A stretch of 64,000 bases of DNA, taken from positions 4,159-68,158 of the forward strand of contig DASSXJ010000113.1 in assembly GCA_035703895.1 (NCBI GenBank). Reading direction: 5' to 3'. Shown here piece by piece: positions 1-64,000 of this stretch. Position 1 is the first letter of the stretch. Every line of letters starts with the position of its first letter. Source of the DNA: a bacterium. GTDB lineage: Bacteria; Sysuimicrobiota; Sysuimicrobiia; Sysuimicrobiales; Segetimicrobiaceae. The notes under the pieces were generated by a model that was not told the DNA's origin, made no database searches, and was given only the letters and a program-made list of their open reading frames with translations. The translations under genes and the position numbers were made by a program.

Positions 1-130
1 CATGAGCGATGCGCCGCTGGTCTTCCTCTACTCGCTCAACTTTGTGCTCGGCTATAAGGCGACGCTCACGGGCGTGCGTTTGCTGCCCAATCGTTTCGTG
101 GACTTTCGGGAGGCGAAACGGGTTCGATAG
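1..130 (+). CDS. C-terminal fragment of an ABC transporter substrate-binding protein (family 5); gene begins upstream of the window
   Basis: Frame 2 reads ...DAPLVFLYSLNFVLGYKATLTGVRLLPNRFVDFREAKRVR and stops at TAG 128-130. It resembles the C-termini of the complete family-5 SBPs elsewhere in the window. Two Dpp-type permease genes follow, matching the SBP-permease-permease order of the other loci. Confidence 0.5.
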   Translation, partial: MSDAPLVFLYSLNFVLGYKATLTGVRLLPNRFVDFREAKRVR

Positions 131-176
131 CGGGGCCAGAGTCCGAGCGCGCCGACTTCCGCCGGGTGTCTCTGTC

Positions 177-1097
177 GTGGTAACCTACGTCGTGCGCCGG
201 TTCGCGGAAATGGCGCCGACGTTATTCGGCGTGTCCATCGTCGTGTTCATGATTGTTCGGATGGTACCCGGCGATCCCGCGCGCCTGATTGCCGGAGTGG
301 AAGCCAGTGAGGCGGACGTCACGAACATCCGCCGGCAGCTTGGACTGACCGACTCCCTCCCCCAGCAATACGCGCGCTTCCTGAGCGGTGTGGTGACGGG
401 AGACTTTGGCCGCTCCCTAAAGAATCACCAACCCGTCCTGGCCATCATAGCCCAACAGCTGCCGTACACCGTGCAGCTGGCCGCCGCAAGCCTCGTCGTG
501 ACGCTCAGCATGGGGCTCACCGCCGGCGTGCTCGCGGCCGTCAAGCGGGGCACGGTGCTTGACAGCGGCAGCATGGTGCTCGCGCTGCTGGGCGTGAGCA
601 TGCCAAGCTTCTGGCTCGGTCTGATGATGATTTTCCTCTTCGCCGTCACCCTACGCTGGCTCCCGACGAGCGGCGCGGGGAGCCTACGGCACCTCATCAT
701 GCCGGCCATCACGCTGGGGATCGGGTCGGTCGGGATCGTCGCCAGGATGACGCGCGCCAGCCTGCTCGAGGTCCTGGGCCAGGATTTCGTCCGGACGGCG
801 GTCGCCAAAGGGCTCCACCGACGTGCGGTGGTCATGAAGCACGCGCTCCGTAACGCCATGATTCCGACCGCCACGGTCGTCGGCGTCCAGATCGGCACGC
901 TGCTCGCCGGGTCGGTCGTCACCGAGACGGTATTTGCCTGGCCGGGCGCGGGGCGCCTGCTCGTCGATTCCGTGGCTTTTCGAGACTATCCGCTCATTCA
1001 GGCGACGATACTGCTGTTTGCTCTGGTCTTCATGCTGGCGAATCTCCTGGTGGATGTCTCGTACGCGGTCTTGGATCCGCGCATCCGGTACGACTAG
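177..1097 (+). CDS. ABC transporter permease (DppB/OppB-like, peptide/opine family)
   Basis: ORF 9..1097. The conserved N-terminus YVVRRFAEMAPTLFGVSIVVF points to a GTG start near 177 (alternative ATG at 210). An EAA-like loop and multiple TM segments are present, and it ends in ...LDPRIRYD as DppB proteins typically do. Confidence 0.85.
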   Translation: MVTYVVRRFAEMAPTLFGVSIVVFMIVRMVPGDPARLIAGVEASEADVTNIRRQLGLTDSLPQQYARFLSGVVTGDFGRSLKNHQPVLAIIAQQLPYTVQLAAASLVVTLSMGLTAGVLAAVKRGTVLDSGSMVLALLGVSMPSFWLGLMMIFLFAVTLRWLPTSGAGSLRHLIMPAITLGIGSVGIVARMTRASLLEVLGQDFVRTAVAKGLHRRAVVMKHALRNAMIPTATVVGVQIGTLLAGSVVTETVFAWPGAGRLLVDSVAFRDYPLIQATILLFALVFMLANLLVDVSYAVLDPRIRYD

Positions 1098-1111
1098 GAC
1101 GCCATCGCCAT

Positions 1112-2005
1112 ATGACGCCAGGAGATCCAACACCGGTTTCCCGGACAGCGGCACCCATGCGGGTTCGGCGAGGGCCGATGTCTAGGCTGCTCCGGAACCG
1201 GGCGGCCGTGGGGGGAGGTGTGGTCGTGCTGGCCGCGGCTCTGGTGGGCCTTCTGGCCCCGGTCGTCGCTCCGTATGATCCGCTTCGGGTAGACTTGTCC
1301 GCGGCTTGGGACCACCCGGACGCCCGGCACCTTCTGGGCGCCGACGAGCTCGGCCGCGACATTTTGAGTCGGATCATCTACGGCAGCCGTACTTCTCTGG
1401 AAATCGCCGTCGTCGGCGTGACCATCGCCCTCGCCCTCGCATTGCTGATCGGGCCGCCGGCCGGATTCTACGGCGGGTGGCTCGATCGCCTGCTCATGCG
1501 ACTGGTGGATGTGATGCTCGCGTTTCCGAGCATCCTGCTTGCGATCGTCATCATCGCGATCATCAGGCCGGGCGTCCTCAGCACCATGCTCGCAGTTGGC
1601 ATCTCCTCGGTCCCGACCTTCGCGCGCCTCGCCAGAGGGTCGACGCTCTCACTGCGCAACGAGGAGTACGTCACGGCGGCACGCGCCGTTGGGGCCACCG
1701 ATGCGCACATCATCGGCGCCCACATCCTCCCCAACCTCGTGACGCCACTTATCGTCCAGTCGACACTTCGGCTCAGCACGATGGTACTGACAGCGGCGGG
1801 GTTGTCGTTCATCGGCCTCGGCGTGCAGCCGCCCTTCCCCGAGTGGGGGACGATGATGAGTCAGGCGCGGTCGGCGATCCGCGAGGCGCCGTTTGGAATC
1901 CTCTTCCCGGGGTTGGCGCTGATGCTTGTGGTGCTTGGCTTTAACCTACTTGGTGACGGCCTACGCGATGCGCTTGATCCGCGCGACGTCAAGCAGGACG
2001 TCTAG
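1112..2005 (+). CDS. ABC transporter permease (DppC/OppC-like)
   Basis: 297-aa ORF with the DppC-type motif LGADELGRDILSRIIYGSRTSL and C-terminus ...GDGLRDALDPR. The start is uncertain (ATG at 1112, 1157 or 1178). It overlaps the convergent downstream gene by 17 nt. Confidence 0.85.
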   Translation: MTPGDPTPVSRTAAPMRVRRGPMSRLLRNRAAVGGGVVVLAAALVGLLAPVVAPYDPLRVDLSAAWDHPDARHLLGADELGRDILSRIIYGSRTSLEIAVVGVTIALALALLIGPPAGFYGGWLDRLLMRLVDVMLAFPSILLAIVIIAIIRPGVLSTMLAVGISSVPTFARLARGSTLSLRNEEYVTAARAVGATDAHIIGAHILPNLVTPLIVQSTLRLSTMVLTAAGLSFIGLGVQPPFPEWGTMMSQARSAIREAPFGILFPGLALMLVVLGFNLLGDGLRDALDPRDVKQDV

Positions 2006-4037
2006 AGCGCGCCACCTCCACCATCGCGTCGAAGGCCGCCTGGCCCGCGGAGAAGCCGAAGGTGTCGACCGCTTCGTCGGGGATCGAGGGAGCCCCCGAG
2101 GTGAGGTTGTTCAACCCTTGCCAGCCGTCACGCATCCACACGGTCCCCGGCGGGATCCGGTCGGTGACGTGTGCGTGCGCCTCGAACTCACCCCGGTCGT
2201 TGAAGATGCGGATCGGTGCGCCGTTCTCCAGGCCTCGTGCCGCCGCATCCGCCGGCGAGACCCACAACTCCGGCCCGGGGTCGAGCCGCGCGAGCGTGGG
2301 CAGCGCCTGGCCGTGGTCGTAGAAGCCGTGAAACTGGGTCAGCGTCCGTCCCTGGCGGAAGCTCAACGGGTAGCCGTCGGACGCGGGCGGCGGGACGTAA
2401 ACCGGCAGGGCTGGAAGCCCGATGGATTTCGCACGCTCCGAGTAGAATTCGATCTTGCGGGAGGGTGTGGGGAAGGCCAGGTCGGGGTGGGCGACGTGGG
2501 AGATGCGCAGTGCCCGGATCCCACCCTCGGCGCGCAGCGCGGCCACGGTCACGCGGCCTGTCGCCGGATGATCGAGCAGGGCGTCGATCAGCCCCTCGTC
2601 CGATTCCCATGGGAAGAAGTCCGCGAGATCAAGGCGGCGTGCCAGCTCACGGAGAATCCGCGTCAACGACCGCGCCTCACCGGCCGGGTCGAGGATCCTC
2701 GGCATGAGGTAGAGGTGGGTGTTCGTGCTCTTGCAGCCCAGCTCCTCAAGCCACGCCGTCGCGGGGAGGACCACATCGGCGAAGCGGCGGGCCGTGTCGT
2801 TCATGAAAAGGTCGTGACAGACGATGAGGTCGGCCCGGGCGAGCCCCCCGGCCACGCGGTCCGCGTCGGCGAACGAAGAGAGCATATCGGTTCCCAGCAG
2901 GAAGAGGACGCGGACGCTGCCGTCGCACAGAGCCTCTGTCATCCGGGACATCTGGTTCGGGACGTAGCGCCCCGGCGGCCGGCGTTCCAGAGCGGTGATG
3001 TCCCCGAGCGCCTGGCCGTGGCTCGCGCCCCCGTGCCGTGGCCCGAGGCCTCCGCCCGGGACGCCGAGGTTTCCGGTGAGCGCTGGGAGACATGCGACGG
3101 CCCGACCCCCCTGCCAGCCGTTCGCGCCCTTGTGCATGGAGCTGCCCCCGAGAAGGATCATCGCGGGCCGGCTTGTGGCGTAGCGGCGGGCGAGCGCCAC
3201 GATCCGATCGGCCGTGAGCCCAGTCTCCCGCGCCGCCCATTCGGGGGAATACGTCCGGATGTGCTCGGTCAGCCGGTCGAAGCCGACCGTATGCGCTTCG
3301 ACGAACTTGGAGTCGTAGAGCCCCTCGCCGACGATCGTGTGGATCAGCGCGAGGGCGAGCGCGGCGTCGGTCCCGGGCCGGATGATGAAGACCTCGTTTG
3401 AGTGCGCCGCCGCCTCGGTGTGGCGTACGTCGATCGTGACGACCCACGCCCCGCGCCGCTTCGCAGCCGCGAGGTAGCGGGCGGTGTTCGGCTGGCTCGC
3501 CAGGTTCGCCCCCCAGAGGAGGATGAAGTTGGCGTGCGCACCCATGTCCTCCTTAGTATTCGTCTCGAGCGGACCCGTGAGCCCGATCCCCAGACCCCCA
3601 AGCCCCCAGCAGATTATCGCCGGGTGCCACCACTGGCAGCCGTAGAGGTTGGCAAAGCGCCGCAAGAGCTGCGGGGCGATGCGCGTCCCGTAATTGTTGG
3701 CAAAGTGGCCGTGGCCCTGCCAGAGCCCCACCGCCTCCCGCCCGGCGGCCTGCATCCGCGCCACGATCAACTCGAACGCTTCGTCCCAGGTCGCCCGCCG
3801 CCAGGCGCCGTCGATTCTTCGGTTGCGAACCAGCGGAAAGAGCACCCGCTTCGGGTTCCCGATGATCTCCCGCGAGGCCTGTCCCCGGATACAGAGGAAT
3901 CCCTGGCTGTCTGGGTTCTCGGGATCGCCCCGCACACCGATGAGTCGCCCGTCCTCCGCTTCCACCAGCATCCCGCAGAGTGTGGGGTGGCAGTTCATGG
4001 GGCACATCGTGCGGATCGTGCGGCGCGCGGCGACCAC
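1989..4037 (-). CDS. molybdopterin-dependent oxidoreductase catalytic subunit (assimilatory nitrate reductase / formate dehydrogenase-like, cytoplasmic)
   Basis: 682 aa. The N-terminal Cys cluster TMCPMNCHPTLC...C is the 4Fe-4S motif of the DMSO-reductase superfamily. Its length and MopB/molybdopterin-binding-like regions fit. No twin-arginine signal. GTG start at 4037 is preceded by a GGGAGGGAG Shine-Dalgarno (SD) sequence 7 nt upstream. Confidence 0.85.
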   Translation of the reverse strand: MVAARRTIRTMCPMNCHPTLCGMLVEAEDGRLIGVRGDPENPDSQGFLCIRGQASREIIGNPKRVLFPLVRNRRIDGAWRRATWDEAFELIVARMQAAGREAVGLWQGHGHFANNYGTRIAPQLLRRFANLYGCQWWHPAIICWGLGGLGIGLTGPLETNTKEDMGAHANFILLWGANLASQPNTARYLAAAKRRGAWVVTIDVRHTEAAAHSNEVFIIRPGTDAALALALIHTIVGEGLYDSKFVEAHTVGFDRLTEHIRTYSPEWAARETGLTADRIVALARRYATSRPAMILLGGSSMHKGANGWQGGRAVACLPALTGNLGVPGGGLGPRHGGASHGQALGDITALERRPPGRYVPNQMSRMTEALCDGSVRVLFLLGTDMLSSFADADRVAGGLARADLIVCHDLFMNDTARRFADVVLPATAWLEELGCKSTNTHLYLMPRILDPAGEARSLTRILRELARRLDLADFFPWESDEGLIDALLDHPATGRVTVAALRAEGGIRALRISHVAHPDLAFPTPSRKIEFYSERAKSIGLPALPVYVPPPASDGYPLSFRQGRTLTQFHGFYDHGQALPTLARLDPGPELWVSPADAAARGLENGAPIRIFNDRGEFEAHAHVTDRIPPGTVWMRDGWQGLNNLTSGAPSIPDEAVDTFGFSAGQAAFDAMVEVARSRRPA

Positions 4038-4222
4038 GGAGCTCCCTCCCCTCTCCCATCCCCACCCGCCGTTCGGGCGAAGGCAGGCGCTACGAGTCCC
4101 GAGTTGAAACTCATACTCTTTACGAGAAGCGTTGGTGCTCCCGTGCCGGTGCGCTTCGCCAGCATGTCAAGGAAATACTCCCCCGGAAGCACATCAAAGG
4201 CTCGGTGCGACCCTGTTCGGCA

Positions 4223-4251
4223 TTGACTATCGAACATCTGTGCGGTATTAT
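4223..4251 (+). promoter_or_regulatory. sigma-70-like promoter, TTGACT-N17-TATTAT
   Basis: TTGACT at 4223-4228, a 17-nt spacer, then TATTAT at 4246-4251. It lies in a lower-GC island, about 40 nt upstream of the small ORF at 4293, which has an AAAGAGG RBS. Confidence 0.45.
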
Positions 4252-4292
4252 CGTGCCGCTCCAATCGCTCTCCCAAAGAGGTCCCGGGTCAC

Positions 4293-4541
4293 ATGAGGAG
4301 GCTCGTCAATCCCGTGAGGCGCCGACAGCAGGAGCTAGGGTGGAGTGATGAACACACCGCTTACCGGGTCCGGATCGAGCTGGAACGATACCTCATGATT
4401 GTCAACGGGAACGGGAATCCGGAGCCGGATGAGATTGAAAAAATCGTGGCTGAGATGGCGCTGGCCCGGAACGAATTGTTGAATTGGGTCAGAACGTCAA
4501 CTGCCCAGGCCGAACGCGGCTTGCAGTCCTTCCGGGAGTGA
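4293..4541 (+). CDS. small hypothetical protein (82 aa)
   Basis: ORF MRRLVNPVRRRQQELGWSDEHTAYRVRIELERYLMIVNGNGNPEPDEIEKIVAEMALARNELLNWVRTSTAQAERGLQSFRE in an otherwise ORF-poor intergenic island. It is preceded by a near-consensus promoter and an RBS. No family recognised. Confidence 0.4.
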   Translation: MRRLVNPVRRRQQELGWSDEHTAYRVRIELERYLMIVNGNGNPEPDEIEKIVAEMALARNELLNWVRTSTAQAERGLQSFRE

Positions 4542-4644
4542 GGGCAGACCTCCGGAACGTCGAATGTCACACTTCGGGGCAGTGATGACGGCTCCCAATC
4601 CTAAGACGAATGGCCACAAGCCCACGTGCGCGGGGACAATTCGG

Positions 4645-5244
4645 CTACCTCACGACGCGAAAGCGGAGATTCGCCAGTTGCCCTGACTGGGTCACGCTCG
4701 TCGTCTCTAAATCGATCGGCAGAGTCCACGGTCGGTCGTACAGCCGAACGCCGTCGCCGAACAAGACCGGCGTCAGATGCACAAGGATCTCGTCGAGAAG
4801 TCCTGCCTGGATGCATTGTTGCGCGACGTTGGCGCCGATGACAACAACATTCTTGCCCTTGGCAGCGTGAAGCGCCGTGGTGACCGCGGACCGGATATCC
4901 CCTGAGAGGAACGTGATCGTCGGATCTTCGGGGGCGTCCGGAGCGCGGTGCGTGAGTACGAATTGCGGGCCGGCCCAGGCTCCACCGTAGACCTTGCGGA
5001 TTTCGGCGCGTTGCCCTTTGCCTCTCCCCACGTCGTAGCTACGCCGCCCCGCCAGCACCGCGCCGGTTGTGTTGATGATCTCGTCCATGATCGCCTCAAT
5101 ACCGGAGGCTTCTCGCGGTCCCGAATATCGCGAAATCCAGTCCATGGCATCGGCAGGGCCGGCGATGAACCCGTCCAAGGACATCGTCACGTGCCAGACG
5201 ACTTTGCCGGCCGGGCTTCCATTACGCCTCCGCTCATCCGCCAT
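4645..5244 (-). CDS. dihydrofolate reductase family protein (RibD C-terminal domain type)
   Basis: The motif KVVWHVTMSLDGFIAGP...VVVIGANVAQQCIQAGLLDEILVHLTPVLFGDG is typical of the RibD_C/DHFR-like family. Start taken at the internal ATG at 5244 (MADERRR...), which has an AAGGAGG SD 7 nt upstream. Confidence 0.8.
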   Translation of the reverse strand: MADERRRNGSPAGKVVWHVTMSLDGFIAGPADAMDWISRYSGPREASGIEAIMDEIINTTGAVLAGRRSYDVGRGKGQRAEIRKVYGGAWAGPQFVLTHRAPDAPEDPTITFLSGDIRSAVTTALHAAKGKNVVVIGANVAQQCIQAGLLDEILVHLTPVLFGDGVRLYDRPWTLPIDLETTSVTQSGQLANLRFRVVR

Positions 5245-5570
5245 GAGAACCTCCTTTCTCTCCCTCTGCAGAAGCTCTCTCATGATGTCCCCCTTGCGGT
5301 CGGGGCGGATCTAGGGGCCGGACGGTCTCGACCGGGCGCACCCTCGCTCCACCACCGATGGCTCTTCTCTCACTGGGTAGTCGAACGAGCGGCATCGAAA
5401 TCGACATTTTCGCCGCCGGGCCGTTACTTCAGAAGCAAAGTAAGCGTACGATGGTTTTGTGGGCAGGTCGTGGAGGCACTGTGGAGAGATTGTGGAGGTT
5501 TCCCCCGGCGCCACCTCGCATCCGGTCAACTCAACCGAGTGCCACGTGGGCTACGGGCGGCCGAACAGGG

Positions 5571-6683
5571 TCAGTGGCCAAGCAACGCGTCTTTGAGCGG
5601 CGCGCGCCAAGCGTGGGCGATCGGGTCGTAGAGGCCGAAGCCCGAGGCGAGCTCCCAGTAACTCCATGCGATGCCGCGGGCTTCCGCTTGATCGCGCATG
5701 AGGCGCGTGAAGGTGACGCGGGACCGCATGTCCGCCTTTCGGTAGGCACCGAATTCACCAAGGAAGATAGGATAGCGCATGGCGTCCGACCAGGCCTTGG
5801 CCGCCACCAGCGGCGCGGTGGCCTCGGCCTGCTGGCTGGCGTCGCAGCAGGACACGCCCGTGGGCCGCGTCGGTGACACCCACTCCGCGCCTTGATGGGT
5901 GAAGTTGAACGGCTGGTAGTTGTGGACCGTGACGATGAGGTTCGCGTCATCGGGAAGATGCAGGGACCACAGCGCCTTCGCGGCGTTCCAGCTCGTCGGG
6001 CCGATGACGACGATGCGGCCCGGGTTGCTCTTCCGGACCACGTTGAGCGCCCGCGCCGCGAGGCCGTCCCACGTTGAGGGCGTGAGCCGGCCATGCGGTT
6101 CGTTATAGAGCTCGAAGAGCAGGTGGTCGTTCTTGTCGCGAAACCGCTCCGCGATCTGCTGCCACAGAATCAGATATCGCACGTCTAAGACCGCGCTGTC
6201 GACCGCGAACTCTCCCGAGTTGAGCGTATCGCCGTCGAGCTGCCGGTAGTGGTGCATGTTCAGTACGACGTAGAGGCCCTTGGCCAGCAGCTTGTCGACC
6301 ACCGAATCGACGCGCGCGAAGAACAGCGGGTCGATCGTGAACGGTACCGTTGCGGCCGCGTGGTTGCTCCAGCGCACCGGAAGCCTCACCGAGGCGAACC
6401 CTGCTTCGGCCGTGACCTCGATAAACTCGTCGCGCGCGGTCAGGCCCCAGTCGCCTTCTTTGGGCGCGTCCAGCATGTTGCCGAAGTTCACCCCGCGCCC
6501 CAGCGCGGCGGCCATGGCGCGGGCCGCACCGGAGGCGCCGGGCGGATGGTCGTTGGGCATGGGGGGAAAGGCTTCGATACTGGGGTTGTCCGCCGGACTC
6601 GGGCCGGCCGCCGTGGCGTGCCATCCGGAGGCCGAGACCATCGCGAGGAGCGCCGGCACACATAGACCTCGGACGAACCACAT
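5571..6683 (-). CDS. secreted glycoside hydrolase family 5 (cellulase/endoglucanase-like)
   Basis: GH5 signature NEPHG, with catalytic Glu context LFELYNEP..., plus GEFG later. N-terminal signal peptide MWFVRGLCVPALLAMVSASG. Start chosen at ATG 6683. The longer ORF to 6875 is unlikely because it overlaps the upstream gene. Confidence 0.8.
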   Translation of the reverse strand: MWFVRGLCVPALLAMVSASGWHATAAGPSPADNPSIEAFPPMPNDHPPGASGAARAMAAALGRGVNFGNMLDAPKEGDWGLTARDEFIEVTAEAGFASVRLPVRWSNHAAATVPFTIDPLFFARVDSVVDKLLAKGLYVVLNMHHYRQLDGDTLNSGEFAVDSAVLDVRYLILWQQIAERFRDKNDHLLFELYNEPHGRLTPSTWDGLAARALNVVRKSNPGRIVVIGPTSWNAAKALWSLHLPDDANLIVTVHNYQPFNFTHQGAEWVSPTRPTGVSCCDASQQAEATAPLVAAKAWSDAMRYPIFLGEFGAYRKADMRSRVTFTRLMRDQAEARGIAWSYWELASGFGLYDPIAHAWRAPLKDALLGH

Positions 6684-6780
6684 CTTGATCGGCCTCGCTA
6701 GATGCAACGCTCGCTGAATGCAATGCTCGCCGGATTCCATAGTGCGGTCCGCGGACCCTGCAAGCAAGCGGGATGGACCG

Positions 6781-7209
6781 TCATTCTTGGGTCCGAGCGA
6801 GACTCCCCGCCACCGACGTGATCGTTGCCAACAGAGCAGCCGGGAGTAGCAGCACCCCGATGCTCGCGGCACCAAGGACCACAGAGATCCACAACAATGA
6901 GGTAAGCGCCCAGAGTATCGTCAGCGCTGCTTTGCCCCTCCGCCGGCTGTGCCGGTAGGCGACAGCGGCGACACTGACCACGACCAGGAACAAGACGACG
7001 AAAAAGACCACCCCGAGAGGTTCGAGGCTCCTCTGCACCACACTGGTGGACCCGCTGACCGTGGTGGTTCTCCCATTGCTCCTGATGGCACTTCCCACAT
7101 ACCGGGATGTCGGACCAAATACGGCGTAGGCCCAACCGAGGAGGCCGAGCACGCCGGTGGCAAGCCCGCTCATCAATTCAATGCGTCTGAGCATTGCTGA
7201 ACTGGTCAC
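6781..7209 (-). CDS. hypothetical membrane protein (142 aa, ~4 TM)
   Basis: Hydrophobic segments LATGVLGLLGWAYAVF, VVFFVVLFLVVVSVAAVAY and LTILWALTSLLWISVVLGAASIGVLLLPAALLA. It lies between the patatin gene and the GH5 gene on the same strand. No family recognised. Confidence 0.45.
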   Translation of the reverse strand: MTSSAMLRRIELMSGLATGVLGLLGWAYAVFGPTSRYVGSAIRSNGRTTTVSGSTSVVQRSLEPLGVVFFVVLFLVVVSVAAVAYRHSRRRGKAALTILWALTSLLWISVVLGAASIGVLLLPAALLATITSVAGSLARTQE

Positions 7210-7262
7210 CGTTTCAAGCGGACTCTACAAGCGTCGACCGCCCGCGCTGCCTTGCCGCCGAC

Positions 7263-9119
7263 TCACCCATCAGCAGCCGGTTTTCGCAATGCAGCATACG
7301 CACCCCAGGTTACGAGGATGATGAGGGCGCCCAGGCCTGCGCCGGGCACGATGGCGGCCCCCGGACCGAAGCGCGCGGCTATCTGGCCCGACAACCACGT
7401 CAATCCGGCGAGGACTGCCGTCAACACGATGAGCCCGAGGCATGCGATGCGAGCGATGGAGCGACCCAAGCCAGTCTGACTAAAGGCACCCAGTGCACCC
7501 GACCAGTTCAGCCGGGCCGACGTGGCACCGGGCAGGAGCGCCTTAACGACCGGTTCAAGCAGAACGCGCAGAGGCCTCACGAGCGGTCTCGGAATTGGTA
7601 ACCACCGTCCCGCCAGGACTTCCGCGCGGTCGAGGCCGCACCTTACGATGTCTTTCCCCCGGCTTCCGATGACCTCCTGAAGAGTGGGCACCCGCTGTGG
7701 CGGGGGCACCACAGCCGCCAGATACGTTTGGACCGCATCTCGATCGACCTGCGTCAACCCCAAGGCGTCAAATTGGGCGGGAAGCCAACTCGCCAGCCAC
7801 TCCCGCGCCTCGCTCTGCCCTACGGCGAAATCGTGCTCACGGAACGTTCGGTCCAGAAAACCGCCGAAATGCCCGAAGACTGCCCCCGCCAGCCGCGGCG
7901 TCCCGGGTGTAGGGATGTCTATGGGGATCCGTTCTAAACAAATGACGTCCTTGCGGGCCAGGCCAACGCTCTTCTTGAGTTCCTCGACTTCAGCGGGGTT
8001 GAGGTCCCACCGTTTCACAAGGGCCTCGAGGGCTCTCAGTTGCTCGTTGGTCTTTGCGGCCTCCTCGAAATCCCGGTACAGGGTGTCGGTGAAGTATGCC
8101 TGCTCGATCTTGCTCAGGACGCGGAGCGGCGACAGTCCGTGACTACCGACGGCGGCTGTCCCGATCTGCCCTGTCGCCATCTCGCGGGTCGATGGGTCAG
8201 GCTCGACAACAAGGTATGTCCGGGGGTCTCCCACGCGCCCCGGATCGAGACACGATAGGTATGACACCGCGTCGATGGCCCGCCCGATGGGCTCGTTGTT
8301 GAACACACCGCCATCTACATAGTTGAAGGACCGCGGCTGCTGCAGCTGCGTAGGTGCCAGGCCCGCCTCCTTGAGCCATTGCTGGATGCGGGGATTGGAG
8401 AGGAACTTCAGAGCGTATTCGGGATAGAGCTCCAGATCGCGCTCGAGAACCTGGCTGCGGAACGCAAGCGGGAAGGCTGCAGACGCGACCGCGTTATCAC
8501 GCGCCTCGTCCCACGTTGATTGCCGGCAGGCCCCCCATGTGGTGCGCGTGATGTTTTCGATCGGGACGCTCACGAAACGAATGCTGGGACCGCAGATGAA
8601 GAACGGCGAGTAATCCCGGTAGGATTGCGGGTAGAACGAAACGGCGCCGGCCCCCCAGCATCGCGTGAGGCGAATCTCATACTGGACGCCGTCCAGATTC
8701 GTGAGGGCGATCCACAGGGCGATGACGTTCTCCCCGCGCACGGGCGCCTCCGGGGACGGTGGCTCGGGGAGCACCCGCGACGCCACACTGTCAATCGACG
8801 CCTCGGTGAAAAACGCCGCTGCAGGGTCGGCCGCAGGGTCCAGGAGCGCTAGGATATCGAGGCCATCAACCCAACATGCGCGCAGCTGTGCTCGTAAGTC
8901 TTGTGCTGACTTCCCCAGGGCCAGCGCCTGCGCGAGAATCAGCCCAGTGACCGAACCTGCTGACGCGCCGGCGATCGCATCGATCACCAGGCGCGCTCGG
9001 CCCCTGGTCATGCGATTGCACGCTTCGAAATCTTGGTAGAGCTGCGCGAGCACGCCGGCCTCATATGTGCCGAGCGAGATCGCACCAGACACGACGAGCG
9101 CGAACCTGTGTGTCTTCAT
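7263..9119 (-). CDS. patatin-like phospholipase with C-terminal transmembrane anchor
   Basis: Patatin hallmarks: a GxGxxG-like oxyanion region near the N-terminus (VVSGAISLGTYEAG), the GxSxG lipase motif IAGASAGSVTG, and a DGG(v) Asp dyad region (YVDGGVFNNEP). Two hydrophobic helices lie at the C-terminus. Start ATG at 9119 has a GAGGGTGG SD. Confidence 0.85.
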   Translation of the reverse strand: MKTHRFALVVSGAISLGTYEAGVLAQLYQDFEACNRMTRGRARLVIDAIAGASAGSVTGLILAQALALGKSAQDLRAQLRACWVDGLDILALLDPAADPAAAFFTEASIDSVASRVLPEPPSPEAPVRGENVIALWIALTNLDGVQYEIRLTRCWGAGAVSFYPQSYRDYSPFFICGPSIRFVSVPIENITRTTWGACRQSTWDEARDNAVASAAFPLAFRSQVLERDLELYPEYALKFLSNPRIQQWLKEAGLAPTQLQQPRSFNYVDGGVFNNEPIGRAIDAVSYLSCLDPGRVGDPRTYLVVEPDPSTREMATGQIGTAAVGSHGLSPLRVLSKIEQAYFTDTLYRDFEEAAKTNEQLRALEALVKRWDLNPAEVEELKKSVGLARKDVICLERIPIDIPTPGTPRLAGAVFGHFGGFLDRTFREHDFAVGQSEAREWLASWLPAQFDALGLTQVDRDAVQTYLAAVVPPPQRVPTLQEVIGSRGKDIVRCGLDRAEVLAGRWLPIPRPLVRPLRVLLEPVVKALLPGATSARLNWSGALGAFSQTGLGRSIARIACLGLIVLTAVLAGLTWLSGQIAARFGPGAAIVPGAGLGALIILVTWGAYAALRKPAADG

Positions 9120-9341
9120 GGCCCCACCACCCTCGAATGGTGCTGAACGCGTCGCCCCCGAACACACTTTCTTACTTGCGTCCGTGGACGCGGGTGCGGT
9201 AATGTTGCGCTATACTAACCAACGTCGCGCTTCCTTGACCTTGAGGTTTTTCTTCCCGTGCACATTACTCCTTTCCGCGATGGAGGGTCCCCCAAGCAGT
9301 AGGCGGTGCGATACACGACAGAGGGATGTTGAGAGGGTCTC

Positions 9342-10550
9342 ATGCCAAGGAGAAACCCAGCCAGAAAAGCGGCGGCACGTCAGTCGCGCGGACCTCAGCG
9401 AGTCTTCGGAACACCCCGACCGTCGCAGCACAAGGTCAATTTCAACACGCCGCACCCTCCCTCAACGGGGGTGCCCTTTCAGCAGCTTCCGCCCCCGACC
9501 GGCCGCGCGCCCTACCACATGGCCCTGCAGGACATCATCCCCTCAAGTGTCATGACGGCGATCACGAATGAGGGGAAGATGGTCTTCCACACAGTCGGCG
9601 ATACCGGCGGGATCATGGATGCGACCCCGCAGCTTCTCGTAGCCAACGAGATGGAGAATGACTTTCAGAATCCGCCGAAGAGCCTCTCGGACAACCCGGT
9701 CTTTTTCTACCATTTGGGGGATGTCATCTACTTCAAGGGTGAAGCCGCCAATTACTATCCACAGTTCTACGAGCCGTACCAACATTACCCGGCGCCGATT
9801 GTAGCCATCCCCGGAAACCACGACGGCATTCCCAGTGATCCGAATACCCCGTCGTTGCAGGCATTCATGAGGAATTTCTGTTCCCCGCTACCCACGCACA
9901 GTGCGGATGCGGTAGATGCGACCCGCACCACCATGACCCTGCCGAACGTATACTGGACGTTCGACACCCCCTTCGCCACGATCATCGGATGGTACACGAA
10001 CACCCCCGATCACGGGGAGCTCGACGATCAGCAGATCCAGTGGCTGACCAGCGAACTGAAAGCGGCGCCATCGAAGCGGGCGCTGATTGTCGCCATGCAC
10101 CACCCTATTTTCTCCGCGGATACCGTCCACAGTGGCAGCCAGTATCTGGAAAAGGTGCTCAACGATGCGGTGGCCGCTTCGAAGCGCTTCCCCGACCTCG
10201 TCCTCACCGCGCACGTCCACAACTACCAGCGTTTCACACGTGTCGCGGGGAAACGACAGATTCCGTACATCGTGGCGGGCGCGGGAGGTTATCACAACCT
10301 CCATTATGTCGCCAAAGTGAACGGCCAGAATATGGCCACCCCCGCCCAGGGTCCCGAGCCGGGAGTGACACTGGAACACTATGTAGACAACCGGCACGGC
10401 TTCCTGCGACTGGAAGTGACCAACACAATCATCACTGGAACATATTTTGTCGCGCCGCGTCCGCAAGAACCATGGAGGGGAACCCCAACGCTCGCCGACA
10501 AGTTCACGTTGGACTGGACGGCCAATCAGCTGGTTCCGCTCCAGCCGTAG
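9342..10550 (+). CDS. metallophosphoesterase (calcineurin-like phosphoesterase) with a Pro/Arg-rich N-terminal extension
   Basis: Metal-binding motifs: VGDTGG, HLGDVIY, GNHD, and MHHP...HVHNYQR (GNH[DE]/GH triad pattern). The first ~60 aa (MPRRNPARKAAARQSRGPQRVFGTPRPSQ...PPPTGRAPYH) are low-complexity. The true start could be ATG 9342 (GAGAGGG SD) or the internal ATG at 9579. Confidence 0.8.
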   Translation: MPRRNPARKAAARQSRGPQRVFGTPRPSQHKVNFNTPHPPSTGVPFQQLPPPTGRAPYHMALQDIIPSSVMTAITNEGKMVFHTVGDTGGIMDATPQLLVANEMENDFQNPPKSLSDNPVFFYHLGDVIYFKGEAANYYPQFYEPYQHYPAPIVAIPGNHDGIPSDPNTPSLQAFMRNFCSPLPTHSADAVDATRTTMTLPNVYWTFDTPFATIIGWYTNTPDHGELDDQQIQWLTSELKAAPSKRALIVAMHHPIFSADTVHSGSQYLEKVLNDAVAASKRFPDLVLTAHVHNYQRFTRVAGKRQIPYIVAGAGGYHNLHYVAKVNGQNMATPAQGPEPGVTLEHYVDNRHGFLRLEVTNTIITGTYFVAPRPQEPWRGTPTLADKFTLDWTANQLVPLQP

Positions 10551-10657
10551 ACAATCCCGGCCCAGGCGGTCAGGGGGTCGATTTCCTCTCTATCGTTGAC
10601 AATCCGGGGCTGGTGCGAGAAACGTTCTAGGCCGGATGGCGCCAGCCGTGCGGTCCC

Positions 10658-10852
10658 CTACCCCACTTTCTTGATCGGCACGTTGTGCGACTTCCCGCAG
10701 CGAGGGCATGCCAGCTCGTAGACTCCTTCAAGGTACGCGGACAGAGGATATGGGCTCCACGTTCCGTCCTTGGACGAAAGCCGTGAAGAACAGTTAGGAC
10801 ACGTTACGCCCCGCTCTAGGAACGCAGAGAGCTCCATCACTGCCAGCTGCAT
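10658..10852 (-). CDS. small zinc-ribbon protein (64 aa), hypothetical
   Basis: CPNC...CPRC pair (C-x2-C...C-x2-C). GAGGGG RBS about 6 nt upstream. It sits in a low-GC island, divergent from the small peptide ORF at 10990. Confidence 0.45.
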   Translation of the reverse strand: MQLAVMELSAFLERGVTCPNCSSRLSSKDGTWSPYPLSAYLEGVYELACPRCGKSHNVPIKKVG

Positions 10853-10923
10853 TGCGCCACCCCTCGTTAGCGCTGCATCCGAGCAGGGTACAGAATCGCG
10901 GAAAGGACACCCACGGGTTATAT

Positions 10924-10937
10924 AGTATCAGAATACT
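10924..10937. promoter_or_regulatory. inverted repeat AGTAT-N4-ATACT next to an AT-rich -10-like element (TTATATAGT)
   Basis: Seen directly at 10918-10937, about 55 nt upstream of the small ORF 10990. It is a candidate operator in the divergent promoter region between the Zn-ribbon ORF and the peptide ORF. Confidence 0.3.
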
Positions 10938-10989
10938 CGGCCGTTCGGCGGTACTTAACAGACACATCACATTGCTGGAGGTGTGGCAG

Positions 10990-11145
10990 ATGAGAGGGTT
11001 TCTGTCATTCGTCGTAGGGGCTTGCTTCGTGGTCTTCGCGAGTATCGTGGTTGTTCCCGGTACGGTGTCCCAGCCTCACCCCGCAGGGCTCGGAGGAATC
11101 CATGTGGTTCTGGTTCCTGCCGGAGATGACCCCGGCGGCCACTAG
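10990..11145 (+). CDS. small pre-peptide-like ORF (51 aa) with a signal-peptide/TM-like N-terminus
   Basis: MRGFLSFVVGACFVVFASIVVVPGTVSQPHPAGLGGIHVVLVPAGDDPGGH. GGAGGTG SD 6 nt upstream of the ATG. It lies 220 nt upstream of the XRE-TPR regulator on the same strand. Its codon usage is atypical for this genome. Confidence 0.4.
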   Translation: MRGFLSFVVGACFVVFASIVVVPGTVSQPHPAGLGGIHVVLVPAGDDPGGH

Positions 11146-11364
11146 GTGAGGACCACCAACGGCTCGGTAACAACATGAGGTAACGTCAACGCCGAGCGGC
11201 CGTTTTCAAGCCTTGATCGCACTGCTGTGGTTCCTAGACTCGGCCGGTCCCTCGGCCGGGCTGAAGAATGCGCGGAATAAAGGTATTGGGTCAGAAAAAC
11301 CCGAAAGTGAGCAACCCAAACCACCGGAATTACGAAGGTAAACCCGTTCTGAGCGAGGATTCCA

Positions 11365-12675
11365 ATGGCTTTGCTTGGCGACCGAATACGAAGCCGACGC
11401 AGGGAACTGGGCCTCACGCAATCCAAGCTCGGGGGCGGGGAGCTGACGAAGGGCTTTATCAGCCTCGTTGAGACAGGGCGGACTAAACCCTCGATTGAGA
11501 CCTTGATGCTGCTGGCCGGCCGGCTCCAGAAACCGGTCGGATACTTCCTCGAAGAGGACACGCCGTTAAGCCGGAAGGCACTTCGGATCATGATCGCGTC
11601 CGCCTGGGTCGCGCTGAAACGTGCGGAATTTACACAGGCGGCGGAGTCCTTCGAACAGGCACGCGGTATCGCCCGGAAACACGACGAGGCGGTTGAAGCG
11701 GAGTGCTGTATCGGGTTGGGATCGGCGCTTGCGGGCCTCCGGCAGCTTGATCTTGCACGACGAAACGTCCAACGTGGCAAAGAGTTGGCTGAGGCCACGG
11801 GGAACTCTCAACTGCTTGTGAGGGTCAATCACGTCTTCGGGCTGATAGAGTTCTACGCACGCAATTTTTCAGGCGCCCGGCAGTATTTTCTTGAGGGGCA
11901 TCGCCTCCTGCGTGAGGTCGGCGACCCCGATCTCTCCCTTGCCGGAGAGTTCCTGTTGAAGATCGGGATCACTCACGAAGAGATCGGTGACTATGATGAG
12001 GCGACCCGCTGGTATCAAAAAGCCCTGAGCGCGCTTGAGCCTACGGAGGATCTCGAGCGCATCGGGATGATTCACGTCCGACTCGGCGTGACCTACCGCG
12101 AGAGTGGCCATCACGACATCGCGTTGGCGCAACTGAATCGGGCCGAGCACATTTTCGAGTTACGAAACTCTCTTCGCCTGCTGGCGCAAGCGCGCAACAG
12201 CATCGGGATTACGCTCCTGGAGCAAGGGAAGACGAGTGAAGCACTGATTCAGCTGCGCAGCAGCTTGAATATCAAGGAGATGGTGGGGGACGACCCCGGA
12301 CGGGCGCGAACGCTCACCGAGATCGCCCGGGCACTCATTGCGAAGGGTGCCTTCGAGGAGGCGGGAGACGCCCTCACGCAGGCTGAACGTCTCACGAAGA
12401 AGATTCGGGATGCGACTGAGGGGGCCAGGATCACGCTGGTGCGCGCGCGGCTTTTCCGCGCCATGGGGCGGCTGACCGAGGCGGTCAAGCACTACAAGGA
12501 GGCGGTCACCTCGTTCGATAAGCTGAGCATGCGCACGTATCTTGGAACCGCCTGCAACGAGTTGGGAAACGTCCTCATCAGGCAAAAACGTCGTTCAGAA
12601 GCGGCCCCGTACCTCGCCCGCGCCCTACGATCATTGCAGCCTCTTCACGGACCCCGTTCGACGGAAATGGTGTAG
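11365..12675 (+). CDS. XRE-family helix-turn-helix transcriptional regulator with C-terminal TPR repeat domain (RNPP/Rgg-like architecture)
   Basis: N-terminal HTH_XRE: LGDRIRSRRRELGLTQSKLG...GFISLVETGRTKPSIETLMLLAGRLQKPVGYFL. The remaining ~370 aa contain several TPR-like helical repeats (e.g. EEAIELYQKAL-type segments such as EATRWYQKALSAL and EAVKHYKEAVTSF). GAGGA RBS. Confidence 0.85.
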   Translation: MALLGDRIRSRRRELGLTQSKLGGGELTKGFISLVETGRTKPSIETLMLLAGRLQKPVGYFLEEDTPLSRKALRIMIASAWVALKRAEFTQAAESFEQARGIARKHDEAVEAECCIGLGSALAGLRQLDLARRNVQRGKELAEATGNSQLLVRVNHVFGLIEFYARNFSGARQYFLEGHRLLREVGDPDLSLAGEFLLKIGITHEEIGDYDEATRWYQKALSALEPTEDLERIGMIHVRLGVTYRESGHHDIALAQLNRAEHIFELRNSLRLLAQARNSIGITLLEQGKTSEALIQLRSSLNIKEMVGDDPGRARTLTEIARALIAKGAFEEAGDALTQAERLTKKIRDATEGARITLVRARLFRAMGRLTEAVKHYKEAVTSFDKLSMRTYLGTACNELGNVLIRQKRRSEAAPYLARALRSLQPLHGPRSTEMV

Positions 12676-12689
12676 CGAGCTTCTCCGCC

Positions 12690-14414
12690 CTAGAGCCCCA
12701 GGGCTCCCACCAACCACAAAGCCGCTTGACCGCGCGAGAGTTCGCTGCTCGGCCAATCGAGGGTGTTCCCTACAACATTCTCGATATCTCGGCGGTTTTG
12801 ATCGGTGAGTAAGTCGTTGGGGCGGAGGGTCATGTCATCGAACCCGCTCATGACGCCGCTCACGCCGAGCATATTTGCGGCGACAAAGAGGTCCCTGTTA
12901 TCGAACGAGATATCAGCCCACCAGTAAAGTGGGACTCCGACGTCGAGCAATGCGTGCTGATAGTCCCTCAACAACGCGGCCGTCTGCCACACGCTCCGCG
13001 GCTGCACACCCCGCTTGACGCAGAACGCGGCAAGCGCTCCGGCCGACTCGCCGATATTCCATTCGACGGGATGCAAGCGATAGGCACCGTTGGTGACATG
13101 CGTGACTCCGATGTTCTTGCACGAAGCAAGCAGGTTCGTCACCCGAACTGGGATGAGCGCCCCTACCGGGATCTGAAACGGTTTCACATTCAGAAACATT
13201 TGGGGCATCCCGACCGCGCGAAGCCCGTGGATGTCCATACCCCCGTAGTGGCCGATGCCGCACGAGTCGGCAAAGAGCTTCCCTCGGGGACCAGGATTGT
13301 AACTCGCGTCGACATCTTGCTGCACGATCGTCTTGAGCGCCTGAATGCGACGGGACTCCCGGACATACGGAGCCCGCGCGGTACCGTCCGGCGTACCGAA
13401 GAGGTCCCCGCGCGGCTTGAGTTCGGGGAACCCAGTTTGGTTAGGAATGTCGTCGCGTGGACATTCCGTCTGCAACCAATAGAGGTAGCCGAGCGAGGCC
13501 TGCCGTGCGGCTTCAATGATGGCTTGATCCGCAGTTGCGTTGCCGGTAGGAATGGTGGCTCCCTGATAATCGTTGCTGCCTGTGTTGATCATGCTCAGAT
13601 CGTACGGCAGCGCAGGATCATCAAAATTCCCCGCAGCGATGAAGCGCCGATAGCTCCACATATCCTTCCCAGGAACAAACATCGTGCTAATATAACCGTC
13701 AACGATCGTATAGTTCTGGTTCGCCTTAAGCTCGTCGTAGTTGGCCGGCCTTGCGATGGTGTACCTCTCCCCGTGTGGCCTGCGCTCGAGCGCTACCGGA
13801 ATGGTGATCGGTTGAATCCAGTCTGGGCGCGGCTGATCCGGAGCCCCCGGTTCTCCGGTCTGCGCGCGGCTTTCTGCCCCTAGAACATGCTCGACGCTTG
13901 CCAGCGGCAGCAGCTCGCCCAGATCGGTCGCATCCAGGAAAAATTTCGCAACATAACGGGTTGAAACGCCGTTGGTGTCGGTCGTCGAAAGCCCCCGAAC
14001 TGTATCGTCCTGAACGTCGGCACCGGTTACCCGCGTTTGCGACCGAAAGTGGAGATTCGGTGCTGCGGTCAGCTGCTGATGCAGCACGTCATGTCCGACG
14101 CGGGGATGCATCGAAAAACCTGGGTACCCTCCCCCGGGGTTCAGCGCCGGTTGACTGCGGCCTGGGGCCGACAATTGAAAGTTGTTCCGATAGAAGAGCC
14201 GAACCAAGTGGCGGAACTCGCGGTAGGATGCGGTGCTGCCAACCGTTTCGACGTATCGGTTTTCGTCTGGCTTCGTGACCCCCTGTGCCGTGAACTGGCC
14301 ACCGACCCAATCTGTCGCTTCGAGCAAACACACGCTTGCCCCCGTGCTCGCAGCTCGCAAGGCGGCCGCAACGCCACCGAGACTGGCACCGACAATCACG
14401 ACGTCGTAGCTCAA
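12690..14414 (-). CDS. FAD-dependent oxidoreductase (PF12831-like)
   Basis: N-terminal dinucleotide-binding motif YDVVIVGASLGGVAAALRAASTGASVCLLE. 574 aa. Same strand as, and immediately downstream of, the DMFase-like gene. Confidence 0.85.
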   Translation of the reverse strand: MSYDVVIVGASLGGVAAALRAASTGASVCLLEATDWVGGQFTAQGVTKPDENRYVETVGSTASYREFRHLVRLFYRNNFQLSAPGRSQPALNPGGGYPGFSMHPRVGHDVLHQQLTAAPNLHFRSQTRVTGADVQDDTVRGLSTTDTNGVSTRYVAKFFLDATDLGELLPLASVEHVLGAESRAQTGEPGAPDQPRPDWIQPITIPVALERRPHGERYTIARPANYDELKANQNYTIVDGYISTMFVPGKDMWSYRRFIAAGNFDDPALPYDLSMINTGSNDYQGATIPTGNATADQAIIEAARQASLGYLYWLQTECPRDDIPNQTGFPELKPRGDLFGTPDGTARAPYVRESRRIQALKTIVQQDVDASYNPGPRGKLFADSCGIGHYGGMDIHGLRAVGMPQMFLNVKPFQIPVGALIPVRVTNLLASCKNIGVTHVTNGAYRLHPVEWNIGESAGALAAFCVKRGVQPRSVWQTAALLRDYQHALLDVGVPLYWWADISFDNRDLFVAANMLGVSGVMSGFDDMTLRPNDLLTDQNRRDIENVVGNTLDWPSSELSRGQAALWLVGALGL

Positions 14415-14471
14415 CTCAGCTATGGGTATGCCCCCGCCGCGGGGTGACCTCCAGTAGGGATGCCGTGATTC

Positions 14472-16313
14472 TCACCGGCGATCGACCCAATCCGGATGCC
14501 CCGGAATTGCCATCACGGCAACGTTGTCAAACCAGGCCCGAAGACCGCCCGCGACCTGGATCTTCACGCGTGCCGGGAACACGGACTTGTCGCCTTGCAC
14601 CGATCCCACCGCGAACAGGTATTCCCAGTTTCCACTGCCGGTGTGTGCGGCCGTGACAAAATCAGCCCACGTATCGGTGGTCTGCAGCCGGATCGTCGCA
14701 CCCGGCGCGTACGCCTTGGCCCAACAGCCGACGCCGTACGTGGTCTCCGCCGCGCACAGGAGGCCTGGCTGGCTGATCCACGTCTCGCCCGCGGCCGCGT
14801 CAACCTTCAGGCTGAAATGGCCACCTCCATCATTACGGACGTTGGTGAAGTTGGGATCCGGCACGGCGCGCTCGGCGGACACGCGGCCCGCGCCGTCGAG
14901 CGACCAGCCGACGGGACCGGCGTTGATCCATTGCTCGAAGCCCGAGTTGGCGATCTCGAGGCCCGGGGGCCACGTGCCGGAGAGCCCGCGCAGTAGGTTT
15001 TTCGTGATCTGATCGACCGGGGTCCACGTCGCGTTGAGGCTGAGACCCCCGGCCCAGTTCACCGTCGCGGCGGTAAACACGGTGCCGTGCCGCTGATAGA
15101 TTCCCATCGTCGCCTGGCCCCGCTGTGCGTCCGGTGGGGCCCAATCGGATAGGTCTGCCGTCGCCAAGACGACGAAGTTCTTCGGCGTGCCGTCAGAGCC
15201 GACCACTTTGGGGGGAACGCTCCCCGCCGCGATGACCGCGGCGTCGGTTTCATAGCCGATGATGGTGTCGTCGACACTCGCGCCTTTGCCGAATTCATCG
15301 CCATCCGCCACCCCTGCGCCCCGGAACACCCAGTGAGCGGCGTTCGTTACGCGGTATCCTCGGTAGCGCTGCGCTGGGACGATCGGGTGGGGATCCCACA
15401 TGCCGGCTCCGGTCCGATAACTCACCCCTGTCATCGAGTTCTCCGGACGCAGCACCGGCGTCTCGTGCCAGTGGACGGTAATCCGCTCCGGAGGTTGTCG
15501 CTGGGGGTCTTGGATGTGCCCGGGGTTGATGACGGCATCCGTTTCTTTGTAGCACACCATGATGCGGCCACCGTTGCTGAAGTCAAACCGGATCTGCCAC
15601 CAGCACGTGTTTCCGCAGAAGAAGCCCACGTTTCCGCCGTTCCCGATAAATGCCTCTACCTGGTCACGCATCTCCCAGGACCAGTACTCGTCATGGCCGA
15701 AGCTGAGCAGCAATCGATAGTTCTCGAGCAGCCGTGGATTCGTATGCAGGTCCATCGCCGAGCAATACTCGAGCTCGAATCCGTTGGCTTCAGCCCACCG
15801 CAGAAACGGCAGCTGGTAGCTCTCGTAGAGGTCGAGGTCAGCGTACGGGCGATCGAACGAGATCCTGGGGGCAAACGGACTGCTGTACAGGCTCCGACCG
15901 CCCCACGCATTGTATGCCTGCGTAGTCGTGTCATTGATCTTGACGAGGATCTTGGACCTCGCGCCGGGCGCGGCGGATCGTACCACGAACGGAATCCACG
16001 CCACCTGGTCGGCGGAGATGAGCTTCCCGACGTAGTATCCGCTGGTCCAGGGCGAAGGGATCGTGATCTGGCACCCCGCGGCCGGCGGCCAGCTGCAGCC
16101 GGTGGCGGCGAGACGCGCATCATCCTGGGCGCCTGGCGTGAACGCGGTTCCGTTGCGTGTCTCGACGAGCCGATCGCTCAGCCCGCGGCGGTAGATCTCC
16201 AGCGTGAAGCCATTATGCGTTTGGTCGGCGCGAACGCAGAAATTGACAGTGTCCCCGGGTGCCGCAGAGGTAAGGGATGCGTACCCTTCGATTGCCGCCA
16301 TATCTGCCTCCAT
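14472..16313 (-). CDS. N,N-dimethylformamidase large-subunit-like protein with a C-terminal CBM4/9-like beta-sandwich
   Basis: 613 aa. The central region (KINDTTTQAYNAWGGRSLY...FGHDEYWSWEMRD...VGFFCGNTCWWQIRF) resembles the widespread DmfA2-like family. The last ~150 aa (ANSGFEQW...GWSLDG...AWFDNVAV) look like a carbohydrate-binding-module-type jelly roll. This is a judgement from memory. Confidence 0.65.
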   Translation of the reverse strand: MEADMAAIEGYASLTSAAPGDTVNFCVRADQTHNGFTLEIYRRGLSDRLVETRNGTAFTPGAQDDARLAATGCSWPPAAGCQITIPSPWTSGYYVGKLISADQVAWIPFVVRSAAPGARSKILVKINDTTTQAYNAWGGRSLYSSPFAPRISFDRPYADLDLYESYQLPFLRWAEANGFELEYCSAMDLHTNPRLLENYRLLLSFGHDEYWSWEMRDQVEAFIGNGGNVGFFCGNTCWWQIRFDFSNGGRIMVCYKETDAVINPGHIQDPQRQPPERITVHWHETPVLRPENSMTGVSYRTGAGMWDPHPIVPAQRYRGYRVTNAAHWVFRGAGVADGDEFGKGASVDDTIIGYETDAAVIAAGSVPPKVVGSDGTPKNFVVLATADLSDWAPPDAQRGQATMGIYQRHGTVFTAATVNWAGGLSLNATWTPVDQITKNLLRGLSGTWPPGLEIANSGFEQWINAGPVGWSLDGAGRVSAERAVPDPNFTNVRNDGGGHFSLKVDAAAGETWISQPGLLCAAETTYGVGCWAKAYAPGATIRLQTTDTWADFVTAAHTGSGNWEYLFAVGSVQGDKSVFPARVKIQVAGGLRAWFDNVAVMAIPGHPDWVDRR

Positions 16314-16336
16314 CTTTGCGGGGAGCCGAATCTAGG

Positions 16337-16849
16337 TCACTTGACATGCCCGAGCTCCCTGGTCCAGTCGGTGGAGATGATGCGCTGCGCTTCCGCGAGG
16401 GTCATCAAACCGCCGCACACCTGCTGGTGGAGGTAGTTCTCGACTTTGTCCTTCTCGTGCGCGCCCGGAGTCGGCGAGTATGGTTCGGGCCAGAGATTCC
16501 GCGGACTCGTCGGGTTGCCGCCAAGTTCGAGTGAGATGAGGTGATCAAGCTCGTATGCGCTGGCTGATCCCCTTTCGCCGTACGCGGCCATGAGCCGCGT
16601 CTTCAGTGGGTTCGTGTAACTCACGGGAGGCCGGATCGTCTTCGTGTAGCCCTGGACGCAAATCGTCGTCTTGATGTTTGCTTGGGTCACGCTCGGGTTG
16701 AGGGCGCCCGGCGTGCAGCCGCGGTCCGGGAGCGGCCCGCTCACCACGCAGTGCGCTGGGACGCTTCCCGCGCTGAATTGGCCGGCGAGCGTGGCCGCGG
16801 TGAGCACGGCTGCGGCGATCGCCGCGTGGTGCGGAGAAACGCGCGCCAT
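16337..16849 (-). CDS. secreted protein with HNH/His-Me-finger-like motif (possible extracellular nuclease), hypothetical
   Basis: Signal peptide MARVSPHHAAIAAAVLTAATLAG. The motif YELDHLISLELGGNPTSPRNLWP resembles the DH...GG...N core of HNH nucleases but lacks the terminal Cys/His pair. It is 4 nt downstream of the membrane protein gene on the same strand. Confidence 0.6.
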   Translation of the reverse strand: MARVSPHHAAIAAAVLTAATLAGQFSAGSVPAHCVVSGPLPDRGCTPGALNPSVTQANIKTTICVQGYTKTIRPPVSYTNPLKTRLMAAYGERGSASAYELDHLISLELGGNPTSPRNLWPEPYSPTPGAHEKDKVENYLHQQVCGGLMTLAEAQRIISTDWTRELGHVK

Positions 16850-16852
16850 GGC

Positions 16853-17692
16853 CTATGTCGCCTGCACCCGCTGCCGACGCGTCTTGGGCTTGGGGCCCGC
16901 CGAGCGAATGTTGGAAAAGCGGTTGAGGAGATCGAACCAGAAGGGCGCGCCGAGCGATACGGCGAAGACGGTGATGGCGAGGCCTGCGATCTTCATCACC
17001 CAATCGGCGAGCGTCGCCGGGTTAACCGTCCAGCCGATGGGCAGCGCGAACTCGGAGAGCGTGTTCACGGCGTCCTCAAGACGGGTGGCGCTTGCCTGTT
17101 GCGCCGCACCAGTCAGCGCGGCTCGGATGCCCTGTTCTTGCCAGAGCGTGGACGCTATGGCCACGCTGTCGACGCCCAAGAGGGCCACCACGAATGCGCC
17201 GATGGCAAACGTCACGAGCTGGATCTGGCGCTTGTACACGCCGCTTAGGCGATCCATGGTGCCGTCATACCAATCCTCAACCGCCTTGCGCTTCTCCTCG
17301 ATGCCACCTTGGGCGTTGGACAGGACGCTGCTGAGCGCATCTTTCGTTGATCCGTCGGGGAGTTTCGTGACGCTCTCTTCGATTGCGGCGAGGCTTCGCG
17401 TGCCCTTCGGCGGCACGAGTGCGTCGAAGAGCGCCTGCGCGAAGAGATCGCTCGGAATGTACGAAGGGCGGCGTCCGGGTTTCCCGGTGAGTCGCGCCAC
17501 GAGCGGATGCGCGAGGACGCGATCGGCGAGGGCCGGATCGGCGAGGAGATTCCTGATCCCCTCCTCGAGCAGCGTGGCGCGCCAGCTGAAGATCCCCCCC
17601 AGAAGCTCAGTGACGTGCGAAACAATGACGCTCAGCACGAAGTAGATGAAGATCAGACCGATCGCGACCTCGACGGACGCCGAGCCGAACAT
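16853..17692 (-). CDS. hypothetical integral membrane protein
   Basis: Hydrophobic helices at the N-terminus (VEVAIGLIFIYFVLSVIV), in the middle (LVTFAIGAFVVALLGV) and at the C-terminus (IAGLAITVFAVSLGAPFWF). Start is ATG 17692 (AGGGGGAA SD) or GTG 17806 (AAGGGAAG SD). Probably co-transcribed with 16337..16849. Confidence 0.6.
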   Translation of the reverse strand: MFGSASVEVAIGLIFIYFVLSVIVSHVTELLGGIFSWRATLLEEGIRNLLADPALADRVLAHPLVARLTGKPGRRPSYIPSDLFAQALFDALVPPKGTRSLAAIEESVTKLPDGSTKDALSSVLSNAQGGIEEKRKAVEDWYDGTMDRLSGVYKRQIQLVTFAIGAFVVALLGVDSVAIASTLWQEQGIRAALTGAAQQASATRLEDAVNTLSEFALPIGWTVNPATLADWVMKIAGLAITVFAVSLGAPFWFDLLNRFSNIRSAGPKPKTRRQRVQAT

Positions 17693-18120
17693 TCCATTCC
17701 CCCTAGCGGCCCGATCGAACCATTCGGCCGGCCCGGGACGGGCCCACCGCGATCTCCGAGCGCTTTCTACCGTTGGACGAAGTTTCGAGTGGGGGTTCAG
17801 TCCCACCCTATCGCTTCCCTTCTCAGGCGGTAGGTTGCGGGCCCGGGACTACGGGAGGTGGCGCGGGGCTTTTGGCATCCGATCTGCCGCCAATTTGCAC
17901 CAAATCGACCCTCTGTGCGATACTCTGGCGCAAAAGAGGCCCGTTTCAGTGAGATCGAAGGGATCGAGGGCCAGCTTCGGCGGGTGTCATGTGCCGATGA
18001 TGACCGCAATTGTGAAATCGGCATCGGGCCTGAGGGATGACTGTCTTATCTTGTGAAACCTCATGGTCTCGTGGTGTTCGATCTGGACGGCACAAAGCAG
18101 CATCATGACAAAGGCCCTGC

Positions 18121-19230
18121 ATGCTCCTTGATCTCCCGTTTAGGCTTCGAGACCATTCGGGTTTGGTACGGGTGACGGTTGAGCCGAACTCGGACCCCAT
18201 CCGCTGGGGCTGTGGGACGTATCTTGCGCATGATCAACTGAATGCCGCGCTTGGGTTCCCCGTCTGCATAGCGACCGTCGAGTATTCCGGCGAGGGCTAT
18301 CTGAGCCTCTTGGGATGGACGCAGATCGTCCGCAGTGGGCCGCCTGGCTGCGTGAGTTGGGAACTCGATCCGCTCGCAGTACTGAACGGCCTCGATGTAC
18401 CATTTGCCTTCTTCGGGTACACGCCCACACTGTTTGATGCGCCGGCCCGACAGGATCGATCAGTTGCGCTTGACTGGTTGGCGCACAGCTTCCTATGTGC
18501 CGTTCCTAGCCCGCGCGGCCCACGCATGGTTACCCCCCTCGTCGCGTTCTGTTGGGGTTTCCAATTGCGCGAAGGTAAGGTATCGATCGAAGGACCGTCG
18601 GCACTTGCTCTCAATGCATGGGACCAGCACGTGGGAATCTTACGCCGCACCTGTCCCAGTTGGACATTCTCCCCCGCGTCGATCGAGGGTGAAGTCCCTC
18701 AGGGCGATGAGGTGCCGGGAACCCGGGCCACGACCTTGTTCGGACCGCCACCGGCAACACTCCAAGTGTTGTTGGATGATCGCCAAGAACACGACTTCCC
18801 CAGCGTGACTCGCGTCTTAGGCGGACTGACGTCCACGCAAGCGTTCGCCGTGCGGCTTGGGGTGCCATACACGATTGCCCAAATTGTGGCCCACATGCTC
18901 GCCAACATGCGGTTCAACTTGGAGTTAATCTATGCTCAGGATCCAGCGTGCGTCGAGAAACCCGGTGAGCTTTGGCCCGAGGTGGCCGCGGATGAGTGGC
19001 CCGTCCTCAGCGACGAGTTTATCGCGACCCTCGAGGCCCTGAAGCACATTGCGAAGACGGACGATTTGGATCGAATCGTGCACCCGACGACGGCCAACGA
19101 ACCTGCATGGACCGTGGGCTACAAACTCGCGTGCAGTGTGGCGAAGCACAATGCGTACCACTTGGGCCAGATCGTGGCGCTACGACGACTCATCGGTGCC
19201 TGGAGGGATCCGGCGGGCCCAGCAAGATAG
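18121..19230 (+). CDS. hypothetical protein with C-terminal DinB_2/DinB-like four-helix-bundle domain
   Basis: 369 aa. The C-terminal ~150 aa (TIAQIVAHMLANMRFNLELI...AKHNAYHLGQIVALRRL) fit the DinB/YfiT-like metal-dependent family. The N-terminal 200 aa are unassigned. A TTGCAC-N18-GATACT promoter-like element sits about 230 nt upstream. Confidence 0.6.
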   Translation: MLLDLPFRLRDHSGLVRVTVEPNSDPIRWGCGTYLAHDQLNAALGFPVCIATVEYSGEGYLSLLGWTQIVRSGPPGCVSWELDPLAVLNGLDVPFAFFGYTPTLFDAPARQDRSVALDWLAHSFLCAVPSPRGPRMVTPLVAFCWGFQLREGKVSIEGPSALALNAWDQHVGILRRTCPSWTFSPASIEGEVPQGDEVPGTRATTLFGPPPATLQVLLDDRQEHDFPSVTRVLGGLTSTQAFAVRLGVPYTIAQIVAHMLANMRFNLELIYAQDPACVEKPGELWPEVAADEWPVLSDEFIATLEALKHIAKTDDLDRIVHPTTANEPAWTVGYKLACSVAKHNAYHLGQIVALRRLIGAWRDPAGPAR

Positions 19231-19530
19231 CCGAGCACGGCCGTGATAGCCGTTTGAGGTCAAAGTACGCGCTTAAGAATCCGGGAGCGTTCGTCGCAAT
19301 AGCCAGAAGAGCGTCCGGCTCTCTACCCTCGCTCGATGCATCCCCAGTTTTTCTAGTATCCGGAGCGAGCCCACATTGTCATCATCACATCTTGCGTCGG
19401 CCCGATTAGCTGCCCTGCTGTAACCGTGCCGACATCAATCCTGTCAGGTGCCTGATAGATCACCAGCATCGAGATCAGGTATAGATTGGTGCGTAGCCGC
19501 CCCGCACATTTGCATCCCCGGAGGTGACAG

Positions 19531-19704
19531 GTGAATAGAGTTCTGGCGATCCTCATCCTGGCGTTACTCTCACTGGTCGCTCTGTCGGCACCCGGTCATG
19601 CAGGCCAGGATGGACCGGGTCAGTCGGTCAAGGTAGGAACGCTCCCATCCCACCCCATAGCTCCGCCACCAATTCCGTTCGGCCAGGACGGACCTGGCCA
19701 GTAA
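19531..19704 (+). CDS. small secreted proline-rich peptide (57 aa) with GQDGPGQ at both ends of the predicted mature part
   Basis: GTG start preceded by GGAGGTGA (4 nt spacer). Translation VNRVLAILILALLSLVALSAPGHA|GQDGPGQSVKVGTLPSHPIAPPPIPFGQDGPGQ, stop TAA at 19702-19704. It has a classic n-h-c signal peptide with a GHA|G cleavage site. It is absent from the ORF track because it is shorter than 60 aa. Confidence 0.45.
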   Translation: MNRVLAILILALLSLVALSAPGHAGQDGPGQSVKVGTLPSHPIAPPPIPFGQDGPGQ

Positions 19705-19780
19705 ATCCAGGTTCCTGTTATCCTGATTCGACGCTCCAACGGCATTCGCGGGGCGGCTACCGCGACGCCAGACGTCCCGA

Positions 19781-20944
19781 TCAACTGAGCTGCCGTCGGA
19801 ACCGCCAAACGCTCAAAGAAACGAGTACGGCCGTAAAGAGGAGCAACGCCACCAGATTCGGCCAGAGCGCGTCGAGCCCGGTGCCTCTGAGCATCGCGCC
19901 CCGGGTAATGCGGCCGAAGTGGTAGATGGGGTTCAGGACGGTGAACGGCTGCAACCAACGCGGCATCGCCTCTACGGGCGTGAGCGCGCCAGACAGGGAC
20001 GCGAGCGGCGGGTTCACAAAGAAAATCGTCAACTGCGCCTGTTGCGCGGACTTCGTGAAGGTCGCGATCATGGTCCCGATCCCGATGCCGGAGAGCAGGC
20101 ACAGCAGAGCGCCGCCGAGCACGAGCAGGAGGCTGCCGCGAAACGGCACCTGGAACACTACCCGACTCAGCCCCAGCGAGAGCAGCGCCATCGCGAACAG
20201 CAGCACCACGAGCGGGGCAACCTTGGCCAGGATGATCTCCGCCGTCGTGGCCGGGGACATCAGAAGCTGCTCGATCGTCCCGACCTCCCGCTCCTTGAGC
20301 ATGACCGTCGAGGCGACGATGGCGCCGTTGAGAATCAGGAGGATGCCCAGCACTCCGGTGGCAATAAACCACGTGCTCACGAGACCGGGGTTGAAGAGGA
20401 AGGCCGGATCGAGCTCGACGGATCCTCGACGGCTCACCGGCTGCGCGGCGATCTGCTGAAAGCGGACGTGCAGACCCTGCGCCGCGAGCCCGGCGTTGTA
20501 CGCTGCGATAACCCCTTCCGCGTACCCCCGGCTGATCTGGGCGGTGTTCACGTTCATCGCGTTGAGCAGGAACTGCACGGTGGTGGGCCGGCCGCGCACG
20601 AGGGTGCGGGCGTAGTCGTACGGAATCACGATACCGGCATCGGCCACCCCACGGCTGATGGCGTCCCCCAGCCGATCGGCCGAGAGGTAATAGCCGGCCA
20701 AGCGGAAGCTCTGGCTCTGCGTGAGCACGGCCACCAACTCGCGGCTCTCCGGTGTCCGGCTCTCGTCCACCACGCCTAGGGCCACGTCGGCCACGGTAGA
20801 ATTCAGCACGGAGCCAAACACCAGGAGTTGGAGCACGGGGGCTACGGCGAGCGAGAAGACCAGGCGCCGGTCGCGCAGGATCTGCCGAAACTCCTTCGCG
20901 GCGAGGGCCCGCCACCGGTCGGATAGGAAGGCGCGCAGGAACAT
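19781..20944 (-). CDS. ABC-2 type transporter permease
   Basis: 387 aa with an N-terminal cytoplasmic segment, a large loop and six C-terminal TM helices (ABC2_membrane_3-like). Last gene of the TetR-HlyD-ABC operon. The 497-aa ORF in the alternative frame on the same strand is rejected. Confidence 0.85.
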   Translation of the reverse strand: MFLRAFLSDRWRALAAKEFRQILRDRRLVFSLAVAPVLQLLVFGSVLNSTVADVALGVVDESRTPESRELVAVLTQSQSFRLAGYYLSADRLGDAISRGVADAGIVIPYDYARTLVRGRPTTVQFLLNAMNVNTAQISRGYAEGVIAAYNAGLAAQGLHVRFQQIAAQPVSRRGSVELDPAFLFNPGLVSTWFIATGVLGILLILNGAIVASTVMLKEREVGTIEQLLMSPATTAEIILAKVAPLVVLLFAMALLSLGLSRVVFQVPFRGSLLLVLGGALLCLLSGIGIGTMIATFTKSAQQAQLTIFFVNPPLASLSGALTPVEAMPRWLQPFTVLNPIYHFGRITRGAMLRGTGLDALWPNLVALLLFTAVLVSLSVWRFRRQLS

Positions 20945-20956
20945 CGTCGGAGGCAC

Positions 20957-22063
20957 CTAGTCCGACAGCTGCATGCGGTGGATGGTCCGCCAGGCCAGCG
21001 CGTAGAAGATCCCGCCGATCACGCCGGGGATCAGGACTTTGTACCACACCGCCGGCCACCCGCCGCCCTGGAGGAGCGCGTCGCGCACGACCTCGATATA
21101 GTACCGTCCCCACACCAAGTTACTGATCCATCGGAGGCCCGCGGGGATGTTCGTGATCGGGAACAAGAGTCCCGACAGGAGCATCACGAGGAGGAATCCG
21201 CCGAGAGACACCGCCTGCAGTGCGGCGGCCTGGTTGGGCACGGCGGCCCCGACCATCGTGCCGAAGGCCACCACGCAGAAGGCATACAATATCGTGGCCA
21301 CGAAAAACGGCGTCGGGTCCCCGGCGAAGCTGAGCCCGAAGTATGTGAAGAGCAGGAGGAGCAGGATCAGCGCTTCGGCCAGCGCCACGGCCATGAACGC
21401 GAAGATCTTCCCGAGCAGGAACTCACTGCCGGAGATGCTGGACACATAGACCTGCAGGATCGTCTTCTGTTCGCCCTCTTTCGCCATCGCGAGTGTGGCC
21501 AGCAGGGCCGGGAACATCGAGAGCCCCAATACGAAGATGCCCGGCCCATAGAACTTCTTGGACGATTCGCCGGGATTGTACCACAGCCGGATCGCCGCCT
21601 GTACCGGCGCGGGGCGCGTTGCGCCCACCGTTCGATCGTTGTACGCTCGCACGATGCTGGCGGCATCGCCCGAGATCAGCTTGGCCGTGTTCGCGTCCGC
21701 ACCATCCACCAGGAGCTGCGCGGCGGCCGGAACGCCGCGGGCGATGTCGCGGCCAAAGCGGGCGGGAATGATCAGCGCCGCGCGCGCCGTGTTCGTCGTG
21801 AGCGCCTGCTCTGGCGCCCGGTCGACGGGCCACGGCACGAGGTGGAATGTGAGGGAGGCGCGGAACGCGTCGAGGAACTCGTGTGATGCAGCGGAATCGT
21901 CGAGGTCCTGCACCGCAAGAGGGACATTGGTAACCGACAGCGAGAACGCCGTGCCCAGCAGCAAGAGGAGCCCCACTGGCAGCCCGAGGGCCAGCGCGAG
22001 CGACAGCCGGTCCCGCAGGAATTGGGTCAGCTCCTTGCGGGTTTGCGCCAGCGTCCGTCTCAT
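20957..22063 (-). CDS. ABC-2 type transporter permease
   Basis: 368 aa, paralogous in architecture to the downstream permease. Immediately follows the ATPase gene. Confidence 0.85.
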   Translation of the reverse strand: MRRTLAQTRKELTQFLRDRLSLALALGLPVGLLLLLGTAFSLSVTNVPLAVQDLDDSAASHEFLDAFRASLTFHLVPWPVDRAPEQALTTNTARAALIIPARFGRDIARGVPAAAQLLVDGADANTAKLISGDAASIVRAYNDRTVGATRPAPVQAAIRLWYNPGESSKKFYGPGIFVLGLSMFPALLATLAMAKEGEQKTILQVYVSSISGSEFLLGKIFAFMAVALAEALILLLLLFTYFGLSFAGDPTPFFVATILYAFCVVAFGTMVGAAVPNQAAALQAVSLGGFLLVMLLSGLLFPITNIPAGLRWISNLVWGRYYIEVVRDALLQGGGWPAVWYKVLIPGVIGGIFYALAWRTIHRMQLSD

Positions 22064-22067
22064 CGGT

Positions 22068-24092
22068 TCACGCGCTCTCCTCGGACACCCGGCCCTGCTC
22101 TCGCGCCTGCTCTACGACGCTGATGAAGACGTCCTCAAGGGAGAACCGTCCCTCCCGGGCGTTGATGACGCGGACCCCGTTCGCCTGCAGGACCCCGGCG
22201 GTCGCGCGCATGGCCCGCTCCGCGTCCTCCTCGGTGATGACGTGGAGCCGATCCCCGAACAGCGAGACCCGCCAGGGCGCGGTGCCTTCCTTCAACACGT
22301 CCGCCGCGCGCTGCGGGGAATCCACACGGAATTCCAGCAGGTGGCTGTGGGCCATCTCCCGCCGCTTGATGTCGCTCGGCGGACCTTCCACGACGAGCTC
22401 GCCGGCCACCATCAGCCCGATCCGGTTGCACTGCTCTGCTTCCTCGAGGTAGTGCGTCGTGACCAAAATCGCGGTGCCGGCGTCGGCGAGCTGGTTGATC
22501 ATGCCCCAGAAGGCGCGACGCGCTAGGGGATCGACGCCCGAGGTCGGCTCGTCGAGGAAGAGGACGCTCGGCTCGTGCATGATCGCCGCACCGAAGGCGA
22601 CGCGCTGTTTCCACCCCCCGGGCAGGCTTGCTGTCATCTGGTCTTGCTTCCCCTCGAGTCCGGAAAATGCGAGCACCCAGCGCGCCTTCTCCTCGCGCTC
22701 GTCGTCCGGCACGCCGTAGACGCCCGCGAAGAACCTGAGGTTCTCCGCTATCGTGAGGTCGTTGTACAGCGAGAATTTCTGCGACATGTAGCCGACCCGC
22801 TGGCGTACCTGGGGCGAGCGCACGGTGCCCCGTTCACCCGCCAGTTCGACCTGTCCGCTTGTGGGGTCGAGGAGGCCGCACAGCATCTTGATCGTCGTCG
22901 TCTTGCCTGCGCCGTTGGCGCCCAGGAGGCCGTAGATCTCGCCGTAGCGCACTTGGATGGCGACGTCCGCGACGGCCGTGAAGCTCCCGAACCGTTTCGT
23001 CAGCCTCGTGGCCCCGATCGCGGTCCGGCCGCGCGTGCCGGCGTGGTCGTGCCGCTGGGGGAAGGGTGCGGCAGCGGGTTCCTGGCCTAGGCCGCGCAGC
23101 GTCGCGACGAATGTGTTCTCGAGTGTGGGCTCATCGACGCGCATCTCCTCGATGGGCACGCCTGCGCGGCCCATCGTCTCCTCGACGAGGCGCCGCGCAT
23201 CATCCGCGTTGTGGACGAGGAGGTCGAGGCGGTCGCCAAATCGCTGGACATCGATGATCTCGCGGCCGGGGCCGCTGGTCTCCATCAGGGCGTGCTCGGC
23301 ATCGCTCAGCGCCGTGGTGCGGAATTCGATCCGTTGGGCGTGCAGGCTCGCCCGCAGCTCCGCCGGAGGTCCCAACTGGTGAATCACACCGAGGTGCATG
23401 AGCGCCACCCGGTGGCAGCGCTCGGCCTCATCAAGGTAGGGAGTGGCGATCAGAATCGTCAGGCCGTCTGCGGCGAGGTGCGCGAGCGCATCCCAGAACT
23501 CGCGGCGTGAGACCGGGTCCACACCGGTCGTCGGCTCGTCCAGCAGCAGCACCTTGGGCTGGGGTACGAGGGCGCAGGCCAGCGCGAGCTTTTGCTTCAT
23601 GCCGCCGCTGAGCTGTCCGGCCAGCCGGTCCGCGAATCGATCCATGTCGAACAACCGGAGATACCGGCGGCCCCGTTCCGTGATATCCCGGAGCGGCACC
23701 TGCCGCAGATCGCCGACATACCGGAGGTTCTCTGCGACGCTTAAATCCGGGTAGAGGCTAAACGTCTGGGTCAGATACCCCGTTTGCGCACGGGCCTCGC
23801 GCGCGGGGCGTCCGAATACCTCCGCGGTCCCTGCCGTGGCCTCCATGACGCCGGCCAGAATCTGGAAGGTCGAGGTCTTGCCTGCGCCGTCCGGGCCGAT
23901 CACGCCGAAGATCTCCCCTGCGCGGACGTCAAACGCGATGCCCCGGACGGCCTCGATCGATCCATAGCGCTTCCACAGGCCGCTGACGCGAATCGCCGTG
24001 CCCGCCGGCGTGGCCTCGGCGCGTTCGTTGACGGTGGAGACGGCGCCCCCGGCCATCACTGACTGTGCCAGCCCTTCCAGCCCGGCGGCCAC
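22068..24092 (-). CDS. ABC transporter ATP-binding protein with two tandem ATPase domains (RbbA/YhiH-like)
   Basis: Two complete sets of Walker A motifs (GPDGAGKTS / GANGAGKTT), signature motifs (LSGGMKQK / LPGGWKQR) and Walker B motifs (LLLDEPT / LFLDEPT). Confidence 0.9.
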   Translation of the reverse strand: MAAGLEGLAQSVMAGGAVSTVNERAEATPAGTAIRVSGLWKRYGSIEAVRGIAFDVRAGEIFGVIGPDGAGKTSTFQILAGVMEATAGTAEVFGRPAREARAQTGYLTQTFSLYPDLSVAENLRYVGDLRQVPLRDITERGRRYLRLFDMDRFADRLAGQLSGGMKQKLALACALVPQPKVLLLDEPTTGVDPVSRREFWDALAHLAADGLTILIATPYLDEAERCHRVALMHLGVIHQLGPPAELRASLHAQRIEFRTTALSDAEHALMETSGPGREIIDVQRFGDRLDLLVHNADDARRLVEETMGRAGVPIEEMRVDEPTLENTFVATLRGLGQEPAAAPFPQRHDHAGTRGRTAIGATRLTKRFGSFTAVADVAIQVRYGEIYGLLGANGAGKTTTIKMLCGLLDPTSGQVELAGERGTVRSPQVRQRVGYMSQKFSLYNDLTIAENLRFFAGVYGVPDDEREEKARWVLAFSGLEGKQDQMTASLPGGWKQRVAFGAAIMHEPSVLFLDEPTSGVDPLARRAFWGMINQLADAGTAILVTTHYLEEAEQCNRIGLMVAGELVVEGPPSDIKRREMAHSHLLEFRVDSPQRAADVLKEGTAPWRVSLFGDRLHVITEEDAERAMRATAGVLQANGVRVINAREGRFSLEDVFISVVEQAREQGRVSEESA

Positions 24093-25321
24093 GCACCCCC
24101 GCTCACCAGGATCTCGCCGTCGGCCGGCATGCCCGGCTTGGCGAGGCCGGTCGCGCCCTTGAGTTGCAGCTTGACGCCAACGACCTGCTTGACGCGGTCC
24201 TGGCGAAAGTAGGTGTTTTCCGGCGTGAACGTGGCCTGAGGATCGATGCGGAGGACCAAGGCGTCGACGGCCCGATTCGGATTCGAATCGAGGTACACGT
24301 GCGCCGGCTGCCCGATCTTGACCTTGCCGATCTGCCCCTCAGGGATAAACCCACGCAGATAGACCTGGCTCAGGTCGAGGAGCGTGACGATTGACGTCCC
24401 AGCGGTCACGACCTCGCCCGGCTCGGCGGAGCGCGTGATCACCGTTCCGCCGAAGGGGGCGCGAACCACGAGATCCTGCCGGTTGGCCTCCGCCTGCGCC
24501 AACGCCGCACGGGCCTGCGCCACCTGGGCGGTGGCGCTCCCGATCGTCGCGTGCTGCTGGACGATCTGCTTCTCTACGGCGGCCATCTGGGCGCCGCGGA
24601 TCCCAGGATTGGCGAGGTTGGCACGGGACGCCGTCAAGGCACCCTTCGCGGCCGCCACGCGCCGCTGTGCCGCCGCGAGCGCCGCCCCCTGCGCCTCGGC
24701 CGCCGTGACGGCCTGCACACGCTGCTGTTCCGATACGGCGCCCTGCTGGGCGAGCCGTGTGAACGCGTTCCGGTTAAAAACCGCATTTTCGTAGGCGGCG
24801 CGCTGTTGGGCCACGTCGGCTTCGGCCGCGGCCAGGTCCGCCTCGCCCTGCCGTACCCGGCCCTCGGCGTCGGTCACCGCTTGTGCCATGAGGAGCTGAT
24901 TCTGTTGCAGCTGCTGCTGGAGTACCGCGATCTGGTCGTTGGCGGCCTGCGCCCGCGCCTCCGCATCCCGCAAGGATGCCCGGGCCTGGTCCTCTTGGGC
25001 CCGGAGTTGTACGTCATCGAGAATCGCGATGACGTCCCCCGCCCGCACGCTGTCGCCTTCGCGCACCCGGACGTCTAAGATCTTCCCCGCCACCTTCGGG
25101 GCGATCGCTGAGTCGTCGCCCTCGATCCGGCCACTGAGCGTGACGATGCTGTCCGGCACCGGAGGCACGGCAAAGTACGTGCGCCAGACGTAGACGCCGA
25201 GGCCGGCGAGCACCACGAGCGCAATGAGCCCGAGCGACCGCCGACGCGCGTGCGGCCGCGCCGCGGAGGGGGCGACCGGTGGCGCCTGCGCGGGAGCGTG
25301 AGCAGCGTCCTGGGCCGTCAT
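24056..25321 (-). CDS. HlyD-family secretion/efflux periplasmic adaptor protein
   Basis: N-terminal TM anchor (LGLIALVVLAGLGVYVW), a long coiled-coil region rich in A/Q/E, and a C-terminal beta-barrel region (VYLRGFIPEGQIGKVKIGQPA). Start chosen at ATG 25321, overlapping the TetR stop. The upstream part of the ORF to 25522 is unlikely. Confidence 0.85.
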   Translation of the reverse strand: MTAQDAAHAPAQAPPVAPSAARPHARRRSLGLIALVVLAGLGVYVWRTYFAVPPVPDSIVTLSGRIEGDDSAIAPKVAGKILDVRVREGDSVRAGDVIAILDDVQLRAQEDQARASLRDAEARAQAANDQIAVLQQQLQQNQLLMAQAVTDAEGRVRQGEADLAAAEADVAQQRAAYENAVFNRNAFTRLAQQGAVSEQQRVQAVTAAEAQGAALAAAQRRVAAAKGALTASRANLANPGIRGAQMAAVEKQIVQQHATIGSATAQVAQARAALAQAEANRQDLVVRAPFGGTVITRSAEPGEVVTAGTSIVTLLDLSQVYLRGFIPEGQIGKVKIGQPAHVYLDSNPNRAVDALVLRIDPQATFTPENTYFRQDRVKQVVGVKLQLKGATGLAKPGMPADGEILVSGGAWPPGWKGWHSQ

Positions 25322-26037
25322 GTCCGCCTCCGAACGGGTATGGACGACGCGCGCCCACGCCAGGACTTGAACGCCTGGAGATATGCCAGCGAAAAGTCGG
25401 CGATGTGATCCGCGATCCGGTCCACCTGCGCAGGCGTCATCTTCAATTCCGGCCACAACCTCGCCAGAATCGGGCGCGCCACGACGTAGTGGACGATCTG
25501 CCCGATGACGCTGTGCGTGCACAGCCGCGTGGTGTCGTGATCGCGCGGCAGCCCCAGGATGGCTCCGACGATGTCCCTGAGGCGATCGTACATCGGCCGC
25601 AGGGCCTCATTCACGACGCGGGACATGGCCGGGGTAGGCTGCGCGAATTCATGGGCCATCAACAGCACGAGCCGCGCCGGCCGATCTCCCTCCCCCACGC
25701 CCCGAAGCCTGAGTTTGATCAAGCGCCTGAGGGCCTGCTCGGGCGGGACGTTCTGGCCCGCCACCGAGCGCATGGGCTCGAGCTGATCCCCACGCACCGC
25801 GTTCCGCAGCACCTCGGTATACAGTCCCAACTTGTCTCCGAAGTGATAGTTGACGGCCGCGATGTTGGCCCCCGCCCGCGCGCAAATCTCGCGGACGGTT
25901 GCGTCGTGGAACCCGCGCTCCGCGAAGACCGCGCCGGCGGCATCGAGCAGCTTCGCGTGGGTAGGATCGCCGGCGCGTGCCTTCGCCGGCTCCCCCTCTG
26001 GGGATCGCCTCGCCTGAAGATTCGGCATTTCAAACAC
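25318..26037 (-). CDS. TetR/AcrR-family transcriptional regulator
   Basis: The N-terminal HTH LLDAAGAVFAERGFHDATVREICARAGANIAAVNYHFGDK is the TetR_N signature. First gene of the efflux operon. Confidence 0.85.
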   Translation of the reverse strand: MFEMPNLQARRSPEGEPAKARAGDPTHAKLLDAAGAVFAERGFHDATVREICARAGANIAAVNYHFGDKLGLYTEVLRNAVRGDQLEPMRSVAGQNVPPEQALRRLIKLRLRGVGEGDRPARLVLLMAHEFAQPTPAMSRVVNEALRPMYDRLRDIVGAILGLPRDHDTTRLCTHSVIGQIVHYVVARPILARLWPELKMTPAQVDRIADHIADFSLAYLQAFKSWRGRASSIPVRRRT

Positions 26038-26145
26038 CAGTTTAAATCATGCATTTTAGAAAGTCAAGCCCCGTGATGTTATCATGGACGGCGGACACTC
26101 TTCGTCCCCGCGCCATGTAGAACGTCATCCAGTTCGGGTTACATC

Positions 26146-26691
26146 GTGCCGACGTACACTGCGATGCTGCGAGGAATGAATGTGAGCGGACACAACACCA
26201 TCCGCATGGAACATCTTCGTGCATTGTGCGCGGCGTTGGGATTTCGGAATGTCGAGACGTACGTCCAGAGCGGCAACATCGTTTTCCGAGCCCCTTCGAC
26301 GTCGCCATCCTTGCTCTCGAAGCGCATCAGCGAAGCCATTCTCCGTGACGTGGGCTTCTCCGTGCCCGTCCTCGTCAAGACACGGCGAGAAATGGGCATC
26401 GTGATCAAGCGCAACCCGTTCTTGAAAGAACACGGCATCGATCGATCGAAGCTGCACGTCACGTTTCTTTCAACGGTCGTGTCAAAAAGCGCTCTGGGGA
26501 ACCTGGACGGCCTTTCCACCACACCAGATCGGTTTTCCCTTCGCGGCCGGGAAATCTACCTGTATTGTCCCGGCGGGTATGGCAAGACCAAGCTCTCCAA
26601 TGCCGCGTTTGAAAAAGCGCTGTCAGTCAGCGCGACGACTCGGAACTGGAACACCGTCACCACATTATTTGAAATGGCCTCGAAACTCTGA
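26146..26691 (+). CDS. DUF1697 family protein
   Basis: N-terminus YTAMLRGMNVSGHNTIRMEHLRALCAALGFRNVETYVQSGNIVF matches the DUF1697 pattern. The region has visibly lower GC than its flanks. Confidence 0.75.
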   Translation: MPTYTAMLRGMNVSGHNTIRMEHLRALCAALGFRNVETYVQSGNIVFRAPSTSPSLLSKRISEAILRDVGFSVPVLVKTRREMGIVIKRNPFLKEHGIDRSKLHVTFLSTVVSKSALGNLDGLSTTPDRFSLRGREIYLYCPGGYGKTKLSNAAFEKALSVSATTRNWNTVTTLFEMASKL

Positions 26692-27251
26692 TGAAAATCC
26701 TGAGCTTCGCATCTTCGCGTGTGTTCCGGACCTGGCTTGCCAAACACCATCGCCAACCGGACGGCATCTGGCTGCGCATTTACAAAAAGGACTCGGGCGT
26801 CGCCACCGTGACGTATGCAGAGGCGCTTGATCAAGCCCTGTGCTTTGGTTGGATTGATGGACAAAAACAGCCCTTGAACTCCCGATCCTGGCTACAGAAA
26901 TTCACGCCGAGGCGCCCCAAAAGCGGATGGTCCAAGATCAATACGCGGCATGCCCACCGCCTCATGAAATCCGGGGACATGGCCCCCGCCGGGCTGAACG
27001 AGGTGAACGCCGCCAAGGCGGATGGTCGATGGCAGGCTGCCTATGATTCATCCAGCAGCCCCGTCGTGCCGGATGACTTTCTCAGGGCGCTCGGGAAAAA
27101 CAAGGAGGCGCACACCTTCTTTAAAACGCTCAACAAGGCGAATGTGTATTCGATAACGTACCGGCTCCAGACGGCAAAGAAGCCTGAAACCAGAGAGAAG
27201 CGAACGCGAGCGATCGTGGAGATGCTGGCCCGGGGAGAGAAGTTTCATTGA
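26691..27251 (+). CDS. YdeI/OmpD-associated family protein (bacteriocin-protection-like)
   Basis: FRTWLAKHH...IWLRIYKK...AEALDQALCFGWIDGQK...PRRPKSGWSKIN are hallmark segments of the YdeI_or_OmpD-assoc family. ATGA overlap with the upstream gene. Confidence 0.75.
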   Translation: MKILSFASSRVFRTWLAKHHRQPDGIWLRIYKKDSGVATVTYAEALDQALCFGWIDGQKQPLNSRSWLQKFTPRRPKSGWSKINTRHAHRLMKSGDMAPAGLNEVNAAKADGRWQAAYDSSSSPVVPDDFLRALGKNKEAHTFFKTLNKANVYSITYRLQTAKKPETREKRTRAIVEMLARGEKFH

Positions 27252-27317
27252 ATCACGATGTCATGCACCGAGCCGAGGCGCATGCGGATGTCACACGGTG
27301 AGGGAGCGTCACGTGCA

Positions 27318-27989
27318 ATGAGCCACCAGCATCCTCGCGTGCTGCTCGATCACGTCCTGGTCGCGGTCCCGGACCTGGCCGAGGGCGCCCGCCGGTTCGA
27401 AGAGCGGTACGGGCTTCGCGCTCTGGAGGGAGGGCGACATCCCGGAATCGGGACGGCAAACATGATCGTCCCCCTCGGATCGTCCTATCTAGAGCTCATC
27501 GCGGTCGTTGACCCTGAAGAGGCCAGCCGGACGCCTACCAGGGGCCGCATCACCCGGGCGCTCTCCGAGGGCCGGACGTTCGCCACGTGGGCGGTCCGCA
27601 CCGACAACCTCGACGCGCTGCGCGCGCACCTCAAGGAGGCGGGAGTGAAGCTGTCGGAGCCGACCCCTGGGGCACGAAAGCGTCCGGATGGCGTGATCCT
27701 TCGCTGGCGCACACAGTTCCTGGCGGCGGAGGAACCAAGCGCGCTGCCATTCGTCATCGAGTGGTCGGTACCGCCCGGGATGCATCCTGCCGAAGCCCCG
27801 GTCGACCACCCGTCGAAAGCCCGAGGCATCCGCGCAGTGCGATTGGGGGATCCCGACCCGGCCGGCACCTCCGTGCGGATTCGATCACTGCTGGGGAACG
27901 ACATTCACTTCGAGGTTGAACGAGCCGGCACCGGCGGGGTCCTGGCCGTGGAGATCGACACGCCCGGCGGTGTCACGGTGATCCGCTAG
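27318..27989 (+). CDS. VOC (glyoxalase/bleomycin-resistance/dioxygenase) family protein
   Basis: LDHVLVAVPDLAEGARRFEERYGL...HPGIGTANMIVPLGSSYLELIAV resembles a glyoxalase-like betaalphabetabetabeta module, followed by a second half-domain. Start taken at the internal ATG (MSHQHPRVLL). The ORF could begin at 27258. Confidence 0.65.
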   Translation: MSHQHPRVLLDHVLVAVPDLAEGARRFEERYGLRALEGGRHPGIGTANMIVPLGSSYLELIAVVDPEEASRTPTRGRITRALSEGRTFATWAVRTDNLDALRAHLKEAGVKLSEPTPGARKRPDGVILRWRTQFLAAEEPSALPFVIEWSVPPGMHPAEAPVDHPSKARGIRAVRLGDPDPAGTSVRIRSLLGNDIHFEVERAGTGGVLAVEIDTPGGVTVIR

Positions 27990-29160
27990 CGATGCCGTCT
28001 CTGACCACTCTCCCTCCCTGCATCACGAGCGAGACCCGATGCAGCGCAGCGATGTCCTCGGTGGGATCGCCTTTTACCGCGACAAGGTCGGCCAGCGTGC
28101 CCCTGCCGACGGCCCCAAACCGGTCCGGCATCCCAATGGCCGTGGCTCCGTGAGCGGTCGCCGCGACCAAGGCATCTGCAGGACTCATGCCGCAGGCAAC
28201 CATATATTCCAGTTCCCGGGGGAGCGATTCAAAATCCCCCAGGCCAAAGAAGAGATCGGTCCCGGCCGCGATCGTCACGCCGGCGGCCATCGCGATCTGG
28301 AAACTCTCCACGTGACGCTTGGCGCGCACGGGGATCGACCGCATCATGGGCACCGCCTTGAATTCCTCCCATCGGTCCATGATGAGTTTTGACACCAGGA
28401 GCGTGGGCACAAGTACGACCCCTTGACCAGCCATCTCCCGCGCCGTCTGCTCATCCAGGTCGCATCCATGCTCGACCGTATCGACACCGGCCCGCAGAGC
28501 CATTCGAGTCGAATCTAGGATCGAGGCGTGGCAGGCCACGCGCCTCCCCAGGCGGTGCGCCTCGTCAACCAGGGCATTCAACTCCTCCTGGGTGAATTCG
28601 ACAACGTTCAGGGGACCGTTGGTCGTCACCTTGATGAAGTCGGCGCCCGCCTTCACCTGTTCGCGCACCGCCTTGCGGCAGTCGTCGGCCCCATCGGCCT
28701 CGCGGGCCATCCCCGGGAGGGCCGGGGGCTCGGACCCGTGACCCCCTGTCATGCAGAGAATGCGACCGCAGGGCACGACCCGAGAGCCGGAGATGTCCCC
28801 CCGGACCACCGCGTCGCGCACGGCGATCGCGACCCCATCCGTCGTCCCGACATCGCGCAGCGTCGTGATGCCTGCCGCCTGCGCAGCGCGTGCGTTGCGC
28901 GCGGCCCGCAGCGCAATGGAGGCGGGACTGGTCTCGAATCCCCGCGACCCCCAGCCCAGGTGGACGTGCAGATCAACGAGGCCGGGCAGCAGGGTGCACC
29001 CGGTGAGGTCCACGACTCGGGCCGACCCTGGATCGCCGACCGTTGCGGATGGGACCACATCGGCGATGCGGTCCCCCTCGACGACCACGGCGACCCCCGC
29101 CAGGGCTCGCCTGGCGGTAACGTCGAAGACCTTCGCGCCGCGCAGGATGATCCGACTCAT
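27973..29160 (-). CDS. amidohydrolase family protein (metal-dependent hydrolase, imidazolonepropionase/dipeptidase-like)
   Basis: The HxH metal motif in LPGLVDLHVHLGWG and distal His/Asp residues (e.g. ...ACHASILD..., ...GTDLFFG...) are typical of Amidohydro_1. Last gene of an ABC-importer operon. Confidence 0.85.
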   Translation of the reverse strand: MSRIILRGAKVFDVTARRALAGVAVVVEGDRIADVVPSATVGDPGSARVVDLTGCTLLPGLVDLHVHLGWGSRGFETSPASIALRAARNARAAQAAGITTLRDVGTTDGVAIAVRDAVVRGDISGSRVVPCGRILCMTGGHGSEPPALPGMAREADGADDCRKAVREQVKAGADFIKVTTNGPLNVVEFTQEELNALVDEAHRLGRRVACHASILDSTRMALRAGVDTVEHGCDLDEQTAREMAGQGVVLVPTLLVSKLIMDRWEEFKAVPMMRSIPVRAKRHVESFQIAMAAGVTIAAGTDLFFGLGDFESLPRELEYMVACGMSPADALVAATAHGATAIGMPDRFGAVGRGTLADLVAVKGDPTEDIAALHRVSLVMQGGRVVRDGIASGSP

Positions 29161-29175
29161 GACCCGCCTCCTTCG

Positions 29176-30072
29176 CTAGATCTGCAGCTTCGGGTCGAAG
29201 GCATCCCGCAACCCGTCACCGAGGAGATTGAACGCCATCACCGCCAGGAACACGCACAGGCCGGGAAAGAGCGACACCCACCAGGCGATGCCGAGATACG
29301 CCCGGCCGTCGGCGATGATGTTCCCCCAGCTCGGCCGCGGAGGCTGCACGCCCAGGCCCAGAAAGCTCAATCCGGCCTCGGTCAGGATGGCCAGCCCGAT
29401 ACGGAGCGTCGCCGAGATGACGATCACCGGCACGACGTTCGGCAGGATGTGCCTGATAATGATCCGCGCGTTGGATGCCCCGGTGGCGTGGGCCGCCGCC
29501 ACGAAATCGCGCGCGCGCAAGGTGAGGAACTCCGCCCGCACGAGACGGGCCGTCGGAGGCCACGCCGTGAGCCCGATGATCCAGATCAATCCGGGAATGC
29601 TCGGCCCAAACAGCGCGAGAAACGCCACGGTCAGGAAAAAGACCGGGATCGCGATGACCATGTCCGTCAGCCGCATCAGCAGTCCGTCGAGGTGGCCGCC
29701 GAAGAACCCCGCCAGCGCTCCCATGAAGGTCCCAAGCACGATCGAGACCAGCATCGACAGCACCCCGATCGCCAGCGAGACGCGCGAGGCGATGATGATC
29801 CGGCTCAGGATGTCCCGCCCCAGCTGATCCGCCCCGAGGAGGTAGGGGGCCCCCGGAGGGTGGAGGACATCCGGGATATGGGGCTGATCTGGGGGAAACG
29901 GCGCCAGGCGCGGCGCGGCAACCGCGACGACGACAAAGAAGAGCATCAGCCCGGCGCCGAGGATCGCCCGCGGATTGCGGAGGAACCGCTGCCAGGGCCC
30001 CCGGCGCCGGCCCGCGGCCCGCACCGGAAGGGACGGCGCGAGAGCGTCCAGGCCCGCTGAGCGGCTAGCCAT
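29176..30072 (-). CDS. ABC transporter permease (DppC/OppC-like)
   Basis: LGADQLGRDILSRIIIASRVSL motif and C-terminal GDGLRDAFDPKLQI. Overlaps the upstream permease by 8 nt. Confidence 0.85.
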   Translation of the reverse strand: MASRSAGLDALAPSLPVRAAGRRRGPWQRFLRNPRAILGAGLMLFFVVVAVAAPRLAPFPPDQPHIPDVLHPPGAPYLLGADQLGRDILSRIIIASRVSLAIGVLSMLVSIVLGTFMGALAGFFGGHLDGLLMRLTDMVIAIPVFFLTVAFLALFGPSIPGLIWIIGLTAWPPTARLVRAEFLTLRARDFVAAAHATGASNARIIIRHILPNVVPVIVISATLRIGLAILTEAGLSFLGLGVQPPRPSWGNIIADGRAYLGIAWWVSLFPGLCVFLAVMAFNLLGDGLRDAFDPKLQI

Positions 30073-31018
30073 GCCGGATGCGGGGATCCAGGTAGAAATA
30101 GCCGATGTCGGCCAGCAGGTTGCTCAGCACCACGAGCATCCCGGCGATGGTCGTCGTCGTCAGTACGGTCGGATAGTCGCGGGACAGCGCGGAGTTTACC
30201 GCAAGCTGCCCAACCCCGGGGAGCGCAAAGACGGTCTCGATCACGACCGAGCCGCTCAACAGAAAGGGGACGAGCAGCGCCAGGATCGTCACCACCGGGA
30301 CGAGAGAGTTCCGCGCGACGTGCCGCAGCATGACGGCGCGCTCCCGGAGGCCCTTGCTGCGGGCCACCCGGATGTAGTCCTGGTCCAACGTCTCCAGCAG
30401 CGAGGACCGCGCATAGCGGACCAGCACCGGCAGGATGCCGAGCGCCTGCACGACGGTGGGCATGACGAGGTACGGCCAGATGACGAAGAGATCGTACCCC
30501 GAGGTACCCGCGGGGCGGAGGCCGCTGGCCGGCAACACTCCGAGCCGCTCGGTGAACACGAAGATCAGCCCCAGCCCGAACCAGAACGTCGGGAGCGAAA
30601 TGCCCAGCAAGGAGAACAGTGTCGCGCCGTGGTCCACGAGGCTGTACGGGCGCCGCGCGGATAGAAAGGCGATCGGCGCCGCCAGGAGGACCGTCATCAC
30701 GATCGACGTCGCGGTCAAGATCAGCGTCGCGGGGAGCGCCTCGGTGACCCGCTGGATTGTCGGTCGCCGGTCGCTGAATGCACGGAGCCGGCCGGTGAGC
30801 AGGTCCCGCATCATGGAGATGTACTGGACGGGGAGCGGGCGATCCAGTCCGAGCTGGTGGCGCATCTCGGCGAGGTCGGCCTGCCCCCGCTGCTCAGGCG
30901 GGATGAGAAACGTCACCGGGTCCCCCGGCGCCAGCACCAGCAGCGCAAACACGATCCCCGTGACTCCGAGCACGAGCGGGACCAGGGCGATCACGCGCCG
31001 GGCGAGATACGCACCCAC
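30065..31018 (-). CDS. ABC transporter permease (DppB/OppB-like)
   Basis: Starts MGAYLARRVIALVPLVLGVTGIVFALLVLAPGDP and ends ...YLDPRIRHG. Confidence 0.85.
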   Translation of the reverse strand: MGAYLARRVIALVPLVLGVTGIVFALLVLAPGDPVTFLIPPEQRGQADLAEMRHQLGLDRPLPVQYISMMRDLLTGRLRAFSDRRPTIQRVTEALPATLILTATSIVMTVLLAAPIAFLSARRPYSLVDHGATLFSLLGISLPTFWFGLGLIFVFTERLGVLPASGLRPAGTSGYDLFVIWPYLVMPTVVQALGILPVLVRYARSSLLETLDQDYIRVARSKGLRERAVMLRHVARNSLVPVVTILALLVPFLLSGSVVIETVFALPGVGQLAVNSALSRDYPTVLTTTTIAGMLVVLSNLLADIGYFYLDPRIRHG

Positions 31019-31031
31019 CCCGGAAACTATC

Positions 31032-32630
31032 TCACCGGCTCCGCCACGTGGGGATGGAACTGAAAAACGCGAACAGCGAGTTGACGCCCCCGGGCAGCGT
31101 CAGCGTCTTTTTCACTCCCCAGATGACGTCCGGCCGCACCGTCATCACCCGCGGGACGTCCCGCAGCACCAGCTCCTGGATCTGATCGTAGAGCGCTTTC
31201 TGCCGCGTCCGGTCGCGGGTGGCATTGGCCTCATCGAGAAGCCGGTCCATCTCCGGATTATTGTACCCGCTGATCTGCGCGACGGACCCGGTGCTCTTGA
31301 AGCCCGTCTCCAGTTCGCTCTGCGGCGGGAAGAGGAGGTTGAACCAGGCGATGCCCACGAGCTCGATTGGAGCGCCCGGGACGAAGTAGCGGCCGAAGAA
31401 GTCGCCCCGCTCGATGGCCTGCACGTCGATCTCAATGCCGACCGCCCGGAGGTACTGCTGGATCAGCAGCGCCTGATTCTGAAAATCCTTGCCGGCGAGA
31501 AACGCGTACTTGACTTTGAAGCGCTGCCCCCCCTTCTGGAGGATGCCGTCCGGTCCCGGCGTCCATCCGGCTTCCGCGAGCAGCTGTTTCGCCTTCGCCG
31601 GGTCGTACGTGTAGCCTTTGAGCTGTTTATCGTATTGCCACAGGCTTGGATGAATCGGGCTCTGGACCGTCGTCCCCAGCCCCCGATACAGCGCCCTGAG
31701 CATCTCGTCGCGATTGACCGCATAGGCCATGGCCTGCCGCGCCCGCGGGTCCTGAAAGACCGGCAATTTCACGTTCATGGTAAACCAGTAGTTCGTGTCC
31801 CCCGGCATGCGCAGCACGCGCACACGAGGGTCGGTCCGGAAGCTGTCATAGGCTTCAGGAATGATGCGGCCGGCATCGATGTTCCCGGCGCGCAACTCGG
31901 CGATCACCGTCGCATCCTCGGGAATGAGCTTCAGCACGACGCGCTTCAGGGTCGGAACGCCTCCCCAGTAGTCGGGGGACGCCTCGAAGGTCATGCTTTC
32001 CTTCTCACGCCACTCCACCAAGCGGTAGGGGCCGGCCCCGATCGGCTTTCGCACGAACGGCGCCTCTTGCAGACGGGCGACGTCAAGATTGAGGAGCGCG
32101 TGTTCGGGAATGATCGGCGCCGTCCCGATCTGCTCGTAGAAGTACGGGTACGGCCGGTTGAGGATGAACCGGATCGCGCGTGGTGTCAGCACGGTGATGC
32201 CGCTCACCGATGCGGCCTTGCCGGCCTTGTATTCTTGCGCACCCGCGATCTCCAGGAGGGCGGGTGACGTTGTCGGATACTTGGCGTGCAGGTAGAGCTC
32301 GTAGGTGAATTTGACGTCCCGGGCCGTGACCGGGGTGCCGTCCTGGAATTTGGCCGCCCGGAGCGTCATCACGTAGGTCTTGCCGTCGGGGGAGGCCGGG
32401 TATTTCTCGGCCAGGTGCCCGGAGACATTCCCCTGACCGTCCACGGCCGTCAGCGAGTCGTTGAGCAAGAGACTGACATAGGACGTCACCGCTTCGGTGC
32501 TGCCCAAAATGCGGATCGGGAGCCCCCAAATGGAGACGATGGCCTGCGAGGTGCCTTGGCCGAGCGCGGGAACCCTCGCCCCGCACGCCACCACGAGCGC
32601 TAACAGCAGAACACCGATCCGTTTGCTCAT
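31032..32630 (-). CDS. ABC transporter substrate-binding protein, family 5 (peptide/nickel/opine type)
   Basis: Start at ATG 32630 (MSKRIGVLLLALVVACGARVPALGQG, a signal peptide). The longer ORF to 32969 is Arg/Pro-rich and unlikely. SBP_bac_5-like length and segments. Confidence 0.85.
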   Translation of the reverse strand: MSKRIGVLLLALVVACGARVPALGQGTSQAIVSIWGLPIRILGSTEAVTSYVSLLLNDSLTAVDGQGNVSGHLAEKYPASPDGKTYVMTLRAAKFQDGTPVTARDVKFTYELYLHAKYPTTSPALLEIAGAQEYKAGKAASVSGITVLTPRAIRFILNRPYPYFYEQIGTAPIIPEHALLNLDVARLQEAPFVRKPIGAGPYRLVEWREKESMTFEASPDYWGGVPTLKRVVLKLIPEDATVIAELRAGNIDAGRIIPEAYDSFRTDPRVRVLRMPGDTNYWFTMNVKLPVFQDPRARQAMAYAVNRDEMLRALYRGLGTTVQSPIHPSLWQYDKQLKGYTYDPAKAKQLLAEAGWTPGPDGILQKGGQRFKVKYAFLAGKDFQNQALLIQQYLRAVGIEIDVQAIERGDFFGRYFVPGAPIELVGIAWFNLLFPPQSELETGFKSTGSVAQISGYNNPEMDRLLDEANATRDRTRQKALYDQIQELVLRDVPRVMTVRPDVIWGVKKTLTLPGGVNSLFAFFSSIPTWRSR

Positions 32631-32694
32631 CGAAGTCCCCCTTCTCGCTCGAGCCGGTGTCGCCCCTTCACAGCTCGGGCCTGTACCTTCCTCG

Positions 32695-33102
32695 TCACGT
32701 TTTGAAGACCCCGCGTCCGATGGCCACGAGCGTGCCGTCTTCGCCCACCACCTCGATGTCGGCAACCGCAAGAGACCGCCCGGATTTGACCGCGCGGGCG
32801 GTCGCGGTGAGGGCGCCTTGTGGCGCCGGGCGCAGGTAGTCCACGCGCAGGTCGACCGTGGGGACATCGTACCCCACAGCGGCAATGATCGCGAAGTCAC
32901 CGGCGGTATCGATGAGGGTGGCGATTGCCCCCCCGTGGACATACCGGCCCGTCTCGTCGTCTCCCGCAAACAGGTCCTCTCGGAACGGCATGCGGACGAC
33001 GACCTCGCTGGGGCTCGCCCGCACCATCTCCAGCCCCAGCAACCGATGGAAGGGCGACCGGCGAAGGACGTCCGCGAGGGTCTCGAGCGGCAGGCGTGAC
33101 AC
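32695..33102 (-). CDS. PaaI-family (hotdog-fold) thioesterase
   Basis: The ...YVHGGAIATLIDTAGDFAI... motif is typical of 4HBT/PaaI thioesterases. 135 aa. Confidence 0.8.
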   Translation of the reverse strand: MSRLPLETLADVLRRSPFHRLLGLEMVRASPSEVVVRMPFREDLFAGDDETGRYVHGGAIATLIDTAGDFAIIAAVGYDVPTVDLRVDYLRPAPQGALTATARAVKSGRSLAVADIEVVGEDGTLVAIGRGVFKT

Positions 33103-34664
33103 TACCCCCCTCCCCTCAGCACGCCGACCATCTCTTTCGCACGCTTCCGCAGCGCCAGACGGTCGACCTTGCCTGTACTCCCGAGCGGCACAGCCTCGAG
33201 GAAGAAGACCCGCCGGGGATGCGCATAGGCCGGGCCGCGCCCCAGAAAAAACTGCGTGAGTTCTTCATCCGTCGCTGCCTGCCCGTCGTGGAGCACCACG
33301 AACGCCACGGGGGCCTCGCCCTTTACGACGTGCGGCACGGAGACCACAATGGCCTCCCGGACCGCCGGGTGCCGGAGGAGCGTATCCTCGATCTCCTTGG
33401 GGTACACGTTTTCTCCCCCGACGTTGATCATGTCGTCCGTCCGGCCGAGGATGTAGTAGTAGCCGTCTTCATCGCACCGCACGAGGTCCCCGGTGTGCAG
33501 CCATCCCTCGCCGTCGAATTTGTTCGCGGTGATCTCCGGCGCCTTATAGTATCCCTTGGCCAGTCCGGGGTTCCGGACCCAGAGCTCGCCCGCCTCCCCG
33601 GTCTGAGCCTCCCGGCCGCCGGGCGTCACCACCCGCACCTCACAGCCCGGGAGCGGCAGCCCCGTGCTCCCTGTTTTTCGGGGACCGAAGCGGGGGCTTT
33701 CGAAGACCACCGGACCGCCTTCGGTCAACCCGTAGCCCTCGCTGATCCCTGCGTGAAACGTCGCCTGAAACTCGTGCAGCAAGTCCGGCGGCACCATCGC
33801 CGATCCGCACGCCGCCCAGCGCACCGAGCTCACGTCGTACTCCAACAGGAGCTGCTTTTGGTTGAGGATCATGCGAAACATCGCCGGCACGCCCGTGAGG
33901 TAGGTGCACCGGTGGCGGGCGATCGCCTTGATCACCTCGCCGGCATCGAACCCGGGCAAGATGACCAGCGCTCCCCCGGCCATCAGGAGCGGCTTCACCG
34001 CGGCCGCCATGGCATTCTTGTGGTACAGGGGCACGGCGACGAGGCCCCGGTCGGTCTCGTCGAGCATCATGACGTGCCGCACCATGTCCGCGTTCCAGAA
34101 CTGCCCTCCGTGCGTCAGCAGCACGCCTTTCGGTCTCCCCGTCGATCCTGAGGTATAGGGCTGCATGCAGAGATCGTCACCCCTGACCGGAACCGTCTCG
34201 AATTCCGGTGGAGCCGCCTCGAGCAGCCGCTCGTACGAAAACATTCCCGAAGGCGTCGCTCCCGTCACCACGATCGTGCGGAGGGCCGGGACGTCTGCCT
34301 TGAGCCGCGCGGCCTGATCCCGTAGCGTCCGCGACGCGAACAGCACCTCGGCGTCCGAGTGCTCGACGCAGTACCGGAGGGTGTCGTAGCCCAGCCGGAT
34401 GTTGAGGGGGACCGGCACCGCGCCGGCACGCATGCTGCCGAAGCAGAGCTCGATGAACGGCCACTCGTTCGGGAAGAGGAGGGCCACGCGCTGCCCCTTG
34501 TGGACGTCCAGGCCCCGGAGCAGGCGGCCGACGCGCTTCATCCGCGCATCGAGCTCGCCGTAGGTCAGCGTGACGTCGCCCTGGATGACGGCCGGCCGCT
34601 CAGGAAAGGCCCGCATCGGGATGTGGGCGAGGTCACCGAAGTTGCCCGAAGGCGCCGGCATCAC
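33102..34664 (-). CDS. AMP-dependent acyl-CoA synthetase/ligase
   Basis: AMP-binding box-like (YTSGSTGRPKGV) and later TGDL...DGYYYILGRTDDMINVGGENVYPKEIE. Classic ANL-superfamily layout. Confidence 0.9.
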   Translation of the reverse strand: MMPAPSGNFGDLAHIPMRAFPERPAVIQGDVTLTYGELDARMKRVGRLLRGLDVHKGQRVALLFPNEWPFIELCFGSMRAGAVPVPLNIRLGYDTLRYCVEHSDAEVLFASRTLRDQAARLKADVPALRTIVVTGATPSGMFSYERLLEAAPPEFETVPVRGDDLCMQPYTSGSTGRPKGVLLTHGGQFWNADMVRHVMMLDETDRGLVAVPLYHKNAMAAAVKPLLMAGGALVILPGFDAGEVIKAIARHRCTYLTGVPAMFRMILNQKQLLLEYDVSSVRWAACGSAMVPPDLLHEFQATFHAGISEGYGLTEGGPVVFESPRFGPRKTGSTGLPLPGCEVRVVTPGGREAQTGEAGELWVRNPGLAKGYYKAPEITANKFDGEGWLHTGDLVRCDEDGYYYILGRTDDMINVGGENVYPKEIEDTLLRHPAVREAIVVSVPHVVKGEAPVAFVVLHDGQAATDEELTQFFLGRGPAYAHPRRVFFLEAVPLGSTGKVDRLALRKRAKEMVGVLRGGG

Positions 34665-34665
34665 C

Positions 34666-35652
34666 CTACTCCTGGGGACGGATGATGACCTTGCCGAAGA
34701 CTTCGCGGTCCTCGAGGAGTCGCTCGCCTTCGGCGGTCTGTGCCAGCGGCAGCACCCGATCGATCACGGGCCGGATCCGCCCGGCGCCCGTCGCGTCCAG
34801 CAACGCCAGCAGATCCGGCCGGCTCCAGCCGTCTGAGCCGAGGATGGTGAGTTCCCGGACCCAAATGTACCGGATGTCGGTCCTGGCGTCGAACCCGGTG
34901 GTCGCTCCGCAGGTGAGGAGGCGCCCTCCTTTGCGGAGGCTCCGCAGGCTCCGCGCCCAGGTCTCGGCGCCGGTGTAGTCGACCACCACATCCACTCCAC
35001 GCTTGGTCGTGAGCCGCCACACCTCGCGGTCGAACTCCCCGTCCCCCGAGTTGATCAGGTGATCGGCGCCGAGCGCCCGCAGCCTCGCAAGCTTGTCCTC
35101 CGTCGAGGCCGCGGCGTACACGATACAGCCGGCCATTTTCGCGATCTGCACGCACGCCGTGCCCACGCCACCAGAGGCTCCCAGGATCAAGACATGCTCC
35201 CCGGGGCCGATCCGGCCCCGCGTGCGCAACATCCGCCAGGCCGTCCCGTAGGCGATCGGCAGGGCCGCCGCCTGATCAAACGCCAGGATGTCAGGAAGGG
35301 GGATAAGGTTTGCCGCCGGCACGAGCGCGTATTCAGCCAGTCCGCCCGGGGCGTCCTCTCCGATGGCGCCGTGCTCGATCGCCGGGTCGACCAGTACCCG
35401 CGTTCCGACGGCGAGCCCCGGCGCCTCCGGGCCGATCTCCGCGATCACGCCCGCGATGTCGCCCCCGCTGACAAACGGCAACGGCGTCCGCTTGCCCGGC
35501 ATACCGCGCCGGACGAAGATGTCAAGGTGGTTGAGGCTGCAGGCGTGGACGCGGACCACCGCCTGGCCTGCCTCGGCGCGCGGGGTGGGCCAGTCCTGCT
35601 CCAACGTAAGCTTGTCGCGTCCGCCGTGCTCGTGGATCACGATCGCCCGCAT
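34666..35652 (-). CDS. zinc-binding/quinone-type medium-chain dehydrogenase/reductase (MDR family)
   Basis: GHE-like N-terminal catalytic domain and a Rossmann motif LILGASGGVGTACVQIAKMAG. Confidence 0.85.
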   Translation of the reverse strand: MRAIVIHEHGGRDKLTLEQDWPTPRAEAGQAVVRVHACSLNHLDIFVRRGMPGKRTPLPFVSGGDIAGVIAEIGPEAPGLAVGTRVLVDPAIEHGAIGEDAPGGLAEYALVPAANLIPLPDILAFDQAAALPIAYGTAWRMLRTRGRIGPGEHVLILGASGGVGTACVQIAKMAGCIVYAAASTEDKLARLRALGADHLINSGDGEFDREVWRLTTKRGVDVVVDYTGAETWARSLRSLRKGGRLLTCGATTGFDARTDIRYIWVRELTILGSDGWSRPDLLALLDATGAGRIRPVIDRVLPLAQTAEGERLLEDREVFGKVIIRPQE

Positions 35653-35703
35653 GACGGCCTCTTTTCTGGATCCCCTCGGGTTCTCCTCGTCGCGCCGCGG
35701 CGG

Positions 35704-36537
35704 CTAGGCCCGCACGCGGATCCTCGGATCGAGCGCGTCGCGGATGCCGTCTCCCGCGAAGTTCAGGGCGATGACGGTGAGAAAGATCGCGAGTCCCGGG
35801 AACGTCGCCACCCACCATTGCGCGAGAAGCTCCCGGCCGGCGCTGACCATCGCCCCCCACTCCGGCGTCGGCGGCGTCGCACCGAGGCCGAGAAAACTCA
35901 AACCGGCGCCGGTGACGATCGCCGCGCCAAGATCGATTGTGGCAAGGACCACCATCCCAGGCAGGATGCTCGGCAAGATCGCGCGGCGGAAGATGCCCCA
36001 CGGGGTGTGCCCGATCGCGGTGGCCGCCTCCACGTACTCAAGAGTCCGGACCGCCAGCACTTCGCCCCGCGCCAGACGCGCGTAGGGGGGCCACCACACC
36101 AGGACCATCGCGAGCCCCGCATTGACCAGGCCGGGCCCGAGCGCGACGACGATCGCCATCGCCAGGATGATTGCCGGAAACGCCATGACGAGCTCCGTCA
36201 CCCGCATCACCGCCTCGTCGACCCATCCGCCGAAGAACCCGGAGAGCGCGCCGGTGAACATGCCGGCCACACCGGCCAGCGCCACGACCGAAAACGCGAG
36301 GGTCAGCGTATAGCGCCCACCGTACAGGACGCGGACTGAGACTTCGCGCCCGAGATCATCGGTGCCGAACGGATGGCCCACCGAGGGCGGCTGAAACGCC
36401 GCCTCGAGGCGTTGCTCGTCCGGTCCGTGGGGCGCCAGGATCGGCGCGGCTATTGCCGCCCCTACTCCGAGGCCGACGATCACGCCGCCGAGGATCAACC
36501 CGACCGGCCGGCGCCGGCGCCGGGGGCGCTCAATCAA
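35704..36537 (-). CDS. ABC transporter permease (DppC/OppC-like)
   Basis: FGTDDLGREVSVRVLYGGRYTL motif and C-terminal GDGIRDALDPRIR. Overlaps the upstream permease by 8 nt. Confidence 0.85.
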   Translation of the reverse strand: MIERPRRRRRPVGLILGGVIVGLGVGAAIAAPILAPHGPDEQRLEAAFQPPSVGHPFGTDDLGREVSVRVLYGGRYTLTLAFSVVALAGVAGMFTGALSGFFGGWVDEAVMRVTELVMAFPAIILAMAIVVALGPGLVNAGLAMVLVWWPPYARLARGEVLAVRTLEYVEAATAIGHTPWGIFRRAILPSILPGMVVLATIDLGAAIVTGAGLSFLGLGATPPTPEWGAMVSAGRELLAQWWVATFPGLAIFLTVIALNFAGDGIRDALDPRIRVRA

Positions 36538-37549
36538 ACCGCACCCGAGGATTCACCAGGACGTAGAGAACATCGACGCAGAGGTTGACCATCACGTAGA
36601 TGACGCCGATAACGAGGGCCACGCCCATCACCGCGGGAAAGTCGAGGCTGGCCGCCGAGGAAAATGCATACCGTCCCATCCCGGGCCACGAAAAGATGGT
36701 TTCGGTCAACACCGTCCCCGACATGAGCTGGGCGTAGAGCGTGCCCCCGATGGTGATCACCGGGATGAGGGCGTTCCGAAGCGCATGACGAAGAACCACA
36801 CTCCACCGCGCCAGGCCCTTGGCCCGCGCCGTCCGAACGTAATCCTGTGTGAGGACCTCCAGCATGCTCGCCCGCGTGATCCGCGTGACAAAGCCAATGC
36901 CGACGGTGGCCAGCACTGTCGCGGGCAACACCATGTGGCTGAGCGCGTCGGCAAAGAGATCGGGTCGCCCGCGCAACAGGGTATCCACGAGATACATGCC
37001 GGTCACCGGTTCGGGAGGGATCAGACCCGCCGTGAGGCGCCCCGGCGCGGGTGCCCATCCAAGGCGGAAGTACACCGTGGAGACGAGGAGAATCGCAAAC
37101 CAGAACGTGGGAATGGCCACCCCCACCGCGGACAGACCGCGCGTGGCCGCGTCGACCGCAGAGTTTCGGGTGGCCGCCGCGAGCACGCCCATCGCGATGC
37201 CCGCGCCGAGCGCGGCGAGCAGCGCCAAGGTCGCAAGCTCCACCGTCGCCGGGAGCGAGAGTGCCAGTTCAGACAGCACGGGACGGTTCGTCGCAATCGA
37301 CATGCCGAGATCGCCATGGAGCAGATGCCTGACATAGATCATGTACTGAACCGCCACCGGCCGGTCGAGGCCCCAGCGGTGGCGGAAGGCGGCGACGAGC
37401 GCGGGACTCTGGGTGGCCCGGTCCCCCAGGCTGGTCAAGACGAGATCCGCCGGAAGCAGGTGGGAGACGAGGAAGGTCACGCACGTGATGCCGACGAGGG
37501 TCGGCAGCGCAAGGATCACCCGGCGGATCAGATAGCGGCCCATCACCAT
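36530..37549 (-). CDS. ABC transporter permease (DppB/OppB-like)
   Basis: MVMGRYLIRRVILALPTLVGITCVTFLVSHLLP... ends ...LVNPRVRFD. Confidence 0.85.
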   Translation of the reverse strand: MVMGRYLIRRVILALPTLVGITCVTFLVSHLLPADLVLTSLGDRATQSPALVAAFRHRWGLDRPVAVQYMIYVRHLLHGDLGMSIATNRPVLSELALSLPATVELATLALLAALGAGIAMGVLAAATRNSAVDAATRGLSAVGVAIPTFWFAILLVSTVYFRLGWAPAPGRLTAGLIPPEPVTGMYLVDTLLRGRPDLFADALSHMVLPATVLATVGIGFVTRITRASMLEVLTQDYVRTARAKGLARWSVVLRHALRNALIPVITIGGTLYAQLMSGTVLTETIFSWPGMGRYAFSSAASLDFPAVMGVALVIGVIYVMVNLCVDVLYVLVNPRVRFD

Positions 37550-37591
37550 ACCGGGAGGGGACCCGGCGAGCGCAGGTCCCCTTCCCCGCTC

Positions 37592-39175
37592 TTACTTACG
37601 CCGGAGGGAGTCCACCTCGAGGAAGTAGAGCGGGTGGAACTTGAACCCGGTGATGCCGGCGCGCGCCCCCACCAGGTTGGTCGGCTGCGCGAGAAACACA
37701 TAAGGGGAGTCGGGGGCGGCCAGCATTGTGTTGTACTGTTCGTACATTTTCTCCCGGCTCGGGACGTCCGCCGTCTTCTGCGCCTGCGAGACAAGCTTGG
37801 CCGCCTCGGGGTTCTGCCAGTGCAGGCGCTTGTTGATGAACCCGGTCACAAAATACGACCAGTTGTCCGGATCCATGTAGTCGGGGAACCAGAACCCGAT
37901 CGCGGTCTGGGGTTTGCCCTGGCGGTAGAAGGTGAGGAAGATCGACTGCTGTACCGGCTGGAGGCGGAGGTCGATCCCCACCTTGCCGAGGTCTCCCCGA
38001 AGCTTCTGCGCCAGCCGGTCGAGCGGAAGCGCGCCATAGTTCGTCCCAGAGGCCCAGGTGAGGGGCACACCGGCCCGGCTGACGCCGGCCTCTTTCAGGA
38101 GCGCGGCCGCTTTGGATGGATCGTGTTTGTAGAGCAGTTGTGTGTTAAGCGACTCGGGGAATCCCAACATCCCGGGCATCATGATGCTCCCGATGCGGCG
38201 CCCGTGACCGCGCATGATGCCCGAGACGATGCCGTCATAGTCGATCGCGTATTTGACCGCCTCACGGACCTTGATGTTGTCCCAGGGTGCCACGCTGGTG
38301 TTGAGCCCCATGTACACCGTGTAGGCGGACGGATCTTCAAACAGCGTGACGCCGGACTTCCCCTTCAGGCCTTCCGCTTGATCCACGCTCAGGTCGAGAG
38401 CCATGTCCACATCGGCCCGCTGGAGGGTGAGCGATTGCGTGCTCGGATCCTTGATATGCTTGACGATGACCTCACGGAAGAACGGCTTGGACCCGTAATA
38501 TTTCTCGTTCCGCTCGAGGACGATCTCGGTCTCGCGGGTGTACCGCTGGAGGACATACGGTCCCGCGCCTGCCGAATGCGAGTAGAACCACTGCTCGGCC
38601 TTGTCGAGGGAGTCCGCCCCAACGGTTTCCACGCCGCCCTGCGCGCGGACCGTCTTGCTGTCGACGATGGAAAACACCCCCGCGGCCAGCGCGGCAAGGA
38701 ACGTCGCGTCGGGCCCGCCCAGGATCACGCGCACGGTCCGCGGATCGACAATCTCGACGGTCTTAAGCGGATCGGCGAGGAACGAGCCGTAGCCTTTGAT
38801 GTTCTTTGCCCGCAGCAGGGAGAAGCGGACGTCCTCGGAGGTCACGGGGTTCCCGCTGGGAAACACCGCATCCTTGCGCAGCGTGAACGTGTAGGTCGTA
38901 GCGTCCGAACTCACGCTCCATGACTCGGCCAGGTCGCCTTCGATCTTCCAGAAATTCGGCGCCCGTTGCCTGACGAGGCGGCTGTAGATGGGAAACTGGA
39001 GAAAGACGCCGCCGACGTCGTACGACTTGCTGGGATCTGGAGTACGGATATCGGAGATGTCCTTCGCAACGACAAGAACGTCGGTGCGAGCGGCGGCGAT
39101 CGTCGACGTCCCGGAAAGGCCCAGGGACAACCCCACGGCGACGACGGCCGATATGACTCGGGCCATCGAGTTCAT
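37592..39175 (-). CDS. ABC transporter substrate-binding protein, family 5
   Basis: 527 aa with signal peptide MNSMARVISAVVAVGLSLGLSG. First gene of the operon that continues into the permeases, the dehydrogenase, the CoA ligase and the thioesterase. Confidence 0.85.
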   Translation of the reverse strand: MNSMARVISAVVAVGLSLGLSGTSTIAAARTDVLVVAKDISDIRTPDPSKSYDVGGVFLQFPIYSRLVRQRAPNFWKIEGDLAESWSVSSDATTYTFTLRKDAVFPSGNPVTSEDVRFSLLRAKNIKGYGSFLADPLKTVEIVDPRTVRVILGGPDATFLAALAAGVFSIVDSKTVRAQGGVETVGADSLDKAEQWFYSHSAGAGPYVLQRYTRETEIVLERNEKYYGSKPFFREVIVKHIKDPSTQSLTLQRADVDMALDLSVDQAEGLKGKSGVTLFEDPSAYTVYMGLNTSVAPWDNIKVREAVKYAIDYDGIVSGIMRGHGRRIGSIMMPGMLGFPESLNTQLLYKHDPSKAAALLKEAGVSRAGVPLTWASGTNYGALPLDRLAQKLRGDLGKVGIDLRLQPVQQSIFLTFYRQGKPQTAIGFWFPDYMDPDNWSYFVTGFINKRLHWQNPEAAKLVSQAQKTADVPSREKMYEQYNTMLAAPDSPYVFLAQPTNLVGARAGITGFKFHPLYFLEVDSLRRK

Positions 39176-39327
39176 ATCGTACCCTCCTCCACTGACATGC
39201 TCGGCTGGTGCCTTCTGGTCCTACGGAGAAACTCCTCTCTTCCGGTCAGTCGGGATGAGATCGACCGCCTGGGAGAGAACGGAACGTTGCCGTGTTCTAC
39301 AAGGACCTGACGCGAAGGGGGAGACAC

Positions 39328-40317
39328 ATGAAGTTCGGCCTGACGCTTCCGAATCGCGGGGTGCTGTTTGGCGCCATCACGCCGAATCAAATGCTCGAGA
39401 TGGCCGAGGTTGCCGATCGGTCGGAGCGGTTCGATTCTGTGTGGGTGGGTGACAGCCTGTTGGGAAAACCGCGGATGGAAAGCATCGCCTTGATGGCGGG
39501 AATCGCGGCGCGCACGAAGCGGGTGCGGATCGGCCCGGCCTGCATGGCGAGCTTCCCGCTCCGCGATCCTGTGCTGCTCGCGTATCAATGGGCCAGCCTC
39601 GATCTGCTCGCCGGGGGGCGCACCATTCTGGTCGCCTGTACCGGCATCGTCCCTCAGGCGGGCGGCGCCGCCGAAGATGCCCACTACGGGGTCAACAACA
39701 AGGCCCGGGCCGAGCGGCTCGTGGAATGGATCACCGTCCTCAAACGGCTCTGGACCGAGGACAATGTCAGCTTCGAAGGGAAGCACTGCCGGCTACAGGG
39801 CATGACGATCGAGCCCAAGCCCGCGGCAAAGCCGTGGCCGCCCATCTGGATTGCCAACAACTCGCTGGCGTCGCGCGAGGTCGTTGAACGCACGCACCGG
39901 CGTGTGGCCCGCCACGCGGATGGTTGGATGACGTCCCTCTCCGATCCCAACGAGGTGGGGTGGCGCCTGCGCGATGTGCGTGAGAAGGCTCGCGAACTCG
40001 GTCGCAATCCCGCGGAACTCGAGACCTGCCTCTATCACAACATCAACGTCAACGAGGACCGGCCCGCCGCGCTCGCGGAGACCAAGCGATTCCTTGACAC
40101 ATATTACATGGTGGACATGCCCATGCATCGCGTCGAGAGCTGGACGGCCGCGGGATCTCCCGAGCAGTGCGTGGAGCATCTCCGCGTCTATGAACGGTTG
40201 GGAATCGATAGCGTGGCGCTCCGCTGCACGAGCTGGAACCAGATGGCCCAACTGCGCCGCGTGATCGCAGACGTCCTCCCGAGCTTTGCCGGCGCCTCGG
40301 CGCCGGCATCCGGATAG
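39328..40317 (+). CDS. LLM-class (luciferase-like) flavin-dependent oxidoreductase
   Basis: MKFGLTLPNRG...FDSVWVGDSLLGKPRMESIALMAGIAARTKRVRIG is the typical N-terminal region of F420/FMN-dependent LLM enzymes. GAAGGGGGAG RBS. Start at the internal ATG 39328. Confidence 0.85.
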   Translation: MKFGLTLPNRGVLFGAITPNQMLEMAEVADRSERFDSVWVGDSLLGKPRMESIALMAGIAARTKRVRIGPACMASFPLRDPVLLAYQWASLDLLAGGRTILVACTGIVPQAGGAAEDAHYGVNNKARAERLVEWITVLKRLWTEDNVSFEGKHCRLQGMTIEPKPAAKPWPPIWIANNSLASREVVERTHRRVARHADGWMTSLSDPNEVGWRLRDVREKARELGRNPAELETCLYHNINVNEDRPAALAETKRFLDTYYMVDMPMHRVESWTAAGSPEQCVEHLRVYERLGIDSVALRCTSWNQMAQLRRVIADVLPSFAGASAPASG

Positions 40318-40321
40318 GACG

Positions 40322-41362
40322 CTAGAACAGCGCACGTTCGCAGAACTCGCCCAGCAACCGGACAGTCGCTTCGAGATCCTCCTCGCGCACCGTCTCAATG
40401 GGGCTGTGCGAGTACCGCGTCGGGTAACAGACCAGGGCCGATGGGATACCTTTCCTGAGCAGCGCCGCAGCATCGGAGGCGTACGATTGGAAGGCGACGT
40501 GCTGGACGGGGATGTCCGCCGCCTCGGCCGCCCGGGCCAGCGCCTCGGTGAGCCCCCGATGGTACCTCACCGCGGAATCTTTGTGTACGAGCACAGGACC
40601 TCGTCCCAGCGCACAGGGCACTTCATCGGCGGACACGCCGGGGATGTCGCCGACCAGCCCGATGTCGATGGCAATGGCAAGGTCGTACTCTCGTCCGAGC
40701 CCGTCGGCCCCGATCAAACCGCCTTCTTCCTGGATTGTGGAGGCCACCCACACTTCGTAACCGAGGCGAGGCCGGACTGCCCGGCGGGCGACCTCGATCG
40801 CGATGGCCAGGGCCGCCCGGTCGTCCATCGCCTTTCCCACGATGTTGCCGCCGAGCCGGCGAGTTGACGGCGGGTTCCAGATGACCGAGACGCCGGGGTG
40901 AATGCCGAGCTTCTCCGCTTCTCCCCGCGACCGAAGCCCGAGGTCCACAAAGAGATCGTCCCAGCCGAGGACCTCGGACTCGCGCTTTGCCGCCGACCTG
41001 AGATGACCTGTGCGGGCTCCAACCACGCCCGGCACGGTTCCGGCGGCGGTCATGACGAGGCAGTGCTGACCGGCCAGCGTGGAGGACGGGGGCATCCGAG
41101 AGCTGAGCGGCCCTCCGCCCGCCATGAGACGGAGAAACCCGTCCGCGGTGATGCTCCGAACGATCACGGCGATCTCATCGGCGTGCGCCAGCAGGACGGC
41201 CCGTTTGCCCCGACCGCCCACCTTTGCCAGCACGTTCCCCACGGGCGTCGCAGCGACCTCGCACCCTGCGTCCCGCAACGCCTCGGCCGCGAACTCCTGA
41301 ACCTCCTTCTCGTATCCGCCCGGACCCGCCAAATCGCACAAGGCTTTCACGAGCTCAAACAT
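40322..41362 (-). CDS. M42-family metallopeptidase (glutamyl aminopeptidase/FrvX-like)
   Basis: 346 aa. N-terminus MFELVKALCDLAGPGGYEKEV and the HADEIA metal-ligand region resemble M42 aminopeptidases. Last gene of an ABC-importer operon. Confidence 0.8.
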   Translation of the reverse strand: MFELVKALCDLAGPGGYEKEVQEFAAEALRDAGCEVAATPVGNVLAKVGGRGKRAVLLAHADEIAVIVRSITADGFLRLMAGGGPLSSRMPPSSTLAGQHCLVMTAAGTVPGVVGARTGHLRSAAKRESEVLGWDDLFVDLGLRSRGEAEKLGIHPGVSVIWNPPSTRRLGGNIVGKAMDDRAALAIAIEVARRAVRPRLGYEVWVASTIQEEGGLIGADGLGREYDLAIAIDIGLVGDIPGVSADEVPCALGRGPVLVHKDSAVRYHRGLTEALARAAEAADIPVQHVAFQSYASDAAALLRKGIPSALVCYPTRYSHSPIETVREEDLEATVRLLGEFCERALF

Positions 41363-41408
41363 TCCACTTGTCCCCCTTCTCTCCCGACTCGCCTTCAGGT
41401 GGCGCGGG

Positions 41409-42290
41409 CTACATCCTGAGCCGGGGATCGAGCGCGTCCCGCAGGCCGTCCCCGAACAGGTTGATCGCCATCACCATGATCATGATGGCGAGGCCCGGAA
41501 ACGTGGACAGCCACCACGCCGTGGTCATGAACGACCGGCCGTTGCTGAGCATCTCCCCCCAGTCCGGCGTGGGCGGCCGGACGCCCAGGCCGAGGAAGCT
41601 CAACGCGGCGCCGGCGATGATCGCACCGGGGATCCCGAGCGTGACCAGGACGATGACCGGGGCGGCGACATTCGGCAGCACGTGGCGGGCGAGGATGCGG
41701 GCGTCCCCACAGCCGGCCACTCGGGCGGCTTCAATATATTGGAGCTCACGGACCGCGAGGGTCGAAGCGCGCACCACCCGGATGAAGATGGGCATCCCCG
41801 AGACGCCGACCGCAATCATGGCGCTGCCGAGATTGGGGCCAAGAACGGCAATGATGACGAGGGCCAGCAGGATGCCGGGGAACGCCAGCATGACGTCGAC
41901 CAAGCGCATCACCAGGATGTCGACCGTCCCCCGCGCGTACCCCGACAGGAGCCCTAGGATCGAGCCTCCCACAACCGAGATGGTCACCGCGACCAGGCCC
42001 ATCGCCACCGAGACGCGCGAGCCGTAGATGATCCGGCTGAGGATATCCCGGCCGAACTGGTCGGTCCCCAGCCAGTGCCGCGCACTCGGCGGCTCGAGCG
42101 ATTCCGATACGTTGAGCCGGACCGGGTTGCCGTGAGCGAGCCCCTGGGCGGCGAGCGCGGTCGCGATAATCAGCAGGAAGATGACGCCGCCGGCGGTGGC
42201 CCCCTTGTTGCCGAACAGGCGGTGCAGCGCATCGCTCCACAACCCGCGAACACGCACCCGGCTCGGGCCGGCGTGGTCACCGGCGCTCAT
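41409..42290 (-). CDS. ABC transporter permease (DppC/OppC-like)
   Basis: LGTDQFGRDILSRIIYGSRVSV motif and C-terminal GDGLRDALDPRLRM. 4-nt overlap with the upstream permease. Confidence 0.85.
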   Translation of the reverse strand: MSAGDHAGPSRVRVRGLWSDALHRLFGNKGATAGGVIFLLIIATALAAQGLAHGNPVRLNVSESLEPPSARHWLGTDQFGRDILSRIIYGSRVSVAMGLVAVTISVVGGSILGLLSGYARGTVDILVMRLVDVMLAFPGILLALVIIAVLGPNLGSAMIAVGVSGMPIFIRVVRASTLAVRELQYIEAARVAGCGDARILARHVLPNVAAPVIVLVTLGIPGAIIAGAALSFLGLGVRPPTPDWGEMLSNGRSFMTTAWWLSTFPGLAIMIMVMAINLFGDGLRDALDPRLRM

Positions 42291-43210
42291 TCGAACCGGA
42301 TCCTCGGATCGATAAACGCGTAGGACAGATCGACCAGGAAGTTCATGACGACATAGATTAAGGCGAGGACGAGGATGACCCCCTGCACGGTTGGAAAGTC
42401 CTTGTTCTGAATCGAGTCGACGACGAGCTTACCAAGGCCGGGTCGTGCGAACACGGTCTCCGTGATGACGGCACCGCTCAGCAGACTGCCAAACTGCAAC
42501 CCCATCGCGGTGATCACAGGGATGATGGCGTTGGGCAGCGCGTGCCTCAGGATGACCACGGCGGCGTGGAGGCCTTTGGCGCGAGCGGTCGTCAGGTAGT
42601 CCAGCCGCAGCACCTCGAGAATGCTCGAGCGCACCAGACGCGCCAGCGTCGCCGCCGAGAGGAGCGCCAGCGACACCGATGGCAACACCAGGCCCCTGAG
42701 CCCCGGCTCGCTGGTCGCGGGAACCCAGCGAAAATGGACGGCAAACAGCATGATCAGCAGGAGCGCCAGCCAGAACACCGGAACCGAGATGCCGAAGAGC
42801 GCGACCACCATCGACAACGTGTCGGAGAGACTGTTCCGCCTGAGCCCGGAGATCAGGCCGAGGGCGAACCCGAGGAAGATTGCCAGCACCATCGCCACCA
42901 TCGCGAGTTCCAAGGTGTTCACCCACCGGCTCGAGATCTCCACGGTCACGGGCCGGTCCGTCTGCAGCGACCTGCCCAGGTCGCCGTGCAGCGCTTTCCA
43001 AATGAAATCGGTGTACTGGACATAAGCCGGACGGTCCAGCCCCATGGCGTGCCGGATCTGAGCCAGCCGCTCCGGCGTGGCTGTCCGATCGCCCACGTAG
43101 ATCGACGCCGGATCGCCGGGGATAAGGAAGAGCATCAGGAAGACGACCAGCGACGTCAGGAAGACGGTCGGAAACGCGAGCGCCACTCGCTTTTGGACAT
43201 AGTTCAACAT
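42287..43210 (-). CDS. ABC transporter permease (DppB/OppB-like)
   Basis: MLNYVQKRVALAFPTVFLTSLVVFLMLFLIPGDP... ends ...IDPRIRFE. Confidence 0.85.
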   Translation of the reverse strand: MLNYVQKRVALAFPTVFLTSLVVFLMLFLIPGDPASIYVGDRTATPERLAQIRHAMGLDRPAYVQYTDFIWKALHGDLGRSLQTDRPVTVEISSRWVNTLELAMVAMVLAIFLGFALGLISGLRRNSLSDTLSMVVALFGISVPVFWLALLLIMLFAVHFRWVPATSEPGLRGLVLPSVSLALLSAATLARLVRSSILEVLRLDYLTTARAKGLHAAVVILRHALPNAIIPVITAMGLQFGSLLSGAVITETVFARPGLGKLVVDSIQNKDFPTVQGVILVLALIYVVMNFLVDLSYAFIDPRIRFE

Positions 43211-43291
43211 ACGTGGCGGCCCCCCGGCACGTGTCCACGAGACCCCCTGGGCGCCGCGCGAAGCCGCCTGAGGATCAGCCTGGCCGCGGGC

Positions 43292-44917
43292 CTACTTCCT
43301 CAGCCACGTGTCGTAAAAGAGCATATTCGTGGACGACCAATCCAGCATCGCGCCCATGACTTTGCTCTTCTGATAGGCGAAGATGTTCAGCGGGTCGGCA
43401 AAATACACCATGATAGCCTCGTTGAGCGCCTTCATTTGAATACGCGTGTACATCTGCCTCCGCTTGGCCGGATCGGTGGTCCCCGCCGCCTCGTCGATGA
43501 GCTTGTCCATCTCGGCGTTTTTGTACCGGTTCCGGTTCGTCCCTCCATTGGCATTCGCCGAGTAGAAAAGAATCCGAACGACGTCAGGGTCGGTGTCCGT
43601 CTCCCACCAGAATTGAAGGTGATGCTGTCCTGCGCGGACGGCCGAGAAGTACCCCGATTGCGCCAACCCATGGAGGTCGATCTTGATCCCAATCAGCTGG
43701 TACATACCCTGCAGGAACGTGGCCATCGCCGTGGCGTCGCCGCTGTCGGAGCGGTAATACAGGCTGAGGACGAGATCCTGTCCGTCCTTTTCCCGGATGC
43801 CGTTGGGCCCCATCTTCCAACCGGCTTCGTCTAACAACGCGCCGGCCTTCTTGGGATCGTATTTGTAGACGTTGCACGTCGCCCGATCGTACCCAAATGT
43901 CGAAGACGTCAGCGGGCTGCACGCCGGCGCGTACAACCCCTGCCAGATCGCCTTGATCATGCCAACCTTGTCGACACCCCACTCCAGCGCCTGACGCACC
44001 CTGAGGTCGTCGGTGGGCGGCTTGGTCACGTTGATCATCATGGTGTTGCCCGACCCGGCCAGCGGCCCCTGGATCAACTGGATGGACCCGTCGTTCTGCA
44101 GATTGCGATAGTCCTGCGTGGGCACGTCCTGGATGACGTGGACCTCTCCGGACTTGAGCGCAGCGAGCCGCGTCGAGGCCTCGGGGATGATCCGCCAGCT
44201 GATGGCATCCAGGTACGGCGGCCCCTGGTGTTTAAAGATCGACGGGGCCCAACGATAATCGGGGTTCCGGATCATGCGCACCACGTTATCGGTCTTGTAG
44301 GAATCGAACTGAAAGGGCCCTGTCCCCACGGGATGTGTCCCGAAGTCCTTCCCGTACTTCTTCACGGCTTCCGGCGAGACGGGCGCCAGCACCGATTGTG
44401 CGACCGAGCTCAAGAATGGCGCGTACGGATCTTTGAACTTCACGACGATCGTAGAGGGATCGAGTACCGTGCTGCCCTCATAGGGGCCGATGGCGGAGAA
44501 TGCCGACTGCGACTTCAGGTCGGGGTTGACGACGCGGTCGAAGGTGAATTTGACGGCCTCCGCGGTAAACGGGGTGCCGTCGTGAAACTTTACGTCCTTG
44601 CGAAGGTGAAAGGTGTACTGGTTGGCGGCCGCGTTGACCTCCCACCTCTCGGCCAGGCCGGGAACGAACACCCCCGGCTTGGATTCCCAGACCAGCGTGT
44701 CGAAGAAATGGTAGGAGATGCGTCCCACATCGCTGAAGGTGGTGATGTTGGGGTCCAGCGTGTCGAATCTGTTGGTGAGCCCGTACACCAGCTCACCCCC
44801 GGCCGCCGGCGGACCCGAGGGAGCCGCGAAGGCACCACGGCGGCCGCCAAGAACTCCACCGAGTGCTGCGGCCGCGCCGGCCCCAAACGCCGCACGTATG
44901 AACAGACGGCGCGACAT
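43292..44917 (-). CDS. ABC transporter substrate-binding protein, family 5, with twin-arginine-like signal
   Basis: Start at ATG 44917: MSRRLFIRAAFGAGAAAALGGVLGG (an S-R-R-x-F motif). The rest matches SBP_bac_5 layout. Confidence 0.85.
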   Translation of the reverse strand: MSRRLFIRAAFGAGAAAALGGVLGGRRGAFAAPSGPPAAGGELVYGLTNRFDTLDPNITTFSDVGRISYHFFDTLVWESKPGVFVPGLAERWEVNAAANQYTFHLRKDVKFHDGTPFTAEAVKFTFDRVVNPDLKSQSAFSAIGPYEGSTVLDPSTIVVKFKDPYAPFLSSVAQSVLAPVSPEAVKKYGKDFGTHPVGTGPFQFDSYKTDNVVRMIRNPDYRWAPSIFKHQGPPYLDAISWRIIPEASTRLAALKSGEVHVIQDVPTQDYRNLQNDGSIQLIQGPLAGSGNTMMINVTKPPTDDLRVRQALEWGVDKVGMIKAIWQGLYAPACSPLTSSTFGYDRATCNVYKYDPKKAGALLDEAGWKMGPNGIREKDGQDLVLSLYYRSDSGDATAMATFLQGMYQLIGIKIDLHGLAQSGYFSAVRAGQHHLQFWWETDTDPDVVRILFYSANANGGTNRNRYKNAEMDKLIDEAAGTTDPAKRRQMYTRIQMKALNEAIMVYFADPLNIFAYQKSKVMGAMLDWSSTNMLFYDTWLRK

Positions 44918-45295
44918 GCGACCATTCAGCCACCCTCCCGCCCCATGACTGTCGCGCCCTTCGGGCACCTTCCTGATCGGGGATGTCATCGCGCTCCTCC
45001 TCCCTTGGGATGACGGGTCAAATCCGGTCGCGAGCCCTCACCGGGGCCATCTCATCGATTCGGCGGCAGGCATGCCGCTTCAGATCTCGGAGCGACTGCG
45101 CAAAGAACGTCAGCATCCGCTCCCCTCGTGAATGTAGATCGTCGGTCGCCGGGATTTGGAGGTGTCATCGAAATGATAGCGCTGAGAGTGCCGACAGTCT
45201 ACCGGACGTGGTGCCGGAGGGGTTGCGCCACCGGCACAGAACTCCGGTCTACGCAAGCCATCGCCGCTCTCCGGCTGGATGTGCCCGGCCGGCCA

Positions 45296-46900
45296 ATGAT
45301 GCGGCAGACCCGGAGGAAGATGACGATGACCCATGCCCGCCTCGTCTGCCTGCTCCTCACGACCGTCTTGACGGTGACCGCGGCGGTGCCCGGCATCGGT
45401 GCGCAGGTCCGCGGCGGGACGCTCAACCTCGTGATCGAGTCCGATCCGCCCTCCCTCGATCCGCATAAGACGCCGTCGGCGGATCTCACCCACCAGCTGA
45501 TCTACGGCACGCTCGTCACGGTCGACAGGAACACGGGCGAGTTCATCCCCTCCCTGGCCGACTCGTGGTCCCTCGGGGAAAACGGCCGGGTGATTACGTT
45601 CAAGCTGCATCCCGGGGTGAAGTTCCAGGACGGCGCCCCCTTGACATCCCAGGCGGTGCAGGCAACGATCGAGCGGCTGGTAAATCCCGCGACGGCGGCG
45701 CCGGGGGCGAGCTGGATCGGGCCGATCGAACGGGTCGAGACCCCGGATGAGCTCACCGCGCGGCTCGTGTTCAAGCAGCCCTACGCCCCCATCTTTTCCT
45801 CGCTCCGCATCGCGTTCCTGGCCATGCTCTCCCCCGCAGCCATGGCGAAGCTGGGGAAGGACTACGGGCAGAATCCGGTCGGGACCGGCCCGTTCAAGTT
45901 CCGGCAGTGGATTCCGGGGGACCGGATCGTGCTGGACCGTAACCCCGACTACGCGTGGCCCCCGGGGTTCTACAAGAATCGCGGCGCGCCCTACGTCGAT
46001 GGGGCTGTGGTGCGGATTATCCCCGATGAGTCGACGCGCGTGATCGCCTTCGAGCGCGGCGACCTCGACGTCCTGCCGGCCACCCCGGCGCGCGAAGCGA
46101 GCCGGCTGATGCGGAGCGGCAAGTACCAGGTGTTCCGGACGCCGATCGACGGCGGCCTGTACCTCGGCCTGAATGTCACCAAGCCGATCCTGAGCGACGT
46201 GCGCGTCCGCCAGGCGCTCGGGTGGGCGGTCAATCGGGACGAGGTCGTCAACTACGCACTGGAGAAGCTCGCGGTCCCGATGGACAGCCCACTCGCACCG
46301 ACGATCTGGGGGTACGCGCAGGGCCTGAAGAACGCCTATCACTACGATCCCGAGCGGGCGCGGCGGCTGCTGGCGGAGGCGGGATGGAAACCCGGCTCTG
46401 ACGGCATCCTCCAGAAGGACGGCCGGCCGTTTACGTTCACGGTCTGGACATACCCGCTCGAGACCAACGTGCGCGTGGCGATCGTCCTGCAGACCCAGCT
46501 CAAGAAAGTCGGGATCAGGATGAACATCGAGCAGATCGAGACCGCCACGCTCCTCGCGCGCACGCCGAAGGGCGAGCACGACGCAATCCTGATCAGGTAC
46601 GGCTGGCCGGACGCCGATATTCTCTACTATTTCTTCCACAGCAGCCGGATGGCAAGCACAAACCGCGTGCACTTCTCCAACCCGGAGGTCGACCGCCTTC
46701 TCGACGAGGGCCGCGTCACCGTGGATCCCGAGAAGCGCCGTCAAACGTACCGGCAGCTCCAGGAGATACTGCTCCAGCAAGCGCCCTGGATTCCCCTGGC
46801 GAGCCCGTACACGATCACGCTCGCGCACCCGTGGGTCCACGATCTCTACGTAGACAAGTACGGCAACCTGCTTACAAACGACCTGTACATCCGCAAGTAG
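45296..46900 (+). CDS. ABC transporter substrate-binding protein, family 5
   Basis: Start about 45296-45320 (MMRQTRRKMTMTHARLVCLLLTTVLTVTAAVPGIGAQ). The upstream part of the ORF from 45128 is unlikely. Confidence 0.85.
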   Translation: MMRQTRRKMTMTHARLVCLLLTTVLTVTAAVPGIGAQVRGGTLNLVIESDPPSLDPHKTPSADLTHQLIYGTLVTVDRNTGEFIPSLADSWSLGENGRVITFKLHPGVKFQDGAPLTSQAVQATIERLVNPATAAPGASWIGPIERVETPDELTARLVFKQPYAPIFSSLRIAFLAMLSPAAMAKLGKDYGQNPVGTGPFKFRQWIPGDRIVLDRNPDYAWPPGFYKNRGAPYVDGAVVRIIPDESTRVIAFERGDLDVLPATPAREASRLMRSGKYQVFRTPIDGGLYLGLNVTKPILSDVRVRQALGWAVNRDEVVNYALEKLAVPMDSPLAPTIWGYAQGLKNAYHYDPERARRLLAEAGWKPGSDGILQKDGRPFTFTVWTYPLETNVRVAIVLQTQLKKVGIRMNIEQIETATLLARTPKGEHDAILIRYGWPDADILYYFFHSSRMASTNRVHFSNPEVDRLLDEGRVTVDPEKRRQTYRQLQEILLQQAPWIPLASPYTITLAHPWVHDLYVDKYGNLLTNDLYIRK

Positions 46901-46908
46901 GGACCGAC

Positions 46909-47829
46909 GTGCAGCGCTACATCGCCCAGCGGCTCCTGCAACTCGCGCCGGTCCTGCTGAGTGTCTCGATCCTCGTCTTCCTGATGATCCATCTGGTGCC
47001 GGGCGATCCGGTCCAGGTGATGCTTCAGGATTACGGCTCCTCAGAGCAGGCGGCCACGCTGCGGCATGCGCTTGGACTCGACAGGCCGCTCGTGGTTCAG
47101 TACGGGTCATTCGTGTGGCGCGTGTTGCACGCGGACCTCGGGCGATCGATCCGGACCGGCCGGCCGGTCGCATCCGAGATCGGCCTTCGCCTCCCCTACA
47201 CCCTCAGGCTCACGGCGGCCAGCATGGCGGTCGCGATCGCCCTTGGCCTCGCGCTGGGCACGGTCGCGGCGATGCGGCATCGAGGCCTCCTCGACTACGC
47301 GGCGATGGTCGCCGCGCTGGCGGGGATTTCTCTCCCGAGTTTCTGGTTCGGGCTGGTGCTGATCCTGATCTTCTCGTACCATCTGCGCTGGTTTCCCCCA
47401 GCGGGTGCCGACAGCGCCGCGAGCCTGATCCTCCCGGCCATCACGCTCGGCGCGTCTGCGGCCTCGATCATCGCTCGTCTGAGCCGGAGTAGCCTGCTGG
47501 AGGTGCTCCGGCACGAGTTTATCCGGACGGCGCGGGCCAAAGGGTTGGGGGAATTGCGGATCTTGTACCGACACGGGCTCCGGAACGCGCTCATCCCGGT
47601 GCTGTCGATCGTCGGGCTGCAGTTCGCCGGGCTCCTGGGCGGGGCCGTCATCATCGAATCGGTCTTCGGGTGGCCCGGGCTCGGCCGGCTGGCCGTCGAC
47701 GCAATTTTCAACCGGGATATCCCGACGATCCAGGGAATTGTCCTGGTCGCCGCCGCCATCTTCGTGGCGGTGAACCTCTGCGTAGACCTCCTCTATGCTC
47801 TCGTCGACCCGCGGATCCGCTTCCAGTGA
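46909..47829 (+). CDS. ABC transporter permease (DppB/OppB-like)
   Basis: GTG at 46909 gives VQRYIAQRLLQLAPVLLSVSILVFLMIHLVPGDP, the canonical DppB N-terminus. Ends ...VDPRIRFQ. Confidence 0.85.
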   Translation: MQRYIAQRLLQLAPVLLSVSILVFLMIHLVPGDPVQVMLQDYGSSEQAATLRHALGLDRPLVVQYGSFVWRVLHADLGRSIRTGRPVASEIGLRLPYTLRLTAASMAVAIALGLALGTVAAMRHRGLLDYAAMVAALAGISLPSFWFGLVLILIFSYHLRWFPPAGADSAASLILPAITLGASAASIIARLSRSSLLEVLRHEFIRTARAKGLGELRILYRHGLRNALIPVLSIVGLQFAGLLGGAVIIESVFGWPGLGRLAVDAIFNRDIPTIQGIVLVAAAIFVAVNLCVDLLYALVDPRIRFQ

Positions 47830-48722
47830 TGCACGTCACGTCTGACCCCGCTGCTGCAGGCGCCCCTCCCTGGCGGTCCAGGACGCTCTCGCACTGGACC
47901 ATCGGCTACCGGCGGCTCACCCGGCACCACGGCGCCATTGCGGGAGCGGCCCTCATCGCCGGGTTGCTGCTGGGTGCGCTGCTCGCCCCTCATCTTGCCG
48001 GCTATGACCCGGCGGAGCCGCACTTCGACCTTCGGCTTCGGCCTCCGTCTACCGCCTTTCCGCTGGGCACGGATTCTTTCGGTCGCGACATCCTGAGCCG
48101 CCTGCTCTTCGGCGGCCGCACCTCGCTCGTGGTGGGGGTCATCTCGGTGATCCTGTCGTTTCTCCTGGGGGTGCCGTCCGGCATCATCGCCGGGTACTAT
48201 GGGGGCCGGATCGACACCGCGATCATGCGGGCCATCGACGTGTGGCTCGCTTTCCCTGGGCTGCTGCTGGCTATCGGGATCGTCGCCGTGCTCGGACCGG
48301 GCCTCCCGAACGTCATGCTCGCGATCGGCATCTCCGGCGTACCCGGCGTCTGCCGCCTCGTCCGCGGATCGGTGCTCCCCATCAAGCAGGAGGTCTACGT
48401 CGAGGTCGCCCGCGCCGTGGGGGGACGTGACGCGCACATCATCCGAATGCACATCCTCCCCAATGTGCTTGCGCCCATCGTGGTTCTGCTGACGCTCCGT
48501 CTGGGAACGGCGATCCTCACTGGGGTCGGGCTCAGCTTCCTAGGGTTAGGCGTGCAGCCTCCCACCGCCGAGTGGGGCGCGATGGTGGCTGAGGGTCGGG
48601 CATACTTACAGCAGGCGTGGTGGGTGTCTACGATTCCGGGGACCGCAATCTTCCTCAGCGTGATGGGATTCAACGTGTTGGGCGATGGGCTGCGGGACGC
48701 CCTAGATCCCAGATTGCATTGA
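47829..48722 (+). CDS. ABC transporter permease (DppC/OppC-like)
   Basis: ATG 47829 overlaps the upstream stop (ATGA). LGTDSFGRDILSRLLFGGRTSL motif. Ends GDGLRDALDPRLH. No ATPase gene follows. Confidence 0.85.
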   Translation: MHVTSDPAAAGAPPWRSRTLSHWTIGYRRLTRHHGAIAGAALIAGLLLGALLAPHLAGYDPAEPHFDLRLRPPSTAFPLGTDSFGRDILSRLLFGGRTSLVVGVISVILSFLLGVPSGIIAGYYGGRIDTAIMRAIDVWLAFPGLLLAIGIVAVLGPGLPNVMLAIGISGVPGVCRLVRGSVLPIKQEVYVEVARAVGGRDAHIIRMHILPNVLAPIVVLLTLRLGTAILTGVGLSFLGLGVQPPTAEWGAMVAEGRAYLQQAWWVSTIPGTAIFLSVMGFNVLGDGLRDALDPRLH

Positions 48723-48804
48723 ACTCACGGTGTCGAAATCCGGGTTGCCGGTCCGTCATGACACTGAATGGACAACTCAAGGCCCGACTGGGAGGTGGAT
48801 GTTC

Positions 48805-49152
48805 ATGCACTACAGCCTGCTGTTCTATCAGAGTCCCGAGGACTTTGCCGCTCGAACGGACCCGCGCAAGCGGGAGGCGTTCTGGGGCGCATTCCTTCCG
48901 TACATGAAGGCGCTCAGGGATGCCGGCGTCGTAGTCGCCGGAGCCGGTCTACAGCCACCCGACTCTGCCACCACATTGAGGCTGCAGGGCGACAAGCGCC
49001 TGGTGCAGGATGGACCGTACTCTGAGGCCAAGGAGCAACTGGGCGGATTCTTTGTCATCGATGTGCCGGACCTCGACACCGCCCTCGAATGGGCGGCACG
49101 CTATCCCGGCAAAGTGGTCGAGGTGCGGCCCAATCTCCCACCCGTCGAGTGA
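48805..49152 (+). CDS. YciI-like (YCII-related/DGPF) family protein
   Basis: MHYSLLFYQSPEDFAARTDP...FLPYMKALRDAGVVVAGAGLQPPDSATTLR...DGPYSEAKEQLGGFFVIDVPDLDTALEWAARYP is the YciI-like pattern, including a DGPY motif. GGAGG SD at 48791-48795. Confidence 0.8.
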   Translation: MHYSLLFYQSPEDFAARTDPRKREAFWGAFLPYMKALRDAGVVVAGAGLQPPDSATTLRLQGDKRLVQDGPYSEAKEQLGGFFVIDVPDLDTALEWAARYPGKVVEVRPNLPPVE

Positions 49153-49245
49153 AGGCCGATCAGCGACGCGCATCGCGCCATAGAGCGGGCGGCGTCTGAT
49201 TCGTACCGCCGTCTCGTCGCCTTTCTCGCGGCGCGGTCACATGAT

Positions 49246-50385
49246 GTGGCGGCGGCGGAGGACGCGCTTGCGGATGCGTTCCTGGCCGCGCTGGAGACGT
49301 GGCCGCGCACGGGGGTGCCGCACAAGCCTGAAGCGTGGCTGCTCACGGCGGCCCGCCGGCGGCTGATCGACGGATCCCGCCATGCGCGCGTGGAAGCGGG
49401 AGCGCTGCCCGCCCTACTCGCGGCGGCGGACGACGCGCACGCGGCAGCGGGCGCCGACACCGTATTCCCGGACGAGCGGCTCAAATTGCTGTTCATCTGC
49501 GCCCATCCCGCGATCGACGCGGCCGTGCGCACGCCGCTCATGCTTCAGACAGTCCTGGGGCTCGACGCGGCACGTATCGCGTCCGCGTTTCTCGTCAAAC
49601 CGGCGACGATGGGGCAGCGCCTCAGCCGCGCAAAGGCCAAGATCCGCGACGCGGGCATCCGATTTGAACTCCCCGATACTCTGGACTTGCCGCCGCGCCT
49701 CGACGCCGTGTTGGAAGCGATCTACGCCGCCTATGGCGCCGGCTGGGACGATCTGGCGGGAGCCGATCCGCGCCGAAGGGGGCTCGCCTCGGAGGCGATC
49801 GAACTCGGACGGCTCCTCCGGCACCTGATGCCGGGTGAACCGGAAGTACAGGGCCTCCTGGCGCTCATGCTGCACTGCGAGGCGCGCCGCGAAGCACGGC
49901 GCACCGAGGCCGGCGCCTACGTCCCACTGTCGGAGCAGGACACGACGCGCTGGTCCCGGCCGATGATCGAAGAGGCGGAGCAGCTGCTCGCAGAGGCCGC
50001 GCAGGCGGGCCGGCCGGGACGCTTTCAACTCGAGGCGGCGATTCAGTCGGTGCACGCGCTGCGCGCGGGAACGGGCGTGACCGACTGGGAGGCCGTTGCC
50101 CTGCTGTACGAAGGCGTGGTGCGCGCAGCGCCTACGATCGGAGCGCTCGTCGGGCGCGCCGCGGCGGTTGGCGAGGGCGGCGATGCGGTGAAAGCATGGG
50201 CTCTACTGGACGCGATCCCTGCCGAGGCGGTCGAACGGTACCAGCCCTACTGGGCGCTTGCGGCGCATCTCCTCACGCGCCTCGAGCGGCGGGGCGAGGC
50301 CGCCGCGGCGTACGACCGCGCCATTGGCTTGTGCGAGGATCCCGCCACGCGCGAATACCTGGCGCAGCGGCGACGATCGCCCTAA
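49246..50385 (+). CDS. ECF-type RNA polymerase sigma factor with long C-terminal extension; annotated start is suspect (see findings)
   Basis: Region 2 (AAAEDALADAFLAALETWP...PEAWLLTAARRRLID) and region 4 (ARIASAFLVKPATMGQRLSRAKAKIRDAGIRF) are recognisable. The conserved N-terminal segment ISDAHRAIERAASDSYRRLVAFLAARSHD is encoded in frame at 49159-49245 but has no ATG/GTG/TTG. Confidence 0.75.
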   Translation: MAAAEDALADAFLAALETWPRTGVPHKPEAWLLTAARRRLIDGSRHARVEAGALPALLAAADDAHAAAGADTVFPDERLKLLFICAHPAIDAAVRTPLMLQTVLGLDAARIASAFLVKPATMGQRLSRAKAKIRDAGIRFELPDTLDLPPRLDAVLEAIYAAYGAGWDDLAGADPRRRGLASEAIELGRLLRHLMPGEPEVQGLLALMLHCEARREARRTEAGAYVPLSEQDTTRWSRPMIEEAEQLLAEAAQAGRPGRFQLEAAIQSVHALRAGTGVTDWEAVALLYEGVVRAAPTIGALVGRAAAVGEGGDAVKAWALLDAIPAEAVERYQPYWALAAHLLTRLERRGEAAAAYDRAIGLCEDPATREYLAQRRRSP

Positions 50386-50410
50386 CGATCTCACCGACGG
50401 AGGCACGCGC

Positions 50411-51331
50411 ATGCGATTTGCGATCGCCATTCCCCAGTTCGTCGCCGACGGGACGTTCAATCCTTCCGGTCTCCGCGCCTACCTGGCACGGGCCGAAACG
50501 CTCGGGTTCGACAGCGCCTGGACGCAGGAGCAGGTGCTGGGCACGATGCCCAACCTGGGACCGATCGAGACCATGACGTATGCGGCGGCGTGCACGGAAC
50601 GGCTGCGTCTGGGCTGCGCGGTGTTCGTCACCCCTCTGCACAGCCCGGTCCATCTGGCCAAGAGCCTCAGCACAGTTGACCAGATCAGCCGGGGCCGTCT
50701 CGAGGTGGGCGTCGGCACCGGAGGGCGGGGTAGAATGTTCTCCGCGTTCGCGGTCGATCCCGATACACTGGTCACGCGGTTCGTCGAGGGACTGCAGCTG
50801 ATGAAGGCGCTGTGGACAGAACCTCGGGTCACGTTCAACGGCCGATTCTGGCAGCTCGACGGCGCGGCCATGGAGCCCAAGCCGTTTCAGAAGCCGTACC
50901 CACCGATCTGGTTCGGCGGCAGCCACCCGGCCGCGGTCCGGCGTGCCGTCCGGCACGGCGATGGCTTCTTCGGCGCCGGGTCGCAGACAACCGGCCGGTT
51001 CGCTGAGCAGGTACGGGTTCTGCGAGACGCGCTCGCGGAGAGTGGACGGTCTGCCGCCGGGTTCCGAATCGCCAAGCGCGTCTACCTCGCCGTGGACGAT
51101 GACGCCGCGCGCGCCCGGCAGCGGATCGGTGCCGCGTTGAACAAACTCTACGGGTACTTTGGATTACGAGACCTCGAGGCCGTCGGTGTCTTCGGTCCGC
51201 CGGAAGCGTGCGTGAAGGGCCTGCGCGCGGTGGCCGACGCGGGCGCCGAGATGATCCTGCTCAATCCGCTCTTCGATGAAGCCGAGCAGATGGAGCGCCT
51301 GGCCGCTGAGGTCGTACCCCAGCTGTCCTAG
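50411..51331 (+). CDS. LLM-class F420/flavin-dependent oxidoreductase
   Basis: MRFAIAIPQFVADG...LGFDSAWTQEQVLG...RLRLGCAVFVTPLHSPVHLAKSLSTVDQISRGRLEVGVG is the canonical luciferase-like monooxygenase fold signature. Start at the internal ATG 50411. Confidence 0.85.
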   Translation: MRFAIAIPQFVADGTFNPSGLRAYLARAETLGFDSAWTQEQVLGTMPNLGPIETMTYAAACTERLRLGCAVFVTPLHSPVHLAKSLSTVDQISRGRLEVGVGTGGRGRMFSAFAVDPDTLVTRFVEGLQLMKALWTEPRVTFNGRFWQLDGAAMEPKPFQKPYPPIWFGGSHPAAVRRAVRHGDGFFGAGSQTTGRFAEQVRVLRDALAESGRSAAGFRIAKRVYLAVDDDAARARQRIGAALNKLYGYFGLRDLEAVGVFGPPEACVKGLRAVADAGAEMILLNPLFDEAEQMERLAAEVVPQLS

Positions 51332-51356
51332 CCGAGATGTCCCCCAGTGATTGACG

Positions 51357-52346
51357 TTAAAGTCGGAGTAGACGCTCAGCGTTGCCGTGCGCGATCTTGT
51401 CTCTGTCGAGAGGAGTGACTGGTGCGGCGTTGATGAAAGTTTGGCCCTCCTCGTTTGTGCTGTACGGGTAGTCGACTGAGAACATGACCCGGTCGGCTCC
51501 AACGACCTGCAGCGCGCACACGAGGGGCGGGTGGGCGAAGAACCCGCTGGTGGTGATGTAGAAGTTCTCGACGAAATAGTCCTTGACGGCGTGCTCCAGC
51601 TTGGTGACCTCCTGAGTGAGGCACATGTCGATCCGGCCGAGCATGAAGGGAACGGCTTCTCCCATGTGGCCGATGATGCACCGCAAACGCAGGAAACGGT
51701 CGAAGACGCCGGCGACAATGAGGCGAAGCGCATGCAAGCCGGTCTCGATGTGCCAGCCCCAGGCGGCGGTCGAAAGCCAGCGGCTAATCGCCGGTGACAA
51801 GTTTTCGTAGTACTCCTCCCTCACCGCGGCAGGCGGGAGGCCGGGGTGGAGATAGATCGGGACGTCGAGGTCCTCGGCGCGCTCGAAGATCGGCCAGAAG
51901 AACTGGTCGTCCATGAAGCGGTTGTGGGTGCGACCGTTGATCAGTGCGCCCTTGAAGCCGAGCGTGGCAACGGTTCGTTCGAGCTCAGCTGCGGCCGCGT
52001 TGGGGTCGGGGGTCGGTAGCGTGGCGAAACCGCAGAAGCGGTCTGGGTGGCGGGCGACGACCTCGGCCAGCGCATCGTTGGCATCCCGGGCCAGGGGAAT
52101 CGCGGCGGCAGCATCAAGTGTCTCCACGCTCGGATATGTATGGGAGAGGATTTGCATATCGATTCCGGCGGCGTCCATATCGGCAAGCCTCTCGGCTCCC
52201 AGGTCGTCGAGCTTCCTTAAGACCTCCGACCCGTGCCGGAGTGCTTGCGGGCCCAGCCTACGAAGGGTGTTGGACCACTCGCCTGAGCTCGTCGCAGCCT
52301 TGATCCCCGGGGTCCTGAAGTGCTCTTCGATAGCGATTGTTCTCAC
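51357..52346 (-). CDS. amidohydrolase-2 family protein (ACMSD-like metal-dependent hydrolase/decarboxylase)
   Basis: IAIEEHF at the N-terminus and the ...HPGLPP..., ...IGHMGE... and ...FSVDYPY... motifs are characteristic of Amidohydro_2. Confidence 0.8.
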   Translation of the reverse strand: MRTIAIEEHFRTPGIKAATSSGEWSNTLRRLGPQALRHGSEVLRKLDDLGAERLADMDAAGIDMQILSHTYPSVETLDAAAAIPLARDANDALAEVVARHPDRFCGFATLPTPDPNAAAAELERTVATLGFKGALINGRTHNRFMDDQFFWPIFERAEDLDVPIYLHPGLPPAAVREEYYENLSPAISRWLSTAAWGWHIETGLHALRLIVAGVFDRFLRLRCIIGHMGEAVPFMLGRIDMCLTQEVTKLEHAVKDYFVENFYITTSGFFAHPPLVCALQVVGADRVMFSVDYPYSTNEEGQTFINAAPVTPLDRDKIAHGNAERLLRL

Positions 52347-52410
52347 ATGGGTGCTCTAAGAGAGATTCCGCGGCGCCCCCGTGGCCGGCGGACCCGGACT
52401 CCGCCTACGC

Positions 52411-53073
52411 TCACCCTTTCGGCTGCGCCACGATGCGGATGTAGGGCCTCGGGGACTTCCAGCCCTGCGGATACGTCTTCTTGGCTTCGTCCTCGCTCAC
52501 GGAACCCGCGATGATCACGTCCTCGCCCTGCTTCCAGTTAACGGGCGTCGCCACCTTGTGTTTCGCGGTCAATTGCAGTGAATCGATCACGCGGATGACC
52601 TCGTCGAAGTTGCGGCCGGTGGTCATCGGGTAGACGATGATCAGCTTGATCTTTTTGTCCGGCCCGACGACGAAGACGTTGCGCACCGTCTGATTGTCGG
52701 CCGGTGTACGCTTGGACGCGTCACCTGAAGCGCTGGCGGGCAGCATGCCGTAGAGTTTGGAGATGCTCAGATCCGTATCGCCGATCATCGGGTAGTTGGG
52801 CGCGAAGCCCTGGGTCTCTTTGATGTCGTTCGCCCACTTCGCATGGTTGTCGACCGGGTCGACGCTGAGCCCGATGATCTTGGTGTTCCGCCGATCGAAC
52901 TCGGGCTTGAGCTTGGCCATGTACCCGAGCTCGGTGGTGCAGACAGGCGTGAAGTCCTTCGGATGCGAAAACAGCACGGCCCAGGAGCCACCGATCCAGT
53001 CGTGGAACCGGACGCGGCCTTCGGTCGTCTCCGCCTCGAAATCCGGAGCAATATCACCAATCTGAAGAGCCAT
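52411..53073 (-). CDS. 1-Cys peroxiredoxin (Prx6-type)
   Basis: The peroxidatic Cys context FTPVCTTELG, with PKDFTPVC, and 220-aa length are typical of 1-Cys Prx. Confidence 0.9.
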   Translation of the reverse strand: MALQIGDIAPDFEAETTEGRVRFHDWIGGSWAVLFSHPKDFTPVCTTELGYMAKLKPEFDRRNTKIIGLSVDPVDNHAKWANDIKETQGFAPNYPMIGDTDLSISKLYGMLPASASGDASKRTPADNQTVRNVFVVGPDKKIKLIIVYPMTTGRNFDEVIRVIDSLQLTAKHKVATPVNWKQGEDVIIAGSVSEDEAKKTYPQGWKSPRPYIRIVAQPKG

Positions 53074-53273
53074 TCACGCACCTCCTCTTGAGCCTCAAGG
53101 TCCTTTCCATCCTATCACCTAGGGTCGTACGATCCCGACGATGGGTTTCCTCTTCTTGCGCGCCTTGTCATCCTCGAACACATGCTCGTGAAGACAGGAT
53201 ATAGCCTCATTCTCTATGAGGCAGTGCGGGGAGGTCAAGTGCGCGGTCGTGATTTCGCAATGCGATTACGTGG

Positions 53274-54842
53274 TCAGATGAACTCCTCAACCACCTTGCA
53301 GAACACCTCAGTCACCCGCGGGTCAAACTGGTTGCCCGCACAACGCTTGATCTCCGCCACGGCCTCTGCGACTGTCCGTGCCGGTTTGTAGGGGCGAGCT
53401 TCCGTGATGGCCCCATACGCATCCACCACGGCCAGGATGCGCGAGCCGAGAGGAATCGCGTCGCCTGTCAATCCGTCGGGGTAGCCTGTGCCGTCCCACT
53501 TCTCTTGGTGATGGCGCACAAGCTTTGCCACGCCGCGCATCCGGTCCAACGAGCTGAGGATCTCCTCCCCGAGGATCGGATGCCGCCGCATGGTCGCCCA
53601 CTCTTGTTCCGTGAGGCCGCCCGGTTTACTCAGAATGGCGTCCGGTACGCCGATCTTCCCGATATCGTGCAGCCGGGCTCCCCAGCGGATATCCTGTACC
53701 TCTCCCTCCGGACAGCCGAGCTCGCGCGCGGTGCGCTCGGCCAGGTCCACCATGCGGTCACCGTGTTCGGCGGTGTATGAGTCCCGAGATTCGATGGCTT
53801 GTGCCAGCGCGATCACCATCTGCACGTACGCCTGCTGGAGTTTGTGATGCAGGCGGGCTCTGTGGATCGCCGTCCCCCCGATTTCGGCGATACCTTCCAA
53901 TAACCGGACTTCGGCATCCACGAACGGATGCGATCCAGCCCTCTTGATGCGCCCGAGGGCGATCGTCCCGATAAACTCTTGTTCGGACCGGACAGGAACA
54001 ATGACGACGGGGCCGAGCTGTTGATAGCGCGCCACATCCGGTCCGGCAGAAAGGGCGGTCACGAAATCGTCCGTGACGAACGGGGCGCCCGTCTCTACGA
54101 CACGCCCCGAGGGGGTGCCCGCAAGGGGGAAGGTCGTGCCACGTTCCTCGGTCGGCGTTCCCACCGTGTACACGCGCATGAAGGCCGGCCGGTCTGGACT
54201 CAACAAGGCGAGCGAACCATGATCGGCGCACAGTAACCGCATGCCGTGTCCAAGAAGGACGGGGTACATCTCCTCCGGGGCACAGGCCTTTCGCAGCTGC
54301 GCACTGAGATCGAAGAAGGTTTCCAGTTCGGCCGCGCGCCGGCGGATTTCCGCTTCCGCCGTCTTGCGCTCGGTGATGTCCACTATGGCGCCTTCGAGAT
54401 ATCGGGTCCGACCATTGACGGCGCGGACGGCGTGAGCGCTCGCGCGGATCCACATCGCCGTGCCATCGTGCCGCCACAGCTTACTTTCGAAATCTGCGAC
54501 CACCCCCTCCCGCTCGAGCAGCGTCGTCCACCGCTGCCGCGCCTCGGGATCGACATAGAGAGAGGCCGCGTTTACCGCCATCAGTGTTTCGCGATCTGGA
54601 TAGCCCAAGATGCGCAGAAAGGCGGGGTTGGCATCCAATATTTTCCCGCTCGGCGTGGACCGGTAGAGGCCTATGGGAACGCGTTCGAACAGGCTCCGGT
54701 AGGGCGAGTCGCGCGATGGATCCTCGATGCCTCCCGTATGGCGCGCGGTTGTGGGAGGCCCCGCAATGCCGGCCTCCGCTACGGACCGTCGTGAGCGCAG
54801 CGATGGCACGTTGCCGGCCTTCGGTTTCCCCACGGCTGCCAC
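53274..54842 (-). CDS. PAS-GAF-HD-GYP domain signalling protein (putative c-di-GMP phosphodiesterase)
   Basis: PAS-like N-terminal part (LFERVPIGLYRSTPSGKILDANPAFLRILGY), a GAF-like middle, and C-terminal HD-GYP motifs (HDIGKIGVPD ... GTGYPDGL). The exact start is uncertain because a terminator-like hairpin lies just upstream of the annotated GTG. Confidence 0.8.
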   Translation of the reverse strand: MAAVGKPKAGNVPSLRSRRSVAEAGIAGPPTTARHTGGIEDPSRDSPYRSLFERVPIGLYRSTPSGKILDANPAFLRILGYPDRETLMAVNAASLYVDPEARQRWTTLLEREGVVADFESKLWRHDGTAMWIRASAHAVRAVNGRTRYLEGAIVDITERKTAEAEIRRRAAELETFFDLSAQLRKACAPEEMYPVLLGHGMRLLCADHGSLALLSPDRPAFMRVYTVGTPTEERGTTFPLAGTPSGRVVETGAPFVTDDFVTALSAGPDVARYQQLGPVVIVPVRSEQEFIGTIALGRIKRAGSHPFVDAEVRLLEGIAEIGGTAIHRARLHHKLQQAYVQMVIALAQAIESRDSYTAEHGDRMVDLAERTARELGCPEGEVQDIRWGARLHDIGKIGVPDAILSKPGGLTEQEWATMRRHPILGEEILSSLDRMRGVAKLVRHHQEKWDGTGYPDGLTGDAIPLGSRILAVVDAYGAITEARPYKPARTVAEAVAEIKRCAGNQFDPRVTEVFCKVVEEFI

Positions 54843-54851
54843 CTCGCGGCC

Positions 54852-54887
54852 GAAAAATGAAACCAGTCGAGCACGGTGCTCGACTGG
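54852..54887 (-). terminator. rho-independent terminator-like hairpin (11-12 bp GC-rich stem) followed on the minus strand by UUUCAUUUUUC
   Basis: Plus-strand CCAGTCGAGCACGGTGCTCGACTGG is a perfect inverted repeat (54863-54887). It is preceded on the plus strand by GAAAAATGAAA (54852-54862), which is a U-tract on the minus strand. It lies downstream of the DUF2294 gene (minus) and 10-20 nt upstream of the annotated HD-GYP start. Confidence 0.5.
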
Positions 54888-55059
54888 TCTGCCACGGTAG
54901 CTACTGATGCCGCGCTACGGCAACAACTCCACCATGCCTCCCAGTCCCACACTGCACGCCGTTGCCCGGGCGCCGCGGGGCGTGCCCCGAAACCCTGGAC
55001 GTGGTTAGGGCCTCCTCCACCTTCGATCTCGTGATGCCCATACCCGTGCGTCTTTAGAC

Positions 55060-55509
55060 TCAACCACGATCGGCGTCGGGGGGGGCATCTGCGACCATCG
55101 CAATCTTTCGATCGAGCACGATGATGATCACGAGGTGGTCGGCGGCCGTGTCGAGATCGCTGTGGATGCAGACGACCCGCGCGCCCACCGCTTGTGCGAC
55201 CAGAGTCAACAGCATTGCCCCCCACGCGTCGAGCAGGCTGGTTCGAAATTGCTCGACCAGGCGGCGACCTTCAGGAGTCGCGGCGACATGCGTCTCCGCG
55301 GGGGTGAGCACATTCTTGAGGCGCAGCAGGATCATATCGTCGATCAGATAGACCTTCATGTTCTCCGGTCCCCGGCCGACCTGCTGCTTCATTAACCTCG
55401 TCAGGGCGTTTCCGATCGTCTCTTCCACTCGACGTCTGAGTTGGTCCAAGTCTCGATTCATCTCCCCATCCGGTATCCAGCTGATATTCGCAGACTGGCT
55501 AAGCGCCAT
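55060..55509 (-). CDS. DUF2294 family protein
   Basis: QQVGRGPENMKVYLIDDMILLRLKNVLTPAE matches the DUF2294 core as I recall it. Start at ATG 55509. Confidence 0.6.
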   Translation of the reverse strand: MALSQSANISWIPDGEMNRDLDQLRRRVEETIGNALTRLMKQQVGRGPENMKVYLIDDMILLRLKNVLTPAETHVAATPEGRRLVEQFRTSLLDAWGAMLLTLVAQAVGARVVCIHSDLDTAADHLVIIIVLDRKIAMVADAPPDADRG

Positions 55510-55587
55510 AGAGCGAGGCGCGCCACTCTGCCGTCGAAGCATAGTGTAGGGCGCGTCGCGAGAGAAATCTTTGCGCTACCACAATTC

Positions 55588-55601
55588 TTGCGCAGGCGCA
55601 A
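55588..55601. promoter_or_regulatory. 14-bp palindrome TTGCGC-AG-GCGCAA (candidate operator) with an additional TTGCGC half-site 12 nt upstream
   Basis: Seen directly in the ~190-bp divergent region between the DUF2294 gene and the MEDS-Crp gene. Half-sites at 55571-55576 and 55588-55593/55596-55601. Confidence 0.35.
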
Positions 55602-55701
55602 TGACAGCAGGTGCAGGGAAGGCGTGCGCTGGGCGCTCGTAGAGGATCTTACGCGCCTGAGTGGAAGGGGGACCCTCGCGACAGAGGGCAAGGTGACGAG
55701 T

Positions 55702-56943
55702 ATGGCTCGCGCCTTTGGGCAACGGTGGGGTGAGCTTCGGCCCGGAGACCACATCGGGTTCATCTATGAAGATGTGGGCGAGCTCACGTCGTTTGCCGTG
55801 TCCTTCATCAAAGACGGTCTTGCCCGGGGCGAACGCTGCGTGTACCTTGACGACGAACTTGGGCCGGCTGAGGTGACCGAGGCGCTGGTCAAAGGCGGAG
55901 TGGACGCCAATCGCGCGCTCGACCGCGGCACGTTGGTGATGTCGAGTCCGCGGGAATACTTCGCGCTGCCGCCATTCGAGCCCTCGCGAGTCATAGAGCT
56001 CATGCGCACCCGAGTGACGGAGGCCGTCTCCCGTGGCTTTAGCGGCTTGCGAATCGCCGGGGAAATGACGTGGACGCTCCACGAGGGTATCCGCGACGAT
56101 GCCCTCGTAGAGTATGAGTCGCTCCTCGACAAGGCTCTTGGTTCCGGCCTTCTCACCATGGCGTGTATGTATCGAAGAGATCGATTTCCCGCCGCAGTGC
56201 TCCAGCGATTGGTGCGCAGCCATGCGAAAGTTGTTGCCGGCGATCACGTGTACTTGAGCCTCAGCGCCTTGTTCCAGACCCTTGCCCGATCGGATTTGCA
56301 AGGACTCGTGCAGTCCGCGGGTGAACGCCGCGTACGCCAGGGAGACTTCTATTTTCTCCAGGGGGACCGGGCGACGGAAGTCTATATGCTGACAAGTGGG
56401 GAGGTAAAGCTGGTTCGAGCCGATCCCAACGGGCGAAACGTGATTCTCCGGATTATTGCGCCGGCGGAGCCGTTCGGAGAACGCGCTCTGTTCGGCGGGC
56501 CCACCCGGCTTTCCTCAGCACAAGCATTGGTGGACTCTCGGGCACTTGTCTGGGACGCCCCGACGATTCTTCACGTGATGATGAATCATCCCGCGGTCTC
56601 CTTAGATGCCGTTCGTCTGATGGAAGATAGGCTTGAGCAAGAGCGGATCCGCTTTCAGGATCTTGCCACAGCGCCTGTAGAACGCCGCCTGGCGCGTCTG
56701 TTGCTCCGCCTCGCCCAATCGATGGGGCGCAAGACGCCGCAGGGAATGGACATTGAGCTTTCGCTCTCGGGACAGGATTTGGCAGAACTGACGAGCGCCA
56801 CGCCGTCCACGGTCAGCCGAATTCTTGCGGAGTGGAGGCGCTCGGACATTGTAGACGCGCGGCGCGAGCGGATCTCCATTCTGAACCCCGAGCGCGTCGG
56901 TGCTATCGCTGGGGTAAGCGGCGATGAACGACCTTCCGCGTGA
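55702..56943 (+). CDS. MEDS-domain / Crp-FNR-family fusion transcriptional regulator
   Basis: N-terminal ~200 aa carry MEDS hallmarks (HIGFIYED... and LRIAGEMTW). The C-terminal half has a cNMP-binding-like beta-roll (YFLQGDRATEVYMLTSGEVKL...FGERALF) and a Crp-type HTH (LSGQDLAELTSATPSTVSRILAEW). Alternative GTG start at 55624 has an AGGGAAGG SD. Confidence 0.75.
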   Translation: MARAFGQRWGELRPGDHIGFIYEDVGELTSFAVSFIKDGLARGERCVYLDDELGPAEVTEALVKGGVDANRALDRGTLVMSSPREYFALPPFEPSRVIELMRTRVTEAVSRGFSGLRIAGEMTWTLHEGIRDDALVEYESLLDKALGSGLLTMACMYRRDRFPAAVLQRLVRSHAKVVAGDHVYLSLSALFQTLARSDLQGLVQSAGERRVRQGDFYFLQGDRATEVYMLTSGEVKLVRADPNGRNVILRIIAPAEPFGERALFGGPTRLSSAQALVDSRALVWDAPTILHVMMNHPAVSLDAVRLMEDRLEQERIRFQDLATAPVERRLARLLLRLAQSMGRKTPQGMDIELSLSGQDLAELTSATPSTVSRILAEWRRSDIVDARRERISILNPERVGAIAGVSGDERPSA

Positions 56944-56954
56944 CCCCTACCGGA

Positions 56955-57338
56955 TCACGAGACGGTGGGCAGCCCCAGCGTGAGCCGGACGGTGGTGCCG
57001 GCCGCGGTGGCATTGACGTGTACGCTGTCCGTGAGCGCCCGCATCAACTCGAGCCCGTGTCCGCGGCGTCGCCCCGACCGCCTCCAACGGCCGCGGTCCT
57101 CAACCTCGATCACCAGCATCGGGCCCTCCTGGCGTGCCCTCAGGAAGATTGTCCCCCCGGAGCCCAGGTAGGCGTGCTCGATCGCGTTGCTGACCGCCTC
57201 CCCGACCGCCACGAGCAGGCCTTCGGACTGTTCTCGATCGAGTTCGAGATCACGGGCGAGGGCCCTGAGCGCCCGTCGGATGTGCTGCAGGACGTGGGGG
57301 TCTGCCGGAACGCTCAAGTCCAACCGATCGACAAGAAC
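56955..57338 (-). CDS. HATPase_c-type anti-sigma-factor/serine kinase-like protein (RsbW-like)
   Basis: The C-terminal part (LAVGEAVSNAIEHAY...GTIFL...GHGLELM) is the Bergerat ATP-binding fold of RsbW/SpoIIAB-like kinases. The ORF extends to 57617, but the N-terminal 90 aa look non-coding and would abut the LOG gene, so the start was placed at an internal GTG about 57338. This is uncertain. Confidence 0.55.
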   Translation of the reverse strand, partial: VLVDRLDLSVPADPHVLQHIRRALRALARDLELDREQSEGLLVAVGEAVSNAIEHAYLGSGGTIFLRARQEGPMLVIEVEDRGRWRRSGRRRGHGLELMRALTDSVHVNATAAGTTVRLTLGLPTVS

Positions 57339-57618
57339 GCTCGGGGTTGGGCGGCGCTTGGGCTGCGTCGCGGTGCGGAGGCCGAAGCCAAGCTTATCGA
57401 TCAACGCGCGGACCAACACCGCGGCACCAACTCGTTCGTCCTCGTGGCGCACTCTGCGCCCTCGTGTCACAATACCCGTAACCGAACGCTCTCGCACAAC
57501 GGCTGCGGCGTTCGCCGGATTGTTGATCGACAGATACTTACCCTCTTCCCGGTCGTCCCAAACACCGGGACGAGCCCGGCGGTGCAGATTTACCGATGAT
57601 GCGACGAGGAGGAACACG

Positions 57619-58173
57619 ATGGCGGTGGCTCGCGTGACCGTGTTCGGGTCGTCCCGAGCGGCCGAGGGTGAGCATGGGTATCAGGAGGCGCTGCGCCTCG
57701 GCCGGTTGCTCGCGGGAGCAGGGTACGCGGTGTACTCGGGCGGATACGGCGGCGCGATGGAGGCCGTGAGCCGAGGGGCGGCGGATGCCGGCGGCATGGT
57801 GGTCGGGATCACGGTCCAACCGTGGGCGCCCCGCCTCCAGGCGAACTCCTGGGTGGGCGAGGAAGTCGTCACCCCGCACCTCTTCGAGCGGCTGCTGCGA
57901 TTGACAGAGAGCGACGCATTCGTCGCCCTCCCCGGCGGGCCGGGCACCCTCGGCGAAATGGCGCTCGTGTGGAACCTCTTCCAAACGGAGTCCGCCCCAA
58001 TCCGGCCCCTCATCCTGGTTGGTGCCCAATGGCGTCGGTTGGTCCGATGCTTCGAAGCGGAACTGCGTGTCGAGGCGAGGGATCTCGAGCTCCTGCAGTT
58101 TGCCGCGACGGTGGACGAGGTCCTCCCCCTCCTCCTCGGTCACTCGACCGGCGCGGCGAGCACCTCGGAGTAG
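57619..58173 (+). CDS. LOG-family protein (TIGR00730; cytokinin riboside 5'-monophosphate phosphoribohydrolase-like)
   Basis: VTVFGSSR...GYAVYSGGYGGAMEAVSRGAADAGGMVVGI...PGGPGTLGEMALVW are the LOG/YvdD family motifs (GGGxGxMG and PGGxGTxxE). GAGGAGG SD 6 nt upstream of ATG 57619. Confidence 0.8.
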   Translation: MAVARVTVFGSSRAAEGEHGYQEALRLGRLLAGAGYAVYSGGYGGAMEAVSRGAADAGGMVVGITVQPWAPRLQANSWVGEEVVTPHLFERLLRLTESDAFVALPGGPGTLGEMALVWNLFQTESAPIRPLILVGAQWRRLVRCFEAELRVEARDLELLQFAATVDEVLPLLLGHSTGAASTSE

Positions 58174-59585
58174 GACACCGGCGTCGGAAACATCTTCCAC
58201 GGGTTCATGATGCCGATGGGGTCGAACACGGCTTTGAGCCGGCGCATCGCGTCGAGATCCGCCTCGCTGAAGATCCACGACATGTAGTTGTTCTTCTCAA
58301 ACCCGATCCCGTGCTCCCCGGAGATCGTGCCGCCGGATGCGACACACAGGCGCAGCATCTCTTCCCCGGCACGGATGACCCGTTCGGTCTCTCCCGGGAT
58401 GCGCGCATCGAAGATAATGATGGGGTGCAGGTTGCCGTCTCCTGCGTGAAAGACGTTGACCAAGGTCAGTGCATCGCGACGAGCGATCTCCTGCACGCGG
58501 CGCAGAACGGCGGGAAGCCTAGACCGGGGCACGGTGGCATCGTGGAGGTAGTAGTTGATCGCGATGCGACCGAGCGTGCCAAAGGCGGCCTTGCGCCCCA
58601 ACCACAGGGCCTGCCGCTCCTCCTCGGTATGCGCGATCCGGACGTCCTGCGCGCCGTGGCGGCGGCAGATCTCCTCCACCAGATTGCGCAGCCGCGGGAG
58701 GACCTCGCGGATCCCCTCCACCTCGATGAGCAGCACGGCTTCCGCGTCCAGCGGGTATCCGGCATGGACAAACGGCTCGACGACCCGGATCGCGTTGCGG
58801 TCCAGCATCTCAAGCGCGACGGGGCCCACACCTCGCCCGATCACCTCGGTGACGGCCTCGCTGGCCCAGTCGAGGTCCTCGAACACCGCGAGCAACGTGG
58901 TGACGGCCTCGCGCCGCCGGAGCAGCTGCACCCACACGCGCGTGACGATGCCAAAGGTCCCTTCCGATCCTACGACCAGCCCGGTCAGATCGAGCCCCGG
59001 GGGATCGGGACCGGTGGCACCGACGCGGACCAGCGCTCCGCTCGGCAACGCGATCTCCAGGCCGAGGATGTGGTTGGTCGTGACCCCGTACGCGATCGTG
59101 TGGGGACCGCCGGAGTTGTGGGCGACGTTCCCGCCGATGCTGCTCGCATACTGGCTGGAGGGATCCGGTGCGTAGAAGTAGCCGGCGTCACCCACGGCCC
59201 GAGAGATCTCGATGTTGGTGACGCCCGGCTCGACCACGGCGATGCGGTTCATAAGGTCGATTTCCAGGATGCGGTTCATGCGCGTCATGACCACGACGAC
59301 CCCGCCAATGATCGGCAGGGCGCCGCCTGCGACTCCGGTCCCGGCCCCGCGGGGGACCACGGGCGCCTGGTGCCGCGCCGCGATCCGGAGCACCTGGACG
59401 ACCTCCTCCGCCGAGCCCGGCAACACGGCCAGGTCTGGCACCGCCGTAAAGTTGGACGCGTCGTACTCGTAGGCCAGCAGGTCGCCCGGCTCCGAGAGCA
59501 CGTGTCCGGCACCCACGACGTCGCGCAACTCCCGAACGAGCGCGCCGCGGGAGGCCAAGTGTACCCGAGCCTCGGAGAGGTTCAT
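58140..59585 (-). CDS. FAD-linked oxidase (GlcD/D-lactate dehydrogenase-like, FAD_binding_4 + FAD-oxidase_C)
   Basis: PVVPRGAGTGVAGGALP FAD-binding motif, ...GNVAHNSGGP..., C-terminal ...GGTISGEHGIGFEK.... Confidence 0.85.
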   Translation of the reverse strand: MNLSEARVHLASRGALVRELRDVVGAGHVLSEPGDLLAYEYDASNFTAVPDLAVLPGSAEEVVQVLRIAARHQAPVVPRGAGTGVAGGALPIIGGVVVVMTRMNRILEIDLMNRIAVVEPGVTNIEISRAVGDAGYFYAPDPSSQYASSIGGNVAHNSGGPHTIAYGVTTNHILGLEIALPSGALVRVGATGPDPPGLDLTGLVVGSEGTFGIVTRVWVQLLRRREAVTTLLAVFEDLDWASEAVTEVIGRGVGPVALEMLDRNAIRVVEPFVHAGYPLDAEAVLLIEVEGIREVLPRLRNLVEEICRRHGAQDVRIAHTEEERQALWLGRKAAFGTLGRIAINYYLHDATVPRSRLPAVLRRVQEIARRDALTLVNVFHAGDGNLHPIIIFDARIPGETERVIRAGEEMLRLCVASGGTISGEHGIGFEKNNYMSWIFSEADLDAMRRLKAVFDPIGIMNPWKMFPTPVSYSEVLAAPVE

Positions 59586-59598
59586 GAGGAACGACCCG

Positions 59599-60993
59599 CT
59601 AGACCGTGGGCAGGTTCGAGGCGTTCCAGGCGGTGATGCCCCCTACGAGATCGGCGACCTCCGGCACCCCGTGCCGCTCCAGGACGCTCGCTGCCATCGA
59701 CGAGCGGTATCCGCTGGCGCAATGGACCACGACCGTCCGCGGGCCACACGGAACTTCGGCGAGGCGCTCCAGGAGATGCTGCAGGGGGATGTGCATGCTT
59801 CCCGCGATGCTGGCGCCCGTCCGCTCGGCCTCTCCACGGACGTCGAGCACGACCGGCGGCTCGGGAGACGCCAGTAACTCCGCGAGCGCGTGCGCCGTGA
59901 CACGAGGGGTCCGCCGGAGAAGGTCGCGGCGCATCCCAACCGCCTCGATCCCCCCCTCGAGATACCCGGCGACATGATCGAAGCCGATGCGGCCCAAGCG
60001 CATGGCCGCCTCCGACTCCCGGCCCAAGCCCGCGATGATCACGATCGGTCGCTCGCGGTCCAGGAGCGTCCCCGCCCAGCTCGCATACTGGCCCCCCAGC
60101 CCGATGTTCACGCTGCCCAGCAGATGCGCCGCCGCAAAGTCCGCGGGATCCCGCGCGTCGAGCAGCTGCGCCTGGTCGCCTCGAAGCCGGACGACCTCCT
60201 CGATGGTGAGCGCCCGCAACCCCCTCGCGAGCGCGCGCTCGAGCGTGGGACGCTCTTTGGCGTTGAGGATCGCGTCGAAGGTGAAGTACGCAGGCGCGTC
60301 CGGCTGGTCCGCAGTCACGATCTTCATGAACGTGTCCCTGCTCATCGGCTGCAGCGCGTAGTTGTACCGCCGCTGGACGCCGATCGTCGAGACGGTCTCC
60401 TTGCTGATGTTCCTGCCGCAGAGCGACCCGGCTCCATGGGTGGGGTAGACCAGCGTGTCGTCGGGGAGGGTGAGCAGCTTGTCGTGGAGGGAGTCGTAGA
60501 GCATGCCGGCGAGTTGGTCGGCCGACCAGCCGAGGGAGGCACGCAGATCCGGCCGCCCGACCTCCCCGATGAACAGGGTATCTCCGGTCAGCACGGCGGA
60601 CGGACGCGCGCCGTCCTTGCCGAGGTCATGCACGAGGACGCAGATCGATTCGGGTGAGTGGCCGGGGGTCTCGAGGGCCGTTAGGCGCACGGAGCCAAAC
60701 GAGACCGCCTCCCCATCGCCCAGCGGGACAAACGCGTACTCGGCCCGTGCTGCTCGGCCGAGGTAGATTTTCGCGCCCGTGCGGTCCCGCAACTCCAGGT
60801 GTCCCGCCACGAAGTCAGCGTGGAAGTGCGTCAAAAAGACGTGCCGGATCTCGACCCCGAGGCGCTCCGCATCCGCCAAGTACTGGTCGACGTCGCGCTG
60901 CGGATCGATCACCGCCGCGGTGCGGCTCTCCTCGTCGGCCACGAGGTAGGACGCGTGGGCGAGGCATCCGAGGTAATACTGTGTCAGGATCAT
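59599..60993 (-). CDS. MBL-fold metallo-hydrolase fused to two rhodanese domains (persulfide dioxygenase-sulfurtransferase-like)
   Basis: N-terminal metallo-beta-lactamase motif LTHFHADFVAGH with ...TPGHSPES.... Two C-terminal rhodanese-like modules, one with a Cys loop CASGYRSS. Confidence 0.8.
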   Translation of the reverse strand: MILTQYYLGCLAHASYLVADEESRTAAVIDPQRDVDQYLADAERLGVEIRHVFLTHFHADFVAGHLELRDRTGAKIYLGRAARAEYAFVPLGDGEAVSFGSVRLTALETPGHSPESICVLVHDLGKDGARPSAVLTGDTLFIGEVGRPDLRASLGWSADQLAGMLYDSLHDKLLTLPDDTLVYPTHGAGSLCGRNISKETVSTIGVQRRYNYALQPMSRDTFMKIVTADQPDAPAYFTFDAILNAKERPTLERALARGLRALTIEEVVRLRGDQAQLLDARDPADFAAAHLLGSVNIGLGGQYASWAGTLLDRERPIVIIAGLGRESEAAMRLGRIGFDHVAGYLEGGIEAVGMRRDLLRRTPRVTAHALAELLASPEPPVVLDVRGEAERTGASIAGSMHIPLQHLLERLAEVPCGPRTVVVHCASGYRSSMAASVLERHGVPEVADLVGGITAWNASNLPTV

Positions 60994-62171
60994 GTTGCCT
61001 CGACGATCGCCGCGATCCCCTGGCCTCCCCCGATGCAGAGCGTCGCGAGCCCGAACCGCTGGCGGCGGCGCCGCAGCTCATAGAGGAGGGTCAGCAGCAA
61101 CCGGGCGCCGCTCGCGCCGATCGGATGGCCGAGCGCGATCGCTCCGCCGTTTGGGTTCACGCGCTCCCGGTCGAGTCCCAATTCCTTCTCGACGGCGAGA
61201 TATTGGGCGGCAAACGCTTCGTTGACCTCGACCACGTCGATCGCATCCAGCCTCAGCTCAGCGCGGGCGAGCGCGTCGCGGCTCGCCGGCGCCGGCCCGA
61301 TGCCCATGATTTCCGGGGGCACACCCACCGTGGCCCAGGCGAGGAGGCGGCCCAGCGGTTTCATCCCTGAACGGACCGCGAACCGGTCGGTGGCGAGCAC
61401 GACGGCAGCGGCGCCGTCGTTGATCCCGCTGCTGTTCCCCGCGGTGACGGTGCCGGGCTCCCGGAACCGGGCAGGCAACTGCCGAAGTCGCTCGACCGTG
61501 GTCTCAGGACGGATGTGTTCGTCCTCCGCGACGGCGGCCGAACCGCGGCGGCCGTCCGGGGCCTGCACCGGGACAATCTCCTCGGCGAACCGTCCCGTAG
61601 CGCGGGCGCGGGCTGCCAGCACGTGGCTTCGGGCCGCGAACTCATCCTGGGCGTCGCGGGTGATGCGATATTCCTCCGCTAAGTTCTCGGCGGTCTCCGC
61701 CATCCCCAGGCCGCATCCGGCGTCGGTGAGCGCGGCCCACAGCCTGTCTTCGAGCACCCCCGGTCCGAGCGGTAAGCCCTCGCGGGCACCCCGCACCACG
61801 AACGGCGCCTGACTCATGTTCTCGGTCCCGCCGGCCAAGACGACTTCGGCCTCGCCGCCTTGGATCAGCCGCGCGCCCGAGACGACCGCCTCGAGCCCGG
61901 ATCCACATAAACGGTTGACCGTGAGCGCGGGACACTCGACGCGAACCCCGACGCCGAGCCCCACGTGGCGCGCCAGATAGACGGCGTCGGAGCTCGATTG
62001 GATCACGTTGCCGAAGATGACGTGGTCGATGGCCTCGGAAGACACGTTCGAGCGGGCCAGCGCCCCGTTCGCCGCCGCGACGCCCAACTGCGTCGCCGTG
62101 ACGCTGCGGAGCCCGCCCCCGAAGCGCCCGAATGCCGTGCGGGCTCCCTCGAGGATCACGACGTCACTCAT
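60990..62171 (-). CDS. acetyl-CoA C-acyltransferase (thiolase)
   Basis: Active-site Cys context VNRLCGSGLEA, C-terminal ...NPNGGAIALGHPIGASGARL... and ...CIGGGQGIA... thiolase signatures. Confidence 0.9.
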   Translation of the reverse strand: MSDVVILEGARTAFGRFGGGLRSVTATQLGVAAANGALARSNVSSEAIDHVIFGNVIQSSSDAVYLARHVGLGVGVRVECPALTVNRLCGSGLEAVVSGARLIQGGEAEVVLAGGTENMSQAPFVVRGAREGLPLGPGVLEDRLWAALTDAGCGLGMAETAENLAEEYRITRDAQDEFAARSHVLAARARATGRFAEEIVPVQAPDGRRGSAAVAEDEHIRPETTVERLRQLPARFREPGTVTAGNSSGINDGAAAVVLATDRFAVRSGMKPLGRLLAWATVGVPPEIMGIGPAPASRDALARAELRLDAIDVVEVNEAFAAQYLAVEKELGLDRERVNPNGGAIALGHPIGASGARLLLTLLYELRRRRQRFGLATLCIGGGQGIAAIVEAT

Positions 62172-62328
62172 AGGCCCCTCCCTGCCCGAATCCGTGGCTG
62201 CCGGGTCTTTCCGGGGGAGGCGAGGAACTCCTCCTGCCGGCGAGAAACGACATCACCAGGGTGAAACGCCGGCCGCGCGGAGTTGCTTCCGCGACCCACG
62301 AGGTCCATACCCTCGAGGAGGTCACTCC

Positions 62329-62727
62329 ATGATCACGTTCGACCACGTCGCCATCGCCGTCCGCCGGATCGCCGAGGCGGCGACGTTCGTTGAGGAGATG
62401 TTGGGCGGCGTCCCCGGCGAAGGCGGTGAGGGCGGTGGATTTACGTTCCAGCAGTGGACCTTTCCCGGCGGCACGGTCGAGCTGTTGGAACCCCGCGGGG
62501 AAGGCAGCTTCCTGCGCCGCTTCCTCGACGAACGCGGGGAAGGGTTGCACCACATCACCTTCAAGGTGCAGGATCTCCCCCAATGGGCCTCCCGGCTCCG
62601 CGCGGCCGGCTATAGGGTGGTCGGCGAGAACTACGACAACCCGGAGTGGCGGGAGATCTTCGTACACCCCAAAAGCGTGCACGGGGTGCTCATCCAACTC
62701 GCCGAGACGCTATCGGCACACAGGTAA
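62329..62727 (+). CDS. VOC-family protein (methylmalonyl-CoA epimerase/glyoxalase-like)
   Basis: MITFDHVAIAVRRIAEAATFVEEMLGG...GLHHITFKVQDL is a VOC betaalphabetabetabeta module. GAGGAGG SD 7 nt upstream of ATG 62329. The ORF-track start at 62008 is antisense to the thiolase and unlikely. Confidence 0.75.
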   Translation: MITFDHVAIAVRRIAEAATFVEEMLGGVPGEGGEGGGFTFQQWTFPGGTVELLEPRGEGSFLRRFLDERGEGLHHITFKVQDLPQWASRLRAAGYRVVGENYDNPEWREIFVHPKSVHGVLIQLAETLSAHR

Positions 62728-62736
62728 TGCACGGCC

Positions 62737-64000
62737 TCACGGCCCCGTCGCGATCTCGGCCCGGAGCTGCCGGCAGGCCTCCCGCGCTTCCTCGATCGAT
62801 CCCTCGTCCTCGATCGTCGAGACGTCGCCCGGATCGCGTCCCAGCACGAGCGCCTTGAGGACGCGCCGCATGATCTTCCCGCTGCGCGTCTTGGGCGCCA
62901 TGCTTACGAAGTGGAGATCCGCGATCACCGCCACGGGCCCCAGTTCCCGGCGCGCCGTCTCGAGCAGGGCCTGCTTGAGGGTTGGAGACGCCTCGTGCCC
63001 CACCTTGAGCACGATGAACGCGCTGATCACTTCGCCGCGGATCGGATCGGGGCGGCCGGTGACCGCGGCCTCCGCGACGGCCGGATGCTTGAGGAATGCG
63101 GTCTCGACCTCGATCGTGCCGATCCGGTGGGAGGCGATCTTGATGATCTCGTCCGCCCGGCCGACGAACCACACGTATCCATCCTCGTCGATGTGCGCGG
63201 AGTCGCCCGTATAATAGGCGCGGGGGATGCGTTCCCAGTAATCCCGCGCGTAGCGCTCCGTTTCGCCCCACAGGGTCTGAATCAGTCCAGGGAATGGCCG
63301 CCTGATGACCATGATCCCCTTCTCCCCGGCCGCACACGGCGCGCCGTCCGGGGTGACCACCGCCGCGTCGATGCCGGGGAGCGGGATCCCCGCCGAACCA
63401 GGCTTGATGGGGAGTAACCCCAACCCGTAGGGGTTGCCGAACACAGGGCCTCCGGTTTCCGTCTGCCACATATGGTCGATCACCGGCACCCGACCGCCGA
63501 GCACGCGGTTCTGTAGCCACTCCCAGGCGGGAGGGTTGAGCACCTCGCCTGCGCAGAACACCCGCTCGAGCGAGGACAGGTTGAACTTGCGGGCGTGCTC
63601 CTCCCCATATCGCATCAGGAGGCGGACGCCGGTCGGCGACGTGAAGATGCCGGACACGCCAAATTCCTCGACCACCTGCCAGAGCACGTCCGGGGCGGGG
63701 TGGTCGAGGGCGCCCTCATACGCGATCGTCGTGCAGCCGGAGAGCAGCGGCGCGTAGACGATATAGCTGTGGCCTACCACCCATCCGATGTCGGAGGTGG
63801 ACCACCACACATCGTCCGGCTTCATGCCGAACACCCAGCGTCCCATACTGTGAATGTAGACCTGGTACCCCCCGTGCGTGTGCACGGCCAGCTTTGGCTT
63901 CGCGGTCGTCCCCGAGGTCGCCAGGATATACGCGGGCTCGTTCGCTTCCATCGGCACGGCATCCCCGCTCTGACCCGCGCCCTGCGCGAGGAACTCGGTC
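62737..64000 (-). CDS. Acs-like acyl-CoA synthetase (acetate/propionate--CoA ligase family), N-terminus beyond window
   Basis: The C-terminal ...KTRSGKIMRRVLKAL and the ILATSGTTAKPK phosphate-binding loop are Acs/PrpE-like. The reading frame stays open to position 64000 (translation ...TEFLAQGAGQSGDAVPMEANEP...), so the gene is truncated by the window edge. Confidence 0.85.
   Translation of the reverse strand, partial: TEFLAQGAGQSGDAVPMEANEPAYILATSGTTAKPKLAVHTHGGYQVYIHSMGRWVFGMKPDDVWWSTSDIGWVVGHSYIVYAPLLSGCTTIAYEGALDHPAPDVLWQVVEEFGVSGIFTSPTGVRLLMRYGEEHARKFNLSSLERVFCAGEVLNPPAWEWLQNRVLGGRVPVIDHMWQTETGGPVFGNPYGLGLLPIKPGSAGIPLPGIDAAVVTPDGAPCAAGEKGIMVIRRPFPGLIQTLWGETERYARDYWERIPRAYYTGDSAHIDEDGYVWFVGRADEIIKIASHRIGTIEVETAFLKHPAVAEAAVTGRPDPIRGEVISAFIVLKVGHEASPTLKQALLETARRELGPVAVIADLHFVSMAPKTRSGKIMRRVLKALVLGRDPGDVSTIEDEGSIEEAREACRQLRAEIATGP

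What the first reader, a model, noticed from the sequence alone, without database searches (positions are those of the whole stretch)
10550..12675. Candidate peptide-signalling (RNPP/Rgg-like) module in a low-GC island: Zn-ribbon ORF, 51-aa pre-peptide-like ORF, XRE-TPR regulator
The 436-aa regulator joins an XRE helix-turn-helix domain to a long TPR domain. That is the architecture of the Rap/NprR/PlcR/PrgX/AimR (RNPP) and Rgg peptide-sensing receptors.

About 220 nt upstream on the same strand, behind a strong GGAGGTG RBS, is a 51-aa ORF (MRGFLSFVVGACFVVFASIVVVPGTVSQ|PHPAGLGGIHVVLVPAGDDPGGH). Its N-terminus looks like a signal peptide and it has a short hydrophilic C-terminal tail. That is the organisation of pro-peptides whose C-terminal oligopeptide is exported, processed and re-imported to bind the TPR pocket.

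A divergent 64-aa C-x2-C...C-x2-C zinc-ribbon ORF and an AGTAT-N4-ATACT inverted repeat sit in the same island. The island's GC content and codon usage differ from the flanking DNA, suggesting horizontal acquisition.

RNPP-type systems are described almost exclusively in Firmicutes and their phages. A cognate pair in a high-GC lineage would be new. The window also carries five oligopeptide-type ABC importers that could re-import such a peptide.
Basis: partly seen in the sequence, partly recalled or inferred. Interest (0 to 1): 0.75.

Follow-up and report, generated by a model that had tools for sequence, protein, structure and literature searches.

The report
Secreted-peptide and receptor signalling gene pair
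A tiny gene for a secreted peptide sits beside a gene for a DNA-binding TPR receptor in an uncultured high-GC soil bacterium, and the pair recurs in dozens of relatives, making it a strong candidate for peptide quorum sensing of a kind so far described only in Firmicutes.

Summary

The 51-aa ORF is a real gene. A homologous ORF with a signal-peptide-like N-terminus lies next to the regulator in 24 of 35 orthologous loci, plus two loci at about 31% identity. It ends in a conserved ...[LIV]VP-x-GDD-x(1-2)-GG[HG] motif whose residues after GDD vary between close relatives. In one clade the motif unit is amplified to 3-12.5 tandem 18-aa copies. No other neighbouring gene is conserved.

Two cis elements travel with the peptide gene:
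- an AGTA-N6-TACT dyad, which is a candidate operator;
- a 13-nt element whose reverse complement lies after the stop codon. The two copies covary, including through G·U pairs, which suggests an RNA helix clamping the ends of the peptide mRNA.

The lineage is probably candidate phylum CSP1-3 (Sysuimicrobiota), not Bacillota.

The RRNPPA-like reading is therefore well supported by comparison but not tested experimentally. The "low-GC island" claim is weak. The zinc-ribbon gene is a real gene but a neighbour only in the closest relatives.

The parts
10658..10852 (-). 64-aa CxxC...CxxC zinc-ribbon ORF, divergent from the peptide gene. It is a real gene, but a neighbour only in the closest relatives and not part of the conserved cassette.
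   Evidence: Its GC by codon position is coding-like (0.55/0.49/0.69) and GAGGGGTGG precedes the ATG. It is conserved at 83, 69 and 66% amino-acid identity in L154, L156 and L155, with a fragment in L150. It is absent from all other orthologous loci. Only sub-threshold zinc-ribbon Pfam and NCBIfam hits were found.
10924..10937 (.). Dyad AGTAT-CAGA-ATACT (general form AGTA-N6-TACT), directly 5' of the helix arm. It is a candidate operator of the HTH regulator and/or part of the peptide-gene promoter.
   Evidence: It is unique in the window, where 0.12 matches are expected. The form AGTA-N6-TACT is exact in 11 and one mismatch off in 5 more of 23 peptide loci, always 40-75 nt before the peptide start codon. 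It is essentially absent from the peptide-regulator spacer. The arms are conserved while the spacer varies: CAGA, TGGA, GGGA, CAAA.
10939..10951 (+). 5' arm (GGCCGTTCGGCGG) of a long-range helix that brackets the peptide ORF.
   Evidence: It lies 22-40 nt upstream of the peptide start in the loci where the helix is significant. It is complementary to 11189-11201. Covariation is documented.
10977..10983 (+). Shine-Dalgarno-like GGAGGTG, 6 nt before the peptide ATG.
   Evidence: Read directly from the sequence. GGAGG or GGGAGG is also present before the homologous ORFs.
10990..11145 (+). Propeptide gene (51 aa). It has a signal-peptide-like N-terminus and a conserved C-terminal LVPAGDDPGGH (codons 11110-11142).
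   Evidence: A homologous ORF lies adjacent to the regulator in 24 of 35 orthologous loci. In an HMM search of 21,052 six-frame ORF segments, every one of the 29 hits at E below 1e-7 corresponds to a peptide gene adjacent to a regulator orthologue, or separated from it only by an inserted IS in L083. The reading frame is kept, with synonymous changes in the conserved tail. Every precursor has a positive N-region or an in-frame Arg/Lys just upstream of the listed Met, a hydrophobic 12-mer (Kyte-Doolittle 2.4-3.3), and AXA-like sites. Public gene callers call it as a 51-52-aa gene.
11189..11201 (+). 3' arm (ACGCCGAGCGGCC) of the long-range helix, 43 nt after the peptide stop codon and 164 nt before the regulator ATG.
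   Evidence: It is complementary to 10939-10951 (12 bp including one G·U). The helix appears in both the MFE and the centroid fold of 10930-11215. Across 14 loci, 86% of cells are paired, 9 pairs change on both sides, and 0 of 500 shuffles reach the observed values. An unbiased test of the 5'UTR against the 3' flank gave p<0.01 in 17 of 23 loci.
11365..12675 (+). Receptor/regulator (436 aa): XRE-type HTH (about residues 1-62) plus 9 TPRs (18 helices, residues 67-424).

Best explanation
Window 10924-12675 holds a two-gene, RRNPPA-like peptide-signalling cassette from an uncultured high-GC bacterium, probably of candidate phylum CSP1-3/Sysuimicrobiota.

Shown by the sequence and by comparison:
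- A 51-aa precursor gene with a Sec-type-looking N-terminus and a conserved C-terminal ...LVPAGDDPGGH motif is genetically coupled to a cytoplasmic XRE-HTH + 9-TPR protein whose fold is most like Rap/NprR-type pheromone receptors.
- The pair, and nothing else around it, is conserved.
- The residues just after GDD differ between close relatives.
- In one clade the motif unit is tandemly amplified.

Inferred mechanism:
1. The precursor is exported and its signal peptide removed.
2. Extracellular proteases release a short acidic peptide containing GDDxGG (roughly the last 6-11 residues, or one per repeat unit).
3. The peptide accumulates with cell density and is re-imported, for example by one of the family-5 SBP ABC (Opp-type) transporters.
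4. It binds the concave TPR groove, which carries invariant Arg and Asn residues on the A-helices of TPR5-9.
5. Binding switches the HTH on or off at the AGTA-N6-TACT dyad directly upstream of the peptide gene, giving an autoregulatory loop. Further regulon members are unknown.

A second inferred layer: the peptide mRNA has its 5' and 3' ends clamped by a covarying 12-15-bp GC-rich helix (10939-10951 with 11189-11201). This probably defines or stabilises the peptide transcript and insulates it from the regulator gene.
For: Architecture and fold:
- HTH_3 plus TPR families.
- High-confidence model with 9 TPRs.

Coupling of peptide gene and regulator:
- The peptide ORF is found beside regulator orthologues from genomes and metagenomes.
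- All 29 peptide-HMM hits at E below 1e-7 correspond to such peptide genes.
- Starting instead from the peptide side, three close peptide homologues were found. In the two contigs that extend far enough downstream the regulator follows; the third contig ends first.
- Flanking genes differ even at 81-85% regulator identity.
- In L001 the whole peptide unit is inverted yet stays adjacent to the regulator.

Coding and secretion signature:
- The frame is preserved, with synonymous changes in the conserved tail.
- n-, h- and c-region features are present in all 21 precursors, two of them only if an upstream in-frame start is used.

Specificity-like variation in the tail: GDD-P-GGH, -NS-GGH, -GI-GGH, -GP-GGH, -NGAGH, -HGGSG among regulators 75-86% identical.

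Tandem amplification: 54-nt units, 12.5 copies in L015 and 6.1 in L087. This parallels the tandem pheromone duplication known for Rap-Phr (PMC11343458).

Published definition: four of the five RRNPP signature criteria of PMC10075063 are met outright, and the fifth heuristically.

Candidate operator: the dyad is conserved and specific to the peptide gene's upstream region. The HTH is nearly invariant across the family.

More distant relatives with the same architecture: 4 of 7 sampled also carry a small signal-peptide ORF immediately upstream. Their tails are GHGGGEIL..., GHGGGELL...GHGGGDLL, GHGDGGAVG and GRGDMDSF....

Import route: Opp-type importers exist in the window.
Against: - There are no experimental data of any kind, and no SignalP run. 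Secretion was judged by heuristics only.
- The GDD(N)G core is conserved across regulators that are only 50-55% identical. Many RRNPPA pherotypes diverge more than this, so the core could reflect another constraint such as metal binding or processing.
- 11 of 35 orthologous loci lack the peptide gene. These orphans lie next to tRNA-Thr or a methyltransferase gene. 3 of 7 distant relatives also lack it.
- No target gene other than the peptide gene itself is identified, and the dyad occurs only once in 64 kb.
- The envelope type and the import route in this lineage are unknown.
- The gene order (peptide upstream of the receptor, about 220 nt apart) differs from NprR, PlcR, Rap and AimR.
Confidence: 0.62

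Rival explanations
1. The small ORF encodes a secreted or membrane-anchored Gly/Asp/Pro-rich small protein, a repeat protein in some lineages, with a function of its own such as cation binding or a surface or matrix role. The XRE-TPR protein merely regulates it, or senses another ligand. No peptide is re-imported.
For: - The GDD(N)G core is conserved over deep divergence.
- The repeat forms reach roughly 100-280 aa (about 100-175 aa where the frame is intact; the 282-aa L015 ORF has a frame change) and look like Pro/Gly-rich extracellular repeat proteins.
- In the repeat clade the last unit is degenerate, so the motif is not C-terminal there.
- TPR-HTH regulators without any peptide gene exist in the same family.
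Against: - Most forms are only 43-57 aa, which leaves a tail of about 25 aa after the signal peptide.
- Coupling is tight and exclusive, to a receptor whose best structural match is Rap.
- The positions next to the conserved core are hypervariable between close relatives, as expected for a ligand-receptor specificity code.
- Tandem amplification of pheromone units is documented for RRNPPA propeptides.
Confidence: 0.22
2. The small ORF is a RiPP or bacteriocin-type precursor with a C-terminal core (multi-core in the repeat clade), and the XRE-TPR protein is its pathway regulator.
For: The precursor is short with a conserved C-terminal core and has multi-core variants. A weak NCBIfam similarity of the TPR region to a RiPP-associated TPR protein (HaaT) scored 34.8 bits against a cut-off of 1125.
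Against: - No modifying enzyme, dedicated exporter or immunity gene is conserved beside the pair, and the neighbours differ in every clade.
- The N-terminus looks like a Sec signal peptide, not a RiPP leader.
- The core contains no Cys, Ser or Thr pattern typical of the common RiPP classes.
Confidence: 0.05
3. The two inverted 13-nt copies flanking the peptide ORF act at the DNA level rather than as an RNA helix. They would be either two operators bound by the regulator (looping, as with the two PrgX sites) or the inverted repeats of an invertible segment.
For: - The core GCCG-NN-CGGC is itself a small palindrome.
- The upstream copy abuts the dyad.
- One locus (L001) has the peptide gene in the opposite orientation.
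- No convincing U-tract follows the 3' copy in the closest relatives, and the scan found no terminator.
Against: - The copies covary at positions that make the site asymmetric: AACC/GGTT in L012, GGTCG/CGACC in L072, GGTGC/GCACC in L073 and L084. Independent operators would not be expected to do this.
- 7 of the 12 cells in the 13-bp core that are not Watson-Crick are G·U or U·G on the + strand, and 5 are true mismatches. G·U pairs would be A·C mismatches on the other strand.
- Half-sites 6 bp apart are too close for a classical HTH dimer (own knowledge).
- In L001 the inversion also includes the dyad, which lies outside the repeats, so it is a rearrangement of the whole unit and not a flip between the repeats.
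- Every other assembly shows a single orientation.
- No recombinase gene is conserved nearby.
- Orphan regulators lack both copies, so the element belongs to the peptide gene and not to the regulator's promoter.
Confidence: 0.2
4. The 51-aa ORF is a chance ORF and the regulator is a generic XRE-TPR transcription factor with no peptide link.
For: Many chance ORFs of this size occur in high-GC DNA. The ORF has no Pfam, NCBIfam or PHROG match.
Against: - An ORF of conserved length, position and strand with a conserved C-terminal motif is present in at least 24 diverged loci.
- Synonymous substitutions occur in the conserved tail.
- A conserved RBS precedes it.
Confidence: 0.02

Closest known systems
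NprR-NprX (Bacillus cereus group; RRNPPA family)
   Same: - An XRE-type HTH fused to about nine TPRs in a protein of about 420-440 aa (NprR architecture from own knowledge; here).
- A Sec-type propeptide of about 40-55 aa encoded next to the receptor.
- In the repeat clade the pheromone motif is not at the extreme C-terminus, so processing on both sides would be needed, as for NprX.
- JGI's automatic annotation already labels several orthologues 'quorum sensing regulator NprR'.
   Different: - Identity in structural alignments is only 12-16%, and no NprR-specific model is matched.
- The peptide gene lies upstream of the receptor, about 220 nt away as its own unit, instead of directly downstream.
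- The peptide is acidic and Gly-rich (GDDxGG), unlike SKPDIVG-type NprX (own knowledge).
- The lineage is outside Bacillota.
- An RNA clamp surrounds the peptide ORF.
- No adjacent target gene such as nprA is present.
Rap-Phr (Bacillus and its phages and plasmids), including tandemly duplicated Phr propeptides
   Same: - The propeptide has a Sec signal and a C-terminal pheromone.
- Propeptides can carry several tandem copies of the pheromone unit (PMC11343458).
   Different: - Rap proteins have an N-terminal 3-helix bundle and act on proteins, not on DNA (own knowledge, and the introduction read). This protein has an HTH instead.
- The reported repeat number is 1-4, whereas arrays here reach 6 and 12.5 units.
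- Gene order and phylum differ.
PlcR-PapR (Bacillus cereus group)
   Same: - XRE HTH plus TPR. The HTH of the family profile matches the PlcR HTH (E 5e-8).
- The active peptide is the C-terminal end of a secreted propeptide.
- A palindromic box lies upstream of the autoregulated peptide gene (PlcR box TATGNAN4TNCATA, own knowledge), comparable to AGTA-N6-TACT here.
   Different: - papR lies downstream of plcR.
- The peptide chemistry differs.
mRNAs whose 5' and 3' untranslated regions base-pair, such as Staphylococcus aureus icaR (own knowledge; not checked in the literature tools)
   Same: A long-range intramolecular helix forms between the 5' UTR and the 3' flank of one short transcription unit.
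   Different: In icaR the 3' UTR pairs with the Shine-Dalgarno region to block translation. Here the 5' arm lies about 25 nt upstream of the RBS and leaves it free. The function here is unknown, and there is no Rfam family.

Membership tests
RRNPP(A)-type peptide quorum-sensing systems (signature of Bernard et al. 2023, PMC10075063) | 1. The propeptide is small (10-100 aa). | tested here: met
   It is 51 aa in the window and 43-64 aa in most orthologous loci. The repeat-clade precursors exceed this range, at roughly 100-280 aa.
RRNPP(A)-type peptide quorum-sensing systems (signature of Bernard et al. 2023, PMC10075063) | 2. The propeptide is secreted through the SEC translocon (SignalP prediction). 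| tested here: inconclusive
   SignalP was not available. By heuristic, all 21 precursors have a hydrophobic 12-mer with Kyte-Doolittle 2.4-3.3 and AXA-like sites at residues 13-27. 19 have a net positive N-region from the listed start; L007 and L087 have it only if an upstream in-frame start is used. The window's own c-region (VPG|T, TVS|Q) is less canonical than, for example, ANA|S in L009 and L016.
RRNPP(A)-type peptide quorum-sensing systems (signature of Bernard et al. 2023, PMC10075063) | 3. The receptor is about 250-500 aa long. | tested here: met
   It is 436 aa, and complete orthologues are 419-478 aa.
RRNPP(A)-type peptide quorum-sensing systems (signature of Bernard et al. 2023, PMC10075063) | 4. 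The receptor carries TPRs. | tested here: met
   TPR_12 E 9e-32 and further TPR families. The AF2 model has nine TPRs.
RRNPP(A)-type peptide quorum-sensing systems (signature of Bernard et al. 2023, PMC10075063) | 5. The receptor and propeptide genes are direct neighbours. | tested here: met
   They lie 219 nt apart on the same strand with no gene between them. The same holds in the orthologous loci. In L001 the two are divergent, and in L083 an IS is inserted between them.
RRNPP(A)-type peptide quorum-sensing systems | The mature peptide binds the TPR groove of the cytoplasmic receptor and changes its activity. | not testable with these tools
   Only indirect support is available. The fold is closest to peptide-binding Rap proteins. 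Invariant or nearly invariant Arg and Asn residues (R232, R313, R315, R322, R355, N398) lie on the A-helices of TPR5-9, opposite an acidic peptide. A co-fold of receptor and peptide could not be submitted.
RRNPP(A)-type peptide quorum-sensing systems | The peptide is re-imported by an oligopeptide permease (Opp). | not testable with these tools
   Three SBP_bac_5 ABC systems are present in the window, but nothing links them specifically to this peptide, and they are not conserved next to the cassette.
RRNPP(A) founding subfamilies (Rap, Rgg, NprR, PlcR, PrgX, AimR) by sequence homology | A significant match to a subfamily-specific profile. | tested here: not met
   Pfam gives only generic TPR families and HTH_3. 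No NCBIfam model is above its cut-off. In the PDB profile search, PlcR matches through the HTH only and Rap-pLS20 at E 1e-7, ranking below the designed TPR proteins. This is therefore a separate family and is not filed under any founding subfamily.
Rap subfamily | An N-terminal 3-helix bundle effector domain without a DNA-binding HTH. | tested here: not met
   HTH_3 occupies residues 8-61, and there are five short N-terminal helices typical of XRE HTH domains.

The most novel reading that the evidence does not exclude
This is the first RRNPPA-type peptide quorum-sensing family outside Bacillota. It would be native to the uncultured soil and hot-spring phylum CSP1-3/Sysuimicrobiota, with more distant relatives in other high-GC uncultured lineages. 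Its features would be an acidic GDDxGG pheromone code, precursors carrying up to about 12 tandem pheromone units, and a previously undescribed covarying 5'-3' RNA clamp that packages the pheromone mRNA as a self-contained unit.
Probability: 0.45. Interest if true: 0.8.

Novelty: new variant of a known kind. Interest (0 to 1): 0.72.

Why it matters
Cytoplasmic-receptor peptide quorum sensing (RRNPPA) is treated in the literature as a Bacillota trait. The large surveys read here describe it that way: PMC9765709 screened RefSeq with subfamily-specific profiles, and PMC10075063 ran its detector on Firmicutes and viruses.

A conserved receptor-propeptide family in CSP1-3 would change that picture. 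CSP1-3 is an abundant but uncultured soil phylum with 62-74% GC. The finding would:
- show that the mechanism is older or more mobile than assumed;
- give a concrete, synthesisable signal (GDDxGG peptides) for probing, and perhaps stimulating the cultivation of, an uncultured phylum;
- extend the known range of tandem pheromone amplification from 1-4 copies to about 12.

The covarying RNA helix around the peptide ORF is a separate candidate for a new post-transcriptional device. It is directly testable, and nothing like it is in Rfam.

Tried and rejected
- **Rfam.** An E-value scan of 10700-11450 found no family.
- **Promoter and terminator scan.** No sigma-70 promoter was found on the + strand of 10600-11450, and no intrinsic terminator. 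The idea that the 3' arm plus a T-run forms a terminator stays speculative, because the T-run is not conserved in the closest relatives.
- **Inverton hypothesis.** Rejected. The L001 inversion includes the dyad, which lies outside the repeats, and all other assemblies share one orientation.
- **Zinc-ribbon ORF as part of the conserved module.** Rejected beyond the nearest sub-clade.
- **Low-GC island or horizontal acquisition.** The GC dip is small and not unique in the window. No tRNA and no mobility gene lie nearby. L154 keeps the same arrangement, metallophosphoesterase, zinc ribbon, peptide, regulator.
- **Second regulator paralogue or further dyad sites in the window.** None found.
- **Phage link.** The PHROG and BFVD searches gave only generic HTH and TPR matches.
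- **AFDB fold search.** The library was unavailable.
- **Taxonomy of the window.** Cluster names were uninformative. The molybdopterin oxidoreductase search only showed that the contig is a 78-kb 'MAG TPA: bacterium', with Rokubacteria-like relatives for that enzyme. The lineage assignment therefore rests on the regulator's nearest genomic relatives.
- **Word-index search with the 51-aa peptide.** It found only 4 proteins.
- **L003.** Its putative 'peptide' did not match the peptide HMM and was treated as absent.
- **Helix exceptions.** L009, L015, L074 and L002 lack a significant helix, and L027 is borderline at p=0.07. L016 also scored non-significant in that test, but its variant helix (14 nt, one mismatch) lay outside the 75-nt test window.

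Full report
**Observation**

- The 436-aa ORF 11365-12675 (+) has an XRE-type HTH (Pfam HTH_3, residues 8-61) followed by TPRs (TPR_12 E 9e-32 and many others).
- The 51-aa ORF 10990-11145 (+) has the quoted sequence. GGAGGTG lies 6 nt before its ATG, and it ends 219 nt before the regulator.
- A 64-aa CxxC...CxxC ORF lies divergently at 10658-10852.
- AGTATCAGAATACT at 10924-10937 is the only such site in 64 kb, where 0.12 are expected.

The "low-GC island" is weak. The 10-12 kb bin has 59.2% GC, but two other bins have 60.1% and 60.4%. GC3 is only moderately lower than in the neighbours. At least three SBP_bac_5 (Opp/Dpp-type) ABC systems are in the window.

**The regulator**

About 95 orthologues at 44% identity or more exist, all from MAGs or metagenomes. 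JGI's pipeline labels some of them "quorum sensing regulator NprR".

An AlphaFold2 model built on a 33-sequence alignment is confident (pLDDT 90.2) and shows a five-helix HTH plus 18 helices, that is nine TPRs.
- Foldseek gives TM 0.70/0.83 to RapI and 0.65/0.79 to apo NprR.
- At the sequence level only generic TPR and HTH models match, and no curated RRNPPA subfamily model is hit.

An exhaustive profile search shows that the family proper collapses to three 50%-identity clusters. Below them lies a shell of same-length (about 420-480 aa) relatives scoring roughly 190-320 bits. So this is a distinct family with the NprR-like architecture (HTH plus a Rap-like nine-TPR domain). It is not a member of a founding subfamily.

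**The small ORF is a gene coupled to the regulator**

I examined the DNA upstream of the orthologues in 69 genome loci and 80 metagenome loci.
- A small ORF lies on the same strand, usually 110-290 nt upstream of the regulator. Its N-terminus is positively charged and then strongly hydrophobic, and its C-terminus is conserved.
- Examples of the C-terminus: window ...VVLVPAGDDPGGH; L150 ...LVPAGDDNSGGH; L152 ...LVPAGDDGIGGH; L071 ...LVPAGDDGPGGH; L074 ...MVPAGDDNGAGH; L018 ...LVPAGDDHGGSG; L072 ...IPFGDDNGGSH; L073 ...IPLGDDAGGSH; L002 ...EPAGDDNDGSH; L012 ...LVAAGDDNPAGG; L009 and L016 ...LVADGDVNGAGG; L025 and L027 (regulators only about 31% identical) ...VAGENLPNGN.
- An HMM of these peptides was searched against all 21,052 six-frame ORF segments of 153 loci plus the window. 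Every one of the 29 hits at E below 1e-7 corresponds to a peptide gene beside a regulator orthologue, or separated from it only by an inserted IS in L083. There were no comparable hits elsewhere.
- Counting unique loci with at least 44% identity and enough upstream DNA, 24 of 35 carry the peptide gene.
- Searching from the peptide side found three close homologues (63-80% identical, all ending VLVPAGDDPGGH). Where the contig extends far enough, in two of the three, the regulator follows downstream.
- The frame is preserved with indels in multiples of three. The conserved tail shows synonymous changes such as GAC/GAT, GTT/GTG and CCT/CCC.
- All 21 precursors have n-, h- and c-region features of Sec signal peptides, two of them only if an upstream in-frame start is used. 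This is by heuristic, because SignalP was not available.
- The other flanking genes are not conserved even at 81-85% regulator identity. L150 has RraA, radical-SAM and CofD genes, and L152 has guanylate cyclase-TPR, DUF4331 and HupE genes.

The conserved unit is therefore the pair.

**Tandem amplification**

In one regulator clade (54-57% identity to the window) the precursor carries tandem 18-aa units, AVYG[LV]PPLVP[QA]GDDNG[PG][GS]. L011 has three, L006 five, L087 6.1 (54-nt period, 93% matches) and L015 12.5 (96% matches). The last unit is degenerate.

RRNPPA propeptides with 1-4 tandem pheromone copies are documented and were shown to yield several active peptides (PMC11343458). The arrays here exceed that range.

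**Cis elements**

It is exact in 11 and one mismatch off in 5 more of 23 peptide loci. It always lies 40-75 nt before the peptide start, and it is essentially absent from the spacer between peptide gene and regulator. Its arms are conserved while the inner spacer varies. Helix 29-36 of the HTH (KGFISLVE), probably the recognition helix, is almost invariant across the family (0.94, against 0.70 for the TPR region). This is what a common operator would predict, but it is an inference.

*(ii) The long-range helix.* Directly 3' of the dyad lies GGCCGTTCGGCGG (10939-10951). Its reverse complement lies after the peptide stop codon (11189-11201, ACGCCGAGCGGCC).
- The two copies covary: L012 AACC.../...GGTT; L072 GGTCG...GT/AC...CGACC; L073 and L084 ...GGTGC/GCACC...; L001 and L071 ...GCGC/GCGC.... 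L016 has a different helix sequence at the same topological position.
- On a 14-locus alignment, 86% of cells are paired and 9 of 17 pairs change on both sides. 0 of 500 shuffles reach the observed values, and sliding the partner drops pairing to 22-49%.
- Of the 12 cells in the 13-bp core that are not Watson-Crick, 7 are G·U or U·G on the + strand and 5 are mismatches. This favours pairing of + strand RNA.
- An unbiased search for the best 5'UTR-3' flank helix beats shuffles at p<0.01 in 17 of 23 loci.
- The helix closes the MFE and centroid folds of the window, L012 and L073 transcripts.
- In L001 the whole unit (dyad, 5' arm, RBS, ORF, 3' arm) is inverted relative to the regulator and keeps a perfect helix. 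Orphan regulators lack both arms. The helix therefore belongs to the peptide transcription unit.
- There is no Rfam match, and the scan found no canonical promoter or terminator.

**Lineage**

The nearest genome hit (75% identity) is "Bacillati bacterium ANGP1 isolate NP_7". NP-7 is a surface-soil family of candidate phylum CSP1-3, whose GC is 62-74% (PMC11962464). The 31%-identity locus L027 is Candidatus Calidihabitans, of Sysuimicrobiota, which is CSP1-3. Other hits carry loose NCBI labels: "Bacillota bacterium", "uncultured Firmicutes", "Armatimonadota" and "bacterium".

The window itself is identical, for one gene, to a 78-kb "MAG TPA: bacterium" contig. CSP1-3 is therefore probable but not independently proven for this window.

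**More distant relatives**

Seven same-architecture proteins from the roughly 190-320-bit shell were sampled.
- Four have a small signal-peptide ORF immediately upstream on the same strand: L158 ...AFA|GHGGGEILRSPSGAASQGDR; L160 ...ALA|GHGGGELLGAGADSTRGHGGGDLL (the motif occurs twice); L159 ...GHGDGGAVG; L162 ...AFA|GRGDMDSFGAAVRN. These contigs have 67-72% GC where it was measured (L158-L160).
- Three have none.
- The GHGGG[GE]IL motif also occurs in the pro-region of L018 and L070.

**Mechanism**

*Shown:* the architecture of the two proteins; their exclusive genetic coupling; the conserved tail with variable positions next to it; tandem amplification; the conserved dyad; and the covarying helix.

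*Inferred* by analogy with RRNPPA systems (described): Sec export, extracellular processing to a short GDDxGG peptide, density-dependent accumulation, re-import by an Opp-type transporter, binding in the TPR groove, and altered binding of the HTH at the dyad, which would auto-regulate the peptide gene.

Whether the peptide activates or inhibits the receptor is unknown, and so is what else the receptor controls. The RNA helix probably defines, stabilises or insulates the peptide mRNA. That is the least certain step.

**Rivals**

1. The product is a secreted or anchored Gly/Asp-rich protein with its own function, merely regulated by the TPR protein (0.22). The deeply conserved GDD core and the long repeat forms favour this. 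The 25-aa mature tails, the Rap-like receptor and the hypervariable positions next to the core argue against it.
2. It is a RiPP precursor (0.05). No conserved enzymes or transporters lie nearby.
3. The 13-nt copies are DNA operators or invertible-segment repeats (0.20). Asymmetric covariation, the G·U pairs, the short half-site spacing and the L001 arrangement argue against this.
4. It is a chance ORF (0.02). This is excluded.

**Comparison with known systems, and novelty**

The pair meets four of the five published RRNPP signature criteria outright, and the fifth (SEC secretion) heuristically. It works like an RRNPPA system. By sequence it belongs to none of the founding subfamilies.

The differences are the gene order, the acidic Gly-rich peptide, arrays of up to 12.5 units, the mRNA clamp, and a host lineage outside Bacillota. 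The RRNPPA literature read here treats these systems as a Bacillota trait, and none of the papers read or listed mentioned such systems in other phyla.

I rate it a new variant of a known kind. Interest is high, because it is specific, widespread in an abundant uncultured phylum, and directly testable with synthetic peptides.

Noticed in passing
L004, L005, L013, L075, L019, L020, L078, L082 (also L002, L003): about 200 nt upstream of the regulator: Regulator orthologues without a peptide gene form separate clades. They sit next to a divergent tRNA-Thr(GGT). Their upstream DNA keeps an 'ATATTGTACCATTAAAC'-like stretch that resembles the dyad/TAAAC region of the peptide loci, but with the 13-nt arm and the ORF missing. 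L002 has the peptide gene between the same tRNA and the regulator, so tRNA-Thr may be the ancestral position.
   Followed up: partly
L010 and L015 (same contig CAWBBU010000005.1, about 7 kb apart): Two paralogous regulators lie on one contig. Only L015 has a precursor (the 12.5-unit one). L010 follows a 23S rRNA methyltransferase-like ORF and has no peptide gene. Several MAGs likewise hold one regulator with a peptide gene and one orphan regulator (SMAG_U12602: L009/L020; NP_3: L016/L019).
   Followed up: partly
L083 761-1810: A 349-aa transposase-like ORF (HTH plus DDE-type, IS630-like by eye) is inserted between a single-copy peptide gene (...LVPAGDDGGGSH) and the regulator.
   Followed up: no
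L015 2899-3747: The 12.5-unit repeat array changes reading frame within the assembly: two overlapping ORFs carry the same units. This is probably an assembly or collapse artefact in a 96%-identical 54-nt array, so the true copy number is uncertain.
   Followed up: no
L158 and L160 (distant relatives): genes flanking the small ORF and regulator: These two loci share a wider conserved context: a cold-shock protein (CSD), the small ORF, the XRE-TPR regulator, a small GerE/LuxR-type HTH protein that overlaps the regulator's stop codon, and a Polbeta nucleotidyltransferase. This may point to downstream targets or partners in that branch.
   Followed up: no
window 53274-54842 (-) and 55441-56943 (+): Two further sensory regulators are present: a PAS-GAF-HD_5 (HD-GYP-like) protein and a MEDS-cNMP-binding-Crp HTH protein.
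   Followed up: no
window 22068-25522 (-): A double ABC ATPase (674 aa) lies next to a HlyD-family membrane-fusion protein (488 aa). This could be an exporter. It is not conserved with the cassette.
   Followed up: no
window 9342-10550 (+): The 402-aa metallophosphoesterase ORF has a roughly 60-aa low-complexity Pro/Arg-rich N-terminal extension. The true start is probably further downstream (M60 or M71). The gene is 95% identical in L154, which is syntenic with the window across metallophosphoesterase, zinc ribbon, peptide gene and regulator.
   Followed up: partly
window 1989-4037 (-): This molybdopterin oxidoreductase is 100% identical to a protein on a 78-kb 'MAG TPA: bacterium' contig. 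Among its homologues at 73-87% identity that carry a taxon name, most are labelled Rokubacteria, Methylomirabilota or NC10; most homologues are unnamed or labelled only 'bacterium'. This suggests either gene sharing among soil phyla or mislabelled bins.
   Followed up: no

What the first reader, a model, noticed from the sequence alone, without database searches (positions are those of the whole stretch)
19500..19710. Unannotated 57-aa secreted, proline-rich peptide gene with terminal GQDGPGQ repeats and a near-perfect SD, convergent on the TetR-HlyD-ABC exporter operon
The ORF track misses it because it is shorter than 60 aa. GTG at 19531 sits 4 nt after GGAGGTGA. The product has a textbook signal peptide (MNRVLAILILALLSLVALSAPGHA). 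The 33-aa predicted mature part is GQDGPGQ-SVKVGTLPSHPIAPPPIPFG-QDGPGQ, bracketed by the same heptapeptide and rich in proline.

It lies in a low-GC intergenic island between a DinB-like gene and the 3' end of a five-gene efflux operon. Small secreted peptides like this can be signalling peptides, bacteriocin-like products or cell-wall-associated factors. The exact sequence symmetry is unusual.
Basis: seen in the sequence. Interest (0 to 1): 0.6.

Follow-up and report, generated by a model that had tools for sequence, protein, structure and literature searches.

The report
Conserved small secreted peptide gene
This is a real, previously uncharacterised gene for a small secreted peptide with the same seven residues at both ends; it looks like the peptide pheromone precursors of Bacillus, but it comes from an uncultivated soil lineage and its function is not proven.

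Summary
The 57-aa ORF at 19531-19704(+) is real and is a gene. Ten distinct homologues (57-58 aa) exist among about 15 billion proteins. In the two conserved motifs, 18 of 20 third codon positions vary against 0 first and 1 second position (dN/dS 0.004), so selection acts on the protein. The product has a variable Sec-type signal peptide followed by a predicted-disordered 33-aa part, GQDGPGQSVKV–variable Pro-rich core–PFGQDGPGQ.

The gene sits in a cassette of about 365 bp with its own conserved, non-coding promoter/operator region. A 13-nt inverted repeat brackets the ORF.

The link to the TetR-HlyD-ABC exporter is not supported, because that neighbourhood occurs only in this lineage.

Two near-identical contigs lack 6.7 kb of the window. 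There the gene lies 121 nt downstream of an HTH-TPR regulator (11365-12675) whose model best matches RapI, other Rap proteins and NprR. Another lineage has a different HTH-TPR gene beside it. A second unannotated secreted-peptide gene (10990-11145) forms a conserved module with the regulator.

Best reading, with confidence about 0.35: a Phr/NprX-like pro-peptide carrying a duplicated signal unit. No receptor is co-conserved with it, so membership of the RRNPP family is not established.

The parts
19531..19704 (+). Peptide B gene: 57-aa pre-pro-peptide, GTG start, TAA stop
   Evidence: ORF confirmed. Homologues. dN/dS is 0.18 overall and 0.004 in the two motifs.
19520..19527 (+). Shine-Dalgarno GGAGGTGA, 3 nt before the start codon
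   Evidence: Read. Conserved in position in almost all homologous loci.
19531..19602 (+). Signal-peptide coding part (aa 1-24, predicted SPase I cut after G-H-A)
   Evidence: The sequence varies but stays hydrophobic in all 10 members, with small residues at -3/-1. AlphaFold models a helix at residues 2-18. dN/dS 0.39.
19603..19635 (+). N-terminal conserved motif GQDGPGQSVKV (first GQDGPGQ copy at 19603-19623)
   Evidence: GQDGPGQSVKV is invariant in 8 sequences with zero non-synonymous differences although pS = 0.57. In all 10 sequences the invariant core is GQDxxGQS.
19636..19674 (+). Variable Pro-rich core (GTLPSHPIAPPPI)
   Evidence: dN/dS 0.25.
19675..19701 (+). C-terminal conserved motif PFGQDGPGQ (second GQDGPGQ copy at 19681-19701)
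   Evidence: FGQDxxGQ is invariant in 10 sequences. pN = 0.012 although pS = 0.77.
19407..19492 (.). Conserved non-coding promoter/operator region. It holds TGT-N10-ACA (19419-19434), TGTCA-N6-TGATA (19442-19457), the palindrome TGATAGATCA (19453-19462) and the -10-like TATAGAT (19480-19486).
   Evidence: The blocks are conserved in the window, L002, L003, L005, L006 and L009. Variable columns show no 3-nt periodicity (14/25, 14/26, 14/23). No convincing RNA fold was found. Each motif occurs once in the window. That these are regulator-binding sites is inferred.
19493..19505 (+). 5' arm GTAGCCGCCCCGC of the 13-nt inverted repeat that brackets the ORF. It starts 6 nt after the -10-like box.
   Evidence: pair I3. 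The minimum-free-energy fold pairs the two ends (z -2.6). Double changes that keep the pairing occur in L002 and L008.
19748..19760 (+). 3' arm GCGGGGCGGCTAC. Homology with L002 ends here.
   Evidence: BLASTN match covers 19395-19759.
11365..12675 (+). HTH_3 + TPR regulator (436 aa), NprR/Rap-like. It lies directly upstream of peptide B in close relatives.
10990..11145 (+). Peptide A: a second unannotated 51-aa secreted-peptide gene with SD GGAGGTG at 10977-10983. It forms a conserved module with the regulator (10918-12675).
   Evidence: ORF. Homologues. Module boundaries. Its own bracketing inverted repeat is at 10938-10950 and 11190-11202.
12677..19406 (.). 6.73-kb stretch that separates the regulator from peptide B in this window. 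It is absent from two near-identical contigs, and the junction shows TAGC microhomology.
   Evidence: L011 and L012 join window position 12676 directly to 19407.

Best explanation
Shown. 19531-19704 encodes a translated 57-aa pre-pro-peptide under strong purifying selection. Conserved regulatory DNA lies upstream of it.

Inferred from sequence rules. The peptide is exported by Sec and cut by signal peptidase I after residue 24. This releases a disordered 33-aa peptide: GQDGPGQSVKV, then a variable Pro-rich core, then PFGQDGPGQ. The gene appears to be a self-contained cassette of about 365 bp. Its promoter has no obvious -35 box but carries conserved palindromic sites, which suggests dependence on an activator. 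The mRNA ends can pair through a 13-nt inverted repeat.

Inferred, and the least certain step. The pro-peptide is a cell-cell signalling precursor of the RRNPP/Phr kind. Extracellular proteases would release the two identical conserved units (GQDGPGQ, possibly with flanking residues), as with the duplicated pheromones of Phr105. The units would be re-imported by an oligopeptide permease and bind the TPR groove of a cytoplasmic HTH-TPR regulator. The candidate regulator is the NprR/Rap-like gene at 11365-12675 in this lineage and an HTH_31-TPR protein in the L001/L008 lineage.

Confidence that it is a real secreted-peptide gene is about 0.9. Confidence in the signalling mechanism is about 0.35.
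For: Coding:
- There are 10 distinct homologues of 57-58 aa.
- In the two motifs, 18 of 20 third codon positions vary against 0 first and 1 second position. dN/dS is 0.004, and synonymous sites are saturated.
- The start codon and SD are conserved.

Secretion and disorder:
- The signal peptide is variable but stays hydrophobic, and the conserved block starts exactly at the predicted cut.
- AlphaFold gives a helix at 2-18 and coil with pLDDT 56-66 for the rest.

Resemblance to a pheromone precursor:
- The pattern of two identical, highly conserved units (one internal, one C-terminal) with a variable stretch between them is what PMC11343458 reports for the Phr105 family.
- PMC9765709 notes many propeptides with multiple peptides, and some receptors with several propeptide genes.

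Receptor context:
- In L011 and L012, which are 98-99.6% identical to the window, the gene lies 121 nt downstream of the 436-aa HTH_3-TPR protein on the same strand.
- In L001, L008 and L010 a different HTH_31-TPR protein is the divergent neighbour. It is collinear with the first regulator family by hhalign (82%, E 1e-5).
- The compact layout meets all five RRNPP_detector criteria of PMC10075063.
- The only other ORF of this kind in the 64 kb (peptide A) is in a conserved module with the regulator.
- Opp-type permease and binding-protein genes are present in the window.
Against: - No receptor is co-conserved with the peptide. Orthologous regulators at 85% identity (L013, L014) and 53% identity (L015-L021) have no copy next to them.
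- L003, L005, L006 and L009 show no HTH-TPR gene within the 120-750 nt of upstream sequence available.
- L002 shares at least 12 nt to the left of the L011/L012 junction with the window: the BLASTN match starts at 19395. By eye, weak similarity runs roughly 20 nt further. The compact regulator-to-peptide layout may therefore be a recent microhomology deletion rather than an old pairing.
- Peptide A, not B, travels with the regulator.
- The putative signal units are invariant across lineages whose adjacent TPR proteins are barely related. Known pheromones usually co-diversify with their receptors.
- The envelope type of the host is unknown. If it is diderm, the peptide would be periplasmic.
- There are no expression, processing or binding data.
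Confidence: 0.35

Rival explanations
1. It is a secreted or periplasmic small peptide with a non-signalling role. Examples are an envelope-associated or structural factor, or a cross-linking or binding partner that uses its two identical ends and the invariant Lys. It could also be an output gene regulated by the neighbouring regulator/peptide A pair. Proximity to HTH-TPR genes would then be coincidental or purely regulatory.
For: - The motifs are invariant across diverged hosts of 50-65% GC whose neighbours differ. This fits a conserved, generic partner better than a private pheromone code.
- The gene is an autonomous cassette with its own conserved promoter.
- Peptide A is the element co-inherited with the regulator.
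- In the compact layout, B sits where a regulated target gene could sit.
Against: - The mature part is predicted to be disordered.
- It matches no known structural or envelope family in Pfam, NCBIfam or PHROGs.
- The pattern of a duplicated unit with a variable spacer, and two independent adjacencies to HTH-TPR genes, would be left unexplained.
Confidence: 0.3
2. It is a RiPP-type precursor. The two GQDGPGQ blocks would be recognition sequences flanking a variable core that is excised, and possibly cyclised, by enzymes encoded elsewhere.
For: - Conserved flanks around a variable Pro-rich core.
- The family is rare and lineage-restricted.
Against: - No modification, protease or cyclase genes are conserved beside it in any locus.
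- A Sec signal peptide is unusual for bacterial RiPP precursors (my own knowledge).
- SVKV, next to the first block, and F, before the second, are also invariant, so the 'core' is not cleanly delimited.
Confidence: 0.08
3. It is a bacteriocin-like peptide or another substrate of the convergent TetR-HlyD-ABC exporter.
For: The gene is convergent with the ABC-2/ABC/HlyD operon in the window and in L012.
Against: - The exporter neighbourhood is absent from every other lineage that has the peptide.
- The leader is Sec-type, not double-glycine.
- There is no C39 peptidase domain in the ABC ATPase and no immunity gene.
- The mature peptide is slightly acidic and Gly/Pro-rich, unlike known cationic or Cys-containing bacteriocins (sequence reading plus my own knowledge).
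Confidence: 0.04
4. It is not a gene: either a chance ORF or a non-coding DNA or RNA element.
For: - It is short.
- A 13-nt inverted repeat brackets it.
- The second GQDGPGQ copy is itself a near-palindrome at the DNA level (GGCCAGG-acgga-CCTGGCC).
Against: - Third-position-only variation in the motifs, with dN/dS 0.004.
- Conserved length, start codon and SD.
- The palindrome is not kept in the homologues: codon choices differ.
- There is no Rfam match.
Confidence: 0.02

Closest known systems
Rap-Phr systems with duplicated pheromones (Phr105 and Phr3T of Bacillus phages; PMC11343458)
   Same: - A small Sec-exported pro-peptide.
- An identical conserved unit present twice, once internally and once at the C-terminus, with an unconserved stretch between the copies.
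   Different: - The candidate unit here is 7 residues (GQDGPGQ) and sits directly at the signal-peptidase site.
- The receptor carries an HTH domain, which Rap proteins lack.
- The host is not a Bacillus and probably not a member of Bacillota.
- There is no conserved receptor-peptide pairing, and no processing or binding data exist.
NprR-NprX of the Bacillus cereus group
   Same: - The receptor architecture: an N-terminal HTH followed by about 9 TPRs, 436 aa here. PMC9765709 describes NprR as HTH + 3HB + 9 TPR.
- In the compact layout the peptide gene lies directly downstream on the same strand.
- JGI names several orthologues NprR.
   Different: - Sequence similarity to NprR is negligible. 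The PDB sequence search matches only generic TPRs, plus PlcR and ComR HTH domains at E of about 0.007.
- The regulator family is slowly evolving and widespread. Most orthologues examined have no such peptide next to them.
- In this window the two genes are 6.9 kb apart.
PlcR-PapR and AimR-AimP (other RRNPP pairs with the peptide gene downstream of the receptor)
   Same: The computational signature of five criteria (small peptide, Sec signal, receptor of 250-500 aa, TPRs, adjacency) is met by L011 and L012. In the window itself it is met by peptide A plus the regulator.
   Different: - Pheromones of those systems diversify with their receptors, whereas here the motifs are invariant.

Membership tests
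RRNPP(A) peptide quorum-sensing pair (criteria of RRNPP_detector, PMC10075063) | Pro-peptide is small (10-100 aa) | tested here: met
   57 aa. Homologues are 57-58 aa.
RRNPP(A) peptide quorum-sensing pair | Pro-peptide carries a Sec/SPI signal peptide | tested here: inconclusive
   By inspection there is a basic n-region, a hydrophobic h-region of about 16 residues, and small residues at -3/-1 in all 10 members. AlphaFold models a helix at 2-18. SignalP itself could not be run.
RRNPP(A) peptide quorum-sensing pair | Receptor of 250-500 aa with TPRs, plus an HTH for the regulator subfamilies | tested here: met
   [not shown]
RRNPP(A) peptide quorum-sensing pair | Receptor and pro-peptide genes are direct neighbours | tested here: not met
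   In this window 6.86 kb and four ORFs lie between them. The criterion is met in the near-identical contigs L011 and L012 (121 nt apart) and, with a different TPR protein, in L001, L008 and L010.
RRNPP(A) peptide quorum-sensing pair | Receptor and peptide are inherited together across genomes | tested here: not met
   Regulator orthologues in L013, L014 and L015-L021 lack peptide B. B occurs without a visible TPR neighbour in L003, L005, L006 and L009. Peptide A, not B, shares the conserved module 10918-12675.
RRNPP(A) peptide quorum-sensing pair | The mature peptide is released, re-imported by Opp and binds the TPR groove | not testable with these tools
   This needs peptidomics and binding assays. 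Only Opp-type genes were noted in the window.
Duplicated-pheromone Phr pro-peptides (Phr105 type) | The same unit occurs internally and at the C-terminus and is more conserved than the stretch between the copies | tested here: met
   GQDxxGQ is present twice and invariant in all 10 sequences, while the core is variable. dN/dS is 0.004 in the motifs and 0.25 in the core. The pattern described in PMC11343458 is quoted.
ABC-exported class II bacteriocin or double-glycine peptide | Double-glycine leader, a dedicated ABC transporter with a C39 peptidase, and an immunity gene, conserved together | tested here: not met
   The leader is Sec-type. The ABC ATPase shows only ABC_tran and DrrA_C domains. 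The exporter neighbourhood is not conserved in other loci.
RiPP precursor | Adjacent, co-conserved tailoring or processing enzymes | tested here: not met
   No such genes recur beside the peptide in any of the 9 loci. The contigs are short, so distant genes cannot be excluded.
Known protein or RNA families (Pfam, NCBIfam, PHROGs, Rfam) | Significant profile match | tested here: not met
   The peptide gave no hit in Pfam, NCBIfam or PHROGs. The region gave no Rfam hit.

The most novel reading that the evidence does not exclude
Peptide B, together with peptide A at 10990-11145, would be a pro-peptide of an RRNPP-type peptide quorum-sensing system built on a cytoplasmic NprR/Rap-like receptor. 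The host would be an uncultivated soil lineage outside Bacillota. The regulator family includes members from Candidatus Segetimicrobium, phylum Ca. Sysuimicrobiota/CSP1-3. The pheromone unit GQDGPGQ would be duplicated and unusually invariant. This would extend a communication mechanism that the two surveys read here describe only in Firmicutes and their mobile elements to a new phylum. It would also give a synthetic peptide with which to probe an uncultured group.
Probability: 0.25. Interest if true: 0.75.

Novelty: new variant of a known kind. Interest (0 to 1): 0.55.

Why it matters
If the reading is right, Sec-exported peptide pheromones sensed by HTH-TPR receptors are not confined to Firmicutes. 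The two surveys read here (PMC9765709, PMC10075063) searched or found them only in Firmicutes and their mobile elements. The locus also gives concrete candidates that can be synthesised: GQDGPGQ or FGQDGPGQ from peptide B, and the PAGLGG or PAGDDPGGH ends of peptide A. It gives a receptor that can be cloned, from a phylum with no cultured members.

Even if the function differs, this is a clean example of a strongly selected small ORF that standard annotation can skip. No gene was called at its position in L012. It also has an unusual feature shared with its sister gene: the mRNA 5' and 3' ends are complementary over 13 nt.

Tried and rejected
1. The species-representative genome scan for the family found only a Micromonospora hit (L004). 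That hit lies antisense inside an MFS transporter gene and is spurious.
2. Two metagenome-contig scans, one with the alignment and one with a back-translated GQDGPGQSVKV pattern, added only L010, a duplicate of the L008 type.
3. The viral-contig scan gave L022, a low-complexity GQDGPGQDD repeat inside a 654-aa phage protein. It is not a homologue. The plasmid tblastn found nothing.
4. The profile HMM search of 1.84 billion representatives added only two members. The family is truly rare, or it is under-called.
5. I tested whether the conserved upstream region is a leader RNA or riboswitch. There is no Rfam hit, and RNAalifold found only 1 compensatory pair with a positive covariation term. Rejected.
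6. I tested whether the upstream region encodes the minus-strand ORF 19353-19556. Similarity stops after about 20 residues and the substitutions are not 3-periodic. Rejected.
7. I tested whether the A and B cassettes are homologous at the DNA level. The alignment is at background level. They share organisation, not sequence.
8. I tested whether the 13-nt inverted repeat is significant on its own. Fourteen perfect inverted repeats of at least 11 nt with 150-400 nt spacing occur in the window, including a 15-mer. Its weight therefore rests on the double changes that keep the pairing in L002 and L008 and on the parallel repeat around gene A. It is absent in L001, L003, L005, L006 and L009.
9. I looked for a Crp-family regulator as the promoter's factor. 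Crp-family genes lie beside the peptide in L005 and L009, but no homologue is in the window. Left as a lead.
10. Searches for papers reporting RRNPP systems outside Firmicutes returned nothing relevant.

Full report
**1.

The ORF is at 19531-19704(+). GGAGGTGA lies at 19520-19527, which is 3 nt before the start rather than 4. The heptapeptide GQDGPGQ is encoded at 19603-19623 and again at 19681-19701. The two copies differ at three synonymous positions.

The 'low-GC island' is only mild. GC is 55-60% against a window mean of 65%.

The convergent operon is as described. It has two ABC-2 permeases, a double ABC ATPase and HlyD by Pfam, plus a TetR-like ORF at 25318-26037(-) recognised by reading. 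The 'DinB-like' upstream ORF has only sub-threshold matches.

I screened the whole window for ORFs of 30-95 aa with a strong SD, a basic N-terminus and a hydrophobic h-region. Exactly two passed: this one and 10990-11145.

**2. It is a gene under selection as a protein**

A search of 5.8 billion clusters found seven homologues, all 58 aa and 59-91% identical. A profile search of 1.84 billion representatives added two more.

- The signal peptide varies but stays hydrophobic.
- GQDGPGQSVKV follows it directly.
- PFGQDGPGQ sits at the C-terminus.
- Both motifs are nearly invariant, and GQDxxGQS...FGQDxxGQ is invariant in all ten sequences.

In the coding DNA of eight loci the motifs use many synonymous codons. 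Of 20 motif codons, 18 vary at the third position, 0 at the first and 1 at the second. dN/dS is 0.004 in the motifs, 0.25 in the core, 0.39 in the signal peptide and 0.18 overall. Synonymous sites are saturated.

The DNA near-palindrome in the second motif (GGCCAGG-acgga-CCTGGCC) is not kept in the homologues. Pfam, NCBIfam, PHROGs and Rfam give no match. AlphaFold, on the 10-sequence alignment, gives a helix for residues 2-18 and low-confidence coil for the rest. That fits a cleaved signal peptide and a disordered 33-aa product.

**3. The gene is a self-contained cassette**

BLASTN between the window and L002, whose peptide is 91% identical, covers 19395-19759 at 87%. The flanks are unrelated.

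*Upstream region.* About 110 nt upstream of the start are conserved in the window, L002, L003, L005, L006 and L009:
- TGT-N10-ACA (19419-19434)
- TGTCA-N6-TGATA (19442-19457)
- the palindrome TGATAGATCA (19453-19462)
- a -10-like TATAGAT (19480-19486)

These are shown. The variable columns show no 3-nt periodicity. RNAalifold finds no supported structure. I therefore read the region as promoter and operator DNA, with no obvious -35 box, which suggests dependence on an activator. This is an inference. Crp-family genes lie next to the peptide in L005 and L009, but none is in this window.

*Bracketing repeat.* A perfect 13-nt inverted repeat brackets the ORF, at 19493-19505 and 19748-19760. It begins 6 nt after the -10-like box, and homology with L002 ends at its 3' arm. 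The RNA minimum-free-energy fold pairs the two ends (z -2.6). L002 (ATAGCC.../...GGCTAT) and L008 (TGGCC/GGCCA) carry changes on both arms that keep the pairing. The repeat is not found in L001, L003, L005, L006 or L009. Inverted repeats of 11-15 nt at such spacing are not rare in this window. It is therefore a supported but not universal feature.

**4. Context: the exporter link fails and an HTH-TPR link appears**

Neighbours of the peptide gene differ between loci:
- L003, L006, L007: an FAA hydrolase
- L002: a GNAT gene
- L005, L009: a Crp-family gene
- L001, L008, L010: an HTH-TPR protein

The TetR-HlyD-ABC operon is beside it only in the window lineage.

The exact 57-aa product is also encoded on a Logan contig, L011. 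An ENA forest-soil contig, L012, is 98-99% identical to the window. Both contigs join window position 12676 directly to 19407, through TAGC microhomology. They lack the 6.73 kb from 12677 to 19406.

In those contigs the peptide gene lies 121 nt downstream of the ORF at window 11365-12675, on the same strand. That ORF is a 436-aa protein with HTH_3 and TPR domains.
- Its AlphaFold model has pLDDT 91.
- By Foldseek, the highest TM-scores are for RapI (0.82) and apo NprR (0.80).
- JGI names several orthologues 'quorum sensing regulator NprR'.

In L001, L008 and L010 the divergent neighbour is a different protein of 340-372 aa with HTH_31 and TPR domains. hhalign aligns it collinearly with the first family (probability 82%, E 1e-5). 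BLASTP finds no similarity.

**5. A sister gene**

219 nt upstream of the regulator lies a second unannotated small gene, 10990-11145(+). It follows the SD GGAGGTG and encodes MRGFLSFVVGACFVVFASIVVVPGTVSQPHPAGLGGIHVVLVPAGDDPGGH. It has four or five homologues, with invariant AGLG and VLVPAGDD..GGH blocks.

It has its own bracketing inverted repeat. In L013 this is a perfect 13-mer. In the window the arms are at 10938-10950 and 11190-11202, with one G-U pair.

Homology between the window and L013/L014, whose regulator is 85% identical, covers exactly 10918-12675. Peptide A plus the regulator is therefore the conserved two-gene module. Peptide B is absent from those loci.

More distant regulator orthologues at 53% identity lie next to tuf, a tRNA gene and an HTH_5 gene. 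They have neither peptide.

**6. Interpretation**

The five computational RRNPP criteria are a small peptide, a Sec signal, a receptor of 250-500 aa, TPRs and adjacency (PMC10075063). Peptide B plus the regulator meets them in L011 and L012. Peptide A plus the regulator meets them in this window. Peptide B does not meet adjacency here.

The internal pattern of B is two identical conserved units, one internal and one C-terminal, with an unconserved spacer. This is the pattern reported for duplicated Phr pro-peptides such as Phr105 (PMC11343458). Multiple peptides per pro-peptide, and several pro-peptide genes per receptor, are also documented (PMC9765709). A Phr/NprX-like signalling precursor is therefore my best mechanistic reading.

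Against this reading:
- B is not co-inherited with any receptor.
- L002 shares at least 12 nt to the left of the deletion junction with the window, since the BLASTN match starts at 19395. By eye, weak similarity runs roughly 20 nt further. The compact layout may therefore be a recent deletion.
- The motifs are invariant even though the neighbouring TPR proteins differ.
- The host's envelope type is unknown. Two papers on the phylum say nothing about it.

I put the signalling mechanism at about 0.35, a non-signalling secreted-peptide role at about 0.30, and a RiPP-like precursor at about 0.08. The exporter-substrate or bacteriocin idea is at about 0.04 and 'not a gene' at about 0.02.

**7. Host and novelty**

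The regulator family comprises at least 100 clusters. Cluster members at 51% identity come from Candidatus Segetimicrobium genomatis, phylum Ca. Sysuimicrobiota (formerly CSP1-3), kingdom Bacillati. The window probably comes from this or a related uncultivated soil lineage. This rests on one gene family only.

The two RRNPP surveys I read searched or found these systems only in Firmicutes and their mobile elements. My searches found no report from other phyla. The peptide family is unnamed, and only ten sequences are known. I class the finding as a new variant of a known kind, with the caveat that membership of RRNPP is not established.

Noticed in passing
window 12677-19406: A 6.73-kb stretch is absent from two near-identical contigs, L011 (Logan) and L012 (ENA forest soil). 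Both join position 12676 to 19407 through TAGC microhomology. The stretch holds an FAD-dependent oxidoreductase, a DMFA2_C protein, a 317-aa unknown ORF, an MST/DinB-like ORF and what looks like a GNAT C-terminal remnant. No mobility genes were seen. The direction of the event (insertion or deletion) is not settled. The few bases that L002 shares to the left of the junction favour a deletion in the compact form.
   Followed up: partly
window 10990-11145 (+), SD at 10977-10983: A second unannotated 51-aa secreted-peptide gene (peptide A) has invariant AGLG and VLVPAGDD..GGH blocks. It lies 219 nt upstream of the HTH-TPR regulator. The stretch 10918-12675 (A plus the regulator) is conserved as a unit in L013 and L014 at 79% nucleotide identity, with unrelated flanks.
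   Followed up: partly
window 10938-10950 / 11190-11202 and 19493-19505 / 19748-19760; L013 179-191 / 434-446: Both small peptide genes are bracketed by a 13-nt inverted repeat that starts a few nucleotides after a TATAG(T)AT box. The mRNA 5' and 3' ends are therefore predicted to pair. The window copy around gene A has a G-U pair where L013 has A-U. The feature is not universal in the peptide B family, and its function (mRNA stability?) is untested.
   Followed up: partly
[not shown]
   Followed up: partly
L001 3300-3607; L008 1073-1658: Between the divergent HTH_31-TPR gene and peptide B, both loci keep the palindrome ATGCAAAT-N14-ATTTGCAT, a candidate operator. L008 has an extra stretch of about 280 nt with an 87-aa ORF. 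The octamer ATTTGCAT also occurs in the 5' UTR of peptide B in the window (19511-19518) and in L002.
   Followed up: no
L005 1-156 (+); L009 788-1441 (-): Nearly identical Crp-family (cNMP_binding + HTH_Crp_2) genes lie next to peptide B, but on opposite sides in the two loci. The peptide B promoter carries CRP/FNR-like 16-mers (TGTNN-N6-CGACA and TGTYA-N6-TGATA). No homologue of this Crp protein is in the window.
   Followed up: partly
window 19273-19374 (-); L002 657-1118 (-): The short ORF ...LRILEKLGMHRARVE... reads like the C-terminal end of a GNAT acetyltransferase and is probably a remnant. L002 has an intact GNAT gene downstream of its peptide B copy. tblastn of the L002 GNAT against the window gave no hit, so any relation is unproven.
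   Followed up: partly
L022 4296-6260 (IMG/VR contig): A 654-aa phage protein contains a low-complexity repeat, (A/E)QDGQDGPGQDD(E/K)AQDGPGAPGE. It matches the GQDGPGQ pattern by chance and is not related to the peptide family.
   Followed up: yes
window 9-2005 and 31032-32969: The window holds Opp/Dpp-type ABC permease genes (BPD_transp_1, OppC_N) and an SBP_bac_5 solute-binding protein. This is the kind of importer that RRNPP pheromones use, but such genes are common and no link was tested.
   Followed up: no

What the first reader, a model, noticed from the sequence alone, without database searches (positions are those of the whole stretch)
32695..39175. Oligopeptide-type ABC importer co-transcribed with an acyl-CoA ligase, a PaaI thioesterase and a quinone-type dehydrogenase
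On the minus strand the order is SBP, DppB, DppC, MDR dehydrogenase, AMP-dependent CoA ligase, hotdog thioesterase. Gaps are minimal or the genes overlap.

Coupling a 'peptide' importer to CoA activation and thioester proofreading is not a peptide-catabolic logic. It suggests uptake of an aromatic or aliphatic acid, an opine-like conjugate, or a siderophore/antibiotic precursor that is CoA-activated. The transported substrate is probably undescribed.
Basis: inference. Interest (0 to 1): 0.5.

Follow-up and report, generated by a model that had tools for sequence, protein, structure and literature searches.

The report
Importer-linked acid-activating enzyme operon
A soil bacterium keeps the binding protein and channel of a "peptide-type" nutrient importer in one tight gene string with three enzymes that attach coenzyme A to an acid, reduce it and release it. 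The same three enzymes sit next to unrelated importers in other bacteria, so this looks like a conserved uptake-and-processing unit for a compound nobody has yet identified.

Summary
Gaps run from -8 to +51 nt, and no gap contains a terminator-like site.

Synteny supports functional coupling. In the ligase's own clade (72-93% identity), every contig long enough carries the same order: thioesterase 24/24, MDR 21/21, full importer 11/11. This holds even where the flanks differ.

In a more distant clade (53-58%) the ligase-thioesterase-MDR trio persists, but it is joined to Liv-type or SBP_bac_1-type ABC importers. In Paenibacillus cellulositrophicus it is joined to a three-gene importer that I judge NitT/TauT-like. 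The enzyme trio is therefore the conserved core, and importers were recruited repeatedly.

None of the five Dpp-type modules in this window has one.

The substrate is unknown. No component reaches any curated equivalog threshold. My best reading is import of an unusual polar carboxylic acid, CoA activation, reduction of an activated double bond, then thioester hydrolysis. This is a moderately interesting, uncharacterised variant of a known operon logic.

The parts
39176..39327 (.). Divergent intergenic region between the SBP gene (minus strand) and a luciferase-like monooxygenase gene (plus strand, ATG about 39328). It is the presumed promoter region of the operon.
   Evidence: Sequence shows a GGAGGAGGG ribosome-binding site 6 nt before the SBP ATG at 39175. 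No sigma-70-like match, no Rfam hit and no conservation with L004/L005 upstream regions. The promoter is inferred only.
37592..39175 (-). Family-5 (Dpp/Opp/Nik cluster) substrate-binding protein, 527 aa. It has a Sec-type signal peptide and no lipobox.
   Evidence: Pfam SBP_bac_5 1.7e-79. Best NCBIfam hit is DppA at 138 bits against a cut-off of 1005. Best PDB hit is E. coli DppA at 146-148 bits. The DppA Asp408 equivalent is kept and Arg355 is replaced by Tyr, and both features are conserved in 10 relatives.
37550..37589 (-). GC-rich intercistronic hairpin between the SBP stop codon and the DppB start codon, with no U-run after it.
   Evidence: Fold energy -28.5 kcal/mol, z -2.2. A hairpin at the same position but with a different sequence occurs in L003 (-44.3, z -4.9) and L004 (-61.5, z -4.9); it is weak in L005. 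Its role as an mRNA stabiliser or attenuator favouring SBP over permease is inferred.
36530..37549 (-). DppB-type permease, 339 aa.
   Evidence: BPD_transp_1 4.2e-39 plus BPD_transp_1_N. DppB equivalog 299.5 bits against a cut-off of 590.
35704..36537 (-). DppC-type permease, 277 aa. It overlaps the DppB gene by 8 nt.
   Evidence: BPD_transp_1 5.7e-34 plus OppC_N. NikC 273.5 bits against a cut-off of 358.
34666..35652 (-). Zinc-free medium-chain reductase of the quinone-oxidoreductase / enoyl-reductase type, 328 aa. Proposed enoyl-CoA reductase.
   Evidence: ADH_N, ADH_zinc_N and ADH_zinc_N_2. PIG3-type QOR 196.9 bits against a cut-off of 296.8. Weaker full-length hits to crotonyl-CoA and acryloyl-CoA reductases. 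The structural-zinc loop is deleted, and ACSLNHLD / GGDIAG stand in place of the zinc ligands. PDB neighbours are 2eih, 5k1s and octenoyl/crotonyl-CoA reductases.
33102..34664 (-). AMP-forming acyl-CoA ligase (ANL superfamily), 520 aa.
   Evidence: AMP-binding 2.9e-90 plus AMP-binding_C. PRK06187 446 bits against a cut-off of 476. All core motifs are invariant in alignment A1. The unusual invariant motif VPLYHKNA sits where relatives have hydrophobic residues.
32695..33102 (-). Hotdog-fold thioesterase of the PaaI/Them2 class, 135 aa. Its start codon overlaps the ligase stop codon.
   Evidence: TIGR00369 87.9 bits (cut-off 36.6). PaaI equivalog 54.4 bits against a cut-off of 118.9. H56 G57 G58 D65 are invariant. 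The family profile hits only thioesterases in the PDB.
27258..27989 (+). Glyoxalase_3 / VOC-family protein. It is a probable accessory partner, displaced here by an intervening Dpp module.
   Evidence: Pfam Glyoxalase_3 5.5e-43. In relatives it lies convergently right after the thioesterase in 12 of 20 loci. A homologue (30% identity, E 7e-16) is co-directional within the Paenibacillus cluster.

Best explanation
The six genes form one uptake-and-processing operon.

1. The secreted family-5 binding protein captures an unusual carboxylic acid that is probably polar. The compound is unidentified.
2. The two Dpp-type permeases form the channel. They must borrow their two ATPase subunits from genes elsewhere in the genome.
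3. In the cytoplasm the ligase converts the acid to its CoA thioester.
4. The zinc-free MDR enzyme reduces an activated bond of that thioester with NAD(P)H. An alpha,beta C=C is the most likely target.
5. The hotdog thioesterase, translationally coupled to the ligase, hydrolyses a thioester. It either releases the reduced product ('activate, transform, release', as in 4-chlorobenzoate dehalogenation) or frees CoA from dead-end thioesters.

Shown: gene content, tight spacing, intact catalytic motifs, conserved synteny, and modular exchange of importers around a constant enzyme trio.

Inferred: co-transcription, ATPases supplied in trans, the order of reactions, the thioester as the MDR substrate, and the role of the thioesterase.
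For: Gene content and spacing.

No terminator-like site and no significant structure at the DppC-MDR junction.

Clade A, ligase 72-93% identity: thioesterase 24/24, MDR 21/21, DppC 17/17, DppB+C 14/14, SBP+B+C 11/11. This includes loci with different flanks (L003 against L004/L005).

Distant clade, 53-58% identity: thioesterase 57/58 and MDR 23/24. Dpp genes are replaced by a complete Liv-type importer or a complete SBP_bac_1 / permease / TOBE-ATPase importer in 18 of 21 long loci.

The cultured Paenibacillus cellulositrophicus has thioesterase-ligase-MDR-VOC followed by a permease-SBP-ATPase importer that I judge NitT/TauT-like.

The MDR and thioesterase are orthologous across these architectures, at 47-59% and 40-52% identity.

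The MDR lacks zinc ligands, and its nearest relatives include enoyl-CoA reductases. AibC is a dimethylacrylyl-CoA reductase (PMC5004256).

The thioesterase keeps its catalytic HGG...D signature. The ligase core motifs are intact.
Against: - No transcript data exist, and no promoter was recognised.
- No ATPase genes lie nearby, so function of the importer depends on unseen genes.
- A ligase plus a thioesterase would be a futile cycle unless the thioesterase is product-specific. That is untested.
- MDR enzymes of this type can also act on free acids, enones or quinones. 2-Haloacrylate reductase 1wly is among the PDB neighbours.
- Three loci of the distant clade carry the trio without an adjacent importer.
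- The binding protein retains the DppA-like Asp, so a peptide-like ligand is not excluded.
- No literature on this trio was found.
Confidence: 0.6

Rival explanations
1. The importer takes up a peptide-like or amide-linked conjugate, such as an N-acyl amino acid or an acyl-peptide. A hydrolase encoded nearby splits it, and only then is the released acid CoA-activated and reduced by the trio.
For: The binding protein keeps the Asp equivalent to DppA Asp408, which binds the ligand amino group. The neighbouring modules pair Dpp-type importers with an Xaa-Pro-dipeptidase-like amidohydrolase and an M42 aminopeptidase. Amidohydrolase genes recur near the trio in L003, L004, L005 and Paenibacillus.
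Against: No hydrolase gene lies inside the conserved six-gene unit. The carboxylate-binding Arg355 of DppA is replaced by Tyr. In other lineages the trio is served by Liv-type, SBP_bac_1-type and other non-peptide importers.
Confidence: 0.2
2. The MDR enzyme acts on the free imported compound, reducing a quinone, enone or keto group before ligation. Alternatively it is a general quinone reductase. The product acyl-CoA then enters beta-oxidation, and the thioesterase only spares CoA.
For: The best curated family is PIG3-type quinone oxidoreductase, at 196.9 bits. A free-acid 2-haloacrylate reductase (1wly) and quinone oxidoreductases are among the PDB neighbours. PaaI-class enzymes include CoA-sparing proofreaders such as PaaI and EntH.
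Against: The score is below the PIG3 cut-off of 296.8. The MDR gene is locked next to the ligase in 21/21 and 23/24 loci. No beta-oxidation genes belong to the conserved unit.
Confidence: 0.2
3. A peptide importer and a set of fatty-acid-type enzymes are two independent units. They are neighbours only through shared ancestry.
For: Most clade-A loci come from one lineage and share wider synteny: the luciferase-like gene upstream and the Glyoxalase_3 gene and a further Dpp module downstream. The window has a 51-nt gap between DppC and MDR.
Against: The order holds in L003/L013/L015/L016, which have different flanks. There the DppC-MDR distance is 8-21 nt by tblastn, and the called genes overlap in L003. 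The same trio independently adjoins other importer families elsewhere. No terminator or structure lies in the gap.
Confidence: 0.07
4. The substrate is a beta-amino acid. The ligase makes the beta-aminoacyl-CoA, the hotdog protein acts as an ammonia lyase rather than a thioesterase, and the MDR reduces the resulting enoyl-CoA.
For: CoA-dependent deamination of beta-amino acids exists (PMC4619459). This route would use all three enzymes in a line without a futile cycle. The importer families involved often carry amines, and the DppA-like Asp is kept.
Against: The hotdog family profile matches only thioesterases in the PDB, and it keeps the invariant HGG...D thioesterase signature. It scores well above the TIGR00369 thioesterase cut-off. 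The known beta-valinyl-CoA lyases are crotonase-like, not hotdog (PMC4619459).
Confidence: 0.05

Closest known systems
4-Chlorobenzoate dehalogenation pathway (CoA ligase, dehalogenase, hotdog 4-hydroxybenzoyl-CoA thioesterase). The comparison rests on my own knowledge; the thioesterase appears among the PDB matches.
   Same: The logic is 'activate as a CoA thioester, transform, hydrolyse the thioester'. An ANL ligase and a hotdog thioesterase lie in one operon.
   Different: The middle enzyme here is a zinc-free MDR reductase, not a crotonase-type dehalogenase. The thioesterase belongs to the PaaI/Them2 branch. An ABC importer is built into the operon. The substrate is unknown.
Phenylacetate pathway PaaK / PaaI
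   Same: An ANL ligase is paired with a PaaI-class hotdog thioesterase that can free CoA from unproductive thioesters.
   Different: The PaaI equivalog score is 54 against a cut-off of 119. No ring-oxygenase genes are present. The ligase is not of PaaK type; its nearest solved relatives are fatty-acyl / feruloyl-CoA synthetases.
Acrylate detoxification by a CoA ligase plus the MDR acrylyl-CoA reductase AcuI/YhdH (PMC3338564), and AibC dimethylacrylyl-CoA reductase (PMC5004256)
   Same: An MDR-family NADPH reductase acts on an alpha,beta-unsaturated CoA thioester made by a ligase.
   Different: AcuI equivalog 84 bits against a cut-off of 440, and YhdH family 107 against 297, so this is not an orthologue. 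Those systems have no dedicated importer or thioesterase. That PDB entry 5k1s is AibC comes from my memory only.
E. coli DppABCDF dipeptide importer
   Same: It has a family-5 binding protein plus DppB- and DppC-like permeases. The binding protein retains the Asp408 equivalent.
   Different: No DppD/DppF genes are present. All equivalog cut-offs are missed. Arg355 is replaced by Tyr. The genes are co-operonic with CoA-thioester enzymes rather than peptidases.
Liv-type ABC importers clustered with aromatic-acid CoA ligases (for example the hydroxycinnamate and benzoate systems of Rhodopseudomonas palustris; my own knowledge)
   Same: A binding-protein-dependent importer is encoded beside the CoA ligase that traps the imported acid. 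The distant clade of this very trio uses Liv-type importers.
   Different: Here the importer is of the Dpp/Opp family and lacks ATPases. The downstream chemistry is an MDR plus a thioesterase, not hydratase/lyase or ring reduction.
Shared ('multitask') ATPases such as MsmX and MsiK (PMC7658222)
   Same: Permease/binding-protein modules lack their own ATPase gene and are presumably energised by an ATPase encoded elsewhere.
   Different: The documented cases are carbohydrate (CUT1) importers with one homodimeric ATPase. Here five Dpp-type modules, which normally use a DppD/DppF pair, lack ATPases. The shared ATPases were not identified.

Membership tests
Dpp/Opp (PepT) family ABC importer | Family-5 extracellular substrate-binding protein | tested here: met
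   SBP_bac_5 1.7e-79.
Dpp/Opp (PepT) family ABC importer | Two BPD_transp_1 permeases of DppB and DppC/OppC type | tested here: met
   BPD_transp_1_N and OppC_N N-terminal domains are present.
Dpp/Opp (PepT) family ABC importer | Two ATPase subunits (DppD/DppF) encoded with the permeases | tested here: not met
   No Walker A / LSGGQ ORF adjoins the module. The only ABC ATPase in the 64 kb is the exporter gene at 22068-24092. The same absence holds in clade-A relatives.
Dpp/Opp (PepT) family ABC importer | Orthology to a characterised system (DppA/B/C, NikA/B/C, GsiB/C/D, OppA/B/C) by NCBIfam cut-off | tested here: not met
   DppA 138 against 1005, DppB 299.5 against 590, NikC 273.5 against 358.
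Dpp/Opp (PepT) family ABC importer | Peptide-binding residues of DppA (Asp408 for the amino group, Arg355 for the carboxylate) | tested here: inconclusive
   The Asp equivalent is conserved and the Arg equivalent is Tyr in all 11 SBPs compared. The underlying alignment is of distantly related proteins (146-148 bits).
ANL superfamily acyl-CoA synthetase | AMP-binding and AMP-binding_C domains with intact core motifs (P-loop TSGSTGKPKG, YGLTE, TGD, GRxDD, catalytic Lys) | tested here: met
   (invariant T171-G180, Y311-E315, T391/D393, R408/D410/D411, K499).
Long-chain fatty-acid-CoA ligase (NCBIfam PRK06187) or any other named ligase equivalog | Score at or above the curated cut-off | tested here: not met
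   446.1 against 476. All other models fall far below their cut-offs.
PaaI (hydroxyphenylacetyl-CoA thioesterase, TIGR02286) | Equivalog cut-off | tested here: not met
   54.4 against 118.9.
PaaI/Them2-class hotdog thioesterase (TIGR00369) | Domain cut-off and the catalytic HGG...D signature | tested here: met
   87.9 against 36.6. H56 G57 G58 D65 are invariant. Only thioesterases appear in the PDB profile search.
PaaI/Them2-class hotdog thioesterase (TIGR00369) | Acyl-CoA hydrolase activity | not testable with these tools
   This needs an enzyme assay.
Zinc-free MDR (quinone oxidoreductase / enoyl reductase branch) | MDR fold without catalytic or structural zinc ligands | tested here: met
   ADH_N / ADH_zinc_N. 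The structural-zinc loop is deleted, and ACSLNHLD / GGDIAG replace the Cys/His/Glu ligand motifs in the alignment to 2eih.
PIG3-type NAD(P)H quinone oxidoreductase (TIGR02824) | Subfamily cut-off | tested here: not met
   196.9 against 296.8.
MDR enoyl-CoA reductases (Ccr, AcuI/YhdH, archaeal acryloyl-CoA reductase) | Equivalog cut-offs | tested here: not met
   145.6 against 378.6, 84 against 440, 107 against 297, 130 against 500.
MDR enoyl-CoA reductases (Ccr, AcuI/YhdH, archaeal acryloyl-CoA reductase) | NAD(P)H-dependent reduction of an enoyl-CoA | not testable with these tools
   Inferred only, from the family branch and the fixed adjacency to a CoA ligase and a thioesterase.

The most novel reading that the evidence does not exclude
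The ligase-MDR-thioesterase trio, often with a VOC/Glyoxalase_3 protein, is an undescribed portable 'activate, reduce, release' cassette. It would be a CoA-dependent ene-reductase route that converts an imported unsaturated polar acid, possibly a dicarboxylic one, into its saturated form at the cost of ATP and NAD(P)H. Soil bacteria would have plugged it into at least four unrelated ABC importer families. In this lineage the Dpp-type modules would be energised by ATPases shared among many modules.
Probability: 0.25. Interest if true: 0.55.

Novelty: new variant of a known kind. Interest (0 to 1): 0.4.

Why it matters
Family-5 'peptide' binding proteins and Dpp-type permeases are routinely annotated as peptide or nickel transporters. 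This operon and its relatives give a clear, testable case in which such an importer feeds CoA-thioester chemistry instead.

The constant enzyme trio appears with interchangeable importers across several soil lineages: relatives carrying Rokubacteria, Methylomirabilota and Blastocatellia source labels, Paenibacillus, and this uncultured group. That points to a widespread but unassigned soil substrate and pathway.

The cluster in the culturable Paenibacillus cellulositrophicus offers a way to study it by genetics.

Five Dpp modules without ATPases in 64 kb also raise the question of ATPase sharing in the Dpp/Opp family. So far this is documented mainly for sugar importers.

Tried and rejected
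- **Exact-sequence look-up of the ligase:** not on record.
- **Rfam scan of the whole window:** no riboswitch, tRNA or other RNA.
- **Promoter and terminator scan:** nothing above the shuffle expectation and nothing in the relevant gaps. The sigma-70 consensus scan is probably uninformative in this 65% GC genome.
- **Alignment of the upstream intergenic region with L004/L005:** no conserved operator or promoter.
- **Hotdog protein as a beta-aminoacyl-CoA ammonia lyase:** no support from the family profile or the conserved residues. The only characterised ligase-plus-lyase example I could read uses crotonase-like lyases.
- **Literature searches for the enzyme trio and for ATC-hydrolase plus CoA ligase:** nothing relevant. 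A search for PDB code 5K1S also returned nothing.
- **NCBIfam on accessory genes of the distant clade:** no specific names for the SBP_bac_1 protein, ATC_hydrolase-like protein or cupin. The Liv-type SBP resembles urea/amide binders only weakly.
- **Substrate from nearest solved ligases:** the neighbours (feruloyl/fatty-acyl-CoA synthetase, FadD5, MatB, FadD13, 4CL) are too evenly distant to choose among.
- **The single genome-collection scan:** it returned only one close relative, whose contig is cut inside the transporter.

Full report
**1. Observation**

The window is about 65% GC. The minus strand carries a long string of high-GC3 ORFs. The six ORFs named in the finding sit at the stated coordinates and have the stated domains:
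- SBP_bac_5: 37592-39175
- DppB-like permease: 36530-37549
- DppC-like permease with OppC_N: 35704-36537
- MDR dehydrogenase: 34666-35652
- AMP-binding ligase: 33102-34664
- 4HBT hotdog protein: 32695-33102

Junctions, read from the sequence:

| Junction | Spacing | Source |
|---|---|---|
| SBP to DppB | 42-nt gap | |
| DppB / DppC | 8-nt overlap | |
| DppC to MDR | 51-nt gap, AGAGG before the ATG | |
| MDR to ligase | 1 nt | |
| Ligase / thioesterase | TAG and GTG share one base | |

The terminator scan found nothing in any of these gaps, and overall it did not exceed the shuffles (12 sites against 8.9 +/- 3.3). Rfam found no RNA element in the window.

**2.

*(a) The importer has no ATPase genes.* A six-frame search for Walker A and ABC-signature motifs finds only the tandem-NBD exporter at 22068-24092.

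*(b) The window holds at least five Dpp-type modules, all without ATPases*:
- 9-2005 (+)
- 29176-32630 (-), followed by an Xaa-Pro-dipeptidase-like amidohydrolase
- the module of the finding
- 41409-44989 (-), followed by an M42 aminopeptidase
- 45128-48722 (+)

*(c) The unit's boundaries.* Upstream, the SBP gene faces a divergent luciferase-like monooxygenase gene. Downstream, only 64 nt after the thioesterase stop codon, the next SBP gene starts on the same strand at ATG 32630, with a lipobox. The 3' end of the unit therefore cannot be read from this sequence alone.

**3. Family assignments are generic**

Every component misses every curated equivalog or subfamily cut-off:

| Component | Best model | Score | Cut-off |
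|---|---|---|---|
| SBP | DppA | 138 | 1005 |
| Permease | DppB | 299.5 | 590 |
| Permease | NikC | 273.5 | 358 |
| Ligase | PRK06187 | 446 | 476 |
| MDR | PIG3-type QOR | 196.9 | 296.8 |
| Thioesterase | PaaI | 54.4 | 118.9 |

The thioesterase does pass the PaaI/Them2-class domain model TIGR00369 (87.9 against 36.6).

The MDR is zinc-free. Relative to Thermus 2eih, the structural-zinc loop is deleted, and the ligand positions read ACSLNHLD and GGDIAG, as in quinone oxidoreductases and enoyl reductases. Its PDB neighbours include 5k1s, octenoyl- and crotonyl-CoA reductases, PKS enoyl-reductase domains and a 2-haloacrylate reductase.

From memory, 5k1s is AibC. AibC is a dimethylacrylyl-CoA reductase (PMC5004256).

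The ligase's nearest solved relatives are a fatty-acyl / feruloyl-CoA synthetase (283 bits), FadD5, MatB, FadD13 and 4CL. None is close.

**4. Synteny**

*Close relatives fetched individually.* One GTDB representative, a MAG labelled Bacillota from Centralia thermal soil, carries DppB-DppC-MDR-ligase-thioesterase at 63-82% identity. A protein search showed a ligase clade at 72-92% identity and then a step down to 59% or less. Contigs of three clade members all show SBP-DppB-DppC-MDR-ligase-thioesterase:
- L003 has different flanks: an SDR upstream and a DAO gene downstream.
- L004 and L005 share the window's luciferase-like neighbour.
- L005 has a cupin gene inserted before the MDR.

*Wider sample.* A metagenome scan with a ligase alignment gave 80 more loci, which I mapped by tblastn. 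In the close clade, wherever the contig is long enough:

| Feature | Present |
|---|---|
| Thioesterase directly after the ligase | 24/24 |
| MDR directly before the ligase | 21/21 |
| DppC | 17/17 |
| DppB + DppC | 14/14 |
| Full SBP + B + C | 11/11 |

Two pairs of loci (L001/L019 and L004/L026) look like the same sequence recovered from two collections, so the independent counts are slightly lower.

*Junction and boundary in relatives.*
- In several relatives the DppC-MDR distance is 8-21 nt by tblastn, and the called genes overlap by 4 nt in L003. That leaves no room for a transcript boundary.
- In 12 of 20 loci a Glyoxalase_3 gene lies convergently right after the thioesterase. This marks the 3' end of the unit there.
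- In the window that gene is at 27258-27989, displaced by the intervening Dpp module.

**5. The enzyme trio is the conserved core**

In the 53-58% clade the thioesterase follows the ligase in 57/58 loci. An orthologous MDR lies within 6 kb in 23/24 loci. There is never a Dpp module. Source names among these relatives include Rokubacteria, Methylomirabilota and Blastocatellia. Cross-architecture identities are 47-59% for the MDR and about 50% for the thioesterase.

The trio is instead followed by one of two other importers:
- A complete Liv-type importer, in the order MDR-ligase-thioesterase-LivK-G-F-H-M-SDR-ATC_hydrolase-cupin.
- An SBP_bac_1 binding protein, a permease and a MalK/PotA-like ATPase with a TOBE domain, in the order ligase-thioesterase-ATC_hydrolase-MDR-second ligase-SBP-permease-ATPase. 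The spacing leaves room for a second permease gene, which I did not scan.

Of 21 loci with at least 5.5 kb downstream, 18 carry one of these importers and 3 carry neither.

In the cultured Paenibacillus cellulositrophicus KACC 16577 the order is as follows:
- PaaI-family thioesterase, ligase (45% identity) and MDR (58%).
- A VOC protein homologous to the window's Glyoxalase_3 (E 7e-16).
- A permease-SBP-ATPase set. From its gene order and sizes I judge it NitT/TauT-like; this was not tested with a domain search.
- An SDR, a winged-helix regulator and an amidohydrolase.

A constant enzyme set beside four different importer types is strong comparative evidence that the enzymes act on an imported compound. 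It also shows that the 'peptide' label of the importer here is not informative.

**6. Mechanistic reading**

*Shown:*
- The ligase core motifs are intact.
- The thioesterase HGG...D signature is invariant, and its family profile matches only thioesterases.
- The MDR is a zinc-free reductase.
- Ligase and thioesterase are translationally coupled.

*Inferred:*
- The imported acid is trapped as its CoA thioester.
- The MDR reduces an activated C=C of that thioester.
- The thioesterase then releases the product or rescues CoA. A ligase plus a thioesterase makes sense only if a transformation lies between them, or if the thioesterase proofreads.

*Hints about the substrate, all weak:*
- The ligase has an invariant VPLYHKNA motif where relatives have PLFHAAA, PLFHIAG or PIYHTHG. 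By homology, this region lines the acyl pocket, which suggests a polar or anionic substituent.
- The binding protein keeps the DppA Asp408 equivalent but has Tyr at the Arg355 position. Both features are conserved across 11 SBPs.

The substrate remains unknown.

**7. Expression architecture**

A stable GC hairpin lies between the SBP stop codon and the DppB start codon at 37550-37589 (-28.5 kcal/mol, z -2.2). A hairpin at the same position but with a different sequence is found in L003 (z -4.9) and L004 (z -4.9). No U-run follows it.

The DppC-MDR gap (z +0.6) and the thioesterase-to-next-SBP gap (z -1.1) are unstructured.

I read the hairpin as the familiar device that raises binding-protein expression over permease expression. 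That role is inferred.

**8. Rivals**

- *Independent neighbouring units:* disfavoured by points 4 and 5.
- *A peptide or amide conjugate split by a nearby hydrolase:* remains possible.
- *The MDR acting on the free compound:* cannot be excluded by sequence.
- *A beta-amino-acid route with the hotdog protein as an ammonia lyase:* considered and found unsupported.

**9. Novelty and score**

Operons that pair a binding-protein-dependent importer with a CoA ligase are a known kind. So are 'activate, transform, release' pathways. Three things are new here:
- The uncharacterised but widely conserved ligase-MDR-thioesterase (plus VOC) cassette.
- Its modular pairing with several importer families, including a Dpp-type one.
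- The lack of ATPase genes across all Dpp modules of this lineage.

Shared ATPases are documented for sugar importers (PMC7658222). I did not find them described for Dpp-type systems in the searches I ran.

I rate this a new variant of a known kind, with interest about 0.4. It is a solid, testable lead to an unassigned soil substrate, but nothing in it would astonish a specialist.

Noticed in passing
window 9-2005 (+), 29176-32630 (-), 35704-39175 (-), 41409-44989 (-), 45128-48722 (+): Five Dpp/Opp-type modules (binding protein plus two permeases; the first is cut by the window edge) lie in 64 kb. None has an ATPase gene, and no Dpp/Opp-type ATPase occurs anywhere in the window. Relatives show the same pattern, with only 3 ABC ATPase genes across the clade-A loci, all on the opposite strand and kilobases away. 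This suggests ATPases shared in trans among many Dpp modules.
   Followed up: partly
window 27973-32630 (-) and 40322-44989 (-): The two neighbouring Dpp modules are each followed by a hydrolase: an Xaa-Pro-dipeptidase-like amidohydrolase (27973-29160) and an M42 aminopeptidase (40322-41362). The region is an array of 'importer plus dedicated enzyme' cassettes.
   Followed up: partly
window 37592-39175 and 31032-32630: The binding protein of the finding, and its orthologues in 10 relatives, have a Sec-type signal peptide without a lipobox cysteine. The next binding protein downstream has a lipobox (LVVAC). This is odd if the organism is a monoderm Bacillota, as one relative's record title says.
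   Followed up: no
window 27258-27989 (+) and 27973-29160 (-): The Glyoxalase_3 gene and the amidohydrolase gene converge and overlap by 17 nt. In relatives the Glyoxalase_3 gene sits directly after the thioesterase instead, so a local rearrangement has placed a whole Dpp module between them here.
   Followed up: partly
L006:6947-8011 compared with window 34666-35652: The orthologous MDR in the Liv-type architecture keeps a Cys-rich structural-zinc loop (CGRCEYCREGETTRC). That loop is deleted in the window's enzyme and in the SBP_bac_1-type architecture.
   Followed up: no
L006, L008 and 39 other loci of the 53-58% clade: A small ATC_hydrolase-like protein (PF14196) with conserved cysteines accompanies the trio, often with a second, 42%-identical CoA ligase, a cupin and an SDR. 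None has a specific NCBIfam name. Their role is unexplained.
   Followed up: partly
L091 (Rhodococcus qingshengii plasmid pN9T4-1, NZ_AP026692.1 310702-328222): A 43%-identical ligase sits with a ketoacyl synthase, a Liv-type importer, two crotonases, a CaiB-type CoA transferase and a carboxyl transferase. The cluster lies next to Tn7-like transposition genes (TniQ, TniB, Mu-type transposase). It is another importer-coupled ligase cluster, apparently mobile.
   Followed up: no
window 14472-17806 (-): An N,N-dimethylformamidase beta-subunit-like gene (14472-16313) is followed by two high-GC3 ORFs (16337-16849 and 16853-17806) with no Pfam match.
   Followed up: no
window 60990-63957 (-): A second AMP-binding ligase, running off the window end, is followed by a thiolase, a metallo-beta-lactamase/rhodanese fusion and an FAD-linked oxidase. 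This is a separate CoA-thioester gene set, unrelated by position to the finding.
   Followed up: no
window 1-64000: No tRNA, rRNA, riboswitch or other Rfam family reaches its gathering score anywhere in the 64 kb.
   Followed up: yes
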